A stretch of DNA of 64,000 nucleotides from Nostoc sp. (GTDB lineage Bacteria > Cyanobacteriota > Cyanobacteriia > Cyanobacteriales > Nostocaceae). Location of the stretch: NCBI RefSeq assembly GCF_036917775.1, contig NZ_JBALEQ010000109.1, positions 34,763 through 98,762 on the forward strand. The letters run 5' to 3'. Numbering within the stretch: the first letter of the stretch is position 1; each line of letters opens with the position of its first letter. The notes under the pieces were generated by a model, which was not told the DNA's origin, searched no databases, and saw nothing but the letters and a program-made list of their open reading frames with translations. Of the stretch, positions 1-64,000 are shown in pieces. Position numbers and translations under genes: made by a program.

Positions 1-2
1 AA

Positions 3-857
3 TTGCGCCATCAGTTGAGTCAGAAATTAAATAATATTCTGGTGAAATTACGCAACAAGGCTCAAACCTTTAAAACGCGCTTACAGCAATCAGATCAAGC
101 CGACGAGTATCGACAAAAAGCTGATTTATTGATGGCTCATCTGCAAAACTGGCAACCAGGGATGAAAGAAATTATCCTTGCTGATTTTGATACAAATTTG
201 CCAGTAGCGATCGCTCTCCAGCCAGATAAAAATGCTGTCCAAAATGCCCAAAGTCTTTACAAACAGCACCAAAAACTCAAACGCGCTCGTGCTGCCGTGG
301 AACCCTTATTATTGGAAGTGCAGACAGAAATTGAGTATTTAGAACAAGTAGAAGCTGCGATCGGCCAAATAGACACCTACGAAACATCAGAAGATTTACG
401 AGCTTTAGAAGAAATCCGTGAAGAGTTGATTGGGCAAAAGTATCTAGAAGATCCAGAATATCGCAGTCGCAGTGCAAATGAACCTCCTAGCACCAACTTT
501 CATCATTACCTTACCCCCAGTGGCTTTGAAGTATTAATCGGTCGCAATAATCGCCAAAATGACCAATTAACCTTTCGTGTAGCTGGGGATTATGACTTGT
601 GGTTCCACGCTCAAGAAATTCCAGGGAGTCATCTGCTACTACGTCTAGAACCCGGTGCTGTGGCAGAAGAAGCTGATTTGCAATTTGTCGCTAATCTTGC
701 TGCATACTACAGTCGTGCGCGTCAGAGTGAGCAAGTGCCAGTAGTTTACACCCAGCCAAAACACGTTTACAAACCCAAAGGAGCAAAACCGGGAATTGCG
801 ATTTACAAGCAGGAGAGCATCCTTTGGGGAAAACCACAAATAGTCATTAGTCACTAG
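3..857 (+). CDS. rqcH: NFACT/RqcH (fibronectin-binding A-like) ribosome quality-control protein, C-terminal part; 5' end lies outside the window
   Basis: Coiled-coil region with KNAVQNAQSLYKQHQKLKRA, then NFACT-R motifs GRNNRQND and DLWFHAQEIPGSH; the frame is open to the window edge. Confidence 0.85.
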   Translation: MRHQLSQKLNNILVKLRNKAQTFKTRLQQSDQADEYRQKADLLMAHLQNWQPGMKEIILADFDTNLPVAIALQPDKNAVQNAQSLYKQHQKLKRARAAVEPLLLEVQTEIEYLEQVEAAIGQIDTYETSEDLRALEEIREELIGQKYLEDPEYRSRSANEPPSTNFHHYLTPSGFEVLIGRNNRQNDQLTFRVAGDYDLWFHAQEIPGSHLLLRLEPGAVAEEADLQFVANLAAYYSRARQSEQVPVVYTQPKHVYKPKGAKPGIAIYKQESILWGKPQIVISH

Positions 858-860
858 TCA

Positions 861-995
861 CTTGTACTGAGTTTCGACTGCGCGGAAATCGAGCGTTCGC
901 GTAGCGTCTCGTAGAGAAGTCGAGATTCAACTACCGCGTAGTCGTAAAGCCTGCGGCATAACTACGCTTAGGGCGCAGCCTTTGGTAGAGAAGTA
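861..995. repeat. Nested small dispersed repeat (SDR-like) cluster inside a TAGTCAT/TTGGTCA heptamer context
   Basis: Termini cttgtactga...aagta match the 24-nt element at 56614-56637; the interior holds further related 21-24-nt units. Confidence 0.7.
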
Positions 996-1236
996 TTGGT
1001 CAATTCTTTTCTGCTTCCTCTACCTCTGGTTTTGTCAGTCTATACCCTGCGTTCTGCTGAATTCTTCTAATAGATAGAGGGATTTAAGCTTTGCTAATAT
1101 CTTTTTTTGATGAATATTCCTGAAAAATCTGTGTTGACTGTTACAATATTGTTAAGAAAAGTTGCCCGTTGCATTTTGGGAACGCGCAATTGGGTTTTAA
1201 CTCTCTTGAGAAGACAACGCAAAAAAAATATTTTAT

Positions 1237-1264
1237 AGACCAGCTGTGGGAGGCTGGTCTTTTT
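1237..1264 (+). terminator. Intrinsic terminator-like hairpin
   Basis: agaccagc / gctggtct 8-bp stem followed by a T run. Confidence 0.55.
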
Positions 1265-1500
1265 GTATTTAATACAGCACTTTGAGTATTTTTTGAGCAT
1301 TTATAGGTCAATACGCTTGGGTTAGCCCAAAACCCTTAAACTGTGTAGGTTGGCTTGAGGAACGTAGCTTGCTTCCCGTTCGCGTAGCGTCTCAAAAGGA
1401 GAATATTTACACCACTTTTGTATCTAAAGGTATCCAAAAACGTCCAAAAATGGCATAAAGACTAGAATATTTATCCTCTATTTTTCAGGGATTAGAAACC

Positions 1501-1538
1501 AAAAAACCCTTGATATCGTTAGATATCAAGGGTTTTTT
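1501..1538 (-). terminator. Terminator downstream of tRNA-Phe (potentially bidirectional)
   Basis: Perfect 17-bp inverted repeat aaaaaacccttgatatc-gtta-gatatcaagggtttttt. Confidence 0.8.
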
Positions 1539-1543
1539 GATGA

Positions 1544-1616
<73 letters not shown>

Positions 1617-1691
1617 TGGGGCTTTTGTGAGCCACGATTAATAAATGTAGCAAACATCCCAAAATATAGCAAGCCTTTGGAGAAAAAAGAT

Positions 1692-2561
1692 TTATGCAGC
1701 TTTCAAATTCAACTTAAACCAGATGAAAACGGCTACAAATAGCAGGAATTGTACAAGAACAATACTCGGGCCAGAAGCAAGGTTGAAAATACCAGAGACA
1801 ATGATGCCAGCAATGCTGCTGATGGAACCAACTATCACCGATATGACTAGAAAGCGGCTAAAGTGGTGACTCATCAATTTGGCGGTGGAGGCGGGAATAA
1901 CCAAAAAGGCGTTCACCAGCAAAACGCCGACAGCTTTAATTGCTACGGCAACGGCGAGTGAAAGCAAAACCACAAATACATAGCGGTACAATTGAACGGG
2001 AACGCCTTGGACTTGTGCGACATCAGGGTTAAGGGTTAATAAAATTTGCTGTCGCAAGGTTGATAGTAAAAATATGCTACCTCCCACAAGTACTAACAGC
2101 GTCAAAATCAAATCTGTGGTATCGATCGCTAGAATATCTCCGAACAGCACAGCCATCAAGTTACCGCGATATCCTTTAATCAAGCTAGTGAGAATCACAC
2201 CGATCGCTAATGCCCCAGATAGCACTATGCTAAGGACGCTATCGCTACCTAAATCGGTTTTGTCGATGAAGTAGAGGACAATAACCCCGAAAACCAAGGT
2301 AAAAGGTAACAGCATCCAAGTCGGATTTATTTGTAGCAGCACACCTAACGCCACACCTACTAATGCTGCATGACCAACGGCATGGCTGAAAAAGGACAAC
2401 TGGCGCAAGGTGACAAAACTACCCAACATCCCGCCAAGTATTCCCATTAACACAGCACCGACGATCGCACGCTGCATAAAGGGGAATGTTAACAAGCTTA
2501 CCAAGTCATTACTACTGGCGATCGCAAGCCAAGCTATCTGACAATCATTGAAGAAATCCAT
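1692..2561 (-). CDS. znuB: Zn/Mn ABC transporter permease
   Basis: Multi-TM protein with ABC-3 motifs (FFSHAVGHAALVG, LFGDILAI, LVIPASTA); operon with ATPase and SBP. Confidence 0.88.
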   Translation of the reverse strand: MDFFNDCQIAWLAIASSNDLVSLLTFPFMQRAIVGAVLMGILGGMLGSFVTLRQLSFFSHAVGHAALVGVALGVLLQINPTWMLLPFTLVFGVIVLYFIDKTDLGSDSVLSIVLSGALAIGVILTSLIKGYRGNLMAVLFGDILAIDTTDLILTLLVLVGGSIFLLSTLRQQILLTLNPDVAQVQGVPVQLYRYVFVVLLSLAVAVAIKAVGVLLVNAFLVIPASTAKLMSHHFSRFLVISVIVGSISSIAGIIVSGIFNLASGPSIVLVQFLLFVAVFIWFKLNLKAA

Positions 2562-2572
2562 ATTTATAAGCT

Positions 2573-3349
2573 TTAATGTTGGTGCTGGTAACGGCTAAAA
2601 CCTGGGCCGTATGTGGCTAACAGGTTTTGCGGTGAAAGGGCAATTTCTGGTTTACCAGTACAAACAATGCTTTGGTTGAGGCAAAGCACGCGATCGCAAT
2701 GGCGATTTACCATATCAATATCATGGGAAACTTGTAATACCGTCCAACCCTCCTCTCGCTTTAATTCATTTAGCAAAGCGTAAAAATCTGCTGAACCTTG
2801 CACATCAACACCAGCAAAGGCTTCATCAAGTACCAACAGTTTTCGAGGCATTACTAAACAATAAGCCAACAACACCCGCTTGAGTTGACCACCGCTAAGA
2901 GTACCAATAGCTTGATGCTGTAAATGATAAGCATCGGTTCGCCGTAAAGCTTCTACTACTGCTGCCGATTTTTCTCTGTCTTGTTTCCACAGCTTGGAGA
3001 AAAATAAATCTCCCTTTTTTCCTTCCTTTGCCCATCCCAGTCCCACCAATTCGCTAACAGAAATAGGAAAGCTGCGGTCAAAGATGAAATTTTGCGGCAT
3101 ATAGCCCAACAAATGACGCAAACGCCCCAGCCTTGCGATTGGGCGACCGAATATTTCAATCGTACCAGCACTTCGAGGTATCAAATCTAAAACCGCTTTT
3201 ACTAAGGTACTTTTACCAGCACCATTGGGGCCAACAATAGCTGTATCTGTTCCTGGCAATAATTCAAAGGAAACGTCTCGAACAGCTAAATAACTACCTT
3301 GATAGACAGTTAATCCTTCTACTTTTAAAATAGCAATGTCATTAGTCAT
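2573..3349 (-). CDS. znuC: Zn/Mn ABC transporter ATP-binding protein
   Basis: Walker A GPNGAGKST, signature LSGGQ, Walker B LVLDE, C-terminal HQH. Confidence 0.9.
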   Translation of the reverse strand: MTNDIAILKVEGLTVYQGSYLAVRDVSFELLPGTDTAIVGPNGAGKSTLVKAVLDLIPRSAGTIEIFGRPIARLGRLRHLLGYMPQNFIFDRSFPISVSELVGLGWAKEGKKGDLFFSKLWKQDREKSAAVVEALRRTDAYHLQHQAIGTLSGGQLKRVLLAYCLVMPRKLLVLDEAFAGVDVQGSADFYALLNELKREEGWTVLQVSHDIDMVNRHCDRVLCLNQSIVCTGKPEIALSPQNLLATYGPGFSRYQHQH

Positions 3350-3450
3350 TGGTCATTAGTCATTAGTCATTGGTCATTAGTCATTAGTCATTAGTCATTG
3401 GTCATTGGTCATTAGTCATTGGTCATTGGTCATTAATCATTGGTCATTAG
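3339..3450. repeat. STRR heptamer array (TCATT[A/G]G x16)
   Basis: 16 tandem 7-mers counted; the array runs into the znuC start codon. Confidence 0.95.
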
Positions 3451-3482
3451 TTTTTACAAAGGACAAATGACAAAAGACAAAC

Positions 3483-4490
3483 CTATTTACACGAGGTCTC
3501 CAAGATTTGTAAGTTAGCTTTCATTGCCTTGAAATAATACTGTGGATTTGTTTCACCAGTTTCTAGGGAATCCAGAGGACGCAAAGTTAATTTCAAGTCT
3601 TTGGAGAGGCTACTTAGGAGTTTGTTATCTACTCCTGGTTCACTAAATAAAGCTTTAACTTTGTACTTTTTAACAGCATTGACTGCATTTTGTACATCAG
3701 TTGGTGAAAGTTGATCTTCGGGAATTTGCACCACAGCAATTTGCTTGAGATTATAGCGTTTTGCCAAATAGGGAAACGCATCATGAAAGGTAATAAAGGT
3801 ACAACTAGGAGTTTTTTGTAAAGTCTGTTGAAATTCATTATTTAAACTTTCTAATTCTTTAATATAAACCGCAGCATTTGCCTCATAAGTAGGTTTATTT
3901 GCCGGGTCAGCAGCAATTAACCCATCCCGAATATTAGTTACCTGTTGTTTTGCCAAAACTGGATCTAACCAAACATGAGGATTACCTTGGGCGTGTTCGT
4001 GGTCTTCTTTCGCTGTTTTTACAACAGGTGAAATTTCATTTAAGGGTTTAATACCAATACTTGCATCAATTTCGGCTAGTTTGGTATTTTCGGCATTTTT
4101 AACAGTATTTTTCAGAAACTCCTCTAAACCTAAACCATTTTTTACTAACACATTCGCAGTTGCGATCGCTTTGACATTTTCGGGTGTCGCTTGATATTCA
4201 TGTACCTCCGTACCAGGCGGCACTAAAATTTCTACATCTGCCACATTCCCAGCTACTGCCTTAGTAAACAAATATATCGGCAAAAATGTCGTCACTACTT
4301 TAGTTTTTCCTAACTGCGCTACTGGGGTGGATACAGCTACCTGTGCTTGCGGTGACTGTTCAGGTATTGTTCCCTGATTCGGATTCGATTGGCTACAGCC
4401 AGCAATCATCGACAACATTAGTAGAGTCATTATGGACAAGATGCCGCTTCTTTGTCTTCCTATGATCAGCCCTTTGCCATTGATTATCAC
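3483..4490 (-). CDS. znuA: Zn/Mn ABC transporter substrate-binding lipoprotein
   Basis: Lipobox IAGC, metal ligands HEY, NPHVWLDP, HDAF; GTG start with GAGGAGG upstream. Confidence 0.88.
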   Translation of the reverse strand: MIINGKGLIIGRQRSGILSIMTLLMLSMIAGCSQSNPNQGTIPEQSPQAQVAVSTPVAQLGKTKVVTTFLPIYLFTKAVAGNVADVEILVPPGTEVHEYQATPENVKAIATANVLVKNGLGLEEFLKNTVKNAENTKLAEIDASIGIKPLNEISPVVKTAKEDHEHAQGNPHVWLDPVLAKQQVTNIRDGLIAADPANKPTYEANAAVYIKELESLNNEFQQTLQKTPSCTFITFHDAFPYLAKRYNLKQIAVVQIPEDQLSPTDVQNAVNAVKKYKVKALFSEPGVDNKLLSSLSKDLKLTLRPLDSLETGETNPQYYFKAMKANLQILETSCK

Positions 4491-4546
4491 GGTGTTTTCC
4501 TCCTCAAAATGGATGGAAGTCTATAAGACTTATTCTAAACTTTAGA

Positions 4547-4592
4547 CTATAATAATTCTCATTCTCATTCCCAACACATAATATCATTCTCA
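4547..4592. promoter_or_regulatory. Two candidate Zur/Fur-family 7-1-7 boxes in the znuA/porin divergent promoter
   Basis: Minus strand reads TGAGAAT-T-ATTATAG (4547-4561) and TGAGAAT-G-ATATTAT (4578-4592), resembling TGATAATnATTATCA. Confidence 0.55.
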
Positions 4593-4699
4593 GTTTCCTG
4601 TGTAATGAGTAACAACAAAACTTTGTCAGATGGTACAGTCCTCTGCAATTTAGTTTTCCCTGAATAATTAGGATTTCTTGACTTTTTTTCTTAAAAAGG

Positions 4700-6391
4700 T
4701 TGTCGATTTCTGATAATATTACTGACAAATATTTGCATGAAATACACGTTAAAAAAACGTGCTTTGGGTGTGAATTGGAGATCAGTGTGAGGAGAAAAAT
4801 GCAAAATTTCTGTAAATATCTGCTAGTTAGTCCAGCAGTCTGCTGTGCAATGCTATTTGTGAATACTGCTGCTTTTGCAGGTGAAACATCCGCTACGTCT
4901 GAAATCAATAAACCGCAAGTTTTAGCTAGTCCAGACACAAACACTCAGATAACAGGGCAAGTTACTTCCGTATCTCAATTTTCTGATGTACAACCTACTG
5001 ACTGGGCATTCCAAGCATTGCAGTCGTTGGTTGAGCGCTATGGCTGTATTGCAGGATACCCAAATAGTACTTATCGCGGTAATCGCGCATTAACGCGATA
5101 TGAGTTTGCTGCTGGTTTAAATGCTTGTCTCGATCGCGTTAACGAACTTATCGCTACAGCCACAGGCGATTTAGTTAACAAACAAGATTTAGCAACATTA
5201 CAAAAGCTGCAAGCAGATTTTTCAGCAGAACTGGCGACACTCCGAGGTCGTGTAGATGCAGTAGAAGCTAAAACTGCTGAATTAGAGGCGAATCAGTTTT
5301 CAACCACAACCAAACTGCAAGGACAAGTTGTTGCTGTCGTTAGCGATGTTTTGTCAGGAAATACAGTTAACGGTGCAGAAATTACAGATAAAAATACAAC
5401 TTTAGGGGCACGAGCGCGAATAGAACTTGTGACCAGTTTTACTGGGAAAGATACGTTGTTTACCAGAATCCAGGTTAATAATATTCTTACCCCTGACATT
5501 GGTACACCAGAAGGCAATTTATTTTTTGCTGGTGAGGATGGTACTACTGATGCTGCTATAGACGCACTGTTCTACAGATTTCCGTTGGGCGAAAAAACAG
5601 AGGTTGTTGCGATCGCTAACGCAGGTGCAGCAGATGATATTACCAGTACTGTTAATCTCTTTGATGGTGATGGTGCTTTTGGTGCTTTATCCACCTTTGG
5701 TACACGCAACCCCATTTATGGCCAAATGAATGGTGCGGGGTTGGGAGTAACGCACGAGTTCAGTGATAAATTGGCACTGAGTTTAGGGTATTTGAGTGGT
5801 ACAGCTAATGACCCTACACCCAATAATGGTTTGTTTAATGGATCTTACGGTGCGTTGGCACAGTTGACAGTTAAACCAAGCGATCGCATTACTATTGGTT
5901 TAACTTACATTAATTCTTACAACCAACCACTACTTACAGGTAGCAATGCAGCAACTCTCGCGCCCTTGGATTTAGATGACAATGGCACCCGATTTTCCAG
6001 TAATTCTTATGGTGTCCAAGCATCCATCGGCATCACCGATAAGATAGTCTTGGGTGGTTGGGCTGGATACACCAACAGCCGCACATTAAATGGCGATCGT
6101 GGAGAAGTTGATATTTGGAACTATGCCGTTACCCTCGGCTTCCCTGACCTCGGTAAAGAAGGAAGTTTAGCTGGTATTATTGCCGGTGTGGAACCTAGAT
6201 TAACAAGTTCTAATATCGCAGGATTAGATACAGATCCCGATACATCCTATCATCTTGAGGCGTTCTACCAGTATAAGCTGAGTGACAATATCACCATTAC
6301 GCCAGGAGTCATCTGGCTAACATCCCCTGATCATAACAATAACAACGATGATGTTGTGATTGGCGCACTGAGAACCACATTTAGTTTCTAA
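4700..6391 (+). CDS. SLH-domain outer-membrane porin (OprB/iron-uptake porin family); the start may be at a downstream Met
   Basis: SLH motif FSDVQPTDWAFQALQSLVERYGCIAGYP, coiled coil, NQFSTTTKL, C-terminal LRTTFSF. Confidence 0.92.
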   Translation: MSISDNITDKYLHEIHVKKTCFGCELEISVRRKMQNFCKYLLVSPAVCCAMLFVNTAAFAGETSATSEINKPQVLASPDTNTQITGQVTSVSQFSDVQPTDWAFQALQSLVERYGCIAGYPNSTYRGNRALTRYEFAAGLNACLDRVNELIATATGDLVNKQDLATLQKLQADFSAELATLRGRVDAVEAKTAELEANQFSTTTKLQGQVVAVVSDVLSGNTVNGAEITDKNTTLGARARIELVTSFTGKDTLFTRIQVNNILTPDIGTPEGNLFFAGEDGTTDAAIDALFYRFPLGEKTEVVAIANAGAADDITSTVNLFDGDGAFGALSTFGTRNPIYGQMNGAGLGVTHEFSDKLALSLGYLSGTANDPTPNNGLFNGSYGALAQLTVKPSDRITIGLTYINSYNQPLLTGSNAATLAPLDLDDNGTRFSSNSYGVQASIGITDKIVLGGWAGYTNSRTLNGDRGEVDIWNYAVTLGFPDLGKEGSLAGIIAGVEPRLTSSNIAGLDTDPDTSYHLEAFYQYKLSDNITITPGVIWLTSPDHNNNNDDVVIGALRTTFSF

Positions 6392-6405
6392 TTTTAAAGA
6401 TTCCC

Positions 6406-6440
6406 AAAAAAGACGTAAATTTATCTTTTGCGTCTTTTTT
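6406..6440. terminator. Bidirectional terminator between the convergent porin and DUF6745-like genes
   Basis: aaaaaagacgtaaa / tttgcgtctttttt stem with one G-U pair. Confidence 0.7.
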
Positions 6441-6479
6441 GTGCAATCTCAAAAATAAAACCTAATACAGTTAAGTAAG

Positions 6480-7535
6480 TTATGTTTGCACACCAAATTC
6501 CTCTGGGTCTACACCCCAATTCACCCAGCTAATTGCTTCACGCGCTGAGTTTATATTTGGTGGAACTCGCAAGGCGTGAATAAAGCTTGTGCTAGGACAA
6601 GTCATTTTTAATAAATGAATTGATTCTTCATCAACATCAGCATCAATTTTTAATAGAGTGTATTCTTGCCAAGTATCTAATTCAATAGCTTGTAATTCTT
6701 GGCAAATTCGGGCGTAACCAATACCTTGAATTAATACTCGGCGTAGTTCGGCATTATACTCTGTTAAAAGCCATTGAGATTGCCATTGGTGCGGGTAAAT
6801 CTTACCGTATTTTTCAGGTAAGGTTACACCGTGGTAGGAGTAGAGGCTATATCCATCAATAAATTCAATGGCGGGTTCGCCTTCAGCGTGGGGGCGATTT
6901 TCATTGTCGAAGCGTAGGTGAAGGGGGCGATCGCATATTATACAAAATTTTTCAAATGGAGAAAGCCAACCACAAAACCTTGATAAAGACTGTAAAGTTT
7001 CCCATCTTTTTTTACTGTAATAATAATTTAATACAGAAACGTAAAAATCCACATGACAACAACGATTCGCCAAATTTTGTAAATTTAACCAGAGACGATC
7101 TCCTAAATATATATTGAATTTAGGCTGATTTGGGAATTTATCTTCTAATACATATTCTCGTGGACTGAAACTTGGTTCAACAACAGTTAATTTTTCAAAA
7201 ATCTGCGTATTTATTTGATGTGAAAATTCTCTATATTTATTAGTTAAACTTGCCGTAATATAGCCGCAAACCTTATCATTTAAACTTAGAAATTCTAGAT
7301 TATTAAAACTTAAGTTAGGTAGCTTTTGATAAATAATTTTTAAACCAGCATAAGGACTTTCACAAAAAATAATTTCCGGATCTTGTTTATTGATAGCTGT
7401 ATATGCAGCTTTGACAACTTCCGCAGCTTTTTCACGATCAATCCGTTCGGTCGAAAGCGCAATTTTCTGCCACTTTTCCCGATAAACTGGAATCAAAGCC
7501 TCTTGCTCAGGCGTTAAATTTTCAATCAGCGACAT
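6480..7535 (-). CDS. DUF6745-like hypothetical protein
   Basis: C-terminal motifs RLHAEGEPAI-like (RPHAEGEPAIEF), NAELRRVLI, LKMTCPST, LRVPP, AREAISW recognised from this family. Confidence 0.7.
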   Translation of the reverse strand: MSLIENLTPEQEALIPVYREKWQKIALSTERIDREKAAEVVKAAYTAINKQDPEIIFCESPYAGLKIIYQKLPNLSFNNLEFLSLNDKVCGYITASLTNKYREFSHQINTQIFEKLTVVEPSFSPREYVLEDKFPNQPKFNIYLGDRLWLNLQNLANRCCHVDFYVSVLNYYYSKKRWETLQSLSRFCGWLSPFEKFCIICDRPLHLRFDNENRPHAEGEPAIEFIDGYSLYSYHGVTLPEKYGKIYPHQWQSQWLLTEYNAELRRVLIQGIGYARICQELQAIELDTWQEYTLLKIDADVDEESIHLLKMTCPSTSFIHALRVPPNINSAREAISWVNWGVDPEEFGVQT

Positions 7536-7815
7536 AACGCCAACCTTCAGGCTCGTATTCCCGTTGAATTTTCACCATCCAGTCACCTTGGGGAATAGAA
7601 ATAGCTTTATGCTCTTCATGAGCTAGCAATGCCGACTCTGAGAAAACACGCAAGTAGAGTGTGCTATCTTTTTCGTATAATTCGGCGTTTCCCTCAGTAA
7701 TGCGATGCTTATGACCCGTAACTTCGCCTTCTGCCAAAGTTAAGTGAGGTATTTTTTGTCCTTCAATTTGCTGCACAGGCAGTAAAATTACATCACCTTG
7801 ACGAATTGGTTTCAT
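7522..7815 (-). CDS. Small conserved hypothetical protein (RQGDV / AEGEVTGHKH motif)
   Basis: Likely start MKPIRQGDV at 7815; overlaps the next gene by 14 nt; His-rich motifs. Confidence 0.8.
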   Translation of the reverse strand: MKPIRQGDVILLPVQQIEGQKIPHLTLAEGEVTGHKHRITEGNAELYEKDSTLYLRVFSESALLAHEEHKAISIPQGDWMVKIQREYEPEGWRYVAD

Positions 7816-7901
7816 AGTTTTGCTTTCCTGACATGGATACAAACCCTACTTCGCTTTTACTCTCAAATTTGGTTTAATTTTGGCACAAGCTATATGAAAG
7901 T

Positions 7902-7972
7902 GGGAATTGGGCATTGGTCAATAAAATAGTTATTTTTCCCTTCCTTCCCCATTCCCCACTCCCCATTCCCCA
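7902..7972. repeat. STRR heptamers (CCCCA[T/C]T), partly inverted
   Basis: gggaattgggcattgg ... ccccattccccactccccattcccca. Confidence 0.75.
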
Positions 7973-8227
7973 AATTTTAAAACTGTAGTCGCCAATTATG
8001 CGTTAGATAAGTTAAAGATTGAAATAGCTGGAAATTCACACCCAGCGTAGCCTTCTCTATCCTTTGGGACAGACTGGGCCACAAGTTCAGGGGATTTTCT
8101 CCCAAGCAGACAGTTTATGTGAGGATTAAATCACCGCCCTAAGCGCGACCTTTTATCTTGACAATTTGCAAAAATTACCTCAATTTGACTGTTTAGCTTA
8201 GTAGCTATTCTTTTTATTGAAATTTCC

Positions 8228-10888
8228 ATGTCAACTCTCGTCATCGTCGAATCTCCAACCAAAGCTCGTACCATTCGCAACTACTTGCCAGCAGGCTATC
8301 GGGTGGAAGCGTCTATGGGTCATGTGCGTGACTTACCTCAGTCGGCTAGTGAAATTCCTGCTGCCGTCAAGGGGGAAACATGGGCGCAGCTAGGGGTAAA
8401 TGTGGACGCCGACTTTGAACCGGTATATGTTGTCCCGAAAGACAAAAAGAAAATTGTCACCCAGCTTAAAGAAGCCCTTAAAGATGTAGATGAACTGATT
8501 CTGGCAACAGACGAAGACCGGGAAGGTGAAAGCATTAGTTGGCATTTATACCAATTGCTGAAGCCAAAAGTTCCGACTAAGCGAATGGTGTTTCACGAAA
8601 TCACCCAAGAGGCGATCAAAAAAGCTCTAAAAAACTGCCGCAATATCGATGAGCAGTTGGTTCGCGCTCAAGAAACGCGGCGGATTTTAGATCGACTCGT
8701 GGGTTATACCCTATCTCCCCTGCTATGGAAGAAAATCGCCTGGGGATTATCTGCTGGGCGGGTGCAATCTGTAGCTGTGCGGCTTTTAGTCACTAGGGAA
8801 CGCCAACGCCGCGCTTTCCATGAGGGTACATACTGGGATTTGAAAGCCAGTTTGTCAAAGGAAAAAACCCCCTTTGGTGCCCTGTTGGTAACATTGGCAG
8901 GAACCAAAATTGCTAACGGCAGCGATTTTGACGCAGCGACTGGAGAAATTATCGCAGGTCGTAATGTCTTGTTGCTCAACGAAGACCAAGCCGTAGCCCT
9001 CAAGGAACGCCTAACAGGGAAAACCTGGAGTGTTACCGACATCGAGGAACGCCCAGTGACGCGCAAACCGTCGCCACCGTTTACCACCTCGACGTTGCAA
9101 CAAGAATCTAACCGCAAACTGCGCCTCTCAGCCCGCGACACGATGCGGGTTGCTCAGAATTTGTACGAACAAGGGTATATTACCTATATGCGGACAGATT
9201 CGGTGCATTTGTCAGATCAAGCGATCGCAGCTGCTCGGAGTTCTGTAGAAAAGCTTTACGGTCAACAATACCTCAGTCCCCAACCCCGGCAATACACCAC
9301 CAAATCCAAAGGCGCACAAGAGGCGCACGAAGCAATTCGTCCAGCCGGCAGCACTTTTCGCACTCCCCAAGAAACTGGTTTAGGCGGTCGAGAACTTGCC
9401 GTTTACGATTTAATTTGGAAGCGGACTGTCGCCTGTCAAATGGCTGATTCCCGCCAAACTCAAATTAGCGTGCAATTGCAAGTTGAGGATGCTGGATTCC
9501 GTTCTTCTGGCAAACGGATTGAATTTCCTGGATATTTACGTGCTTACGTCGAAGGTTCAGATGACCCAGAAGCAGCACTGGAAGACCAGGAAGTAATTTT
9601 GCCCAATCTGAAAGTGGGAGATCATCCCAATTGTACAGATTTAGAAGCAGTTGGCCACGAAACTCAACCGCCAGCTAGATACACCGAAGCTTCTTTAGTG
9701 AAAACCTTAGAAAGTGAAGGTATCGGTCGTCCCAGTACCTACGCCAGCATCATTGGCACAATCATTGACAAAGGTTATGCCCATTTGGTGAGTAACGCTC
9801 TCATTCCTACCTTCACAGCTTTTGCCGTCACCGATTTGCTGGAAAAACATTTCCCAGACATCGTTGATCCCAGTTTTACCTCAAAGATGGAGCAAACCCT
9901 TGATGACATCGCCACAGGTGAAGCAAAATGGCTGCCCTACTTGCAGAAATTTTATCTGGGAGAAAAAGGGCTAGAAACCCTGGTAAAAGAACGGGAAAGT
10001 CAAATTGATGCCACCAAAGCTAGGACTGTAGAACTAGAGAATCTAGATGCCAAAGTCCGTATTGGTAAATATGGCCCATACATTGAAGTTACAAATGGTG
10101 AGGGGGTAATCACCGCCTCAATTCCCAAAGACTTGACACCAGCAGACCTCGACCCCAAACAGGTAGAAGTATTGCTGCGGCAAAAAACCACAGGCCCTGA
10201 CCAGGTAGGTCGGCATCCCGAAACTGGTGAACCGATTTATGTGAAAATCGGTGCTTATGGGCCTTATGTTCAATTGGGCGATAAAACCGACGAAAACCCC
10301 AAACCGAAACAAGCTTCTCTACTCAAGGGTGTCACCCCAGAAACCGTTACCCTGGAAATGGCTGTTGGTCTGTTGGCACTACCCCGGACATTGGGAGTTC
10401 ACCCAGTCACAGGCAGCAAAATCCAAGCAAGTTTGGGACGCTTTGGCCCTTATGTGGTTCATGACCAGGGTAAGGAAGGGAAAGATTACCGTTCCCTTAA
10501 AGCTGCTGACAATGTGTTGACAATTAGTCTAGAACGTGCATTAGAACTATTGTCAGAACCCAAAAAGGGACGTAGTTCCACCAACAGCAAGTCCAAGGCA
10601 GCCTTACGCGAATTAGGCCCACATCCAGAGGACGGGGAAACAATTAACATCTACGATGGCCCTTATGGTCCTTACATCAAGCATGGCAAAACTAATGTGA
10701 GTATCCCAGAAGGTCAAACTGTAGAAGATATAACTCTGACTGAGGCGCTTAACTTATTGGCAGCTAAGGCATCGACAACGAAATCGACTCGCAAAACGAC
10801 TAAATCAACGACTTCTAAATCTAAGTCAACTGCTAAGTCAACTGCTAAGTCAACGACGGCTGCGAAAAAGAAAGTTACAGAAGGCTAA
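8228..10888 (+). CDS. topA: DNA topoisomerase I
   Basis: [32 protein letters not shown], catalytic ITYMRTDS, C-terminal repeats, Lys/Thr/Ser-rich tail. Confidence 0.98.
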
Positions 10889-10902
10889 CTTCAAGTCAAC
10901 TA

Positions 10903-10960
10903 ATTTTAGATTTTGGGTAACACCTTTGGTGCCCTTCCGGCGTAACTTGGATTTTGGATT
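10903..10960. repeat. Small dispersed element inside a GATTTTG heptamer array (copy 1)
   Basis: gggtaacacctttggtgcccttccggcgtaact; an inverted near-copy lies at 12053-12107. Confidence 0.7.
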
Positions 10961-11389
10961 AAAAGAATTAATTTTGGGGTTCATGCCCCGAGGCCACTTG
11001 CTTTATTCCGGGGAACCTGTCCACCCTAGTGGCTCCCCCTTGTAAGTAAATAAATCTAAAATCTAAAAGACGCTCCTACGGACGCTCGATGACTCGCTAA
11101 CGCTAAGGGTACGCTATCGTAAATCTAAAATTCGTAGTCAAGAGTCCAAAGTCCGATCTTTAAACTCTTGACCCTTGATATTTATCCTTGATAGGATGCA
11201 GTTCTCTAGGTTGCAAGTGTGATACTCTAAAAAGTAAGGGAGAACACAACGCCAAATTTTAGAAGTGGCTTATGTCCCAAAAACGGGATTGTGTCTGTGC
11301 CCGGTTGGAAGCCAGAGGTACGACAATGTGCCATTTTCTGCGTACCTGTTAATCAAAATTTGAGGTAGTATCTCAGGAGCATTCAGTTC

Positions 11390-11530
11390 ATGGACTATAT
11401 AGAAAAGGTGCTGGAAAAGCTTAAGGAATTAGCACGCAGGCTGATTGAGAGCCTGTTAGGGCCAGAGGCTGAACCGGAACCGGAACTGATTCCGATTCCT
11501 GTGAACGATCGCTCGCGTCGTCGCCACTAG
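11390..11530 (+). CDS. Small 46-aa protein missing from the ORF track: [46 protein letters not shown]
   Basis: ATG preceded by AGGAG; amphipathic helix then Pro/Glu-rich tail; stop is 7 nt before the aroQ start. Confidence 0.7.
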
Positions 11531-11537
11531 AGCCAAA

Positions 11538-11999
11538 GTGCTGAACTCGACATCACAACCCTTAAGCATTCTGGCACTGCATGGGCCAAACTTGAATTTG
11601 CTAGGACAGCGAGAACCAGGAATTTATGGTTCGTTGACACTAGCTGAAATTAACCGCCTGTTAGAAGAAGAAGGATTCAAGTTACAGGCGAAAGTTTTTC
11701 CCTTGCAGTCAAATCATGAAGGAATCTTAGTAGATACTATTCATGAGGCATTAGGACAACATCAAGGAATTTTGATTAATGCCGGAGCATATACTCACAC
11801 AAGTGTGGCATTGCGAGATGCGATCGCGGCTGTTAACTTGCCCACAGTCGAAGTACATCTGAGTAATATTTACCGCCGGGAAGATTTTCGTCATCATTCG
11901 TACATCGCCCCAGTTGCGATCGGGCAAATAAGTGGTTTTGGCGTTCAAAGTTACTTGTTGGGCTTACAAGCTTTGGTAAATCATTTGAGAAAAGATTAA
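11538..11999 (+). CDS. aroQ: Type II 3-dehydroquinate dehydratase
   Basis: [39 protein letters not shown] motifs. Confidence 0.97.
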
Positions 12000-12052
12000 A
12001 AATAACTCAATTCTAGATTTGATATTTTGGATTTTGGATTAAATTATTCAAT

Positions 12053-12107
12053 CCCAAATCTAAGTTACGCTAGAAGCGCACCAAAGGTGCAACCCAAAAT
12101 CCAAAAT
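12053..12107. repeat. Small dispersed element inside a heptamer array (copy 2, inverted)
   Basis: Reverse complement gggttgcacctttggtgcgcttctagcgtaact matches copy 1. Confidence 0.7.
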
Positions 12108-12110
12108 TCT

Positions 12111-13052
12111 ATGCGTTACTCTCCTATAAGTCGATTTAGAGGTACTTTTCTCGGAGCATTTATCGGGGGAAGTTTAACATCTGATGGTAAAATCCAGTCT
12201 CATAGTTACCTAGATTTAGGCAGAATGGCGATTCTGGGTACTGAGAGTTTAATTAACTTAGGTAAATTAGATTTAGATGATTGGATAGCGCGTCAGCAGC
12301 AAGAATCTCTTCATTTAGCAGCAGCTGATGATATATCGATAAAAATAATTATTGCCACACTACCAATAGCACTTTTTTTTCACGAAAATCCGATTAAGCT
12401 GCGACAAAACTTGCTGCGTGTACTTAAAATCTGGGAAGATGACCCAGTAGTAAGGGATGGAACACTCGCGGTAGCTTATGCGATATCTCTTGCCCTAACT
12501 GAAAAACTCGATCCTCTAACCCTCATCCCACAAACAATTTCTTTTCTTGGTGAAACACCGACATCCATACCAAAAAAATTATTAAAAGTCCAGAACTTAT
12601 TAGGGCAAGGGGCAGGATTGTCAAGGGCGCAAGCTGAGTTTGTTAGGGAAGAAAAACTCAGTAACACTATTGCTATGGCATTTTACTCCTTTTTGAGTAC
12701 CTTAGAAGACTTTCGCCTTGCGGTTTTGCAGGCTACTCACAATAGAAATTCTAAAGCGCAAGATGCTACATCTCTAAACTCACAGGCTACAGGAGCAATT
12801 ACTGGTGCTTTATCAGGAGCATATAACGGTATAAGCGGAATTCCTGTCAATTGGCAAGTCTTGCTCTTGCAAAGGAATTCTCCTGTATGGGGATTAACTA
12901 GCTTTTCCCAAATGTTAAAATTGACCGATGTATTTGTGGCGGTGTGGTCAGGAGTGTATGATATTGACCTAAATCCCAGAGAGTTAACACAGGGATGTGA
13001 GGAGGCTTTGCTTTCAGTTTACGCAGCTCCCCGCGTTATTCGATCGCGTTAA
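12111..13052 (+). CDS. ADP-ribosylglycohydrolase-fold protein, probably non-catalytic
   Basis: SRFRGTFLGAFIG N-terminus and GAITGALSGAYNGISGIP C-terminus; start set at MRYSP because the upstream part of the ORF is repeat DNA. Confidence 0.75.
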   Translation: MRYSPISRFRGTFLGAFIGGSLTSDGKIQSHSYLDLGRMAILGTESLINLGKLDLDDWIARQQQESLHLAAADDISIKIIIATLPIALFFHENPIKLRQNLLRVLKIWEDDPVVRDGTLAVAYAISLALTEKLDPLTLIPQTISFLGETPTSIPKKLLKVQNLLGQGAGLSRAQAEFVREEKLSNTIAMAFYSFLSTLEDFRLAVLQATHNRNSKAQDATSLNSQATGAITGALSGAYNGISGIPVNWQVLLLQRNSPVWGLTSFSQMLKLTDVFVAVWSGVYDIDLNPRELTQGCEEALLSVYAAPRVIRSR

Positions 13053-13468
13053 TTTTATTTCCAGCGAAAAATGGTGCGGGTACTAAACTCTCAAAATTAG
13101 CTTGATAAGCTGTTACGTATACAACTTGCACTATCAAGGCGGGCTTTTCGGCCCACCCCACAATCATATTGAAAAAATATTAGTGCAAATTAAAGGCACA
13201 ACAGCTTAAAACATAATAAGACAAGCTTGAATTAAATCCAGCTACCGTCTCAATTAACTAGACAAGGGGCTTTTGCCCATTGCTACAGTGTACTAGTCTT
13301 ATATACTAGAACTTTTCAGCAAACCTCAGACAGATTCTGTCAGTAGCTATTGTGACAAATTAGCTTTAATTAGCCTCCGTCACTGTAGTTGCAACAGTAG
13401 CAGATGAAATTTCCCTGATGATTGTCTTTTTTTTGAGCTATCAAAGTAGGCAATTGCAGGCAGAGATA

Positions 13469-16168
13469 ATGAAAATGCAGGAATTTTTGCAGTTCTTAAC
13501 CCAGCAATTGACTCACTGGCGGCGACAGTACAAAGGACTACGCCGTAAAGGAAAGTTAATGAGAAGTCCCAAAAGTAAAAGCGATAGAAAGGAACTTTTA
13601 GCAACTTTCCTGAAGAATGTAATCTTATTTTTATCCAAAAGCAATGACAAAAGCACTCGTCGAAAACAAGAAAGAGCGCTCCAGTCAAAGGCAAAATCGG
13701 TAACAACTAAGAGTAGTATTTATTCGGTCTGTTTAGATTGGGTGCATGAACACCGCTCTTTGGGAATTTTAGCGATCGCTGTATTATCCCTTACAGGCGT
13801 TATTGGGCAAAAATTATACAACCAAACTCAACTGCAACTAGGACATCCCGCACCCCAAACCATTACAGCGCCTTATACAGCTAAAATCGAAGATCAGAAA
13901 AAAACAGAAGCCGAGCGCAAAGCCGTCAGTGGAAGCTCCTTACAAGTGTTGATGCTAGATGCGCGAATGAACGAACAAATCAACGAAAATTTGCAACAAC
14001 TTCTAGATGATGGTAACGAAATTCGCGCTGTTGCTGGAGCTTTTCCTTTTTTTGATTCTGTAGTTTTGCCCATCTCTACCCAGCGTTATCTCCGCTCTTG
14101 TAATGACTCAGAATGGCAAGCACTGCTATTAGCCGTAGAAAATAGTAAAAATCAGCAAAAGAAAGGAACAGGACAAACCGCCTCATCCCGTTCATCATCT
14201 ATAGCTGCATCCAATCAGGAACGCCAACCGCGCACAACACCACAGAAAACAGAGCCAGTTGATTTTTCTCAAAGTACTGATTTTACTCAAGCAGTTGCAG
14301 AACTAGAATCTTACCGCGTCACAACTTCTGAGAAAAACTTGTCTTTACTGATTGCCCAAATTTCCCAAACACGCAAAAGATACACCGAAGCGACTACCAA
14401 ACTTTTACAGTTAGAGACTGTTACCCCAGAAGCAGTATACGAAGAATCATTCCTTTTGGATTTGTCAGATGTGGAGTGGGAAAAAACACAAATGGGAATC
14501 CATCAGAGTGCAGAGCGGATTCTCACCCAAGGCATCCCACAGGGACTGCCAAAAAATATCTTACAGGATGCGGTGAGTTTGCAATTGCAATCCTTTGTAC
14601 CAGAATCCGCCGAACCTTTGGCAAAGAACCTGTTGCTCGCTGTACTCAAGCCGAATCTGCAAAAAGATGAAGAAGAAACGAGAGAAAATGCTCAAAAGGC
14701 TGCTGCTGGAGTGCCACCTGTGATGGTGAAGGTGCGGCATGGTGAGGTAATTGTCAAAAGAGGAGAGCAGATTACTGCATGGGACTTAGAGGTGCTGGAG
14801 CATTATCACCTGGTTCGCCGAGAAGTAAAATGGCGGGGGTTGTTGAAGTTAGGAGGGGTGATAGCGATCGCCATTGGCATTTTTGTCTGGGTAGAACGCC
14901 ATGTTGATTATGAATTACGACAACGCGATCGCCTATTGGTGTTATTGCTAACTCTGAGTGTGCCAGGATTGGTGACAATGGGATTGCCTTACACCACTTG
15001 GAGCGCCCTTGGTTTATTGTTGGGAAGCTTCTACGGGCCGACTTTGGGGTTAACAGTTATTGGACTGCTGTTGCCGATATTAGCTGTTACCTTGGATATG
15101 AGCAAAGCTGCGCTTTTAGCTGGTGCTGGTGGGGCAATATTAGGTAGTTACATCGCGCAACGATTGCGATCGCGGGAAGAATTGGCATTATTAGGGGTTG
15201 CGATCGCTTTAACTCAGGGCGGTATTTACCTGGTTGTTAAAATCTTAATTGGTCAAGCATTTGGTTCAACCTGGTATCTCGTCCTCCGAGAAGCCGGCTT
15301 TTTTGCTTTATCTGGTTTAGGCTGGAGTGTTGTAGCTTTAGGGTTGAGTCCTTATCTCGAAAAAGTTTTCGATTTGGTCACTCCCATCCGTTTAGCAGAG
15401 TTAGCGAACCCGAACCGCCCTTTATTAAAACGACTCGCTACAGAGACTCCTGGAACTTTTCAACACACGTTATTTGTAGCTACCCTTGCCGAAGCTGCTG
15501 CCAAAGAACTAGGATGCAATGTTGAACTAGTTAGGGCTGGGACATTATATCATGATATTGGCAAAATGCACGACCCACTTGGATTTATTGAAAATCAAAT
15601 GGGGGGGCCGAATAAACATGATACAGAGATTAAAGACCCTTGGAAGAGTGCAGAGATTATCAAAAAGCACGTAACAGAAGGGTTAGTGATGGCGCGTAAA
15701 CACCTTTTGCCGACAGCGATTCAAGCTTTTATTCCAGAGCATCAGGGAACGATGGTAATTGCCTATTTCCATCACCAAGCCCAGCAAATGGCTCAGTCAG
15801 ATCCAAGTTTAACAGTAGACGACGCAGATTTTCGCTACGATGGCCCGATTCCCCAATCGCGGGAAACCGGAATTGTGATGTTAGCGGACTCTTGCGAAGC
15901 AGCGCTGCGATCGCTGCAAGCATCAAGTTCGGGTAAGCGTGTGGGAGAGAAGCGATCGCTTAAAGATGTCTCCACCGAACAAGCTTTAACAATGCTGAAT
16001 AATATTCTGCGTGCGAAATGGCAAGACAATCAACTCGTTGATTCCGGATTAAAACGGGAAGAGATGTCACAAATTGCCCAGATATTTGTGGATGTTTGGC
16101 AGCAATTTCATCACAAACGGATTGCTTATCCGAAGTTGAAGGCTAGTAACACTGTGCGGAATTCGTAA
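13469..16168 (+). CDS. 7TM-HD phosphohydrolase (PgpH-like, putative cyclic-di-AMP phosphodiesterase); start uncertain
   Basis: Extracellular domain, about 7 TM helices, PGTFQHT, LYHDIGK, FIENQ, EHQGT, RYDGP, MLADSCEAA. Confidence 0.88.
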   Translation: MKMQEFLQFLTQQLTHWRRQYKGLRRKGKLMRSPKSKSDRKELLATFLKNVILFLSKSNDKSTRRKQERALQSKAKSVTTKSSIYSVCLDWVHEHRSLGILAIAVLSLTGVIGQKLYNQTQLQLGHPAPQTITAPYTAKIEDQKKTEAERKAVSGSSLQVLMLDARMNEQINENLQQLLDDGNEIRAVAGAFPFFDSVVLPISTQRYLRSCNDSEWQALLLAVENSKNQQKKGTGQTASSRSSSIAASNQERQPRTTPQKTEPVDFSQSTDFTQAVAELESYRVTTSEKNLSLLIAQISQTRKRYTEATTKLLQLETVTPEAVYEESFLLDLSDVEWEKTQMGIHQSAERILTQGIPQGLPKNILQDAVSLQLQSFVPESAEPLAKNLLLAVLKPNLQKDEEETRENAQKAAAGVPPVMVKVRHGEVIVKRGEQITAWDLEVLEHYHLVRREVKWRGLLKLGGVIAIAIGIFVWVERHVDYELRQRDRLLVLLLTLSVPGLVTMGLPYTTWSALGLLLGSFYGPTLGLTVIGLLLPILAVTLDMSKAALLAGAGGAILGSYIAQRLRSREELALLGVAIALTQGGIYLVVKILIGQAFGSTWYLVLREAGFFALSGLGWSVVALGLSPYLEKVFDLVTPIRLAELANPNRPLLKRLATETPGTFQHTLFVATLAEAAAKELGCNVELVRAGTLYHDIGKMHDPLGFIENQMGGPNKHDTEIKDPWKSAEIIKKHVTEGLVMARKHLLPTAIQAFIPEHQGTMVIAYFHHQAQQMAQSDPSLTVDDADFRYDGPIPQSRETGIVMLADSCEAALRSLQASSSGKRVGEKRSLKDVSTEQALTMLNNILRAKWQDNQLVDSGLKREEMSQIAQIFVDVWQQFHHKRIAYPKLKASNTVRNS

Positions 16169-16310
16169 TTAAAGATTTCAAAGATTTGGAATTTTTATTT
16201 CCTAACTTCTCAATTTTAAAATATGAATAAATTATTAGGATTTAAACAAAAATAACTACTTTAACTATTCGTTTACCAGACGAAAAACACAACAGATTAA
16301 ACTGTGATAA

Positions 16311-16359
16311 TAGCAAAAATAAAACCGCCCTCAGCTTATAGGCGGTTTTATTTTTGCTA
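16311..16359. terminator. Bidirectional terminator
   Basis: Perfect 19-bp inverted repeat tagcaaaaataaaaccgcc / ggcggttttatttttgcta. Confidence 0.85.
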
Positions 16360-16373
16360 CTGTTGAATACTTA

Positions 16374-16565
16374 CTAATCGAAGATTTTTTTCAACCCATA
16401 AGCTACTAATTCTACAACTGTACCTGCGGCTATCACAGGAGCAGCAACAATAGCTACAGATGTACCACCTACGGCTGAACCCATGCCTCTTAATGTCGCT
16501 GCAACACCCACACCTGCTGCATAACAGGCTGCTTCTGCTGGATTTTTTTTATTATTGTTACTCAT
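16374..16565 (-). CDS. Small Gly/Ala/Val-rich hydrophobic protein (glycine-zipper-like)
   Basis: 63 aa, ATG start, hydrophobic core, basic C-terminus GLKKIFD, terminator immediately downstream. Confidence 0.55.
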   Translation of the reverse strand: MSNNNKKNPAEAACYAAGVGVAATLRGMGSAVGGTSVAIVAAPVIAAGTVVELVAYGLKKIFD

Positions 16566-16883
16566 TAGTAATACTGTTGACTTAACGTATTAATATTATC
16601 TAGTACCATGTTTGACATTCAACAGTATTCTTTCTGTACTTTTCGTGAATTATATGTGAACTATGAGAAGACACATCAAATATCTGGTCAGTGGGTAACT
16701 TAGTTGAACTTCTAGCCATTCATTAACTGAACAAGAAAAAACCAGTCGATTTTTTTCGACTAATTTGACAACCTCCTAACAAGAAACAATACTTACTCCT
16801 CAACCCTGAGATTGATATTCTCCTATATATTGCCAATGTTTTTTAGTTAATCGCTCGTTATCGTCAACCCACCAAACCCAGAT

Positions 16884-17497
16884 ATGTGTATCAAGTATAA
16901 TCATTGCAAAAATTCTCGCTTCGACCCCGATCGCTTTGCACCACCTCGTAAAGAAGACAAGAAACATCCCTTAGCATTAGTGGGTTTTGGTCATGGTTCG
17001 CATAGTTGTTTAGGCATGGAATTTGCCCAATCAGATTCAGCAGAGTTTGAGGATTATGTCTTTATGGTTCTCAGACTTCTCGGTATACATAACTTGTATC
17101 AATACGATAAAAAAATCAAGCTGGTAGAGCGGATGGTTTCTTTATAATTGGAAGCCTTGCAGTAATGTATGATTGTACGCTGAGAAGAAATTTTGATGAA
17201 CACAAAAAAGAGCATATTGAAAACTATGTAAATAAATTAAAAAATTCTCAGATGACAATTGATGTCAGACTAACAGATGGTGGAGGAAGGAAAAAAACAC
17301 TCCAAATTCAGGGTAAAAATCGTCAAGTTTGGATAATTACTCAAGAGAGTACTAGAGAATTATATGATGTTGATGGTATTCGTATTAAGGAAATTTCAGT
17401 ACAAAATTTAATTCAGATATTTAATAAAAGATTGTACTCAGATGCCTTTGAAGAAGATGAATTATCTGCACAACTTGCAGTAATTGATAAAACTTGA
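16884..17497 (+). pseudogene. Chimeric debris: P450 haem-motif fragment fused to a frameshifted 3' fragment of an unknown (nuclease-like?) gene
   Basis: 16916-17030 matches 21273-21387 at 111/115 nt; one extra A in the A7 run at 17109-17115 would join the two ORFs. Confidence 0.65.
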
Positions 17498-17589
17498 TTT
17501 TACTCTAATTTGTATACTAAGGTAGAAGCTCATCTAGATAGATGGTCAACCAAATGCTACGCTACAGTTAGCAAGATTGAGAGGCAACT

Positions 17590-18165
17590 ATGACTGCCCT
17601 GATTCTAAACCTCAGCCCCACCATTGAACTAACAGATGAGCAGTTCTTCCAACTGTGTCAAAATAATCGAGATTTGCGACTTGAGCGCACGGCAGAGGGA
17701 GAATTAATTATCATGCCACCAACTGGATGGGAAAGCGGAAATCGTAATAGTAGACTGACACAGCGTTTAGGTAATTGGACTGACGCTGATGGTACAGGAC
17801 TATCTTTTGATTCTTCTACAGGTTTCAAACTCCCCAATGGTGCAAACCGCTCTCCCGATGCGTCTTGGGTGAGCCGGGAGCGATTAGAAGCCCTAAATCC
17901 CGACCCTGCTAAATTCCTACCGCTTGCTCCCGATTTTGCGGTAGAGTTACGCTCTGCTTCAGACAGCTTAAAAACTGTGCAACAAAAAATGCAGGAGTAC
18001 ATTGAGAATGGTGTGCGTTTAGGTTGGCTGATTGATCCGCAGAACCAACAGGTAGAAATTTACCACCCAGGACAGGAAGTTGAGGTTTTGCGATCGCCTA
18101 CCAGCTTATCAGGTGAAGATGTATTGCCTGGATTTATACTGGATTTGGCACAGATTTTGAGTTAA
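17590..18165 (+). CDS. Uma2 family (DUF820) endonuclease-like protein
   Basis: ERTAEGELIIMPP, FDSSTGF, RSPDASW, PDFAVELRS, GVRLGWLIDP. Confidence 0.93.
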   Translation: MTALILNLSPTIELTDEQFFQLCQNNRDLRLERTAEGELIIMPPTGWESGNRNSRLTQRLGNWTDADGTGLSFDSSTGFKLPNGANRSPDASWVSRERLEALNPDPAKFLPLAPDFAVELRSASDSLKTVQQKMQEYIENGVRLGWLIDPQNQQVEIYHPGQEVEVLRSPTSLSGEDVLPGFILDLAQILS

Positions 18166-18193
18166 GCGATCGCAGTTTCCCAATATTCAATCC

Positions 18194-18850
18194 CTAATCC
18201 TCACTACGTCGCACCCCAGCCAAAATAAAATTAACTGCTGCTTGACTATGCTGATCAATCATTTCTGGACTCAGTAGTTGCAAATCAGGTCTAGTATGCT
18301 TGATGTTTTCGTAAGCGTTGAAATATAAATTACAAACCCCAATAATATGCAGAGTTGTGAGAAATGGATCGATCTGACGGAAACAACCTTCAGCCATTCC
18401 CCGTTCTAAAATCTTGATCAGATAGCTAAAATTTTCTTGCCAATTTGCCTGTTTAAAATACTTTCCCTGATTTTGGTTGGCTTCTTGAAACCAAAGCATC
18501 CCTCTGTGTGGGTGAGCAGCTTCGTAAGCGATCGCTTCTTTGACAAGCACCTTCAACGCCTCCTCTGGTGGGAACTGATCCAAATTTAGCTGCTTAAACC
18601 CTTCGTGCATCTCCACCGCCGGACGTTGCAGAACAGCTTCATATAGTCCTTCCTTGCTCTGGAAGTAGTAGTAAATCATCGCTGTGGTGACACCTGAACC
18701 TCTAGCGATCGCTCCTGTCCGCGCCCCACTAAGTCCATTTCTAGCAAACTCTGCTTCCGCTGCATCGAGAATCTGCTTTTTCGTCGCTTCTGCATCGCGC
18801 ACCTGACGCGGCTTTTTAGCTGAGAATTTTGACTGCGTTGAACGACCCAC
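18194..18850 (-). CDS. TetR/AcrR family transcriptional regulator
   Basis: N-terminal HTH ILDAAEAEFARNGLSGARTGAIARGSGVTTAMIYYYFQSKEGLY. Confidence 0.93.
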   Translation of the reverse strand: MGRSTQSKFSAKKPRQVRDAEATKKQILDAAEAEFARNGLSGARTGAIARGSGVTTAMIYYYFQSKEGLYEAVLQRPAVEMHEGFKQLNLDQFPPEEALKVLVKEAIAYEAAHPHRGMLWFQEANQNQGKYFKQANWQENFSYLIKILERGMAEGCFRQIDPFLTTLHIIGVCNLYFNAYENIKHTRPDLQLLSPEMIDQHSQAAVNFILAGVRRSED

Positions 18851-18877
18851 GTTGCTCCATCATCATAACGAAAACAT

Positions 18878-18955
18878 ATTAACTAAAAAATTCGTTAGTA
18901 GTTGACACAGAAGATGAAATTTATTAAGTTAGTACTAACTAAAAAATTAGTTAGT
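18878..18955. promoter_or_regulatory. Two palindromic operators flanking a sigma70-type promoter
   Basis: actaactaa-aaaa-ttagttagt (18934-18955, perfect) and attaactaa-aaaa-ttcgttagt (18878-18899); TTGACA at 18902, 17 nt, TAAGTT at 18925. Confidence 0.7.
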
Positions 18956-19160
18956 TAATTGCATGATTTAGCAATGCAGTAGCCATTAGCCGAGCAAATG
19001 CGCGGTTGTATTAGTTCGTCCATTGCAGACAAGACTTTATATCACAATTTATATTCAAAAAAGTGATGTAGGACAGGCAACACCAAGTTTTAATATTGCG
19101 TGACGTTTTACTAACTCATCTAGCGATTTTTCAAGAAATTATCAATATTTTGGAGGAAAA

Positions 19161-20114
19161 ATGGAAGCAATTTTACCAGGTGCGCCTTGGCTAATCGCGC
19201 ACAAATCTACATTAGGAGTCAATAAACCCAATAAAATAACTTTAAATGGACAGGATTATGTCATTTGGCAAAACCAAAAAGGCGAAGTTTTTGCCCTTGA
19301 TAATATCTGTCCACACATACAGGCTCCATTATCAGACGGCTGGGTTTGCCAAGAAAGAGATACTATTACTTGCCCTTTTCATGCACTAGAATTTGATGGA
19401 CAAGGTAGACTACAGCAAGGAGATAAAAAAGACACTCAGCCAATTATCAAAACATTAAAGCTAATTATTAGCAATGATTGTATCTGGACTTATGCTGGAT
19501 TTGAGCCAAGATTACCAATTCCAGATTTGCATCAAAAAATTGTCGATGAATACGAGTTTCTGGGAGTAACTGGGGATAAAAGTATTCAGGGTGAGTTTTT
19601 GACTAACCTGATGGTTAACTATGACTATAATCACCAAAATGGTACTCATAAAGAACTATTTAAAATTACAACTTGTAATGTCAGTGCTTTTGAAGAAAAA
19701 GGATATTATGCCACAGTTAAACAAGAACTGATTAGAGCCAACAACACGCTAGGAGAAATTATCAAAAATCCTGTTTTGGGAATCTTTCCTAAAAGACTTT
19801 CTAACACACTAGAATACGCATTTCCTTCAACTACAGCTTTTTTTGCTAAAACGCCGATTGGTGATATTGCTCAAATTCATATTCTCTACCCTGAAACAGA
19901 TAAAATCACCAAAACTTTCATTTTGATGTATGCCAAAGTCGTCAATCCTTTGATGAAATTTCTGTTTAAAAACTCAGTTTTACAAGTAGCAGCTACAGTC
20001 ATTCAACAGGATACAGGTGCAGTTGAAACTTTGTATCCTCGGCAAAAACCGAAAATTAGATTGCCAAATGAAGAGATTATGTTCTACGCAGAAAAACTTT
20101 ACCGTGATTGGTAA
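19161..20114 (+). CDS. Rieske [2Fe-2S] non-haem iron oxygenase
   Basis: CPH...CPFH Rieske ligands; N-x2-D-x2-H-x4-H mononuclear iron motif (NYDYNHQNGTH). Confidence 0.9.
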   Translation: MEAILPGAPWLIAHKSTLGVNKPNKITLNGQDYVIWQNQKGEVFALDNICPHIQAPLSDGWVCQERDTITCPFHALEFDGQGRLQQGDKKDTQPIIKTLKLIISNDCIWTYAGFEPRLPIPDLHQKIVDEYEFLGVTGDKSIQGEFLTNLMVNYDYNHQNGTHKELFKITTCNVSAFEEKGYYATVKQELIRANNTLGEIIKNPVLGIFPKRLSNTLEYAFPSTTAFFAKTPIGDIAQIHILYPETDKITKTFILMYAKVVNPLMKFLFKNSVLQVAATVIQQDTGAVETLYPRQKPKIRLPNEEIMFYAEKLYRDW

Positions 20115-20190
20115 TTTAGATTTGCAAAGCCTAACTAAGTTTTAGAATTAAGTAGATACTGTAGCTAATTCCTGCTAGAGGTACTTAAAT

Positions 20191-21555
20191 ATGCAGCAGC
20201 TAAAATCCGCCGAAGAAATTCCTGGTAGCTATGGCTTACCCATTTTGGGGGAGACTTTGGAAATATTTAGGGATTCAGAGTTGTATTTATGGCGACGATT
20301 CCAGCAGTATGGGTCAGTTTTTAAGACGAGCGTTATGGGGCGTAAACGTGCTTATTTAATTGGCCCTAGTGCTAATCGGTTGGTACTGGTGGAACAGGCG
20401 GAAAATATGTCGTCGCGGATAGGGTGGTATTTCCTAGAATCGACATTTGGCAATAATATTTTATTACAAGATGGGGAAGAACATCGCCTAACTCGTCGCT
20501 TGATGTATCCAGCATTTCACGGAAAAGCGATCGCTACATACTTCGATACCATTCAAAATATTGTGCAAGACTTCCTCGAAAATTGGGGAGAACGGGGAAC
20601 GATTTCCTTAAATTCTAGTTTCCGTCAGCTTACCCTGATGGTTGCGACTCGCCTATTTTTGGGAAGTCAGAACAAAAGTGAAGTTGAGCAAACCAGTCAG
20701 TGGTTTACACAACTGTTAGATAGCAGTATGGCGATATTTAAATGGAATGTCCCCTTTACTTTATATGGTCGCGGTCAAAATGCTAGGGGTAAATTAGTGG
20801 CTTTCTTGCGTGAAGCGATCGCCCAGCGTATCGAGCAGGGTAACTTAGAAGAATCAAAAGATGTTTTGGGATTGCTGCTAGCGGCTGTTGATGAAGACGG
20901 CAATAAGTTGAGCGAAACACAGGTAATCAACGAAGCATTACTATTGCTATTTGCTGGACATTAGACAACAGCCTCATTACTGACTTGGGTAATATTTGAA
21001 TTAGGTAATCACCCAGAATGGCGAGAGCGGCTGCGCCAAGAACAATTAGCAGTTGTGGGAAATAATCCCCTTAGCCTGTCTCATCTCAAACAACTTCCAG
21101 ATTTAACTAACGTACTAAAAGAAGCAGAAAGACTCTATCCGCCAGTGTATGCCTATAATCGTGGTGTCCTCAAGGATATTGAGTATGGAGGCTATCGCAT
21201 CCCAGCAGGTTGGTTTGTGACTATTTCGCCGATGCTGACTCACCGTTTACCAGAACTGTACACCGAACCCGATCGCTTCGACCCCGATCGCTTTGCACCA
21301 CCTCGTGAAGAAGATAAGAAACATCCCTTAGCATTAGTGGGTTTTGGTCATGGTTCGCACAGTTGTTTAGGTATGGAATTTGCCCAAATGGAAATGAAAA
21401 TTGTGCTTTCCACACTACTTCGCCATTACGACTGGACAGTAAAACCGGATTATTCTGCGATCGCTCCAGTTCGTCAGCCTTCTAAAATTAAAGATACTCT
21501 CCAAGCATATATTGAGCCTTTGGTGATCAAGCAGCCCTTGAATAGTCAAACATAA
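20191..21555 (+). pseudogene. Cytochrome P450 interrupted by one in-frame TAG at 20962-20964
   Basis: I-helix FAGH*TTA where ETT is expected; same frame continues to EAERLYPP, PDRF and FGHGSHSCLG. Confidence 0.9.
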
Positions 21556-21634
21556 ATCTTTGATGAAACAAATCGATTTTGTGCGTTTAGAGACGCATAG
21601 TTTTGCGTCTCTAAACAGGTTGATACTGAAAGTG

Positions 21635-23221
21635 TTAGACAGTAAATGTGATACCAGGAGTGATAGCACTTAAGCTGACATCCTCAGCGACAGCAATCAC
21701 ATCACCGAAAATTGGCGAACCGAAGAAGATGACCGTATCTAAGATAGATGAGTCATTTGAAAAAATACCACTACCAATACTATTATTAGTATTGAAGTTT
21801 TGCTGTACAAATGTGTAATCGCTAGCAGAACCGCTAAGAGTGATCTTGTCCCCATCTGTTAGAGAGAAATCTGTGATTACAGCATGACCAGCTTGCCGAT
21901 AGGAGTCACGTAAGCTGAACGTATCAACAGATTGAACCCCTTGAAATAAAACTCCTCCTGTTAAAACATCTATCTCTCCGCTATTAAAATTACCACCACC
22001 ACTGAGGGTATCATTACCCTTACCTCCCGACAGAATATCATTGCCAGAGTCACCATTTAGGCGATCGTTACCTGCATTTCCCTCAACGCGATCGTTGCCT
22101 AATCCGCCAAATAATACATCGTTACCGCTACCGGCTAGCAGAATATCGCTGCCATCGCGACCATTAAGAATTACGCTGACATTTTGGCTGGCACGACTGG
22201 CATCTATGCGATTGCTGCTATCTCCTCCTTGGATTTCGACGTTTTCAATACCTTGGAGGGTATCAGTTCCTGTGGCTGAATCATCGAGATTGGCTCCAGG
22301 GCCAAACTTACCACCTTTGAGTTGGCTTTTATTTGGGTCATTTGCAAATGAGAAAAGCTCAAAGTTATTGTCGCCCTGTATGAATAGGAAGTCTTCACCT
22401 GCTCCCCCGATGTATTGGTCATCACCTGCTCCATCAAAGGCACTATCGGAAAAACTATCTCTCCCGCTTCCACCTTGGATAAAGTCATTTCCTTGTCCAC
22501 CATTAAAATTATTGTTGTCATTTCCCCCTATAAGGGTGTCATTGCCATTATTGCCACGCAGGAAGTTAAATCCCGCTCCTCCTACTATGCTGTCATTCCC
22601 ATCACCACCGTTGATTTGATCAAGACCACGGCTACCTATGATAGTGTCATTACCTGCATCACCAAAGAGAAAAGTTCGCCCTGTCAACAGAGCCTGAGAC
22701 GCATTAATTGTGTCATTACCCGAAGTACCAGTAAGCCTGACATTCTCAACCTCAGAAAATTGGTGAGCTAAATTACCGACAAACAGCTGATTATTGGTCA
22801 AGAAATAATTTGAGGCTCCCTCAACACGCAGTTCGTCATCACCTGCACCGCCAATCAGGGTATCACCAACATCACCGATAGCCGGAAATTTCCCGTTTTG
22901 AGCGATGAGAATATCGTTACCTGCACCGCCATTAACGCGATTGTTTCCCGTTCCACCGATAAGAGTGTCATTGTCATCGCCGCCGTTGAGAGTATCGTTA
23001 CCCGCGCCACCATCAAGGGTGTCTTTGTTAAATCCACCATCAAGAGAGTCGTTACCAAGCGATCCTGATAGAGAATCATTGCCAAAGTTGCCTATTAGAG
23101 TATCATTGCCTGCGCCACCAAAAACCGTATCGTTACCCGTTAGAGCATCGATTCTATCGTTTGCTCCATCAGCTATAATTCTGTCGTCAGCAGGGGTTAT
23201 AGTTCCACTAATAATCGCCAT
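21635..23221 (-). CDS. RTX/haemolysin-type calcium-binding repeat protein
   Basis: Many GGxGxDxL nonapeptides; no N-terminal signal peptide, consistent with type I secretion. Confidence 0.9.
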
Positions 23222-23279
23222 AATCTTTGTATTTCCTTTGATTTACTTGTAAGTTTGTGTATTGTTTTCTTGATTTAGA

Positions 23280-23319
23280 CTTTGGACAAATTTTCTAAAA
23301 AAGCTAGATTTGTCCAAAG
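23280..23319. promoter_or_regulatory. 12-bp perfect inverted repeat in the RTX / HTH-AAA divergent region
   Basis: ctttggacaaat - 16 nt - atttgtccaaag. Confidence 0.45.
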
Positions 23320-23586
23320 CCAAACAACTGCTATTGCTGTTATTACCAGGTTGCCTTTTGAACTCAAAAAGGTAAATGTGGATAATTTAAGGAGTTTGAT
23401 TTCCAAAAAATCAACGATAAAAGGGGTCAGGTAAGGTTAAGTAAGAAAGTTTAAGGACAGTAATATTTGCTGAACCAGACCAGAACTGGATTTCAGCCAT
23501 TAGAATATTATTTGTGAAAAAATCTGGAAAGTTAAAAGTTCAGACTGGATATCAATATATAAATAGTTGTGATTCATCCATGAACA

Positions 23587-25047
23587 ATGGACTTTGAAAC
23601 AGCATTAAAAATATTAGATGCAGCAGTTGTTACTCAGACAAAAAGACACCTGAAGGATATTGAAGTAACCATACTGCGTAGCTCTTGGCAAGGTAAGAAG
23701 TATGACGAAATTGCCCAAACTCATGGCTACACTACCGAATACCTACAGCATGATGTTGGCCCTAAGTTATGGCAGATGCTATCAGCAGCATTTGGTGAAA
23801 AGGTCGGTAAAAAGAATTTTCAAGCAGCACTAGAACGATGGCGCATTTCCTGGACTGCTGCTTCATCAAAAGGGTTAGAGCCAATTTTACAATCTCAAAA
23901 GCTGATGTCATCTTCACAGCTAACAATGGAGAAAATGACATTGAACAACTCAGTTTCTGAGGAAAATAGCGAGGCATTACTAAGCGTATACACAAACGAG
24001 CAACCCCTACAGAATGCAGAAACAGAATTACCTGTAGGTCAAGTCCCTCTCGCTTCTAGTTTTTATGTTGAACGCCCTCCAATTGAAGATCGCTGTTATC
24101 AAGAGATTTTGCAGCCAGGTTCCCTAATTCGGATCAAAGCACCTAGACAAATGGGCAAAACCTCGCTCATGGCTAGGATTCTCAATGAAGCCAGACAACA
24201 TGGTTGTCAAACAGTTTCTATAAGCTTCCATCTAGCAGATAAAGCAGTTTTCGCCAGCTTGGATACATTTTTGCGCTGGTTCTGTGAAAGTGTTGGTAGG
24301 AAACTGAAGCAGCTTCATCAGTTAGATGATTATTGGAGTATTTATGGCAGTAAGGATAAAACTACTGCGTACTTTGAAGAGTGTTTGTTAGAAGAAATCG
24401 ATAGCCCATTAGTAATTAGCTTAGATGGTGTCGATCGCATTTTTCCCTATCGTGACACAGCCGAAGACTTTTTTAACCTGTTACGAGCTTGGTATGAGTA
24501 TGCTAAGTATGGCGATCGCAGTAGCGAACTCTGGAAAAAACTCCGGCTAGTTTTGGTACATTCTAAAGAAGTTTATATTCCGCTAAATATCAATCAATCT
24601 CCCTTTAATGTGGGGTTGAGCATTGAATTACAAGAGTTTACTCCAGAACAAGTCCAAATTTTAGTTGCACGTCATCAAGGGCTAAATTGGACTGATACAC
24701 AGGTCAAAAAACTGATGGATATGGTAGGAGGACATCCCTATTTAATCCGGCTAGCTCTTTATCATGTTCAACATCAGTACATCTCTCTTGAGCAGTTGTT
24801 ACAAACAGCCCCAACTGAAGCGGCAATTTACCAGGATCATCTGCGAGGACATTTGTGTAATCTTGAACACGATCCAAAGTTAGTGACAGCTTTTAGCCAA
24901 GTTGTGAAGAGTTTAGTACCGATAGAGTTAGACTCAGAATCAGCGTTTAAATTACACAGCATGGGTCTAGTTGTATATTGTAATGACAATAAGGTGATAC
25001 CACGCTGCGATTTGTACCGCCAATATTTTCAAAATCGCCTGGCTTAG
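23587..25047 (+). CDS. N-terminal HTH plus AAA_35-type P-loop ATPase
   Basis: HTH-like SWQGKKYDEIAQTHGYTTEYL...GPKLWQMLS; Walker A APRQMGKTS; Walker B VISLDGVD. Confidence 0.82.
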   Translation: MDFETALKILDAAVVTQTKRHLKDIEVTILRSSWQGKKYDEIAQTHGYTTEYLQHDVGPKLWQMLSAAFGEKVGKKNFQAALERWRISWTAASSKGLEPILQSQKLMSSSQLTMEKMTLNNSVSEENSEALLSVYTNEQPLQNAETELPVGQVPLASSFYVERPPIEDRCYQEILQPGSLIRIKAPRQMGKTSLMARILNEARQHGCQTVSISFHLADKAVFASLDTFLRWFCESVGRKLKQLHQLDDYWSIYGSKDKTTAYFEECLLEEIDSPLVISLDGVDRIFPYRDTAEDFFNLLRAWYEYAKYGDRSSELWKKLRLVLVHSKEVYIPLNINQSPFNVGLSIELQEFTPEQVQILVARHQGLNWTDTQVKKLMDMVGGHPYLIRLALYHVQHQYISLEQLLQTAPTEAAIYQDHLRGHLCNLEHDPKLVTAFSQVVKSLVPIELDSESAFKLHSMGLVVYCNDNKVIPRCDLYRQYFQNRLA

Positions 25048-25065
25048 TATAGTTTTGCGAATTAT

Positions 25066-25137
25066 TGTAGAGACGGCGATTTATCGCGTCTTTGTGATCT
25101 AGAATTTTCATCAAAAAACCTTAACCGAACCGTATTG
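25066..25137. repeat. GTAG-type REP-like hairpin plus ccttaaccgaaccgtattg motif
   Basis: tgtagagacggcgatttatcgcgtct at 25066-25091; related copies at 35045, 49304 and 52953; second motif also at 34961 and 52983. Confidence 0.8.
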
Positions 25138-25139
25138 GG

Positions 25140-27506
25140 ATGTATCCGACGAGCAAAGCAGAAAACTCGCCTTACAAATATCAAATCGGAGGGAGTCTGC
25201 AAATTGATGCTCCGTGCTACGTGCAGCGACAAGCCGACAAAGATTTTTATGATGCACTCAAGGCTGGAGAATTTTGTTATGTCTTCAACTCGCGGCAGAT
25301 GGGTAAGTCTAGTCTGCGAGTGCAAACCATGCGTAAACTGCAAGCAGATGATATTGCTTGTGGTGTGATCGATATTACAGCGATTGGAAGTCAAGATATT
25401 ACCCCATCTGAGTGGTATTTGGGTGTGTTACGAAGGTTAGCACGTAGCTTTATTCCCAAATTCAAAGTATTGAGTTGGTGGAGCGATCGCTCTGGATTAT
25501 CACCAGTGCAACGCTTGAGTGAGTTTATTGAGTCGGTGCTACTGGCAGAAGTCTCTGAAAATATCGTAATTTTTGTAGACGAAATTGATAGCATTCTCAA
25601 ATTAAACTTCAAGGATGATTTTTTAGCTTTGATTCGAGCTTGCTATAACAAACGAGCCGACAATCAAGCTTATCAGCGTCTTACTTTTGCACTGCTAGGG
25701 GTAACTACTCCCTACGATTTGATTCAAGACAAACACCGAACACCTTTTAATATTGGTCGAGCAATTGAACTAAGCGGCTTCCAATGGCATGAAGCTCAAC
25801 CATTAGCTGAGGGATTAGTAGGTATTATCAATCCTCAGATTGTGTTGCAAGAGATTTTAGCTTGGAGTGGCGGTCAACCTTTTTTAACTCAGAAGCTTTG
25901 TCAGTTAGTTATTACATCTTTCTCTGTCATTCCAGCAAATGGGGAAGCAGAGTATATTGAGAAACTTATACGTTCTCAAGTGATTGAAAACTGGGAATCC
26001 CAAGATGAACCGGAGCATCTGAGGACGATTCGCGATCGCATTTTGAAAAGCGAACGGCATACTAAAAAATTACTGCGACTCTATCAGCAAATTTTGCAAA
26101 CGGGCCAAATCACAGCAAATAACAGTCTTGAGCAAATGGAATTGCGTCTATCAGGATTGGTAGTTAAGCAACAGGGTTACTTAAAAGTTTATAACCCCAT
26201 TTATGCTGCTGTTTTTAATCAAAATTGGGTTGATAAAGCTTTATTTGACTCACAATCACTAGCAACACGGCAAAAATTGCCTAGCCAGCGATCTTTTCAA
26301 GCTGTGCTGATGTTAGCTGTGGTTGTTACAGCCTCGATCATGGGAGCGCGGCATCTTGGACTATTACAACCTTTGGAGCTAAAGGCTTTTGACCAACTGC
26401 TGCGGCTGCGTCCTAGCGAACAACCAGATCGCCGCCTTTTAGTAGTTGCGATCGCGGAAGATGATTTTAAGCTTCCTGAACAGCAAGACAGAAAAGGGTC
26501 GCTTTCAGATCGCGCACTGGCTCTAATTGTGCAGAAACTCGAAAAGTTCAAACCACGAGCTATTGGCTTAGATATTTATCGTGATTTCCCTGTAGAAGCT
26601 AAGGAAGCATCTTTAGCTAATTGGATGCGACGTAGCGATCGCTTTATTGCTATTTGCAAAGTCAGCGAACCGACAATTAATGAACCAGGAGTTTCACCCC
26701 CTCCCGAAATTCCTAGAGAACGTCAAGGCTTTAGCGATTTTGTTCAAGACACAGATGGTATTCTCCGCCGCCATTTGATCGCTATGCAACCAAGCGATTC
26801 ATCCCCTTGTACTACGCCATACTCCTTCAGCGCTCAATTGGCATTTCGTTATCTACAAACAGAAGGCATTGATATCAAGTACACCAAAAAAAAAGATTTA
26901 CAAATTGGTAAAATTGTGTTTAGGCGGTTGCGAGTGCATATTGGTGGCTATCAAAAAATGGATGACTGGGGCTATCAAATATTGCTAAATTACCGTTCCT
27001 CTGGCTCTCCCTTAAAGGCTGTGGAGCAAATTACCTTAAAAGAGTTGCTCAGAGGTGCGATCGATCCCAATATTGTGAAGAATCGAATTGTACTTATTGG
27101 TATTACGAACCAAAGCGCCGGTGATTATTTTTCTACCCCTTACACTACCGAGCATAAGCAGGAAATACCAGGAGTTATGGTTCATGCTCAAATGGTGAGT
27201 CAAATTCTCAGTGCAGTTTTAGATGGGCGAACCCTGTTGTGGGTTTGGCCCGTTTGGGGTGAGAGTTTGTGGGTCTTTTTCTGGTCTGTTTTGGGAGGAA
27301 TATTGGCATGGCGGATTCGTCATTCCTGGATTTTAGGAATAGCCGGAGTTGCTGTAATTGGTGCTATATCCGCAATTAGCTTTTTTATACTGCTGAAAGG
27401 TATTTGGATACCGCTAATTCCGGCTGCGATCGCTCTGGTCGTTACAGGCAGTATTGTAGTAATTTACAGCCTTTCTCAAGGCAGTAACAGCAATAAATCT
27501 ATTTAG
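25140..27506 (+). CDS. AAA_35-type ATPase fused to a CHASE2 sensor domain and C-terminal TM helices
   Basis: Walker [10 protein letters not shown], Walker B IFVDEID, TM helix, CHASE2 motifs ([36 protein letters not shown]), three TM helices. Confidence 0.88.
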
Positions 27507-27615
27507 CCAGTAAAGGTTTGCGAAAATACCTTTTATGCTTTTGAAGATATAAATAGCCTTTATTATATTTATCCTAGCCATTTCAAGGATGTAAAAACAT
27601 TGAGTTAGTGGTGAT

Positions 27616-28374
27616 ATGAGCTTAGGTCTTCGACAACTTAAACTTGCCTTTGCGATCGCTTTGGTATCGTTCTGGTTCACGCCAGTGCAAGCACAGCCAA
27701 TCAAATCTGAAGTTCTCCCATCGTTGATTTTTAACGCACCTCCTCCCCCAGATGACATTAACGCACCAGGTAATCGCGTTGGAGGAGGTAAGCGCGGCTG
27801 CGAAAACATGGACAAGCAGTTTAGTACATCCAAAGGAAAGCTACTAACAGCGTTAGTTCCGGTTTATCCGTTTCCAAATGCAGAATTAGTCTTTGGATTA
27901 ACAACTAATTCTCATCCAACTTTCTGGTTTTACGTTCCTGATCTAACCGCAGTTTCCACAGAGTTCGTCCTACAGAATGAAGCGGGGCAGACTGTATATC
28001 AAAGCCCTGTTTCGCTGTCTGGGCTACCAGGAATTATTAGCCTCTCTCTGCCATCAACGGCTTCCTCGTTAGAAATTGGCAAGCGTTATCATTGGTACTT
28101 CAATATTTACTGTCATCAACAACAACCACCTGTTTTTGTTGATGGTTGGATTCAAAGGGTCGAACCTAACGCTCTTCTAAAAAGTCAGTTAGATAAAGCA
28201 ACACCAAACCAGCGCATCGCTCTTTATGCCACAAATGGTATTTGGTACGAGTCCCTGACTGCTTCAGCCGAACTTCACCGTCTAGACCCAAAAAGTGCTG
28301 ATTGGGCTAAGATATTGCAAACTGTTGGTCTAACTGACATTGTTGCAGAACCAATAGTAGACTGCTGCCAATAG
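27616..28374 (+). CDS. DUF928 family exported protein
   Basis: Signal peptide, APGNRVGGGKRG, LTALVP, PTFWFYVP, YHWYF, GIWYESL. Confidence 0.85.
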   Translation: MSLGLRQLKLAFAIALVSFWFTPVQAQPIKSEVLPSLIFNAPPPPDDINAPGNRVGGGKRGCENMDKQFSTSKGKLLTALVPVYPFPNAELVFGLTTNSHPTFWFYVPDLTAVSTEFVLQNEAGQTVYQSPVSLSGLPGIISLSLPSTASSLEIGKRYHWYFNIYCHQQQPPVFVDGWIQRVEPNALLKSQLDKATPNQRIALYATNGIWYESLTASAELHRLDPKSADWAKILQTVGLTDIVAEPIVDCCQ

Positions 28375-28431
28375 CTATAACCGAATGGCACGCTTGTTAA
28401 TCGCAAAGCCCTGATATAAATTGCTTTTTGA

Positions 28432-28504
28432 GTGTGGGGAGTGTGGGGAGTGTGGGGGGTAAGACTTCTTCCCCGTCCTCCCACACCTCCCACACCTCCC
28501 ACAC
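28432..28504. repeat. Inverted short tandem repeats between convergent genes
   Basis: (agtgtgggg)x3 ... (cctcccaca)x3 can form a hairpin. Confidence 0.7.
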
Positions 28505-28545
28505 CCTGCCCTGACGAGGTTTCAGCTTTTCTTAGTGCCATTCAG

Positions 28546-31404
28546 CTATAACCAATTGCCCACTAGGACGTAAGGTGCCCAAAATATGGGATGTTGATAC
28601 TTAGGGTTCTTTAATAAAGCTAATTGAGCTTGACGGAGTGCTTCGGCTTTAGTCAGCTGTTTGCTAATTAATTCTCCGTAGAACTGACTCATCAGTTCTG
28701 CTGTGGATTTATCATCCACATTCCACAAAGAAGCAAGGGTGCTGCGTGCCCCTGCCCGTACAGCTATCCCAGCAAGTCCTAAAGTCGCCCGCTTATCCCC
28801 AGCAGCAGTTTGGCAGGCGCTAAGAACCAGTAATTCGATCGCACCAGCTTTTTCGCTATCTCGAATCCGAAGTAGGCTATCTAACTGATTGACGTTGATC
28901 CGACCATCCCAGGTGAGAATAAACGTCTCCTCTGCTTTGGAACTAAACTGGCCGTGAGTTGCAAGGTGGACTACAGAGAAAAAAACAGAATTGATTTCTT
29001 TTTGGAAAGTTTTACTAGTAAATTCTTGATTGAGAAGCACTGTAGTCGGGACTTCAGACTTAATTTGATTCAACTCAAGCGCTACATTGCTAAGAGCAGA
29101 AAAGCCCTGACGAGCTTCAGTTATTCCGGCAGTCAAAACTTTTATTTGTTGTTGTGACAAAGACTTTGGGGCTAATAATTGTAACCCTGGAGTCAAAGCG
29201 ATCGCATATTTCTCGATCAGATATTGTTGACCGTCGTACAGAGCAGCCATTGGAATATTTCGCAAGGAACCATCCAAGACAAATACCAAAGTTTTGATTT
29301 GGGATTTGACTAAGTTTTGCTGTGCTGGTTGCAGCAGCCAATTATATACCTGCCTGGATAATGACTGAGTTTCTTGCAGTGTGTAAGGTTTGATCAGTTT
29401 TTGTCGCAATTGTTCTAAAGTTTTTTCCACTTCCATTGCAGTGATAGCGGTTTTGTAATGGCGCAACGGTTGTTGAGGTAACTTGAGAATAACTTCTAGT
29501 TTGTCTGCCAAAATAATTGGATAGATAACTGCTGCCGTCGGATCTTTTTGATCGATAACAGAGTCAATTTGGATTGGTTTTCCTTCCAAGCAAGCAACCC
29601 GAAAGAAGTTGTCAAGTTCAGCTAGTTGTAGAGATTCAATAACGGCGCGAGCTTGGATTAGGTTCTTTTGGGAGTTTCCTTCTGATTCCAACAGCAAATT
29701 GACCAACTGCCGATAGATTGGCTCTACTTCATCTCGAAAAGAAAACTGTACCTCTGGATTAATCGCAACTAAATCGTTGCGAAGGGACTGAAGGATTTTA
29801 ACTGATTCGGTGTAAGCTGCGATCGCCCCCTTAATATCTCCCTGTGCTTTCAGTAAGCGTCCTAGCTGCCATTGCCAGCGATAGGTAATATCTGGCACAT
29901 TGATCGCTTGGGATAGAATTAGGGCTTGCTGGGTGAGTTCTTGGGCGCTACTAATTTGTTGGGTCTGTTCGTATAATCCTCCCAAATTTCCCAGTGCATA
30001 AGCAACTGAGCGCTGGTCTTGTAAATCTTTGGCTTGTTGAACTGCTATAGCCAAAAGCTGGGCAATTTCTTTCACTTCGTGCCCGTTTACGCCTTTAGCT
30101 CTTAATTTCATGAGACTTTGAGCAAAGTTAATTCGAGCATAAATCGTCTTGCGACTGGAAGGCAAATTGGGGATTTGAAGTTGAATCTGAGACACCAACC
30201 CTTGAGCAGCAGTTAATTGATTGTCATCCAACAGTAAGTGAAGTTGATTCAAATCAGCTTGGATGCGTGTAGTTAAAGAGGTAGAGGTAGCGGCAGCCTG
30301 TTGATAGTAATTTAGAGCGGCTGGAATATCGTGCTGGGCTGTGGCGGTGTTGCCTAAACTGAGCCAAGTTTCACTGATTGTTTGAGGAGATTGCTCTGGC
30401 ATTCGCATTGCCACCTCTAAACTCTGCTGCAAAATTTGTCGAGATTGTTCTAAATTGCCAACTATTTGCAATACATTGCCAAAACTACGCAATCCCGTAG
30501 CTTTGAGAGTTGAGTCTGGTTCATTTTGCAAGTTTTGGTTAATCTCAGTTAATATTTTCTGGGCTTGACGATAATGCCCCAAAGTTTGCAATGCTTGGGC
30601 AGAGTTAATCTGGCTGCGGATTAAGTTAGTCTTGTCTTCTATCTGTGCATAAATTGCAGCTGTCTGTTGCCAGGTATTTAAAGCTGATTCAGCTTTTCCT
30701 TGTGCTAACTGTAGCCGACCTTGAATATCTAAAGCTTGGGCTAAAATTTGCGTGAGGGAGGCTGGCTCGGTAAAAGTGTTTATATTTTGTCCAGTCTGTA
30801 ATAGATTAAGACTTTGTGCGTGAAGCGAAGCGATCGCATTGCGAATCGCTTGACTGGCTTTAGACCACTCTCCTAATTGTTGATAAGCCAAGGAGAGATT
30901 GCTCAAACTCATGGCTTCCCTGAGTTCATCCTTTTGAGCTTTGAAAGCGATATATGCTTGTTGAAAGACTAAAGATGCTTCATAAAAACGTTCTGTTTCA
31001 TATAAATTTTTGCCCTGTTGAAATAACTCTTCGGCATTAGTTACACCTTGAACGAAGAGGCAGGGAGAAGAGAGTAGAGAGCAGAGGGGAATGACTTCTG
31101 ACTCCTGCTGTGAACCGAAGCGGAACATGGATTTAAGTCCCCCACTTAATAGAAGTGGTTTTTGTGGCTGTGGGGTCGAATCCCTATCTGAACTATCTCC
31201 CTTGCTCCCTGCCCTCTGCTCCCTTGCCTCTTTTTCAATAAGAGAGTTTTGGGCAGCTATAAAAGCGAAAGTAGGCGGTAATATACTAGTGGTTAAAAAC
31301 ACAACCAAGAGTAAGACTAGAATTCCCGAACGATTCACTTTTCTGTGTAAATACTTCAACAGACGGCGGATTCTCCAGAAACAGAAACCATTATTTCTTT
31401 TCAC
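28546..31404 (-). CDS. TPR plus CHAT (caspase-like) protease with a signal-peptide-like N-terminus
   Basis: TPR helices; catalytic His in VHLATHG and Cys in LVLSACQT; SLWNVDD and WAPYVLVGNWL. Confidence 0.92.
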   Translation of the reverse strand: MKRNNGFCFWRIRRLLKYLHRKVNRSGILVLLLVVFLTTSILPPTFAFIAAQNSLIEKEAREQRAGSKGDSSDRDSTPQPQKPLLLSGGLKSMFRFGSQQESEVIPLCSLLSSPCLFVQGVTNAEELFQQGKNLYETERFYEASLVFQQAYIAFKAQKDELREAMSLSNLSLAYQQLGEWSKASQAIRNAIASLHAQSLNLLQTGQNINTFTEPASLTQILAQALDIQGRLQLAQGKAESALNTWQQTAAIYAQIEDKTNLIRSQINSAQALQTLGHYRQAQKILTEINQNLQNEPDSTLKATGLRSFGNVLQIVGNLEQSRQILQQSLEVAMRMPEQSPQTISETWLSLGNTATAQHDIPAALNYYQQAAATSTSLTTRIQADLNQLHLLLDDNQLTAAQGLVSQIQLQIPNLPSSRKTIYARINFAQSLMKLRAKGVNGHEVKEIAQLLAIAVQQAKDLQDQRSVAYALGNLGGLYEQTQQISSAQELTQQALILSQAINVPDITYRWQWQLGRLLKAQGDIKGAIAAYTESVKILQSLRNDLVAINPEVQFSFRDEVEPIYRQLVNLLLESEGNSQKNLIQARAVIESLQLAELDNFFRVACLEGKPIQIDSVIDQKDPTAAVIYPIILADKLEVILKLPQQPLRHYKTAITAMEVEKTLEQLRQKLIKPYTLQETQSLSRQVYNWLLQPAQQNLVKSQIKTLVFVLDGSLRNIPMAALYDGQQYLIEKYAIALTPGLQLLAPKSLSQQQIKVLTAGITEARQGFSALSNVALELNQIKSEVPTTVLLNQEFTSKTFQKEINSVFFSVVHLATHGQFSSKAEETFILTWDGRINVNQLDSLLRIRDSEKAGAIELLVLSACQTAAGDKRATLGLAGIAVRAGARSTLASLWNVDDKSTAELMSQFYGELISKQLTKAEALRQAQLALLKNPKYQHPIFWAPYVLVGNWL
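31055..31232. mobile_element. MITE-like insert with heptamer-derived imperfect terminal inverted repeats, in frame within the CHAT gene
   Basis: aagaggcagggagaagag... and ...ctccctgccctctgctcccttgcctctt; encodes a low-complexity stretch after the signal peptide. Confidence 0.5.
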
Positions 31405-31517
31405 ATTCTTGCCCTCAATGCCCTTTGCGTCTTTGCAAAAGATATCTGGTCTTACGCTGGCAATCTATTTACTAGTCATTCATGATAAGCAAGTGGGCGT
31501 AGATAATTGCCTATTGC

Positions 31518-31574
31518 TCATTCCCTATTCCCCATTTCCTATTCCCTATTCCCCATTCCCCATTCCCCATTCCC
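31518..31574. repeat. STRR heptamer array (CCCCATT/CCCTATT)
   Basis: About 8 tandem 7-mers. Confidence 0.9.
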
Positions 31575-31600
31575 AACAATAATTATTTCCGCCAACCAAT

Positions 31601-34318
31601 TTAGTCTTGTTGCCACAAATTGCATGATTCTGGAGTCAACCCAGAATTATTGGATGTGACAGTGGGTGCAGAAGCTATGAGCAGCACCTCGCCATTTTTA
31701 CCTATTACCCACCCTTGAGCTTCGATTATAGGAGCGGGGAGAGGAGGAGATGCGATCGCATTTCTTCCTGTCCGAGAGCGACTTATTTTCGGGTCAAGAG
31801 TAACTAAATTTACCTCAATTGCATCACCCTTAAGTATCTCATTGGGATTGTCTGGCAAGCCGCCGCGTCCTGTGGTAACAAAACTACTAGTCTGCTCACC
31901 TCTGGGAGTACAGCCTTGAGCAATTTGTTGTGAGGCATCAACTAAATTTGTTGGCAGTTGGGCTAATCCCCGACTAGGGTCAACATCAGATGTAGTAATT
32001 TTTACATTTCCACTGAACTCACGACTTACCCCTGTAGCGGTAATATCACTCGTTTGCTCGGATGGCAAATCTCGCAGTTGAGTCCCAAAAATACTTTGGG
32101 CATTAATTCTGACATTTCCTCCACGGAAGTTAGTAGAATTAGCGCTGATGTCACTATTTTGATCGGCAACTAGAAAATCAGTGTCAATGTTGATATTACC
32201 ACCGATGACATTTTCTCCAGTGGCGTTAGTTCTGATGTTACTATTGCTACTCATCGCCAAAATTTTTGAGTTAATACTAATTGTCGCCTGCTCTAAGTTG
32301 GGTTCCACTTGAACGTTGCGTGTATTAGCGCTGAGTAAGGCGTTGTTGTTTAAGCGGATAAAGTTTGCATTTACTGTCATGTTGCCTGCGGTTCCTGTTC
32401 CAGAACTCTGCACGCTGACCCTAGCACCATCTCGCACTAGCAACGTATTAGTTGTAATAGTCAAATCTCCTGCATCCCCTGTTGAGTTTGGCTGTGCTGA
32501 AGTAAACAAGCCACTACCAAACCGATTATCTGCGCTTCTACCAATCAGCTGCACGTCAAAAGCATCAACGGTTAAATTTCCCCCTTTACCCGCACCAAAT
32601 GTACTCGTAATGACCTGTGCCCCTCCTTGAATGAGCAATTTCCCTGTGCTAATTGTCATGTCTCCTGCATCTCCGGTTGAGCCTGGGTTTGCTTGAGTAA
32701 GCAAGAAGCTAGTACCAGTCAGTTGTAAAATATCTGCTTTTATAGTCAAATTCCCACCCTTGCCTGTCAGAAGTGTACCAGCGCTAACTGATGTCCCATC
32801 TTCTAAACGTAGGTTGTTAGTGTTAATTGTTATATCACCTGCTTTTCCTGGGCCAAGTGTTGAAGCGCTAATCCGTCCCCCTTTCTGCATTAATAACTCA
32901 TGAGTATTAATTGTCAGGTCGCCTGCATCACCTGTTGAGTCTTGGGCAGCGCTAGTAAACAAACCAGTGTTACCAACAATTTGTATAGAATCAGTGGCAT
33001 TCACTGTCAAGCTTCCTGCCTTACCCTCACCGAAAGTTGCAGTCGTAATTTCAGCTCCCCTTTCCAACACTCGTAAATGTTGAGTATTAATTGTCAAATT
33101 CCCCGCATCACCTGTTGCTCCTGACTGAACTGTAGTTATTAAATCGCTACTAATGACTTGTACAGAATTTTGAGCATTAATAGTTAAATCTCCACCTCTG
33201 CCCGCACTTAATGTACCAACAGCAACTTGCACTCCATCCTCCATAAGGAAGTCACGGGCGTTGACGATTAGATTCCCCCCCTTTCCCTTTGCTTGTTCGC
33301 GTACATTATTGAAGACAAAGCTCCTTTGCCTTGCAACTTTTATTTCTCCTGTAGCATTGAGCGTAATATCTCCTGCCACAGAGCTAACTGAGCCTAAACC
33401 TTTTGCAATACCGGCACTTAAGAAACTTCCTCCCAAAATCTCTATATTTCGGGCATTGGCTGTAATACTACCACCACCTCCACTTTCTACACTTACACCA
33501 GCACCATTAGTTAAAGATATATCTGCTCGCGTTACGTTATCAGGAAAGCCCAAACTTAAATTGTCGCCATCGACTTGAAGCCCTACAGTTCCACTGGCGG
33601 ACAATCCTCCCAACTCGACTCTGCCACCATAAGCATTTAGTTGACCGCCATTCATGCTGATATTCCTGCCTACTAGCAGCAAACTTTTACCATCTGGAAC
33701 ACGTAGACCAAACGAATTTTCACCTGCTGGAGTTAGTCCGGCTGGCGAGGTTGAGTTATTTTGAATGGATGCAGCAATTTGATTGAAGAGTAAAGCGGAA
33801 GGATTGACTGTCAGCAAAGGCGAGGGTGGTTCTGGATTGTCAGCGCTCAAAATACCTTGAGTTCCAAATTGTATGGCTTTGGCAGTAGTGGCAACAAAGG
33901 AACCACGTATATCTAAACGCGCATTTTGCCCAAAAATAATTCCATTCGGATTGAGTAAAAACAGATTGGCTGTACCGTTGGCTTGAATCAATCCATTAAT
34001 GTTAGAGATAGACGAACCTGTGACTCGACTGATTATGTTCTGAATATCTGTAGCATTGTTGAAGATCGCTGTACCTCCAGTTTGGACAGAAAATTGATCA
34101 AAGCTGTGGAACAAATTTTTACCCCGCGTTGCTCCGCCCGAAATTACATTAACGGCGGAATCGGGAGTTTGGGGTGTAACTATAGAACTTTCAGATCCTA
34201 AAGTGGCATCGGGTACGAGCTGGGCTACCGTGGATTCACAACAAGCGATCGCTCCACCTATCATTAACCCACTTACCAAGTACGATGTCCACCTGCAACT
34301 GCGATCGCTTGTAAGCAT
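31601..34318 (-). CDS. Filamentous haemagglutinin N-terminal domain (TpsA-like) secreted beta-helix protein
   Basis: Signal peptide, NLFHSFDQFSV, NIISRVTG, NLFLLNPNGIIFG, repeated GDAGNLTI units, C-terminal GRGGLP and EAQGW. Confidence 0.92.
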   Translation of the reverse strand: MLTSDRSCRWTSYLVSGLMIGGAIACCESTVAQLVPDATLGSESSIVTPQTPDSAVNVISGGATRGKNLFHSFDQFSVQTGGTAIFNNATDIQNIISRVTGSSISNINGLIQANGTANLFLLNPNGIIFGQNARLDIRGSFVATTAKAIQFGTQGILSADNPEPPSPLLTVNPSALLFNQIAASIQNNSTSPAGLTPAGENSFGLRVPDGKSLLLVGRNISMNGGQLNAYGGRVELGGLSASGTVGLQVDGDNLSLGFPDNVTRADISLTNGAGVSVESGGGGSITANARNIEILGGSFLSAGIAKGLGSVSSVAGDITLNATGEIKVARQRSFVFNNVREQAKGKGGNLIVNARDFLMEDGVQVAVGTLSAGRGGDLTINAQNSVQVISSDLITTVQSGATGDAGNLTINTQHLRVLERGAEITTATFGEGKAGSLTVNATDSIQIVGNTGLFTSAAQDSTGDAGDLTINTHELLMQKGGRISASTLGPGKAGDITINTNNLRLEDGTSVSAGTLLTGKGGNLTIKADILQLTGTSFLLTQANPGSTGDAGDMTISTGKLLIQGGAQVITSTFGAGKGGNLTVDAFDVQLIGRSADNRFGSGLFTSAQPNSTGDAGDLTITTNTLLVRDGARVSVQSSGTGTAGNMTVNANFIRLNNNALLSANTRNVQVEPNLEQATISINSKILAMSSNSNIRTNATGENVIGGNINIDTDFLVADQNSDISANSTNFRGGNVRINAQSIFGTQLRDLPSEQTSDITATGVSREFSGNVKITTSDVDPSRGLAQLPTNLVDASQQIAQGCTPRGEQTSSFVTTGRGGLPDNPNEILKGDAIEVNLVTLDPKISRSRTGRNAIASPPLPAPIIEAQGWVIGKNGEVLLIASAPTVTSNNSGLTPESCNLWQQD

Positions 34319-34664
34319 CTGAGAATTTACCTGTTGAACGAAATTCTGCCGCGCAGTCCTGGTAACTAGAAGTGGCGGCTAAATGAATGAGACTTTCCCC
34401 ATCTTTGTGAGTTTGAAAGTTTTGATTTTTTATTAGAAGAAAAATAGACGAAACCCATAGACACGGAGCGGCTACTCTACGAGTTCTCCAACGGAGTCCC
34501 GCAACATAGCACAGAAAGAAGTCTAAAAATTTGGTACAGCCTCACAAAAAAATGGTATTACCTATTGAAAATGTTGAGGAGGGGGTAAAGGCAAAATATT
34601 GAAACTAAGTACAGCATTTTATTAATTCGTAGCGAATTAGATTTGGCAATCTAGTGCAATGCCA

Positions 34665-34811
34665 ATGCGTCAGCTTGCATTGTTAATGCGTTGGCTTGCA
34701 TTGTTAATACGTTGGCTTGCATTGTTAATGTGTCGGCTTACATTGTTAATGCGTTGGCTTGCATTGGTAATGTGTTGGCTTGCATTAGTAATGCGTCAGC
34801 TTACATTAAAA
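34665..34811. repeat. 21-nt tandem array x7 (ATGCGTTGGCTTGCATTGTTA consensus)
   Basis: Units start at 34665, 34686, 34707, 34728, 34749, 34770 and 34791. Confidence 0.95.
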
Positions 34812-34960
34812 ACGCTACATTTTGACGCAAAACTTTACTAAGCGGGATTTTGCTGAAGTTGAGAGCATAAACAATCTTAAACCCCCACAGCATTTGGATA
34901 GGCATTTTTCAGTTTCCTTGTGGGCTAGGTAAAGGGTAAAGGATGTATTTAAAACTTCCC

Positions 34961-35071
34961 CTTTAACCGAACCGTATTGTCTTATGCCCCTACTTGATAA
35001 TCCAATACGGTTCAAAGCGCTACTTATACAAAATCATGGGTTTTGAGACGCGATAAATCGCCGTCTCTACA
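34961..35071. repeat. Dispersed repeat cluster: aatacggttc motif pair plus REP-like hairpin
   Basis: ttaaccgaaccgtattg (34961-34979), inverted caatacggttc (35003-35013), gagacgcgataaatcgccgtctctaca (35045-35071). Confidence 0.75.
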
Positions 35072-35098
35072 AGTTGTATTGTCTGAGTAATCCATAAA

Positions 35099-36010
35099 CT
35101 AAAATCCTAATTTCTCCAACACTGGCTTAGTGGAAACAACGTGCCGTTCTAAACCCAGTTCTTTTGGACTAACCCCAAGTGCTAAAGCAATCAACTGAGG
35201 TAAATGCAATACTGGTAAACCTAACTTTTGCTCAATTACCTTTTCCACCTCTGGCTGACGCGAGTCTAAATTTAAGTGGCACAGTGGGCAAGGTGTAACT
35301 ATACAGTCAGCACCAGATGTCAAAGCGTCCTGAATATGCGTCCCCGCCATCTTGAAAGATTGGGTAGTGGCATAACTAGCAAGAGGCCAACCACAACATT
35401 GTGTCCGGCCTCGGTAATAAATTGGTGTTGCACCTACAGCCCGAAACATATTTTCCATCGCTTCTGGTTGGAACGGGTCGTCATCAGGCATGGATTTTTG
35501 GGCGCGGAGGAGATAACAGCCATAAAAAGCCGCGCATTTTAATCCACTTAACTTTCGGGTGACACGTTTGGTAATTTCGTCTAAACCGTAATCTGTCACC
35601 AAAGCGTAGAGAAGATGTTTAACGTCAGTACTGCCACGATAAGGCGAACAGCCTTCTTTATGCAGCAAGCCATTCACCTGTTCAATGTATGTAGGATCAG
35701 TTGTCTTACATTCTTTCAGGTGTTCGTTCACATGACCAATAACACCTTGACAAGTACTGCAATGGGTAAGTAAGGGCAAATTTAATTCTTCTGCTAGGGC
35801 GATATTTCTAGCGTTGACTGTATCTTCTAACAGTTGAGAATCTTCTTTAAATGTGCCCGAACCACAGCAAGCAGCTTTTTTAAGTTCAACCAATTCAATA
35901 CCTAGTGCTTTAGTAAGGGCTTGAGTTGACTGGTAAAGTTCCCGACAGGCCCCTTGAGCAACACAACCAGGGAAATAAGCGTACTTGAGTTTGAGTGTCT
36001 GAGATAGCAT
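35099..36010 (-). CDS. hdrB: Heterodisulfide reductase subunit B-like CCG-domain protein
   Basis: YFPGC, AACCG, CSTC, FYGC, QCCG and CPLC cysteine motifs. Confidence 0.9.
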   Translation of the reverse strand: MLSQTLKLKYAYFPGCVAQGACRELYQSTQALTKALGIELVELKKAACCGSGTFKEDSQLLEDTVNARNIALAEELNLPLLTHCSTCQGVIGHVNEHLKECKTTDPTYIEQVNGLLHKEGCSPYRGSTDVKHLLYALVTDYGLDEITKRVTRKLSGLKCAAFYGCYLLRAQKSMPDDDPFQPEAMENMFRAVGATPIYYRGRTQCCGWPLASYATTQSFKMAGTHIQDALTSGADCIVTPCPLCHLNLDSRQPEVEKVIEQKLGLPVLHLPQLIALALGVSPKELGLERHVVSTKPVLEKLGF

Positions 36011-36433
36011 AGAGGTATATTTGGGTTAGAGCGATCGCTTTAAACAATAACTGTTTTATTACTTCCTTGTTAGCACCAAAATTATGATGTTTGACCTTCA
36101 GCGATTCTTTAACCATCTAGGTTCAAAGCTGGAGTGTCTACATATTCTGATTGCTAGCAAGGCTGTAAATACCGATCGAGACATTGTAAAAAAATTTAGC
36201 AATAATTGACAATCAAAGCATTTACACGGTATCGACGATGGCGTAGTCCGCTCCCATAAACAACTGTTCCCAGAAAATTTACCCGATTCTTTTGAGGAAC
36301 AGGAGAGTTTTTCTAATAGAAAAACCCTTGGTAGTATACGGGCGATCGCGCTTGACGATAAGATGTATATGCTCAAAACAATGTCTTCTCTAAAGAGTAG
36401 ATCCTAGCAACTGGTTAAGGACTTTTATTATTT

Positions 36434-36688
36434 ATGAGTCAAACGGAACTTTTTGAAAAGGTCAAGAAAATCGTCATCGAACAACTTAGCGTTGAAGATG
36501 AGAAGAAAATCACCCCACAAGCTAAGTTTATGGAAGATTTAGGAGCTGATTCCCTAGATACTGTTGAACTCGTGATGGCTTTGGAAGAAGAATTTGATAT
36601 CGAAATTCCCGACGAAGCTGCCGAGCAGATTGTATCGGTTCAAGACGCAGTAGATTATATCAATAACAAAGTTGCTGCATCAGCTTAA
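36434..36688 (+). CDS. acpP: Acyl carrier protein
   Basis: [20 protein letters not shown] phosphopantetheine site. Confidence 0.98.
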
Positions 36689-36982
36689 AAAAAGTTTTGA
36701 GTCTCTGTTCGCCCTTGGAGTCTCCGATTGAGAGAAGTTCAGATGGCTTTGTCTCGCTCCCTCTGGGCGTTTATGGCAAAAACCACTGCTTTGACTTTTA
36801 ACTGAGTGCTGAACAGTTAAAAGTCTAAGAGTTAGAGTTTTCGGAGGCAAAAGTTCGGAGTTTTCTCCATCTTTGGGTGCTTCCAAAACTCAGAACTCAG
36901 GACGGGCTAAACCCTAGCTAGCCGCTAACATAACTCAGCACTGTTTAATGCCTGCTGCTTTTTCGCCACCTTTAACTGAATC

Positions 36983-38233
36983 ATGACAGATCATACACGT
37001 AAACGCGTTGTTGTAACTGGTGTTGGCGCGATTACACCGATAGGTAACACAGCAACAGAATATTGGGATGGATTATTGAGTGGACGTAATGGCATTGACT
37101 ACATCACATTTTTTGATGCGTCTAGCCATGATTGCCGCATTGCTGGTGAGGTAAAAAACTTCGATCCACATGATTACTTGGAGCGCAAAGATGCCAAGCG
37201 CATGGATCGATTTGCCCAATTTGGGGTTTCAGCAGCAAAACAAGCTATAGCTAACGCGCAGTTAGTTATTAATGAACTGAATGCAGAACAGGTAGGTGTC
37301 ATGATCGGTTCTGGCGTTGGCGGCATTAAGGTATTAGAAGACCAGCAAACGATCTACCTCAACCGTGGGCCCGATCGCTGTAGTCCATTCATGATACCGA
37401 TGATGATCGCTAATATGGCAGCAGGATTGACGGCAATTCACACGGGTGCTAAAGGCCCTAATTCCTGTCCTGTAACTGCCTGCGCTGCTGGATCTAATGC
37501 TGTAGGCGATGCGTTCCGCTTAATTCAAGGGGGATATGCCAAAGCGATGATTTGCGGCGGAACAGAGGCAGCTGTGACACCATTATCAATGGCTGGGTTT
37601 GCTGCCTGCAAAGCCCTTTCTTTTCGCAATGACGATCCGGCTCATGCTTGCCGCCCCTTTGACCGCGATCGCAACGGATTTATATTAGGTGAAGGTTCAG
37701 GAATTTTAATTCTCGAAGAACTGCAACACGCCCTAAGTCGCGGCGCTCACATTTATGCCGAAATGATCGGCTATGGTATGACCTGTGACGCATACCATAT
37801 CACTTCCCCCGTCCCTGGCGGATTAGGTGCAGCAAGAGCCATAGAACTGGCGCTCAAAGATGCTAGTATAACTCCCGAACAAATTAGCTACATTAATGCC
37901 CACGGCACTAGTACCCCGGCGAATGATTCAACTGAAACCTCAGCCATCAAAAAAGCCTTGGGAGAACACGCCTATAAGGTGGCAATTAGCTCGACCAAAT
38001 CGATGACAGGTCATTTATTAGGCGGTTCTGGAGGTATTGAAGCTGTGGCAACAGTACTGGCGATCGCTAATGACCAAATTCCACCAACAATCAATCTAGA
38101 AAATCCCGATCCAGAATGTGACTTAGATTACGTGCCTAACTACAGCCGCGCTCAAAAAGTCGAGGTGGCAATATCCAATTCTTTTGGATTTGGTGGTCAT
38201 AATGTCACACTGGCCTTTAAGAAATACGTTTAA
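36983..38233 (+). CDS. fabF: 3-oxoacyl-ACP synthase II
   Basis: VTACAAG catalytic Cys, NAHGTST, GHLLG, SNSFGFGGHN. Confidence 0.97.
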   Translation: MTDHTRKRVVVTGVGAITPIGNTATEYWDGLLSGRNGIDYITFFDASSHDCRIAGEVKNFDPHDYLERKDAKRMDRFAQFGVSAAKQAIANAQLVINELNAEQVGVMIGSGVGGIKVLEDQQTIYLNRGPDRCSPFMIPMMIANMAAGLTAIHTGAKGPNSCPVTACAAGSNAVGDAFRLIQGGYAKAMICGGTEAAVTPLSMAGFAACKALSFRNDDPAHACRPFDRDRNGFILGEGSGILILEELQHALSRGAHIYAEMIGYGMTCDAYHITSPVPGGLGAARAIELALKDASITPEQISYINAHGTSTPANDSTETSAIKKALGEHAYKVAISSTKSMTGHLLGGSGGIEAVATVLAIANDQIPPTINLENPDPECDLDYVPNYSRAQKVEVAISNSFGFGGHNVTLAFKKYV

Positions 38234-38239
38234 AAGAGT

Positions 38240-38341
38240 CAGGGGAGCAGGGAGCAGGGAGATGAGGAGATGAGATACAGGAATTAATAACCAATGCCCC
38301 ATTCCCCATTCCCCATTCCCCATTCCCCATTCCCCATGCCC
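38240..38341. repeat. STRR heptamer arrays (GGGAGCA; CCCCATT x6)
   Basis: Direct reading of the fabF-tkt spacer. Confidence 0.9.
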
Positions 38342-38545
38342 AAAGTATCAGAAATATCATTCCGATATAACTTAAGCGTTCAGCATGACCCAATTATCAG
38401 CTTGATTTATCACCATAAACTCAGGAGATCCCGCTTGTCCATCGACAAGCGGGAGTGGGATGATGAGGATACTGTGGGGAATCTAAAATAACCCCAGCAA
38501 AAGAAGCTACGAAGAGTGCTAACCCGTCGTTAAAAACAAGAGATT

Positions 38546-40573
38546 ATGACTGTTGCAACCCAATCCGCCAAAGAATTGTCCGTCGAAGAACTGGCTATTA
38601 ACTCGATCCGCTTCTTGGCTATTGATGCCGTAGAAAAGGCAAAATCGGGACACCCAGGACTACCAATGGGCGCGGCTCCGATGGCTTTTGTCCTCTGGGA
38701 TCGCTTTTTGAAGTTTAATCCCAAAAATCCCAAGTGGTTTAACCGCGATCGCTTTGTCTTGTCTGCCGGTCATGGCTCAATGTTGCAGTACGCCCTACTG
38801 TACCTGACAGGCTACGATAGCGTCACCATTGAAGATATCAAGCAATTCCGTCAATGGGAATCCAAAACCCCTGGACACCCCGAAAACTTCATGACCCCAG
38901 GCGTGGAAGTCACAACTGGGCCCTTGGGTCAAGGAATTGCCAATGGAGTTGGTTTAGCGATCGCCGAAGCGCACCTTGCCGCTAAATTTAACAAACCTGA
39001 TACCAAGATTGTTGACCATTACACCTACGTAATTTTAGGTGACGGTTGCAACATGGAAGGTATTTCTGGTGAAGCTGCTTCTTTCGCAGGACACTTGGGA
39101 TTAGGCAAACTCATCGCTTTGTACGACGACAACCACATTTCCATCGACGGTTCCACAGATGTAGCATTCACCGAAGATGTTTCCAAGCGGTTTGAAGCTT
39201 ACGGTTGGCACGTTCTCCACGTTGAAGACGGCAATACCGATTTAGCAGCGATCGCCAAAGCAATTGAAGAAGCTAAAGCTGTCACCGATAAACCATCAAT
39301 GATTAAGGTGACAACCACCATCGGTTACGGTTCCCCCAACAAACAAAACACTGCCGGTATTCACGGTGCTGCTTTGGGTGGAGACGAAATAGCCTTGACT
39401 CGGAAAAATCTGGGTTGGGAATATGAGCCTTTTGATGTTCCACAAGAAGCCCTCAACCACACACGCAAAGCAGTTGAACGCGGCGCAGGTTACGAAGAAG
39501 AATGGAACAAAACATTTGCCGACTACAAAGCTAAGTATGCCCAAGAAGCGGCTGAGTTTGAACGCTACCTAAGCGGCAAGCTACCAGACGGTTGGGATAA
39601 GGTACTACCCACCTATACCCCAGAAGACAAAGGATTGCCTACCCGCAAACATTCAGAAACCTGCCTCAACAAACTAGCGACAGTTTTACCTGAATTGATT
39701 GGTGGTTCGGCTGACTTAACCCACTCCAACTTGACCGAAATCAAGGGTAAGGGCGACTTCCAAAAAGGTCACTACGAAAACCCCAACATCCACTTTGGTG
39801 TGCGGGAACACGCGATGGGCGCAATCTGTAATGGTATCGCGCTGCACACTTCAGGCTTAATCCCCTACGGTGCTACCTTCTTAATCTTCACAGATTATAT
39901 GCGTGCTGCCATCCGCTTATCCGCCCTTTCTCAAGCTGGCGCGATTTGGGTGATGACTCACGATTCCATTGGACAAGGTGAAGATGGCCCTACACACCAA
40001 CCCATTGAAACTCTGGCTTCCTTGAGAGCCATTCCTAATTTATTAGTGTTTCGTCCCGCAGACGGTAACGAAACCTCTGGCGCTTATAAAGTAGCGATCG
40101 AGAAAGCGAAGCAAAACGCTCCATCTCTATTGGCATTCACTCGTCAAAACGTCCCCAACTTGGCAGGTACATCAATTGAAGGCGTAGCGAAGGGTGGATA
40201 CACCGTAGTAGATAGCGAAGGTACACCTGAAATCATCTTGATTGCTACTGGTTCAGAATTGAGCCTCGCCGTCGGTGCAGCCGAAAAACTCAAGGCTGAA
40301 GGTAAGAAAGTCCGTGTTGTCTCGCTACCTTCATGGGAACTCTTTGAAGCACAGGATGCAGCTTATAAAGAGTCTGTTCTACCAAAAGCTGTCACCAAGC
40401 GTTTGTCTGTAGAAGCTGGTAGCAGTTTCGGTTGGCACAAATACGTGGGTACTGAAGGCGATTGCGTTAGTATCGATCGCTTTGGTGCTTCAGCTCCAGG
40501 TAATGTTTGTCTAGAGAAGTTTGGCTTTAGCGTTGATAATGTGTTAGCTAAGGCTAAACAATTGTTGGGTTAA
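38546..40573 (+). CDS. tkt: Transketolase
   Basis: [50 protein letters not shown]. Confidence 0.98.
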
Positions 40574-40621
40574 TAGCAACAGAATATTCTCAATATTCTC
40601 AATATTCTCAAAATTTTGTGA

Positions 40622-40648
40622 GGTGGGCATATTGCCCGCCTTTTTTTT
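40622..40648 (+). terminator. tkt terminator
   Basis: ggtgggc-atatt-gcccgcc followed by T8. Confidence 0.8.
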
Positions 40649-40739
40649 ACGCAGAAGAAGATTGTTTATAGATATGTGTGCTTTAATGGTGGGCGGCTTT
40701 TGTTCGTTCATGAATTTTCATCACACACAACGATCACCA

Positions 40740-42086
40740 ATGCTCCTCACACACAAAGAAAAAATTTTAAAATTTAGCTTGCTTCTACCCAGCTTCTTCA
40801 GCTTGTTCCTGTTTGGCTCCACTGTCAAAGCTGCTGCGATCGCTAATTGGCATTTTGATAGCAATCGTAATCATCTGGATTTTACGACAGACGAGAATAT
40901 TCAACCCAAAGTACAATTACTTACCAATCCAACCCGTCTGGTAATTGATTTACCTGGAGTTAAACTAGGATATCCACAGACTAGTCAAAGAGTGGGGTTA
41001 GTAATTAAAGACATTAGCATCGGGCAGTTTAATACAGATACTACCCGTATGGTCGTTACCTTAGCACCCAATTACACTTTCGACTTAGCACAGGTGAAGC
41101 TGCAAGAGGAATCTCTCAATCATTGGTCTGTGCAGTTACCCAAGCCGATACAATTGACTGCAACCCAGCCAAACATTTTAGAAATAACTCCGACTCAATC
41201 GAGTATTTCTCCAACAGTAAGTGATAATAGCACTCTGTTTGCTGGCGTAATTCCTATGCACTCACCGATGAAAGCGCTGGAACCGCAGATTAAAGCCTTG
41301 ATGAATCGTTACAGTTTCCTGAAAACAGGAATGTTTTTCCTAGATTTGGATACTGGGGATTATTTGGATGTTGGGGGCGATCGCGTTTTCCCCGCAGCTA
41401 GTACGATTAAATTGCCAATTCTCATTGCCTTTTTCCAAGATTTAGATGCGGGTAAAGTCACCCTTCAGGAAAACCTGACTATGCGACGTGACTTAGTAAC
41501 CAATGGTTCTGGAACTATGCAGTATGAGCGAGTTGGCAAGAAGTATACAGCTTTGGAAACCATCACTAAGATGATTACCATTAGTGATAATACCGCCACC
41601 AATATGATTATCGATCGCTTAGGTGGAGCTACAAAACTAAATCAGCGCTTCCGTAACTGGGGACTGAAAGACACAGTAATTCGTCATCTTTTGGCTGATT
41701 TGAGAGGAACCAACACCACAAGTTCTCAAGATATGGCGCGAGTGCTGGCTTTAGTTGTGAATAACAAGCTAGTTTCTCCACAAAGTCGGGAGCAAGCTTT
41801 GGATATTCTGCGTCACACTACAATTCACACACTGCTTCCCGCAGGTTTAGGAAAAGGTGCAGTCATAGCCAACAAAACCGGAGATATCGGGTTTCTCATT
41901 GGTGATGCCGGATTTGTGACTATGCCAAATGGTAAACGTTATTTAGCGGCTATCTTCGTCACACGTCCCTATAAGGACACTAGAGGGAGAGACTTTATCC
42001 GTCAAGTTTCCCAACTAGTTTACGATTATCTGAATCAGACTAATCCACTCGCTGCGGTTGGTTCATCTAACAGTGCTACGAGATAG
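40740..42086 (+). CDS. AMIN-domain plus class A beta-lactamase-like serine hydrolase (PBP-A type)
   Basis: Signal peptide, AMIN motif NPTRLVIDLPG, SxxK (ASTIK), SDN, KTG; start moved to MLLTH because the longer ORF begins inside the tkt terminator. Confidence 0.88.
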   Translation: MLLTHKEKILKFSLLLPSFFSLFLFGSTVKAAAIANWHFDSNRNHLDFTTDENIQPKVQLLTNPTRLVIDLPGVKLGYPQTSQRVGLVIKDISIGQFNTDTTRMVVTLAPNYTFDLAQVKLQEESLNHWSVQLPKPIQLTATQPNILEITPTQSSISPTVSDNSTLFAGVIPMHSPMKALEPQIKALMNRYSFLKTGMFFLDLDTGDYLDVGGDRVFPAASTIKLPILIAFFQDLDAGKVTLQENLTMRRDLVTNGSGTMQYERVGKKYTALETITKMITISDNTATNMIIDRLGGATKLNQRFRNWGLKDTVIRHLLADLRGTNTTSSQDMARVLALVVNNKLVSPQSREQALDILRHTTIHTLLPAGLGKGAVIANKTGDIGFLIGDAGFVTMPNGKRYLAAIFVTRPYKDTRGRDFIRQVSQLVYDYLNQTNPLAAVGSSNSATR

Positions 42087-42114
42087 AAGACGCAACTGTT
42101 ACTTTGAGTGAACG

Positions 42115-42142
42115 TAGGGGCGCAAGGTCTTACGCCCCTACT
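42115..42142. repeat. GTAG-type REP-like palindrome
   Basis: gtaggggcg-caaggtctta-cgcccctac. Confidence 0.7.
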
Positions 42143-42200
42143 ACTTTCCTGCTATACCCCGATTAATCGCTGGGGTTTATCCATTGCTGCTACTCAAAAT

Positions 42201-42224
42201 AAAAAACCCCACCTGATGGCGGGG
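42201..42224 (-). terminator. Porin terminator
   Basis: Minus strand ccccgcc-atca-ggtgggg followed by T6. Confidence 0.75.
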
Positions 42225-42263
42225 AAAAATAAAGTTCTAAATTATCAATGGATAGTCAACAGT

Positions 42264-43973
42264 CTAGAAGGTGAAAGTTGTTCTGAGTGTACCGATAATT
42301 GCATCATCGTTAGCGCTGCTCTGACCAGGAGAGGTCAACCAAATTACACCAGGGGTAACAGAGATATTATCCGATACGCGATACTTGTAGAAGCCTTCAA
42401 AGTGATATGGTATGTCATTGTTGCCACCAAAACCTGGACGGTTAAAGGAATAGGGTTCTGCGCCTGCAAAAATACCTAAAACGTTACCCTTTTTGCCGAA
42501 ATCAGGTAAGGCTACACCTAAACCATAGCTCCAAGCTTCATAATCATCATTTGCACCGAAGCCACTGACATCGTGGTAAGAGACGAAGCCACTAACTGAT
42601 AGTTTGTCGCTGGGTCTAAATGCAGCTGACACACCGTAGGAGTTGCTGGAACCTGCACCTAGTAGAGTGTTAGCTTGTCCAGTACCTACTGGAACAATAT
42701 TCCCGTCTGTCGTCGAACCGGAGTCGAACAAGAAACCACCAGCGCTATATCCGTGGACATAAGTGGCAGCTAAAGCCAAGCGATCGCCAACACTAAAGTT
42801 CAACTGTCCTAAAGCAGCATAATCGCCGTTGGTCAGACCGGAACTAAGAGCAGGATCATTAGCTTGCGATGCCAAGTAACCAGCAGTGATTGAGCTATTT
42901 CCCAAAAGACCCTGACCTTTACCAAGAGGTAAATTGAGCGCTATACCTGCACCGCCACCAATCCGATAAATGGGACTTTCAGAAGCAAAGGTGGATAAAG
43001 CGCCGTTACCGCCATCAGTGTTGTCGAAAAAGTAAGGATTGTTGACAGCAGCATAATGGCTGTGTCGTCCGCCACTGGCTGCCAAGTATACATTGGCTGG
43101 GCCTACAGGAACTTCATAGGTCAATCGGTCTATCCGCACAGCATTGTTACCAGTGCTACCGATTTCAAATGTTTGTGTGCCTTCAAAAGTATTGATCGCA
43201 CCACCAGCGTTATCAAATTGTGTGAAAGCTGTTGCATTCCCTGCTGCGAGACGGGTATGTAAAATGTCTCTACCAGTGAAGCTGGTTTGCAAGTCCAAAC
43301 GTACCCGATCTTGGAAGACTGTATTGTTGTTGTCACCAGTGTTACCACCAAACACATCAGTAACGGCAAAAATGGCTTCACCGACTAGTTTTGTAGTGGT
43401 GGAGAACTGATTGGCTTCCAATTCAGCAGTCCGCGCTTCTAGGGAATCTACGCGACCGCGTAGGGTTGCCAATTCTGCGGAAAATTCTTCTTGTAAACGC
43501 TGTAGGGTAGCTAAATCTTGTTTTGTCACCAAGTCAGCTGTTGCTGTGGCAATCAACTCATTAACGCGATCCAAACAGGCGTTCAAACCAGCAGCAAATT
43601 CATAACGGGTCAAAGCACGATTACCACGGTAAGTGGCATTCGGATAACCTGCAATACAACCATAGCGTTCAACCAAGGACTGCAATGCTTGGAATGCCCA
43701 GTCAGTGGGTTGTACGTCGGAAAATTGCGAAACCGATGTTACTTGAGACTGAGAGTTATTTTGGTTGCCTTCGTTGCTGTAACGATTAACTTGATCTATC
43801 GTTGTTTGAGCCAACAATTCTGGCTGTTGGGCAACTTCAGCTACACCTGCTTGTTTTGCTGGTGCTACTTCAGTGGTTGTGTTTGGAGCTGCAATTGCCG
43901 TTGTCGAAACTAACAACGTTGCCCCCAAAACTGCTGGGCTAACCACTAAGGATTTCCATAATAGATTAGACAT
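42264..43973 (-). CDS. SLH-domain outer-membrane porin (second paralogue)
   Basis: MSNLLWKSL signal peptide, same SLH motif as 4700-6391, C-terminal LRTTFTF. Confidence 0.93.
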   Translation of the reverse strand: MSNLLWKSLVVSPAVLGATLLVSTTAIAAPNTTTEVAPAKQAGVAEVAQQPELLAQTTIDQVNRYSNEGNQNNSQSQVTSVSQFSDVQPTDWAFQALQSLVERYGCIAGYPNATYRGNRALTRYEFAAGLNACLDRVNELIATATADLVTKQDLATLQRLQEEFSAELATLRGRVDSLEARTAELEANQFSTTTKLVGEAIFAVTDVFGGNTGDNNNTVFQDRVRLDLQTSFTGRDILHTRLAAGNATAFTQFDNAGGAINTFEGTQTFEIGSTGNNAVRIDRLTYEVPVGPANVYLAASGGRHSHYAAVNNPYFFDNTDGGNGALSTFASESPIYRIGGGAGIALNLPLGKGQGLLGNSSITAGYLASQANDPALSSGLTNGDYAALGQLNFSVGDRLALAATYVHGYSAGGFLFDSGSTTDGNIVPVGTGQANTLLGAGSSNSYGVSAAFRPSDKLSVSGFVSYHDVSGFGANDDYEAWSYGLGVALPDFGKKGNVLGIFAGAEPYSFNRPGFGGNNDIPYHFEGFYKYRVSDNISVTPGVIWLTSPGQSSANDDAIIGTLRTTFTF

Positions 43974-44630
43974 TTTTTCTTTACTCCTCACACCTTGTTT
44001 AGATAATTGGTTTCGTTCCACCTAATTCTCGAAAATGCGACATCTCATCGAAACCTATGGATGAGGCATAATTGCCACTACTACAATTTTAGTTTTTGCA
44101 AAGCTAATAAACGATTAACTTGGAGTTAAAAACTGATGTGATTAACTTATGCAAAAACATATCTTTATATCATAACATTATAAAACATCTGATCTAGATG
44201 GCAAGATTGGAGCGATCGGCTTAATAACTGTCACACATAGCTGTCTATATATATAAGCAGGGAGTAAAGTTTAGGGCATTTAGTTCCTACTTGGCTAAAT
44301 TGCTGCAAGTCTTCTATACTTAGCATCTTGCAGATAAAAACTACTTCTTACACTTAGCGTGTAGAAATTGCACACCAGTTGAAATCCACTGGCGCGGCTA
44401 TAACAAACGTAGCAAAGCCTTTCAGGAGCGTAGTTGCCTGGTATTTTTGGAATAAAAACAATAATCAGGAATCAAGTTTTTTGAAATCCGCGCACTGTCA
44501 AGAAAAACGCATACCCTTGCTCTTAATCAAGCTACAGGTTAGTTTTACTCTCATGAGTACAGATAGGCGTGTTTTGTCTTTGTTGCTGTTACTTTACAGT
44601 CGCCTGGTGCAAGATATCAGAAGAAATCAC

Positions 44631-44912
44631 TTATTTAATTTGGGAAATCGTCTGCGCTACATCAAAGTCTGCCTGTGTTAGTCCGCCTGCATCATGGCTT
44701 GTAAGTGTAATCTTCACTTTGTTGTAGGAAATCTCTATGTCTGGATGATGTCCTGCTGACTCAGCTGGTTCCACCAGTTTATTAACGAACTCAATTGCTT
44801 GGATAAAATCCTTGAATGTGCGAGTAATATACAACTTAGATTCTTCGACAGTCCAACCTGACAAAACCTTTGCCTGCTCTTGAATTTCCGTTTTCGTGAG
44901 TAGTTGTGTCAT
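44631..44912 (-). CDS. Pterin-4-alpha-carbinolamine dehydratase
   Basis: F-x-D-F-x-x-A, AGHHPDI, LTSHDAGGLT-x-x-D motifs. Confidence 0.93.
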   Translation of the reverse strand: MTQLLTKTEIQEQAKVLSGWTVEESKLYITRTFKDFIQAIEFVNKLVEPAESAGHHPDIEISYNKVKITLTSHDAGGLTQADFDVAQTISQIK

Positions 44913-45189
44913 GTCAACAAATTCCTACTTATATATTTGTTACATCTTGCATTTGACAGAAATATAACCACTTCATTTTCCACATATACAAGGATGGGAA
45001 GATCAGCTAATGCCTAATGCGTGTGTATATATTTAAATCAGGCTAAGTAAATAAATGCTGTAGCTCACATTTGGTCATACACCAAAGTTGGATGCAAGAT
45101 ATTTTTATTTTTAAGAGAACTTAAACGCATTGGCTTTATCCATCGCCTGTATTGCTATCTAAGTTTTAAAAAGTCACCCATAAAAAACT

Positions 45190-45440
45190 ATCCGCTCTGA
45201 TTTTGATCGGATGATCTAAATCAGAGCGGTCTAGCGGGTCTTCAGGTTGCAACCAGACTGCCGGAAGGAACTCCGAGCTTGCCTAGCTACTTGAGCTAAC
45301 TTAGTATCTCAAAGATAACCAAGGCTAACTTTTAGAGAACAGCCCCGGCACACAGCCGGCTAACTGCAACCTGATGACCCACGCATTTACTACTTTCTAT
45401 CATGGGCATCACCTCCTTATTGCCTAAGCGGTCTTAGTTT
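45190..45440 (-). ncRNA. Putative structured RNA locus, possibly carrying a 23-aa ORF (45332-45403); identity unknown
   Basis: Long-range stem gggtc-t-tcaggttgca / tgcaacctga-t-gaccc, terminal hairpin ccgctctgattt / aaatcagagcgg, GGAGGTGA 8 nt before ATG. Confidence 0.45.
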
Positions 45441-45519
45441 TAAAAGGGCAGAGTATTTACTCTGGGTTTATAACCTTCACCTAACATAACACATAAATTT
45501 AGAGAAATTAACTATATAT

Positions 45520-45549
45520 AAAAAAATCTCCCGCCTTTTGGTGGGAGAT
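45520..45549 (-). terminator. psbD terminator
   Basis: atctcccgcc-tttt-ggtgggagat with an adjacent A run (T run on the minus strand). Confidence 0.75.
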
Positions 45550-45669
45550 GACTGGAGAATGGGGAATATTGACACTTTATTAGCTTATGCCAAGGAGATT
45601 ATTTAATCTGGCTGATGTCAATTTTTGCCAACCACAACTCTAATTTAAGTCATGGTCAAATTTGAATTC

Positions 45670-46725
45670 TTAGAGAGCGTTACCGCGAGGTAGAACTTCT
45701 TCAGGGAATACAAATTGTTCGTGGGGTTGATCTTGAGGAGCCATCCAAGCGCGGATACCCTCGTTCAGCAAAATGTTTTTGGTATAGAAGGTTTCAAACT
45801 CAGGGTCTTCCGCCGCCCGTAATTCTTGGGAGACGAAATCATAAGCTCGTAGGTTGAGTGCTAAACCGACGATGCCGACGGCACTCATCCACAAACCTGT
45901 GACTGGCACGAACAACATAAAAAAGTGCAACCAGCGTTTGTTTGAGAAAGCAATCCCGAAAATCTGTGACCAGAAACGGTTTGCTGTCACCATTGAATAG
46001 GTTTCTTCTGACTGGGTGGGATTGAAGGCGCGGAAGGTGTTAGCTCCATCTCCGTCTTCAAACAAGGTGTTTTCTACTGTTGCACCGTGAATAGCACACA
46101 GTAGCGCACCACCCAATACACCAGCAACACCCATCATGTGGAAGGGGTTGAGTGTCCAGTTGTGGAAGCCTTGCAAGAATAGCAGGAACCGGAAAATTGC
46201 CGCTACGCCAAAGCTGGGTGCAAAGAACCAGCTTGATTGTCCCAAGGGGTACATCAGGAATACGCTGACGAATACTGCAATGGGAGCTGAGAAGGCGAGG
46301 GCGTTATAAGGACGGATTCCTACTAGACGCGCAATTTCAAATTGCCGTAACATGAAGCCAATCAAACCGAAGGCTCCGTGTAGGGCAACGAATGGCCACA
46401 AGCCACCCAGTTGGAACCAACGGGTGAGGTCGCCTTGAGCTTCTGGTCCCCATAACAGCAATAGGGAATGTCCCATGCTGTCGGCGGGGGTGGATACTGC
46501 CACTGTTAGGAAGTTAGCACCTTCTAGGTAGGAGGAGGCTAATCCGTGGGTGTACCAAGAGGTGACGAAGGTGGTGCCGGTCAGCCAACCGCCTAGTGCT
46601 AGGAAGGCGCAGGGGAACAACAGTATCCCTGACCAACCTACGAATACGAAGCGATCGCGCTTGAGCCAGTCGTCTAGAACGTCAAACCACCCTCTACTGG
46701 GCGCACGTCCAACTGCGATGGTCAT
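45670..46725 (-). CDS. psbD: Photosystem II D2 protein, monocistronic copy (no psbC overlap)
   Basis: [42 protein letters not shown]-terminal PRGNAL. Confidence 0.99.
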
Positions 46726-46829
46726 TAGAGCAAATCTCCAAATGTTTATAAGTACAGGTTGTATCTGTATTATAGATGGCTAAATAAAAGCCTTCCATAA
46801 GCAGAAAGTTAACCGGGTTGTTAACCAAG

Positions 46830-46847
46830 TTTACAATTTTTTACACA
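46830..46847. promoter_or_regulatory. Candidate HLR1 (RpaB) site upstream of psbD
   Basis: TTTACAAT-TT-TTTACACA versus (G/T)TTACA(T/A)(T/A)-N2-(G/T)TTACA(T/A)(T/A); one mismatch. Confidence 0.55.
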
Positions 46848-47079
46848 CCTTTAATCATATTAGGTGTAAATCGCTAATTTTTCTAGGGGTTTTGTAATAA
46901 AAATTAATTTTTTACCCAGACGAGGTAGATAAAGCAGGGCAACAAGAGAGGAAAGAGGTAATTTGAATTCTCCCCCTTGCTCCCTGCGCCCTGCCCCTCT
47001 GCCTCTTCCAATGCCCATTTCCCTAGAATCACTCAGCTGACGCTAAAATGAGTCCACAGTTAAATTTGATTATTGCTAA

Positions 47080-47352
47080 ATGTTTACCATCGATTTAAGC
47101 ATCAGAAACACTGCTTTCCCTATTTCGGTACAACGTAAGTCAGCAGAGGATGCTGAGGCTGTCTATCAGCTTATTTTGGCAGCAATCCGTTCTGGGAATC
47201 CTGACATTGTGGAACTCAAGTGTGAGGGCAAGACAGAGAAAAAAATTGCTGTCCGCGCTAGTGAAATTTCTGGGGTGCAGATTGTTCAGAAAGATGGTAC
47301 AACCCCTGGTGGTGGAAGACCACCTGGATTTTTCGCTGTAGCTGCTGAGTAA
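47080..47352 (+). CDS. Conserved cyanobacterial small protein (UPF0367-like)
   Basis: MFTIDLSIRNTAFPISVQRK...ELKCE...EISGVQ pattern; upstream of the ABC ATPase. Confidence 0.75.
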   Translation: MFTIDLSIRNTAFPISVQRKSAEDAEAVYQLILAAIRSGNPDIVELKCEGKTEKKIAVRASEISGVQIVQKDGTTPGGGRPPGFFAVAAE

Positions 47353-47365
47353 CCAAGGTTGACAA

Positions 47366-48043
47366 ATGGCTCAAGTGGGCATTGAGGTCAAGGATTTAAA
47401 TTTCAGTTGGCCAAATGGAGAGAAAGTTATCAAATCTTGCTCTTTAGAAGTACCCAAGGGTGAGTTTTGGATGCTCTTGGGTACAAATGGCAGTGGAAAA
47501 TCAACGTTACTTAGACTGCTGGCGGGGTTATTGGCTCCTGAATCTGGCGAAATTAGGGTTTTACACCCCGTTGGCTTTGTCTTCCAAAATCCAGATCATC
47601 AACTGGTGATGCCAACTGTTGGTGCGGATGTGGCTTTTGGATTGGTGGAAGAAAAGTTGCCACCTGCTGCCACTAGAGCCAGGGTTGAGGAGGCGTTAGG
47701 AGCGGTGAATTTGCTTACTTTGCAACGACGACCTATTTATGCACTCTCTGGGGGACAGAAACAACGAGTGGCGATCGCAGGTGCGATCGCCCGTCGCTGT
47801 GAAGTCTTATTATTAGATGAACCCACTGCCTTACTAGATCCAGATAGCCAGTTAGATTTAGTTGCTAGTGTCCGTCGTCTTGTCAAAAGTCGAGGGATAA
47901 CAGCTTTGTGGGTAACACATCGATTAGATGAGTTAAATTACTGTGACGGCGCTTTTTTGCTAGAAAAAGGCTCTCTGGTAGATAAAGGTGAAGCCCAACG
48001 CCTCAAACAACGTCTGATGGAGGTACACAGCGAAGCCTCTTAA
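47366..48043 (+). CDS. ECF-type (CbiO/EcfA-like) ABC ATPase
   Basis: GTNGSGKST, VFQNPDHQ, LSGGQKQR, LLLDEPT. Confidence 0.9.
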   Translation: MAQVGIEVKDLNFSWPNGEKVIKSCSLEVPKGEFWMLLGTNGSGKSTLLRLLAGLLAPESGEIRVLHPVGFVFQNPDHQLVMPTVGADVAFGLVEEKLPPAATRARVEEALGAVNLLTLQRRPIYALSGGQKQRVAIAGAIARRCEVLLLDEPTALLDPDSQLDLVASVRRLVKSRGITALWVTHRLDELNYCDGAFLLEKGSLVDKGEAQRLKQRLMEVHSEAS

Positions 48044-48051
48044 TTGAGTAA

Positions 48052-48078
48052 TGAGTGCTGAGTGCTGAGTGCTGAGTG
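48052..48078. repeat. Heptamer array TGAGTGC x4
   Basis: Direct reading. Confidence 0.85.
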
Positions 48079-48133
48079 AATAAGTACAATGAGTTGTACT
48101 TAGCACTCCTGAATACTACTAAAAAAGAACTGT

Positions 48134-48162
48134 AACGCGCCTTTATTTAAAAGGCGCGTTTT
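48134..48162 (+). terminator. Terminator after the ABC ATPase
   Basis: aacgcgccttt-attta-aaaggcgcgtt followed by tt. Confidence 0.75.
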
Positions 48163-48307
48163 AAGTTGGTGCGTCTATTTGAGGCTTGGGTTTTGTGAGG
48201 TAGCCGTATTTTTTATTCTGTGTAGCATAGTGTTACAGACAATCCATCAATTATTATAAAACTTATGAATGAATTTTGTTAACTCTAGAAAATTGTGATT
48301 AAAAACC

Positions 48308-48859
48308 ATGCCCCGTTCCTTACTCCAAGCCGTTTTGTTAGTGGACGGCTACAATATAATAGGTGCTTGGCCTTGCCTTAAAAAAACGCGTGATAGCGTT
48401 GGATTAGAGGCCGCACGGGGCGAACTTGTGGAAGCAATGACTGGTTATAGTGCGTTTCAAGGTTATACAACTCAGATAGTTTTTGATGCCCAATATCAGA
48501 ATTCTTCTAGCAATAAAGAAATAATTACTGAGCTTTTATCAGTTTATTACACTGATTTTGGGCAGACAGCAGATACTTATATTGAAAAATCCTGTGCTTC
48601 TTTTCGTCACCAAATAGCCCAATCTTTAATTTCTCGTGTGATTGTTGCTACATCAGATCGGGCGCAGCAGTTGATGATACAGGGGTATGGGGCTGAATGG
48701 TTGTCGGCGCAACAACTTTGTGGGGAAGTGGAAGCCACTGTCTGCCGGATGCGACAAAAGTATCATACGCGGAAACAATCTAAAAGTAGGTTTTTAGCTA
48801 ATGCTATTGATGCTAAAGCACGGCAGCGTCTGGCTGAATTACGAATGGGATTACAGTAG
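48308..48859 (+). CDS. NYN-domain YacP/Rae1-like ribonuclease
   Basis: LLVDGYNII, IVFDA, QTADTYIE, VATSD motifs. Confidence 0.88.
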   Translation: MPRSLLQAVLLVDGYNIIGAWPCLKKTRDSVGLEAARGELVEAMTGYSAFQGYTTQIVFDAQYQNSSSNKEIITELLSVYYTDFGQTADTYIEKSCASFRHQIAQSLISRVIVATSDRAQQLMIQGYGAEWLSAQQLCGEVEATVCRMRQKYHTRKQSKSRFLANAIDAKARQRLAELRMGLQ

Positions 48860-49005
48860 ATTATCTAGTATTTAAGAGTCTCTGCTTAAGTTACTGAATG
48901 GATTTTGGCTTCAAAAAATTATCTAAATTAAGTTTCTAAAAAAAATATTGGCGAAAGTACTTGCCAAATCTTATTTTTAGCCCTAAGATTATAAATCGTG
49001 AGTGG

Positions 49006-49077
<72 letters not shown>

Positions 49078-49303
49078 TTTATCAATTTTGGATTTTAAAT
49101 TTTGGATTATCCATAAGAAACTTATGGTCGCTTGACTCGGCTGTGACGTTTCTGAGTGATGGATATTTTGGTGCTTGTTCTAAACAAGTGCTGGAGGTTC
49201 AACAAAGATTGCGATCGCATCAATGGTTTGTTTTGCACTATTAGCAGTAGACATTGGGCTATTTGCTAAATAAATATTTTTATTGGATACCACGTTTAGG
49301 GCA

Positions 49304-49331
49304 AGAGACGCGATGAATCGCCGTCTCTACA
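49304..49331 (-). repeat. REP-like hairpin (left flank of the ATPase cassette)
   Basis: Reverse complement tgtagagacggcgattcatcgcgtctct. Confidence 0.8.
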
Positions 49332-49391
49332 AATCGGGTGCTATTCTTTTAGGTGATTGCACTTAAGCTGAAACTAGGATAAACGCTTTAC

Positions 49392-50468
49392 ATGACTTCT
49401 GGAGCGCTGCCTGCCAATCCCTTTGTGGCTGCGGGGATGATTGAAGACCCCAGGCTGTTTGTTGGTCGTAAAGATGAATTACACGCGATCGCATCTCGGA
49501 TGAAGGGCGATCAGCCTACAAGTATTAATATAGTTGGCGAGAAGCACATTGGTAAATCTTCGTTGCTGCATTATTTCGTTCTGACTTGGCAGCAGCGAGT
49601 ATTAAACAACAGCAATAATTATGTGGTAATTTACCTACCGTTACGGGGTGTAGATTGCCAAACTGAAACGGGTTTCTATGAGGCTGTAGCTGAAGGTTTA
49701 CTGAGTCACGTTCAGGGATGGCAACAACACAGTCTGCAAAATTGTTGGAAGAGTAAGCCGCTTAATCGTCAAGCTTTTTCAGATGCGGTTAAGCAATGGA
49801 AACAGCAAGGAAAGCTACCCGTTCTCTGTCTGGATGATTTTGAAAGCCTTTTGAAATATCCCGATAAATTCGATAATGGATTTTATGACAATTTGCGATC
49901 GCTGATGGATAGCAACGCCTTGATGCTAGTGGTGGCTTCGCGTAAACAATTGGATGTTTATGCTAACGAGCATCGGTTTGTCTCTAGTTTTTTCAATCTT
50001 GGTCACACTATTTCTTTGAATGAACTAACTACAGATGAGGCTATTGAACTGTCGCGCTTACCAAGTCGCTCTACAAATGGTGCAGCTTTGAGTGTAGATG
50101 AACAGAGTCATGCCCAGCAATGGGGCGATCGTCATCCTTACAAGTTGCAATTGGCTGGTTACTATTTGTGGGAAGCACGTCAACAAGGCAAGGCAATCAA
50201 GTGGGCGAAACAGCAGTTTAAACAACAGCTTGGAGATCCTAAATCAAAACCAAAAGGAAAATGGTGGCAATCATTGCTGGGTTGGTTATGGGATATACCG
50301 TTGCATCTGGGTCGTCTAGCCACATTCATTGGTACGAGTTGGGATGATGTTAAAAGCAGAATCACTGGAATGTTGATTCTGATTGTGATTGGTTTGGGCC
50401 TGATGCGTGTGCTTACCATGCCTCAAGTACAGGAGTGGTTGGGAACAATTTTTAACTTTGTGAAATAG
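49392..50468 (+). CDS. P-loop ATPase (STAND-like) with a C-terminal TM helix
   Basis: NPFVAAG, LFVGRKDEL, Walker A GEKHIGKSS, Walker B LCLDDFE, hydrophobic C-terminus. Confidence 0.82.
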   Translation: MTSGALPANPFVAAGMIEDPRLFVGRKDELHAIASRMKGDQPTSINIVGEKHIGKSSLLHYFVLTWQQRVLNNSNNYVVIYLPLRGVDCQTETGFYEAVAEGLLSHVQGWQQHSLQNCWKSKPLNRQAFSDAVKQWKQQGKLPVLCLDDFESLLKYPDKFDNGFYDNLRSLMDSNALMLVVASRKQLDVYANEHRFVSSFFNLGHTISLNELTTDEAIELSRLPSRSTNGAALSVDEQSHAQQWGDRHPYKLQLAGYYLWEARQQGKAIKWAKQQFKQQLGDPKSKPKGKWWQSLLGWLWDIPLHLGRLATFIGTSWDDVKSRITGMLILIVIGLGLMRVLTMPQVQEWLGTIFNFVK

Positions 50469-50470
50469 TT

Positions 50471-52873
50471 ATGAGTAACAAGTCCCCAACATCAGGCTTT
50501 TGGAATTATGTGGGTGAATGCGTGCGCCTGCTGTATTGGATTTACTCCAAGCCTTTTATCTTTGAGCGTTGGCTGCGCGATATTCATCCAGAACTGAAGC
50601 GGATAGATAACCCCTTTGATAAACGGGCTGAGTTCGGTACTAACCCCCGCCTGCGTCGCTATGCTGGGCAAATTTGGTGGCTAACTGCTGTAATCCCAAT
50701 GGTTGCCGTATTGCTGGTAGCACCAATTTACACTCTGGTTAGTAGTGAGTCATTTAAGTGGTTTATAAGCTTTGTTTTTTTGGTGGGCTGGTTTATAGGA
50801 AGGCTTCTAGATCGTGGTGGTAATAAAAATAGGCTAGTTATTTTTCTTGTTGCTGTACTTACCTATTTTCTTACAGCTAGATTTTTATCAGGCGTGGCGT
50901 TAGGCGTGGCGTTAGGCGTGGCGGCAGGCGTGACGGCAGGCGTGGCGGTAGGCGCGGTAGGCGCGGTAGGCGTGGTGGCAGGCGTGGCGGCAGGCATGGC
51001 GGTAGGCGCGGTAGGCGCAGTAGGCGCGGTAGGCGCGGTAGGCGTGGCGGTAGGCTTGGCGGGAGGCGTGGCGGCAGGCGTGGCGGTAGGCGTGGCGGTA
51101 GGCGTGGCGGCAGGCGTGGCGGCAGGCGTGGCGGCAGGCGCGGCGGCAGGCGTGGCGGTAGGCGTGGCGGTAGGCGTGGCGTTTATTTTATGTGTGCTGC
51201 GGGTTTACTTGTGGTTGCCAGAATTACTATGGATACTCACCCTGTTTTTATTGTCTCGCAATGGAAAGCGAGTAAATTGTTTGCGATATCTGCCCCCTCG
51301 CTTTGATGAATTGATTATTTTGCCTCTGCCTTTTATGGATGTGATGATTGTAGAGGCTTATCGAAACAACCCAGTCGCTGCCCGTGAAACTATTAATTAT
51401 CTAATTACATCCACCAATCAGCAAAAAGTCGCAGCACAGGCAATTTCTGGTATTGCTGTAGATATTCTCAATCGTTGTCAGAGGTTGAGCGATATTGTAG
51501 AAATTGCCAACCAACTAGCGTGGATTCCCTCACCACCACCAAAGGAACTTGGCGTTGTACTACCCCAATTTTTGGAAATCAGTCAGAATGTACGGGCATC
51601 AGAGGAAGCAACTTCACCTTTTCGTAAATATGAGTTACTCAATATTCCCATCACTGCATTACGCCAACTGGGGCAAAGTCTAGCTTTGACTAAAGATGCT
51701 CGCGTTGCTGTCTCTTTTGGCAACACTTCACAAAGCTGGCTAACTATACTAGAGACGGCGCAGCGCACTTTAAACGAACAGGCACAGCAATCAAAAGAAA
51801 TTCGCCAAGTTTATATTGCTGGTAACTCGCTAGACCCCGAAACAGCGAAGAATCGTTTCAAAGGGCGAAAGGACATATTTGAGGAAATCGAATCGTTGGC
51901 GCTTTCTGAGCAACCGCCAGTGTTGTTACTCTACGGAGGGCGGAGGACAGGGAAAACCTCAGCGCTGAAGTATCTACCTTACAGAATAGGAGCAAATATT
52001 GTACCTTTGCTAGTAGATTTACAAGGAGCAGCATCAGCCACAACCTTAAAAGGATTGGCTGAAAATTTAGCTCAACAAATTATCGAAGCTGCACGGCGAT
52101 TACCCCGCACAGTAAAGTTACCTTATCCAGATGCCAAGAAACTAGCTGAAGATCCATTTCCCGCGCTGCAAACTTGGTTAGCAGAAATAGAACGCAGCAA
52201 CTCTGGTAAGCAATTTCTCCTCTGTCTGGATGAATATGAACGCCTCGGTGAGGTAGTGGAAGCAACAAGCAGCCGTGCGCCTCTCAATTTTATTCGTAAC
52301 CTGGTGCAACACCAACGTAAGTGGATTTTACTTTTTAGTGGTTCGCAGGAGTTATCTGAACTTGATGATTACTGGAGTGACTATCTAATTAACACCCGTG
52401 CTTTGCGAATGACTTACTTGCAAGAGTTAGAAGCCCGCGATTTGATTCAACAGCCAGTAGAAAACTTCAGCGATATCTATGAACTAACTGCTGTAGATGA
52501 AATTATCCGACTTACTCGCTGTCAACCTTATCTCGTTCAGTTGGTGTGTTATGAGGTGGTAGAGTTGCTAAACCGCGATATCAGAAAAAACAGGCGAGAA
52601 GCAGATACAGCAAAAGCTACTGCACAGGATGTTCAAGAAGTTATACCTGTTGTGCTTGAGCGAGGCGATCAGTATTTTCGGGAATTATGGAAGAGTTTAA
52701 CAGATAGCGATCGCTCTCTCCTACGCCGGATAATCTACGGGGAAACTCCCACACAGCAAGACAAAGGCGTTATCCGCAAACTAACGCGAAAAGAAATCTT
52801 GACTCCAGAAGGCAATGCTTTTCAAGTGCCTTTAGTACAAAAATATATAGAACAGTTGCTAGAAGAAGAGTGA
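50471..52873 (+). CDS. Membrane protein with a Gly/Val/Ala repeat and a C-terminal P-loop ATPase
   Basis: N-terminal TM helices, (GVA[A/V])n, YIAGNSL, RFKGRKD, Walker A GGRRTGKTS, Walker B LCLDEYE; 2 nt from the upstream gene. Confidence 0.82.
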   Translation: MSNKSPTSGFWNYVGECVRLLYWIYSKPFIFERWLRDIHPELKRIDNPFDKRAEFGTNPRLRRYAGQIWWLTAVIPMVAVLLVAPIYTLVSSESFKWFISFVFLVGWFIGRLLDRGGNKNRLVIFLVAVLTYFLTARFLSGVALGVALGVAAGVTAGVAVGAVGAVGVVAGVAAGMAVGAVGAVGAVGAVGVAVGLAGGVAAGVAVGVAVGVAAGVAAGVAAGAAAGVAVGVAVGVAFILCVLRVYLWLPELLWILTLFLLSRNGKRVNCLRYLPPRFDELIILPLPFMDVMIVEAYRNNPVAARETINYLITSTNQQKVAAQAISGIAVDILNRCQRLSDIVEIANQLAWIPSPPPKELGVVLPQFLEISQNVRASEEATSPFRKYELLNIPITALRQLGQSLALTKDARVAVSFGNTSQSWLTILETAQRTLNEQAQQSKEIRQVYIAGNSLDPETAKNRFKGRKDIFEEIESLALSEQPPVLLLYGGRRTGKTSALKYLPYRIGANIVPLLVDLQGAASATTLKGLAENLAQQIIEAARRLPRTVKLPYPDAKKLAEDPFPALQTWLAEIERSNSGKQFLLCLDEYERLGEVVEATSSRAPLNFIRNLVQHQRKWILLFSGSQELSELDDYWSDYLINTRALRMTYLQELEARDLIQQPVENFSDIYELTAVDEIIRLTRCQPYLVQLVCYEVVELLNRDIRKNRREADTAKATAQDVQEVIPVVLERGDQYFRELWKSLTDSDRSLLRRIIYGETPTQQDKGVIRKLTRKEILTPEGNAFQVPLVQKYIEQLLEEE
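50891..51181 (+). repeat. Intragenic GC-rich 12-nt/9-nt tandem repeat
   Basis: GGCGTGGCGG[C/T]A and GGCGCGGTA units. Confidence 0.95.
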
Positions 52874-52952
52874 TATAGACAATTTTATTTAAGTTGCGAA
52901 ATTAGTCCTAGAGGCAGGCAACAGGCAATAGGCAATACAATAATCAGTCCTT

Positions 52953-53001
52953 TGTAGAGACGGCGATTTATCGCGTCTCTTGCCTTAACCGAACCGTATT
53001 G
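52953..53001 (+). repeat. REP-like hairpin plus ccttaaccgaaccgtattg motif (right flank)
   Basis: tgtagagacggcgatttatcgcgtctct (52953-52980) and 52983-53001. Confidence 0.8.
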
Positions 53002-53097
53002 AGAGTTTACCTACTTTCAAAAACATGGGTGTAGGAGAGAACAAAGTTTTCATCGTTATTGTCGCAACCGATATCGCTACAGTCATAAAGGAAGCTG

Positions 53098-53271
53098 CTA
53101 CAGACTACGCAAAACACGGAAATGTGAACGCAGAACCTTCTACAGACTACGCGGAATACGGAAACGTGAACGTAGAACCTTCTACAGACTACGCGGAATA
53201 AGGAAACGTGAACGCAGAACTTCCTACAGACTACGCAAAACACTGAAACGTGAACGCAGAACCTTCTACAG
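53098..53271. repeat. 42-nt tandem array x4 plus a partial unit
   Basis: CTACAGACTACGC...GTGAACGCAGAACCTT units at 53098, 53140, 53182, 53224 and 53266. Confidence 0.95.
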
Positions 53272-53311
53272 CGAAAGCAGAAGTTGCTACCGTTATAGTT
53301 TCGTGCCGTAA

Positions 53312-54154
53312 TTAACTATGAAACATCACAGTTACTAAAGGTAACAAAGCTAACAGAAAGCCATGCCAAGATTGCAATTGATTTTCTGGGGTTGGTTCTG
53401 ATGGTGCTAATAAAGCTTCTACTCTTTGTTCTAAACGATCTGCACCAGAGGAACCTAATGCAGCACAGCAAATTTCCGATAAGACGGGGCTGCTACTAAC
53501 TACTAATAATAGTGATTCTGCTAACACCAGAGGGTCTACCTGCAATGCTGCATAACCATCGGCACGGAGTTCGCGCAAAGCTAAAAGTTCTTCCCACAAA
53601 GGCTCTGTATTCGGCAACCATGCAGTGCAAGAACGCACCCAACCCAGCCAGAAAAACCAGAACGTATCCCTATAATGGTGATGCCCTTGCTCATGGGCTA
53701 AAACGCTTTCTAAATGAGCGGGTGAGAGAGTTTGCATTAATCCTTGGCTAACCACTAATTCTGGTTGCCAAAAACCAATTTGACCTGCAAACAACGCGCC
53801 CGTTTGCAGCAGTCTGGCTCGTCTATCGCCAACATTCACTAAAGGGCAGTTACGGGCAGATTCAACAGACTGCCAACCCTGGAAAGCAAGTTTAATACAT
53901 GAAATGGCAAAAAATGCCAAATAAATTAATGCTAGTAAATAGCTAATTGAGCCTGTATACATCCCGCCCATTTGACCTTGAGGCCCCATGAACAGGACAG
54001 CGATCGCAGTCATGAAAATTAGCAAGGGCGGGAAGAGAAACAAAAATAGCGATCGCTGCCACCGCAGATTCCAATTACCTTGGTGTTGATTCCAAGCGGA
54101 TCTTAACCACCAGGCAACTGCCAAAGAATTCAAAATCATTATCAGATGCATCAT
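53312..54154 (-). CDS. M56 (BlaR1-like) membrane metallopeptidase
   Basis: TM helices, AHEQGHH zinc motif, RELRAD; 4-nt overlap with the repressor gene. Confidence 0.88.
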   Translation of the reverse strand: MMHLIMILNSLAVAWWLRSAWNQHQGNWNLRWQRSLFLFLFPPLLIFMTAIAVLFMGPQGQMGGMYTGSISYLLALIYLAFFAISCIKLAFQGWQSVESARNCPLVNVGDRRARLLQTGALFAGQIGFWQPELVVSQGLMQTLSPAHLESVLAHEQGHHHYRDTFWFFWLGWVRSCTAWLPNTEPLWEELLALRELRADGYAALQVDPLVLAESLLLVVSSSPVLSEICCAALGSSGADRLEQRVEALLAPSEPTPENQLQSWHGFLLALLPLVTVMFHS

Positions 54155-54570
54155 TTTTCCTCCCTGGCTTGGCGTGCAGATTGAATACGTTTGGCGATCG
54201 CTGCTATTTGCTCACTAGCTGCTTCATCCAGACTATCAGCAAAAGCTGCAACAACATCGGGGTTTCCCACTGCCAGAAATCGCTGTAACTGCTCATGAGC
54301 TTTGATGACATCTGATTGCTGCTTACTCAGCATTGGCCGCCAATAGAATGCTCGCTCTTTTTTATCGCAGGCTAACCAACCTTTATCAGTGAGGCGACGT
54401 AAAACTGTGGTGACAGAAGTATAGGCTAATTCGCGGTTGGGATCAGTCAAAATGCGATCGTGTACATCTTTGACTGTGGCTGAACCAAGTTCCCAGATTA
54501 TATTTAAAATTTCCGCTTCCAAGGGGCCTAAAGATAGTTGTTTAGGGCGGTAGTCGGGTAAAGGTGCCAT
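54151..54570 (-). CDS. BlaI/MecI/CopY family repressor
   Basis: LGPLEAEILNIIW, AYTSVTTVLRRLTDKGWL winged helix. Confidence 0.92.
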   Translation of the reverse strand: MAPLPDYRPKQLSLGPLEAEILNIIWELGSATVKDVHDRILTDPNRELAYTSVTTVLRRLTDKGWLACDKKERAFYWRPMLSKQQSDVIKAHEQLQRFLAVGNPDVVAAFADSLDEAASEQIAAIAKRIQSARQAREEK

Positions 54571-54897
54571 AGCGATTTCGATTTGAGATAAGCGGACTGG
54601 AGGTGAAAATTTTAGTTTTGTTTGGCAAGCTTAGTCAGTATGCGTAGTGGTGCTAACTTGGAATGCCAAATACAGCTTGAGAAAGTCTGTTCTTGTTTTA
54701 CATTACAGGATAATGCAGCAAGTCTGAAAATCTATAAGCATAAAAATGGACTTTTTGAGTATTTATGTATTGAATGGGTTACATAGTGTATTTTGATGCT
54801 AGAAAAATCTTTGGGAGTAATTGTAACTATAGTTAGTGTCACCAACTGGGTAGAATGTTATTTGCGGAAGTTGTATTAAAGCAGGTGTATCCAGCGC

Positions 54898-55632
54898 GTG
54901 AAGCTATTCGTATACCACACTCCTGAATTGACTCCAACAGGTAAAGCGCCAGAATGTGCGATCGCAGTCGATGTTTTGCGGGCTACTAGCACAATAGCGA
55001 CAGTTTTGGCAGCTGGAGGCGAAGCTGTACAAGTATTCAGCGATTTAGACAAGTTAATTGAAGTTAGCGAAAAATGGCCCGATGAAAAACGGCTACGGGC
55101 TGGAGAACGCGGCGGGGCGAAAGTACCTGGCTTTGAGTTGGGTAACTCTCCCCTCGACTGCACACCAGAATTAGTGCAGGGGCGACGGTTGTTTATCAGT
55201 ACCACTAATGGCACTCGTGCTTTACAACGGGTACAAGACTCCCCAAATCTATTAGCAGCAGCCTTGATTAACCGGGCGGCGGTGGTGCAATTTCTCTTGG
55301 AGAAGCAACCAGAGACAGTGTGGATTGTCGGTTCCGGTTGGGAAGGTAGTTTTTCTTTAGAGGATACAGTTTGTGCGGGTGCGATCGCTCATAGTATTTT
55401 AAAACAAACACAGTTGTCACCAGAAGAACTAGCTGGTAACGATGAAGTGGCTGGTGCGATCGCTCTTTACTCTCAGTGGCAAGATAACTTATTAGGATTA
55501 TTCCACCAAGCTAGTCACGGTCAACGATTGTTGCGTCTTGACTGTCTAGATGATTTAAAATACTGTTCCCAAACCGATATTTTAGATGTTTTGCCCATAC
55601 AACATGAAACGGGAGTTTTAAAAAGAGGATAG
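54898..55632 (+). CDS. comB: 2-phosphosulfolactate phosphatase family protein
   Basis: [32 protein letters not shown]. Confidence 0.93.
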
Positions 55633-55720
55633 GGAATGGGGGCAGGGAGCAGGGAGCAGGTGGCAGAGGGAGACAAGGGGGACAAGGGGGACAAGGAAAA
55701 TGAAAATAACCATTCCCTAT
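55633..55720. repeat. Mixed heptamer/nonamer repeats
   Basis: cagggag and gggggacaa units between convergent genes. Confidence 0.8.
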
Positions 55721-56607
55721 GTCCCATTCCCAATTTTCAAATCCCTAAGCATTTGTCGGAGTCTTTGTCGCCAATGAGGCGCATAAGTCCCTAGAATCGC
55801 AGAAATTTTCCCACAAGCAAGCACAGAATAGGCTGGGCGACTGGCTGGTGTTGGATATTCGGCAGTTGTAATGGGGACAATACGTTCAACTTTCAAAGGG
55901 AAGCCTAGCTGTTGGGCTTCTTCAAAAATGGCAACGGCAAAATCATACCAGCTAGCAACGCCGCTATTCGTGTAGTGATAAGTGCCACTAATTTCTGGGG
56001 TTAACTGGGGAATCGTCTGGGCGATGACTGCGGCTATATCTTGCGCCCATGTCGGGCTACCAATTTGATCGGCGACAACACGGAGTTCTTGGCATTCTGC
56101 ACCTAGTCGCAGCATGGTTTTGACAAAATTACTTTTGCCAAAGGTTCCATAAACCCAAGCAGTACGGAGGATGAGATAATGGGCGCAGGCTTCCCGAATT
56201 GCTTCTTCTCCAGCAAGTTTGGTTTTACCATAAACACTCAAGGGATTAGTTGCATCGGTTTCCTGGTAAGGGCGATAGCCATTACCATCAAAAACATAAT
56301 CGGTCGAAATATGAATTAGAAAAGCTCCTAATTTTTGGCTTTCTTGGGCAATAATTAGGGGTGCAGTAGCATTAATAGCGATCGCAAGTTCAGGTTCGCT
56401 TTCAGCTTTGTCTACAGCAGTGTAAGCAGCAGCATTAATAATGATTTGCGGTTGCTTTGCTTTGATAAAGTTGCGGAGGTTATCGGGTTGGGCAAGGTCT
56501 ACTATTGGGCGTGCTACTGAGATAACATCGCCATAACTTGAGAGGATTTGTTCTAGTTCCTTGCCTACTTGACCGTTGCTACCAATCAGCAAAATTGATT
56601 TAGTCAT
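55717..56607 (-). CDS. rfbD: dTDP-4-dehydrorhamnose reductase
   Basis: GSNGQVG, NAAAYTAVDKAE, ISTDYVFDG, YGKTK. Confidence 0.96.
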   Translation of the reverse strand: MTKSILLIGSNGQVGKELEQILSSYGDVISVARPIVDLAQPDNLRNFIKAKQPQIIINAAAYTAVDKAESEPELAIAINATAPLIIAQESQKLGAFLIHISTDYVFDGNGYRPYQETDATNPLSVYGKTKLAGEEAIREACAHYLILRTAWVYGTFGKSNFVKTMLRLGAECQELRVVADQIGSPTWAQDIAAVIAQTIPQLTPEISGTYHYTNSGVASWYDFAVAIFEEAQQLGFPLKVERIVPITTAEYPTPASRPAYSVLACGKISAILGTYAPHWRQRLRQMLRDLKIGNGT

Positions 56608-56613
56608 TTGTCA

Positions 56614-56637
56614 CTTGTACTGAGCGGAGCCGAAGTA
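56614..56637. repeat. 24-nt SDR-like element inserted in an ATTTGTC heptamer array
   Basis: cttgtactgagcggagccgaagta flanked by tcatttg units. Confidence 0.75.
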
Positions 56638-56768
56638 TTTGTCATTTGTCATTTGTCCAAGAGAAGCCATGCCCACTCTTTAACGTGGTTTGAATTAGTT
56701 CGATGAAAGACAAAGTTTTTCCGCACACTATAAAAGTAAGCTTAGGGTATAGCAAGAGGCTGGGTATC

Positions 56769-56807
56769 TGACCAATGACCAATGACCAATGACCAATGAC
56801 CAATGAC
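56769..56807. repeat. STRR heptamer array TGACCAA x5
   Basis: Direct reading. Confidence 0.92.
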
Positions 56808-56810
56808 TAC

Positions 56811-57356
56811 TTAATCAAATACTTCAGCCGTTCTCAAAGGTTTCCCCGCTTGGTCTTTAGCTGATAAAATTGGTGGCCCACTCACGGGCCAATCTATCGC
56901 TAAATCTGGATCGTTCCATAAAATTGTGCGATCGCTTTGGGGCGCGTAATAATCTGTAGTTTTGTAGAGAACTTCAGCTATTTCTGAAAGTACGAGGAAG
57001 CCGTGAGCAAAGCCTAATGGTATCCACAATATGCGTTTGTTCTCAGCGCTGAGTTCTGAACCTACCCATTTACCAAAGGTAGGAGAGCTTTTTCTAATAT
57101 CTACAGCTACGTCAAAAATAGTACCAACAACAGCACGGATGAGTTTACCTTGGGGCTGTTGGATTTGATAGTGCAATCCACGTAGAACGTTTTGTTTAGA
57201 GCAAGAATGGTTATCTTGGACGAAGTTCGTAACAATCCCTATCTCTTGAGCAAATTTTTGGTGGTTGTAAGCTTCAAAAAAGAAACCGCGATCGTCTGCA
57301 AATACTTGGGGTTCAATTTGCAGAACTTCAGGAATCTTGGTATTTACAATGCTCAT
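56811..57356 (-). CDS. rfbC: dTDP-4-dehydrorhamnose 3,5-epimerase
   Basis: DDRGFF, QDNHS, LRGLHYQ, DVAVDIR, GFAHGF. Confidence 0.96.
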   Translation of the reverse strand: MSIVNTKIPEVLQIEPQVFADDRGFFFEAYNHQKFAQEIGIVTNFVQDNHSCSKQNVLRGLHYQIQQPQGKLIRAVVGTIFDVAVDIRKSSPTFGKWVGSELSAENKRILWIPLGFAHGFLVLSEIAEVLYKTTDYYAPQSDRTILWNDPDLAIDWPVSGPPILSAKDQAGKPLRTAEVFD

Positions 57357-57474
57357 TAATATTATTTATCGGATGTGCCGCAGTATTTTGATTGTTAGAT
57401 GAACTTCGCATTCATATTTTACAGGCACTGTGTTCCAACTTTAATGGTGGCTTGTCCTATTTTTAATAAGTGAA

Positions 57475-58551
57475 TTAGGTCAGTTCAATTTGACAGTCAT
57501 CGCCAATCAAAAATCGCAAGGCTTTGGGGCGACGAGGTGCAAGACTCAATTGCGCTCTTTGTCCAATCACACTATCAATAATGCGCTGATGGATTCCGGC
57601 AATTTTTGCACCTTCTAAAATCACACTGTGTTCTAAATCAGTATCAATGAGTGTGACGTTGTTAGCAATACTACTATAAGGGCCAATAAAGCAGTTTTCT
57701 AAATGACAATCGCTACCAATGACTACTGGCCCCCGAATTGTGCAGTTAATTACTTTAGATTTTGCACCAATTTTTACTCGTCCAATAATCTGACTTTGAG
57801 AATCAATTTCGCCCATAACTGATGCTATCAGATAGGTATCGAGAATCAATCGGTTAGCTTCTAACAAGTCATCTTTTTTGCCAGTATCTAGCCACCAGCC
57901 TTTGAGATTGTAGGCTACAACCTGCTTTTCCTGATTAATCAGGTGTTGAATAGCATCAGTTATTTCCAGTTCGCCTCTGGCAGAAGGTTGGATATTTGCG
58001 ATCGCATCATAAATCAGGTGAGAAAAGAAATAAACCCCTACTAATGCCAGATTTGAAGGAGGAACTTTGGGTTTTTCAATTAACTGTAATACCCGTCCTG
58101 TATCATCTACTTCAGCTACACCAAAGGCGCTAGGGTTAGCAACTGAACGTAAGAGAATCAGAGCATCTGGCTGTTGTTGGCTAAATTGTTGTAGAAAGTA
58201 ACGTAACTCACCTAGTTGAATCAGGTTATCGCCCAAGTACATGACAAAGGGAGAATCACCTAAAAAAGGATGAGCTACTTGGACGGCGTGAGCAAGTCCA
58301 AGTGGCTTATCTTGTACGATGTAGGTGATGTTCGCTCCAAAGGATTCTCCATTTCCGGTTTTCCCTTGGACTTCTGCCCCGGTTTCTGGACTGATGATGA
58401 TGCCAATATCAGTAATACCAGCCGCGACCATTTCTTCAATGCCGTACCATAAAACAGGTTTATTAGCAACTGGTACAAGTTGTTTTGCCCCGCTATAAGT
58501 GAGGGGACGTAAGCGTGTACCTTTACCGCCAGAAAGAATTAGTGCTTTCAT
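57475..58551 (-). CDS. rfbA: Glucose-1-phosphate thymidylyltransferase (long form)
   Basis: GGKGTRLRPLT, KQLVPVANKP, YLGDN, RGELEITD, WWLDTG. Confidence 0.95.
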   Translation of the reverse strand: MKALILSGGKGTRLRPLTYSGAKQLVPVANKPVLWYGIEEMVAAGITDIGIIISPETGAEVQGKTGNGESFGANITYIVQDKPLGLAHAVQVAHPFLGDSPFVMYLGDNLIQLGELRYFLQQFSQQQPDALILLRSVANPSAFGVAEVDDTGRVLQLIEKPKVPPSNLALVGVYFFSHLIYDAIANIQPSARGELEITDAIQHLINQEKQVVAYNLKGWWLDTGKKDDLLEANRLILDTYLIASVMGEIDSQSQIIGRVKIGAKSKVINCTIRGPVVIGSDCHLENCFIGPYSSIANNVTLIDTDLEHSVILEGAKIAGIHQRIIDSVIGQRAQLSLAPRRPKALRFLIGDDCQIELT

Positions 58552-58643
58552 CAGGATTTAGAATTAATTATCAAGTCATTAGTCAAGATAATCTGAAACC
58601 TTGACAAAATCCCAAATCATTGCATTTAAATTCTGGCGTTAGT

Positions 58644-59738
58644 TTATAGGTAACGGGATAAAACTTCGGCGGTTGCTTTTCCTGTTTTTTCCCAACTGAA
58701 CTGTTGGGAGTGAATAATACCTTGACTAGAAAGGTGCGATCGCAGTGCCGAATTAGTTGCGATCGCCTGCATCGCCTCTGTAATTTCTCCGGTATTGTAG
58801 GGATTTATGAGAATCGCCGCATCACCAGCCACTTCAGGTAATGAGGAGAGATTGGAGGTAATGACGGGAGTACCACAAGCCATTGCTTCCAGGACAGGTA
58901 AACCAAAACCTTCCCAGAGACTAGGGAAAACCAGTGCGATCGCTTGATTAATTATTTTTGGCAATTCGCTATATGGTACATAGTCAAGGAACTTCACCTG
59001 ATTAGTTACACCCAATTCTGCAACTTGCACTTTTAAAGTCGGGGTGTAACGCGAATCAATTGGCCCTACCAACCATAGTTCATAGTCTTTGCAGTTAGGT
59101 AACGCCGCAAAAGCACTGATGAGTCGCTGGATGTTTTTGTATGGATCTTGGCGGCCGATGTAGAGAAAGTAGTTGCGGGTGGGGAGGTTGAGAGGAAGGA
59201 AGTGAGTGCGATCGTGCGCTAAAGGAATCGCAGTAATTTTGCTGGCGGGAATTTGGTAAAAATCTGTGATGTCTTTAGCCGTAGTCTGAGAGATACAAAT
59301 AATGTGTTGCGCTTGCTTAAGAACTTGGGGAGTGTAGTAGCGGTGGTAGGGTGTAAGTGGTGAGAAGCGTTTGCCAAAGCGCAACGGTATCATGTCAAAA
59401 GATGTGACAACAAAACGACAATTGCTATAAAGGGGTGCTTCCGGGAGCGGGGAGAATAAAAGACTAGATTTGAGTTTTTTATAGATTTTTGGTAATTGAA
59501 ATTGTGTCCAGATGAGTCGGTTTAAATGACCTTTTTTACCGTGGTCTGGGGTTAAATTTGACGGTATTGGATAGCAGTCAAAATCAGGATATTTTTGAGT
59601 TACTAATAAAGTGGGTTGCAAAGATTTTAAATAAGGAAAAAGATTTTGAGCATAGTTGCCTATACCCGTTGGTTGAGACAAGAGAATAGATAGGTTAATA
59701 ATTAATTGATTAGAGGAAAAATCATCTACTATATTCAT
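58644..59738 (-). CDS. GT4 family glycosyltransferase
   Basis: PYKN, PSLWEGFGLPVLEAMACGTPVI. Confidence 0.93.
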   Translation of the reverse strand: MNIVDDFSSNQLIINLSILLSQPTGIGNYAQNLFPYLKSLQPTLLVTQKYPDFDCYPIPSNLTPDHGKKGHLNRLIWTQFQLPKIYKKLKSSLLFSPLPEAPLYSNCRFVVTSFDMIPLRFGKRFSPLTPYHRYYTPQVLKQAQHIICISQTTAKDITDFYQIPASKITAIPLAHDRTHFLPLNLPTRNYFLYIGRQDPYKNIQRLISAFAALPNCKDYELWLVGPIDSRYTPTLKVQVAELGVTNQVKFLDYVPYSELPKIINQAIALVFPSLWEGFGLPVLEAMACGTPVITSNLSSLPEVAGDAAILINPYNTGEITEAMQAIATNSALRSHLSSQGIIHSQQFSWEKTGKATAEVLSRYL

Positions 59739-59842
59739 TTATTATTTTTTCATTTGGCTATAATGCTTGTAGAATAATAATTTTTATATAACTTTTTTAA
59801 AATTAGAGAATACTACTACGGTAACTTAATAACCGTAAATTT

Positions 59843-60994
59843 TTATATAGCTTTTATAATAATCATACCAAAAGATGTGGAAGCAAAACGATCAATTAAT
59901 AACTTTAAATGTGCTTCTTGTGGTATATCATGTACTTGACTGTAGTATGGAGGAATATCAATAAATTTATCTAACACACAAGAACCAATATTGAAATCTA
60001 GGGGTGCTACTTGATGTCCTGCCGCAGTTAGTTTTTTAGCAATTTGTTCAAAATCTTTTTTTCTAAAAAGCACTGTTCCGTTATTGTCAAGAGTTTCTTC
60101 TTCTTCTAAATAATTAAATTCTGTGGTTTGTATACTTATTCCTCCAGGAACTAGAGTCTTTAGAGAATTTTCGATAAATAGAAGTCCATTTTTAATGCTA
60201 CCTAGATGTTCTAATGCACAAGCAGACCAGCAGAAATCATATTGACCTTCTAAGTAAGCAGGAATAGCATTCATATCGACATACTTTAGACTCACATTTT
60301 TAGTAAATAGTTCTTTTGTACATAACTCAGGACGGAATATCTTTTCTAAAGAAGACATATTTTGTTTAGTTTCTATCCAACCTTGTGCAGATGATGCTGT
60401 TGGATCTAAATCTGTAGCCGTAATTGCAATATCATAAGCAGCAAGAATACTTGGCAGAGGTTCTTCACCACAACCAAAACCTAAACCTTTACGTCCAGGA
60501 ATAAGTAAATCGTATTCATATAAGGCTTGTAAAATATAACAAAATTCCCACAGTTTTCGATGGTATGCTACAGGAATTTTCATCTCTTGACACCAGTAGA
60601 AAAACCAATCTGATTGAATATCATTTTGTTGACAAGCTTTTGATTGTAAGTTGATTTTTTGTGGTGATAAATTACTAGGTATTGTCAACTGCTTACGTAA
60701 ATTACGAGCATACTCATAGCCGAAAGTTTTAATGTTCAAGCTTATAGCATCTGCTGTTAAAAGTAGTCTTTCATTTAAAAAAGTAAGGTTAGGCTGCTGT
60801 TCATTTGTTTTTATCACTGCATTCAGAACTTCCTGACTTTCTACCTTTGGGACTTCCTCTCTTTCTGCATTCAGGACTTTCTGACTTTCTGTATTCAGCA
60901 TTTCTTTACTTTTATAAGGGACGTGATAATTTTTTCTCAATAATCTTGATATGCTCAATATACCTTTTACGATTTGCGCTATTTTATCTAACAT
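59843..60994 (-). CDS. Class I SAM-dependent methyltransferase-like protein
   Basis: HRKLWEF, GLGFGCGEEP, DFCWSACALEHLG, LVPGGISI. Confidence 0.8.
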   Translation of the reverse strand: MLDKIAQIVKGILSISRLLRKNYHVPYKSKEMLNTESQKVLNAEREEVPKVESQEVLNAVIKTNEQQPNLTFLNERLLLTADAISLNIKTFGYEYARNLRKQLTIPSNLSPQKINLQSKACQQNDIQSDWFFYWCQEMKIPVAYHRKLWEFCYILQALYEYDLLIPGRKGLGFGCGEEPLPSILAAYDIAITATDLDPTASSAQGWIETKQNMSSLEKIFRPELCTKELFTKNVSLKYVDMNAIPAYLEGQYDFCWSACALEHLGSIKNGLLFIENSLKTLVPGGISIQTTEFNYLEEEETLDNNGTVLFRKKDFEQIAKKLTAAGHQVAPLDFNIGSCVLDKFIDIPPYYSQVHDIPQEAHLKLLIDRFASTSFGMIIIKAI

Positions 60995-61336
60995 AATTTT
61001 CGACTCGCTTTTTAGTTTGTTGTGTAAAGCTTAATTACTTATTTTTGGTCTTTTAACAGAATTATTACTAACAATAAACAGGTTTTTTAATAATTTATTT
61101 AACAAACAATAGAGGAATATATCTCTTTTGTAAACCGGGGTCTGGTGTTAATTTTATGAAATCTTATATTCATAGCATTCATACATCCCAAAAATTTATC
61201 ATGAAGTTAATAATGTCAGTTTAAGAGATTGCAGATTTGCAAGAATCTTTAAAGCGTAGGTTGTTATACCTGTGGGTTTCTTAGATAAAAAAGATAGATT
61301 GACTAACAAATTTTTAAGCTTTTCTTTAAACTTAAT

Positions 61337-62635
61337 TTAATTATACAAATAAGAGAGAAACTCCTCAGCAGATTCTTGCCATGAGAATGGTACATACTCA
61401 TTTCTGATGCGCTCTACCAAATTATTGTAGTAAATCTCTGAATCAAGTAGCTCTTTTAAAGCTTCATACAGTTCTGTTGGTTGAGTAGGAGAGAAATATC
61501 TACAAAAATCACCTCCTACTTCAGGTAAAGAACCACCATTGCTAGCGATTACAGGTTTACAGTGTTGTAATGCTTCTACCACAGGTAATCCAAATCCTTC
61601 ATAAAAGGAGGCTTGAACTAAACAGTAACAGTTTTGATAGAGAAAATCTAGTTGAACATCGGTAACAGAACCTAGTATTTCTATAAGCTTGCCATACATT
61701 TTATTCGATTCTATCAAATTATCAGTTTCTGAGTCCCAACCTTTATTACCTGCAAAAATTAAAATTACATCATCATAACTAGAATTTATCAATAAATCAA
61801 AAGCTGCAATGATGGTTTTAATATTTTTATGAGGCACTAAACTGCCAACTACTAAAATATATTTTTTATTAATTAATTTCTGCAACTTTACATTGAGGCT
61901 GTTATTTTCTTCACTTAGTAACAAATCATGTTTAAAATAGTTACTACCTAAACGAAAGCTTTGAACAATTTGTGACTTATTATTAGCTAATATTCCTTGA
62001 TTTATTGCATTACTATAATCTTCAGCACTTTTCTTAGAAATACATAATACCTTATCGAATAAAGGAGAATAATCGCTATAAAATTTTATAAAAGCTTTAG
62101 TAAATCTCTTAGAAGAAAACTCTGGAAATTTTATTGGAATGAGGTCATAGCATATAACTACAATAGTAACTTTATGTCTTTTTAAAAGTTGTAAAAATCT
62201 ATAGTAAGTTTTAGGTAAATCCCAGTTAGCATCAGCTATCACATAAATATCTCCTGGCTGAATTATAGAACCTTCAAATTCTAAAAAAACTTTTTTGTTT
62301 GCTGAATTTAAATCAAACCAATCAATTAAATTTAATACATACAAAAAATTTATAAATTTATTTTTCAGCTTCAAAAGTAGAGCTTGAACTTTTTTATTTA
62401 TTTTAGTTAGATTGAGATATTTTTTAACCTTGACAAAATGCTCATTTTGCTTTTGACTAAGATTAGTCACTCTCTGCATAAAACTACCATCAAACATAAC
62501 TGCAACTATTTCTATGTCTGTACAGTTTGAGCTTATTTGCAATAATTCAGAAGTGAGTTCTCGAACTACTCGATGGATTCCAGTATTTTTATATGTATGT
62601 TTTGTAGTATGAGTACAATCTAGAAATATCTTCAT
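61337..62635 (-). CDS. GT4 family glycosyltransferase
   Basis: TGIHRVV, PHKN, ASFYEGFGLPVVEAL, SLPEVGG. Confidence 0.9.
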   Translation of the reverse strand: MKIFLDCTHTTKHTYKNTGIHRVVRELTSELLQISSNCTDIEIVAVMFDGSFMQRVTNLSQKQNEHFVKVKKYLNLTKINKKVQALLLKLKNKFINFLYVLNLIDWFDLNSANKKVFLEFEGSIIQPGDIYVIADANWDLPKTYYRFLQLLKRHKVTIVVICYDLIPIKFPEFSSKRFTKAFIKFYSDYSPLFDKVLCISKKSAEDYSNAINQGILANNKSQIVQSFRLGSNYFKHDLLLSEENNSLNVKLQKLINKKYILVVGSLVPHKNIKTIIAAFDLLINSSYDDVILIFAGNKGWDSETDNLIESNKMYGKLIEILGSVTDVQLDFLYQNCYCLVQASFYEGFGLPVVEALQHCKPVIASNGGSLPEVGGDFCRYFSPTQPTELYEALKELLDSEIYYNNLVERIRNEYVPFSWQESAEEFLSYLYN

Positions 62636-62810
62636 CCTAAAACCTACTTAAAACTATTTTTCTTGTAAATTCTTAATAATTTTTTACTTAAAAAACTTAC
62701 CTAAGAAAATCCATAACTAAAAAACTCAGTAGTTACATTCTTAGGTAAGCTATTTTACTTTTTTCCTAGTCTCAAGTTAATGGTTATCTATGATTAAGAA
62801 GCTAAATGAG

Positions 62811-63782
62811 CTAACTGCTTAATTTCTTAAGGTCATAATCAACCATTAACTCGACCAATTGATTAAAAGAGTATTGAGGCTGCCAACCTATTGCAATTTT
62901 AATTTTATCAATGCAACCAACTAATTGCACTGGTTCATCAGCGCGATAAAAAGCGGGGTCAACCGAGACATAATCTTGCCAATTAAGCCCAACGCAGTCA
63001 AAAGCACACTCAACAAGTTCTTTAACAGAGTACGTTTCACCACTGGCAATAAGGTAGTCATCGGGTTGTTCCTGCTGCAACATCAGCCACATAGCGTAGA
63101 CAGCATCTTTGGCATAGCACCAATCACGACGGGCATCTAGATTGCCTAATTTTAGTTCATTTGCCAAACCTAATTTAATTTGGGCAACTGCGTGCGTGAT
63201 TTTGCGAAATACAAATTCTGTCCCACGTCGAGGCGATTCGTGAGTATAAGTAATACCACAACAGTTATAAAGGTTGTATTTCTGCCGATAGTTGACAGTC
63301 ATCCAATGAGCATAAGCTTTGGCAACTCCATAAGGATTCCGGGGACGAAAGGCAGTGCGTTCGGTTTGAGGCGATTCGTCGGGTTGACCAAAAACTTCAC
63401 TACTGGATGCTTGATAAAATTTGGCATCAGGTTTGCAGCGACGAATAGATTCTAAAAGGCGAGATACACCGAGAGCAGTATATTCAGCAGTAAGAGCCGG
63501 TTGTGTCCAAGAAAGTGGAACGTAGCTTTGAGAGGCAAGATTGTATATTTCGTCTGGTTGGCATTCGCTCACTACATCCATAAGGGATGATTGATCAAGC
63601 AGGTCGCCAGATACGATTTGAATGTCGCCATAAAGGTGGGTGATACGCTCTAGGTTACTGGTGCTAGAACGGCGGACTAGACCAAAGACTTGGTAGCCTT
63701 TTGCTATAAGTAGTTCGGCAAGATATGAACCATCCTGTCCGGTTAACCCGGTGATTAGGGCTTTTTTTGTTGTCATGCTCAC
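62811..63782 (-). CDS. gmd: GDP-mannose 4,6-dehydratase
   Basis: ALITGLTGQDGSYLAELL, ASSSEVFG, YGVAK, HESPRRG, GNLDARRDW. Confidence 0.92.
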   Translation of the reverse strand: MSMTTKKALITGLTGQDGSYLAELLIAKGYQVFGLVRRSSTSNLERITHLYGDIQIVSGDLLDQSSLMDVVSECQPDEIYNLASQSYVPLSWTQPALTAEYTALGVSRLLESIRRCKPDAKFYQASSSEVFGQPDESPQTERTAFRPRNPYGVAKAYAHWMTVNYRQKYNLYNCCGITYTHESPRRGTEFVFRKITHAVAQIKLGLANELKLGNLDARRDWCYAKDAVYAMWLMLQQEQPDDYLIASGETYSVKELVECAFDCVGLNWQDYVSVDPAFYRADEPVQLVGCIDKIKIAIGWQPQYSFNQLVELMVDYDLKKLSS

Positions 63783-64000
63783 TTTTTTTACAATATTATT
63801 TATTCTCTGGAAATACTAAATTATAGCATTGTTACTTTTGGTTTGATACCAACTAAAACTGGATATAATCCTAATGATAAAACTCGAAACTCTAGTATAG
63901 ATGTTGTATCTATAATAAACTTTAGTTTTGTTTTTTCTTTCTTTAAGATATCTCTTAAAGTAAGTTCTTTTTTGGCTAGAACTAGCGCACCAGAGTTAGT

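Follow-up and report, generated by a model that had tools for sequence, protein, structure and literature searches.

The block described here occupies positions 21635 to 34318 of a 64,000-nt stretch of DNA (the window) from a Nostoc-like cyanobacterium and comprises six genes. An RTX (HemolysinCabind) repeat protein of 528 amino acids (21635..23221, minus strand; Pfam HemolysinCabind, E 6e-54) is encoded divergently from a 486-residue STAND-like ATPase with an N-terminal HTH_VMAP-M9 domain, referred to as type A (23587..25047, plus strand; AAA_35, E 1e-141). The plus strand continues with type B, a 788-residue fusion of a STAND-like ATPase and CHASE2 (25140..27506; AAA_35, E 9e-32; CHASE2, E 5e-67), and an exported DUF928 protein of 252 residues (27616..28374; DUF928, E 5e-58). 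Convergent with these genes on the minus strand are those for an exported TPR-CHAT caspase-like protease of 952 residues with a GTG start (28546..31404; Pfam TPR and CHAT, E 1e-59) and a 905-residue TpsA-type exoprotein (31601..34318; Pfam TPS, E 3e-55; TIGR01901). All coordinates and domain calls of an earlier note on this DNA were reproduced by checking the open reading frames and by Pfam. Pfam detected neither a histidine kinase nor a response regulator domain in the six genes, which supports the kinase-free output proposed in that note, and TpsB is indeed absent near TpsA, as every ShlB/TpsB match in the genome sits on other contigs. The block is surrounded by housekeeping genes, and marks of mobile elements or defence islands are absent. 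Among the defence models of PADLOC, none matched the ATPases, CHASE2 or DUF928, and only a generic TPR match was returned.

Conservation of the neighbourhood was examined at 16 AAA_35-CHASE2 loci from distant cyanobacteria, the fusion itself occurring across cyanobacterial families. A second AAA_35 gene, of type A, is present near the fusion at all 16 loci and DUF928 at 14, while a TPS exoprotein gene and an exported TPR-CHAT protease gene lie within 10 kb of the fusion at 12 and ten loci, respectively. The background per 20 kb of the source genome is 1.8% for DUF928, 3.1% for CHAT and 4.2% for TPS; the enrichment of TPS and CHAT spans different orders. RTX genes, orthologous or analogous, are found beside seven of the 16 fusions (approximately four independent cases), which is above the chance expectation set by a background of about 5%. 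Gene order and orientation vary from locus to locus. Five of the genes form a genuine conserved system, to which RTX is a recurrent, optional neighbour. The functional linkage assumed earlier is upheld, because the set stays together in distant cyanobacteria even though its order is shuffled.

Type A consists of a helical HTH_VMAP-M9 domain (residues 1–94), a disordered linker (92–144) and an AAA_35 module composed of a nucleotide-binding domain, a lid and a winged helix. The GKT of its Walker A motif is invariant and Asp280 of Walker B is conserved, with no conserved second acidic residue in the latter. The AlphaFold2 model (mean pLDDT 82) was matched by Foldseek to the NRC4, Sr35, Roq1 and RPP1 resistosomes, Avs3/4, CED-4/Dark and ORC/Cdc6, with E-values from 2e-6 to about 1e-3. 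These matches to NLR, Avs, apoptosome ATPase and ORC/Cdc6 folds indicate that AAA_35 is, as modelled, an NLR-like switch ATPase of the STAND type rather than a generic AAA protein; the family assignment made previously stands and is refined in this respect. The N-terminal HTH ascribed to type A escaped the Pfam copy used when the source protein was searched. The type A orthologues, however, carry a precomputed PF26355 (HTH_VMAP-M9) annotation, orthologous partners at two other loci possess a GerE/LuxR HTH above the Pfam cut-off, and the domain is modelled as a confident five-helix fold. This head is likely to be DNA-binding. Searches detected no sequence match between the domain and solved HTH proteins, and a profile comparison with the GerE-type head of the Stenomitos orthologue showed no similarity. 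In many relatives a TIR domain and the ATPase flank this domain, and it could therefore serve as an adaptor instead of binding DNA.

In type B, Pfam and hydropathy analysis delineate AAA_35 (residues 18–360), a membrane helix (~385–409), CHASE2 (396–721) and a hydrophobic block (728–781). The helix and the hydrophobic block predict a cytoplasmic ATPase and an extracytoplasmic CHASE2 domain. Its Walker A motif is GKS and its Walker B motif VDEID. The protein of the source genome has no C-terminal output domain; some relatives add a cyclase after CHASE2, and this cyclase may be the main recipient of the CHASE2 signal. The two ATPases of the block are paralogous (~24% identity over 338 residues). 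Their genes are adjacent in nearly all 16 loci and look co-expressed because they overlap or lie 1–35 bp apart at several of them (L010, L012, L013, L014 and L015), in agreement with their being a dedicated pair. Six adjacent A and B pairs are encoded in the source genome, with CHAT, HTH_3, TIR_2 or HTH_VMAP-M9 as type A heads; GerE, TIR or EAD4 heads are found in other genomes. The ATPase is the first module of type B proteins and is followed by C-terminal sensors, among them a membrane helix with WD40, PAS and CHASE2. ATPase pairs are also present without TpsA and CHAT. The pair is a general sensor/effector design, with heads on A and sensors on B, both exchangeable.

The DUF928 protein has a clear Sec signal peptide on inspection of its N-terminus. 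Alignment and the AlphaFold2 model (pLDDT 78) reveal a disordered tail with a near-invariant Arg-Gly, an Ig/FN3-like β-sandwich and a four-helix bundle, and Foldseek returned only generic β-sandwich matches for this model. DUF928 adjoins six of the nine CHASE2 genes of the source genome, and the outputs of the receptors beside it are an ATPase, a caspase-like domain, histidine kinases and cyclases. These counts, together with those at the fusion loci, support the view that DUF928 belongs with CHASE2, as the usual partner of CHASE2 receptors regardless of output.

The CHAT protein comprises an N-terminal hydrophobic signal or anchor (~23–51), a lineage-specific linker of ~70 residues, TPR repeats and the CHAT domain (681–950). 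The signal or anchor is retained in four aligned orthologues and His817 and Cys864 are invariant among them, in keeping with the signal peptide and intact His and Cys reported before; phmmer found no significant sequence match between the CHAT protein and solved CHAT structures. TpsA contains an N-terminal signal peptide (by inspection), a TPS domain with the NPNG motif, β-helix repeats and a conserved C-terminal motif, C...F-TGRGGLP...EAQGW. This motif is common to the TpsA proteins of other loci and is missing in a TPS-CHAT fusion on contig C55, where one open reading frame, beside a TpsB gene, spans both domains and thereby links TpsA with CHAT. Arg-Gly motifs are conserved in both DUF928 and TpsA and could be protease sites. 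Clusters of TpsA and CHAT alone occur on contigs C60, C100 and C32 of the source genome, and four loci (L016, L017, L029 and L032) keep the ATPase pair and DUF928 while lacking CHAT and TpsA. Because they are missing at four to six of the 16 loci, TpsA and CHAT are a separable arm and not an obligatory upstream step.

The RTX gene is a facultative accessory of the system and possibly a target of its regulation. The RTX domain of its product is confirmed, whereas the export claimed for it is presumptive, with no N-terminal signal in the protein and no type I secretion genes in the window; embedded ABC and HlyD genes resembling those of type I secretion occur at L011 and L031. The intergenic region between the divergent RTX and type A genes (23222..23586, unstranded) contains an inverted repeat, CTTTGGACAAAT(16)ATTTGTCCAAAG, at 23280–23319. 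Mean column identity in this region is 87% across four close strains; Calothrix NIES-2098 has lost the 8-bp core of the repeat (TTTGGACA/TGTCCAAA), which the other three retain. No operator common to RTX-bearing loci of different lineages was found. The tandem repeat finder revealed two further elements. A long hairpin between the convergent operons (28428..28509, unstranded), (GAGTGTGGG)x3 + (CCTCCCACA)x3, is probably a two-way terminator; in Rfam it matched only generic hairpin (miRNA) models, all under their gathering scores. Approximately seven tandem copies of a 21-bp unit, AATGCAAGCCAACGCATTAAC, each with AATGC-N8-GCATT, lie at 34664..34807 (minus strand), 346–489 bp upstream of the TpsA start. 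A second array of this unit is located at the end of contig C67 and none was found at the other ten loci examined, and the array is an uncertain part of the system.

Several known systems resemble the block. Paired or split NLRs, such as the animal NAIP-NLRC4 inflammasome and plant sensor/helper pairs, likewise possess a STAND nucleotide-binding domain, lid and winged helix, divide sensor and effector head between paralogues encoded by adjacent genes and have exchangeable heads (TIR, caspase-like, adaptor or HTH). In the block, however, the sensor half is integral to the membrane and has its CHASE2 domain outside the cytoplasm, the head is of a helical HTH type and not a killing enzyme, hetero-oligomerization is putative and the family is AAA_35, not NACHT or NB-ARC. 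Avs, the antiviral STAND proteins of bacteria, are relatives made of a single chain. MalT-type transcription activators, such as MalT of Escherichia coli, combine a STAND ATPase with a LuxR-like HTH, and their inducer- and ATP-dependent oligomerization activates transcription; the two type A partners with a true GerE/LuxR HTH are similar. MalT, however, is one soluble protein with a C-terminal HTH and its own sensor domain, whereas in the block the HTH is N-terminal and the sensor resides on the membrane paralogue. TpsA resembles two-partner secretion of the FhaB/FhaC type, with which it shares the NPNG-containing TPS domain and a predicted β-helix exoprotein, and several ShlB-type transporters are encoded in the source genome. 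It differs in having no adjoining cognate TpsB, in its distinctive GRGGLP...EAQGW C-terminal region and in its association with an exported CHAT protease, fused to it in a paralogue.

CHASE2 receptors whose output is C-terminal, such as kinases, GGDEF proteins and cyclases (for instance those on contigs C94 and C149 of the source genome), have the same CHASE2 domain and membrane topology, and the CHASE2 cyclases and histidine kinases of the source genome also neighbour DUF928. In the block, by contrast, the output module is an N-terminal ATPase switch rather than an enzyme producing a second messenger or phosphorylating a partner; some AAA_35-CHASE2 relatives carry ATPase and cyclase together. 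In the EACC2-caspase-CHASE2 systems described by Kaur, Iyer, Burroughs and Aravind (2021; PMC8195603), which also contain an ECF sigma factor and DUF1822, an N-terminal cytoplasmic output module likewise precedes a C-terminal CHASE2. The N-terminal module of the block is instead a STAND ATPase, and its partner is an HTH-ATPase, not a sigma factor and DUF1822. That paper makes no mention of DUF928; contig C153 carries a CHASE2 copy, probably caspase-type, with both DUF928 and DUF1822 as neighbours. The periplasmic TPR-CHAT domain of Myxococcus DdvA, proposed as a signal sensor (PMC11506125), is similarly extracytoplasmic, has a His-Cys dyad and is tied to signalling across the inner membrane, but it is fused to a membrane-spanning transducer, while that of the block is a separate exported protein beside TpsA.

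We propose, as a reading with about an even chance of being correct, that the core of the block is a split, membrane-spanning NLR-like (STAND) receptor controlling transcription, with TpsA and CHAT as a separable surface arm. From the gene content, domains, topology, STAND fold, conservation of the set and exchangeability of heads and sensors, we infer the following interactions, direction of signalling, DNA binding and protease substrates. CHASE2 and exported DUF928, acting as co-receptor or ligand carrier, would sense a periplasmic or cell-surface event, and the signal would pass the membrane to the STAND module N-terminal to CHASE2 in type B, the sensor. ATP binding would change the shape of this module and nucleate a hetero-oligomer with type A, the effector or helper, whose clustered HTH domains would alter transcription; the neighbouring RTX gene and the block's own operons are candidate targets. 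Export of TpsA would rely on a TpsB whose gene lies in another part of the genome, and the TpsA/CHAT arm would probably make or condition the signal, for instance by cutting DUF928 or TpsA at their conserved Arg-Gly motifs. Linkage of the genes, pairing of the ATPases, the DUF928-CHASE2 association and kinase-free output are carried over from the earlier interpretation; TpsA and CHAT are recast as a separable arm.

A somewhat unlikely alternative is an immune or conflict system, in which CHASE2/DUF928 detects envelope attack by phage or a competitor and the NLR-like ATPase pair triggers defence or cell death, the HTH being an adaptor or a defence-gene switch. TIR, caspase-like CHAT and EAD4 heads on type A are typical of predicted conflict systems (PMC7159879, PMC8195603), antiviral Avs3/4 and plant resistosomes are among the nearest folds, and in DdvA the periplasmic TPR-CHAT governs a phage-defence island (PMC11506125). 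The closest CHASE2 relatives are proteins of ~770–830 residues, which from their ORF size probably have a caspase-like N-terminus, like the C153 copy. The source copy, however, bears just an HTH-type head and lacks any enzymatic killer domain, its setting is one of housekeeping genes and the PADLOC result offers nothing beyond the generic TPR match.

The linear relay of the earlier note, in which CHAT processes TpsA, DUF928 hands the product to CHASE2 and the hetero-oligomerized ATPases switch on the divergent RTX gene, appears improbable. It accords with the conserved gene set, the potential protease sites in DUF928 and TpsA, the recurrence of RTX above background, the secretion-like genes within two loci and the conserved RTX/HTH intergenic region, but four loci dispense with CHAT and TpsA altogether, RTX is missing at nine of 16 and its loci share no operator across lineages. 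It is very unlikely that the ATPase pair, CHASE2 and DUF928 are unrelated to TpsA and CHAT, or that the ATPase works inside-out in export or assembly of surface proteins with no inward signalling. Solitary TpsA and CHAT clusters, ATPase pairs lacking both and the differing gene contents at one chromosomal site in two Coleofasciculus strains are compatible with unrelated neighbours, against which stand the frequencies of TPS and CHAT near the fusion, where 3–4% is expected. STAND ATPases are established as oligomerizing switches, not export motors, and the Foldseek matches are consistent with a switch.

A literature search found no publication devoted to the system as a whole; its genes form a conserved but unstudied set. 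If the proposed split STAND receptor is correct, it would constitute a kinase-free route from the cell envelope to the genes.

The six genes of the block (21635–34318) have the coordinates and domains that the earlier note gave them, and their domain scores are strong. An RTX gene (HemolysinCabind; 21635–23221, − strand, 528 aa) is followed by a type A gene, encoding an AAA_35 ATPase with an N-terminal head (23587–25047, + strand, 486 aa; AAA_35 at residues 149–483), and by a type B gene, encoding an AAA_35 ATPase with a C-terminal sensor (25140–27506, + strand, 788 aa), in which AAA_35 (residues 18–360) is fused to CHASE2 (residues 396–721). The genes for DUF928 (27616–28374, + strand, 252 aa), TPR-CHAT (28546–31404, − strand, 952 aa) and the TPS protein TpsA, with TIGR01901 (31601–34318, − strand, 905 aa), complete the block. 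The CHASE2–DUF928–TPS/CHAT gene set and the paired AAA_35 ATPases are physically fused in the window, and we rate the system as a membrane-spanning switch of STAND/NLR-like type, divided into two parts. Ordinary genes lie on both flanks (a TetR regulator, a Rieske protein and a split P450 on one; a CCG-domain protein, fabF, transketolase and a beta-lactamase-like protein on the other), and the base composition along the block is unremarkable. The window belongs to contig C109 of a draft genome of 7.7 Mb, and the closest protein relatives come from Nostoc strains. The cytochrome P450 gene immediately upstream has probably suffered a frameshift or an interruption; its two ORFs (20191–20964 and 21055–21555, + strand) match profile positions 2–275 and 312–440.

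Both ATPases carry nucleotide-binding motifs. In type A, the GKT of Walker A is invariant and Asp280 of Walker B is conserved, the residue that follows it being variable; the type B P-loop has GKS in Walker A and VDEID in Walker B. Sequence searches of the Protein Data Bank gave no significant match for the ATPases, a profile search returned nothing for the HTH-like N-terminal domain of type A, and profile comparison of this domain with a GerE-type head gave no match. An AlphaFold2 model of type A, built with 26 homologues as input (pLDDT 82), predicts, in order, five N-terminal helices, a disordered linker (residues 92–144), the P-loop domain, a helical lid and a winged helix. The best Foldseek matches of this model are the plant NLR resistosomes NRC4, Sr35, Roq1 and RPP1, bacterial Avs3/4, the CED-4 and Dark apoptosomes and ORC/Cdc6. 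The model and these matches identify AAA_35 as a STAND/ORC-type switch ATPase; the comparison of folds does not cleanly tell STAND apart from ORC/Cdc6-type AAA+ proteins. Kaur et al. (2021; PMC8195603), citing Leipe et al. (2004), mention STAND ATPases of an 'MNS clade (Npun2340/2341 family)', whose N-terminal effector domains vary. Whereas single-chain STAND NTPases hold effector, ATPase and sensor on one polypeptide, here the head and the sensor are split over two paralogues. The arrangement also differs from that of MalT-type STAND transcription factors, which combine a C-terminal LuxR-type HTH with a sensor in the same protein: the head here is helical and N-terminal, and no sensor domain follows the type A ATPase.

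This division of labour is repeated elsewhere in the host genome. AAA_35 identity there is at least 34–36% within each type and 21–27% between them, so that subfamilies A and B are clearly separate, and six adjacent A+B pairs are present. The type A heads in this genome are CHAT caspase-like, XRE-type HTH, TIR or of the HTH_VMAP-M9 type, and in many relatives the domain order is TIR, HTH_VMAP-M9, AAA_35; the partners of AAA_35–CHASE2 proteins in other genomes bear a GerE/LuxR HTH or EAD4, or are an additional TIR-ATPase. Type B proteins have the ATPase at the very N-terminus and the sensor at the C-terminus, the sensors including PAS, TPR, GUN4 and CHASE2 as well as a membrane helix joined to a coiled coil and WD40 repeats. 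The A and B genes overlap or lie 1–35 bp apart in several loci. As in sensor/helper NLR pairs, the effector–ATPase–sensor logic of NLRs is here shared out over two paralogues. The sister pairs with TIR and caspase-like heads in the same genome provide a comparative series in which one ATPase scaffold is joined to different outputs. In several type B paralogues (contigs C154, C59, C16 and C128), one hydrophobic helix and a coiled coil separate the ATPase from the WD40 array, a topology that, as judged by sequence, would place their WD40 propeller outside the cytoplasm. Elsewhere in the window, a STAND-like nSTAND1 gene with a weak AAA_35 match (49392–50468, + strand, 358 aa) is directly followed by an 800-aa ORF without a Pfam match (50471–52873, + strand), and the two may form another two-gene ATPase system.

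The CHASE2 match of the fusion is strong (Pfam E = 5e-67, residues 396–721), and the hydropathy profile has one hydrophobic helix at about residues 385–409 and a hydrophobic block at 728–781. Because of these segments, and because no signal peptide precedes the ATPase, the ATPase is predicted to be cytoplasmic and CHASE2 to face outward between flanking membrane helices. Unlike the usual CHASE2 receptors, which carry a C-terminal kinase, cyclase or GGDEF domain, the fusion ends soon after its last membrane segment, and the N-terminal AAA_35 is its sole cytoplasmic module. A query spanning the AAA_35/CHASE2 junction detected the fusion in six of 401 sampled cyanobacterial genomes, belonging to the same genus, the same family, another family and another order; roughly a hundred AAA_35–CHASE2 clusters were found among the best 120 protein-database matches listed. 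The fusion is rare but widespread.

The host genome encodes nine CHASE2 proteins, six of which adjoin a DUF928 gene. Two of these six have cyclases as output, one has a hybrid histidine kinase and one a kinase-like tail; the remaining two have the ATPase (in the window) and a caspase-like domain (with DUF1822 alongside). DUF928 is lacking next to two Ser/Thr kinases and one PAS-GGDEF protein. Since the outputs beside DUF928 are so varied, DUF928 is a companion of the CHASE2 sensor rather than of any particular output. By inspection, DUF928 begins with a clear signal peptide, and in its predicted model an Ig/FN3-like sandwich and a four-helix bundle accompany a disordered tail, in which an Arg-Gly is near-invariant. 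Foldseek found no specific structural relative of this model; a link to MtxA that was considered is unsupported, the matches being generic Ig/FN3-like ones. Neither CHASE2 nor DUF928 gave a significant match in sequence searches of the Protein Data Bank. In a 350-aa DUF928 paralogue (contig C113, region 137790–138407), five tandem units of about 20 residues, ATGGASRGxLFTPS, precede the conserved domain and multiply the near-invariant Arg-Gly motif of the family. The block can also be set against the EACC2-caspase–CHASE2/DUF1822/ECF sigma systems: the window fusion has AAA_35 in the position of the caspase, and the block holds no DUF1822 or sigma factor gene. Two CHASE2/DUF928 sets adjoin each other on contig C153 (28000–45000). 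One consists of DUF928, CHAT-CHASE2, DUF1822 and an unannotated 287-aa ORF and is similar to the EACC2-caspase system that Kaur et al. (2021; PMC8195603) predicted; the other consists of a CHASE2 protein with a kinase-like tail, DUF928 and a 1120-aa TpsA.

Gene neighbourhoods were compared over 16 fusion loci, namely the window and 15 further loci from Nostoc, Calothrix, Dulcicalothrix, Coleofasciculus, Stenomitos, Leptothermofonsia, a marine cyanobacterium and five other reference genomes, the fusion proteins ranging from about 86% down to about 38% identity to that of the window. The earlier note had treated the six genes as one candidate system, a view that stood for part of the block: the ATPases and DUF928 do not occur independently in related genomes, a type A AAA_35 gene lying near the fusion at all 16 loci (usually immediately upstream; 6–8 kb off in two) and DUF928 at 14 of 16. 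A TPS exoprotein is near the fusion at 12/16 loci, TPR-CHAT at 10/16, an RTX protein at 7/16 (about four independent cases) and a C39-type ABC exporter at 4/16, with HlyD as well in two. The chance of meeting such a gene in a random 20-kb stretch of the host genome is 1.8% for DUF928, 3.1% for CHAT, 4.2% for TPS and 5.4% for RTX. From the locus counts against these background rates, the core of the block is the ATPase pair with DUF928; TpsA and CHAT form an arm that is often present yet separable, and RTX with type I secretion genes is a recurrent optional companion. Gene order and orientation vary by lineage, which argues that selection, not simple inheritance, keeps the block genes co-located. 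Two Coleofasciculus chthonoplastes strains hold different versions at the same site, flanked in both by kinase-Pilin_GH, RDD and SpoIIM genes: both versions contain TPS, the HTH-ATPase and the fusion; one adds an RTX metalloprotease, and the other adds CHAT and DUF928 and has an extra C-terminal cyclase on the fusion.

The separable arm appears to act at the cell surface. The CHAT domain of TPR-CHAT (Pfam E = 1e-59) has His817 (THG motif) and Cys864 (SACQ) invariant in four orthologues, so the protein is a predicted caspase-like protease with its His–Cys dyad present; sequence matches in the Protein Data Bank were generic TPR repeat proteins only. Its N-terminal hydrophobic signal/anchor, followed in the window protein by a lineage-specific linker of about 70 residues, is kept in the Calothrix, Leptothermofonsia and Dulcicalothrix orthologues and therefore points to an extracytoplasmic location. 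An artefactual signal caused by a start codon set too far upstream was ruled out, as the hydrophobic signal opens all four orthologues. A precedent studied experimentally is the periplasmic TPR-CHAT of Myxococcus DdvA, in transmembrane signalling (PMC11506125). TpsA (PF05860, E = 3e-55; TIGR01901) has, by inspection, a clear signal peptide and contains the NPNG motif as LNPNGI. It thus has the TPS domain known from two-partner secretion, but a neighbouring cognate TpsB is absent; as the earlier note had reported, the window has no ShlB match. Several ShlB loci lie on other contigs, and one of the 16 fusion loci has an adjacent TpsB. On contig C55 (1–10000), a TpsB gene (POTRA_2 + ShlB; 1537–3369, − strand) is divergent from a 1681-aa ORF (3543–8588, + strand) with a TPS domain, a full CHAT domain at its end and, as called, a glycosyltransferase-like stretch at its start. 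This ORF reads as a natural fusion of TpsA and CHAT, which are encoded apart in the window, and so links the two. The TpsA proteins of the gene set share a C-terminal motif, F-TGRGGLP...EAQGW; its absence from the C55 fusion fits a role of this region in docking, or being cut by, a separately encoded CHAT. The conserved Arg-Gly motifs of DUF928 and TpsA are testable candidates for targets of the exported caspase-like protease. No conserved small gene lies between TpsA and CHAT, the Dulcicalothrix ORF there being a split TpsA C-terminus and the Leptothermofonsia ORF being unrelated.

The RTX protein has HemolysinCabind in seven stretches (E = 6e-54), which are calcium-binding nonapeptide repeats, and no N-terminal signal. 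The window genes scanned included no ABC exporter or membrane-fusion protein; both are present in the related locus L031. Export of the RTX protein is putative. The gene order in L031 is two RTX genes, a PPIase gene, the ABC exporter and an HlyD-type gene. The exporters beside the ATPase genes in L031 (15065–18118) and in the fusion locus L032 (2561–5287) have an N-terminal cyclic-nucleotide-binding domain followed by a C39 peptidase-like domain. The 365-bp intergenic region between the RTX and type A genes is 87% identical over four strains, whose RTX proteins are 73–93% identical to that of the window, and three of these strains retain an inverted repeat in it, with core TTTGGACA/TGTCCAAA. 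No shared site was found in the RTX-bearing loci of other lineages, and a common operator for these loci was ruled out, the repeat being limited to close relatives and missing from one. That the RTX gene is a target of the type A HTH domain is a reasonable but unproven proposal. Upstream of TpsA (34664–34807), a 21-bp unit, AATGCAAGCCAACGCATTAAC, is repeated in tandem about seven times, each copy containing AATGC-N8-GCATT; a second array of eight copies, with the same flanking sequence, lies at the very end of contig C67 (49267–49434). The array is absent from ten related loci checked and, given this and the copy at a contig end, was rejected as a conserved TpsA regulatory site; it may be a repeat element. 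A long hairpin of nonamer repeats (28428–28509) between the convergent DUF928 and CHAT genes and eight copies of the heptamer CATTCCC (31506–31574) between TpsA and CHAT are reminiscent of the short tandem repeats that heterocyst-forming cyanobacteria commonly have; a search of Rfam returned only a generic hairpin between these convergent genes.

The reading that we favour, with about an even chance of being right, is that an envelope event would be sensed by DUF928 and CHASE2, that the ATPase fused to CHASE2 would then switch on and recruit the helper ATPase, and that clustering of the helper HTH heads would alter transcription, TpsA and CHAT standing upstream of, or alongside, sensing. The main rival, which is partly compatible with this and to which we give clearly less weight, is that the system as a whole is a device for immunity or conflict, with the HTH domain as an adaptor or an activator of defence genes. 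The TIR, caspase-like and EAD4 heads of the sister systems speak for such a device, but the housekeeping gene context does not, nor does the defence library, in which PADLOC matched nothing beyond a generic TPR model. Less likely than either is the strict linear relay of the earlier note, running from CHAT/TpsA through DUF928, CHASE2 and the ATPases and ending at RTX, which we consider improbable; that the block comprises two unrelated modules, or works by inside-out control, is more improbable still.

A wider proposal is that filamentous cyanobacteria possess NLR-like receptors that form a family, each built of two proteins and crossing the membrane, in which an extracytoplasmic sensor (here CHASE2 with DUF928) drives ATP-dependent assembly of sensor and helper ATPases and an exchangeable helper head sets the outcome (transcription here, NAD cleavage or proteolysis in sister copies). 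We hold this wider proposal tentatively, as a possibility with the odds somewhat against it. STAND clades, EACC2-caspase–CHASE2 systems and the CHASE2 domain have been described in outline only (including PMC8195603), and the literature searched gave no account of AAA_35–CHASE2, of an obligate partner ATPase or of a link to DUF928. In that literature CHASE2 has no defined ligand or partner and DUF928 no known function; the window locus offers a concrete, widely conserved pairing of the two, with an output that is neither a kinase nor a cyclase, being an NLR-like ATPase pair with a DNA-binding-type head. If true, the proposal would mean signalling across the inner membrane without phosphorylation, second messengers or regulated proteolysis of an anti-sigma factor, and bacteria would have their own equivalent of sensor/helper NLR pairs, one that reads the cell surface. 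A new principle of bacterial transmembrane signalling would follow if the mechanism holds, and the sensor/helper logic of plant and animal immune receptors would reach periplasm-facing receptors.
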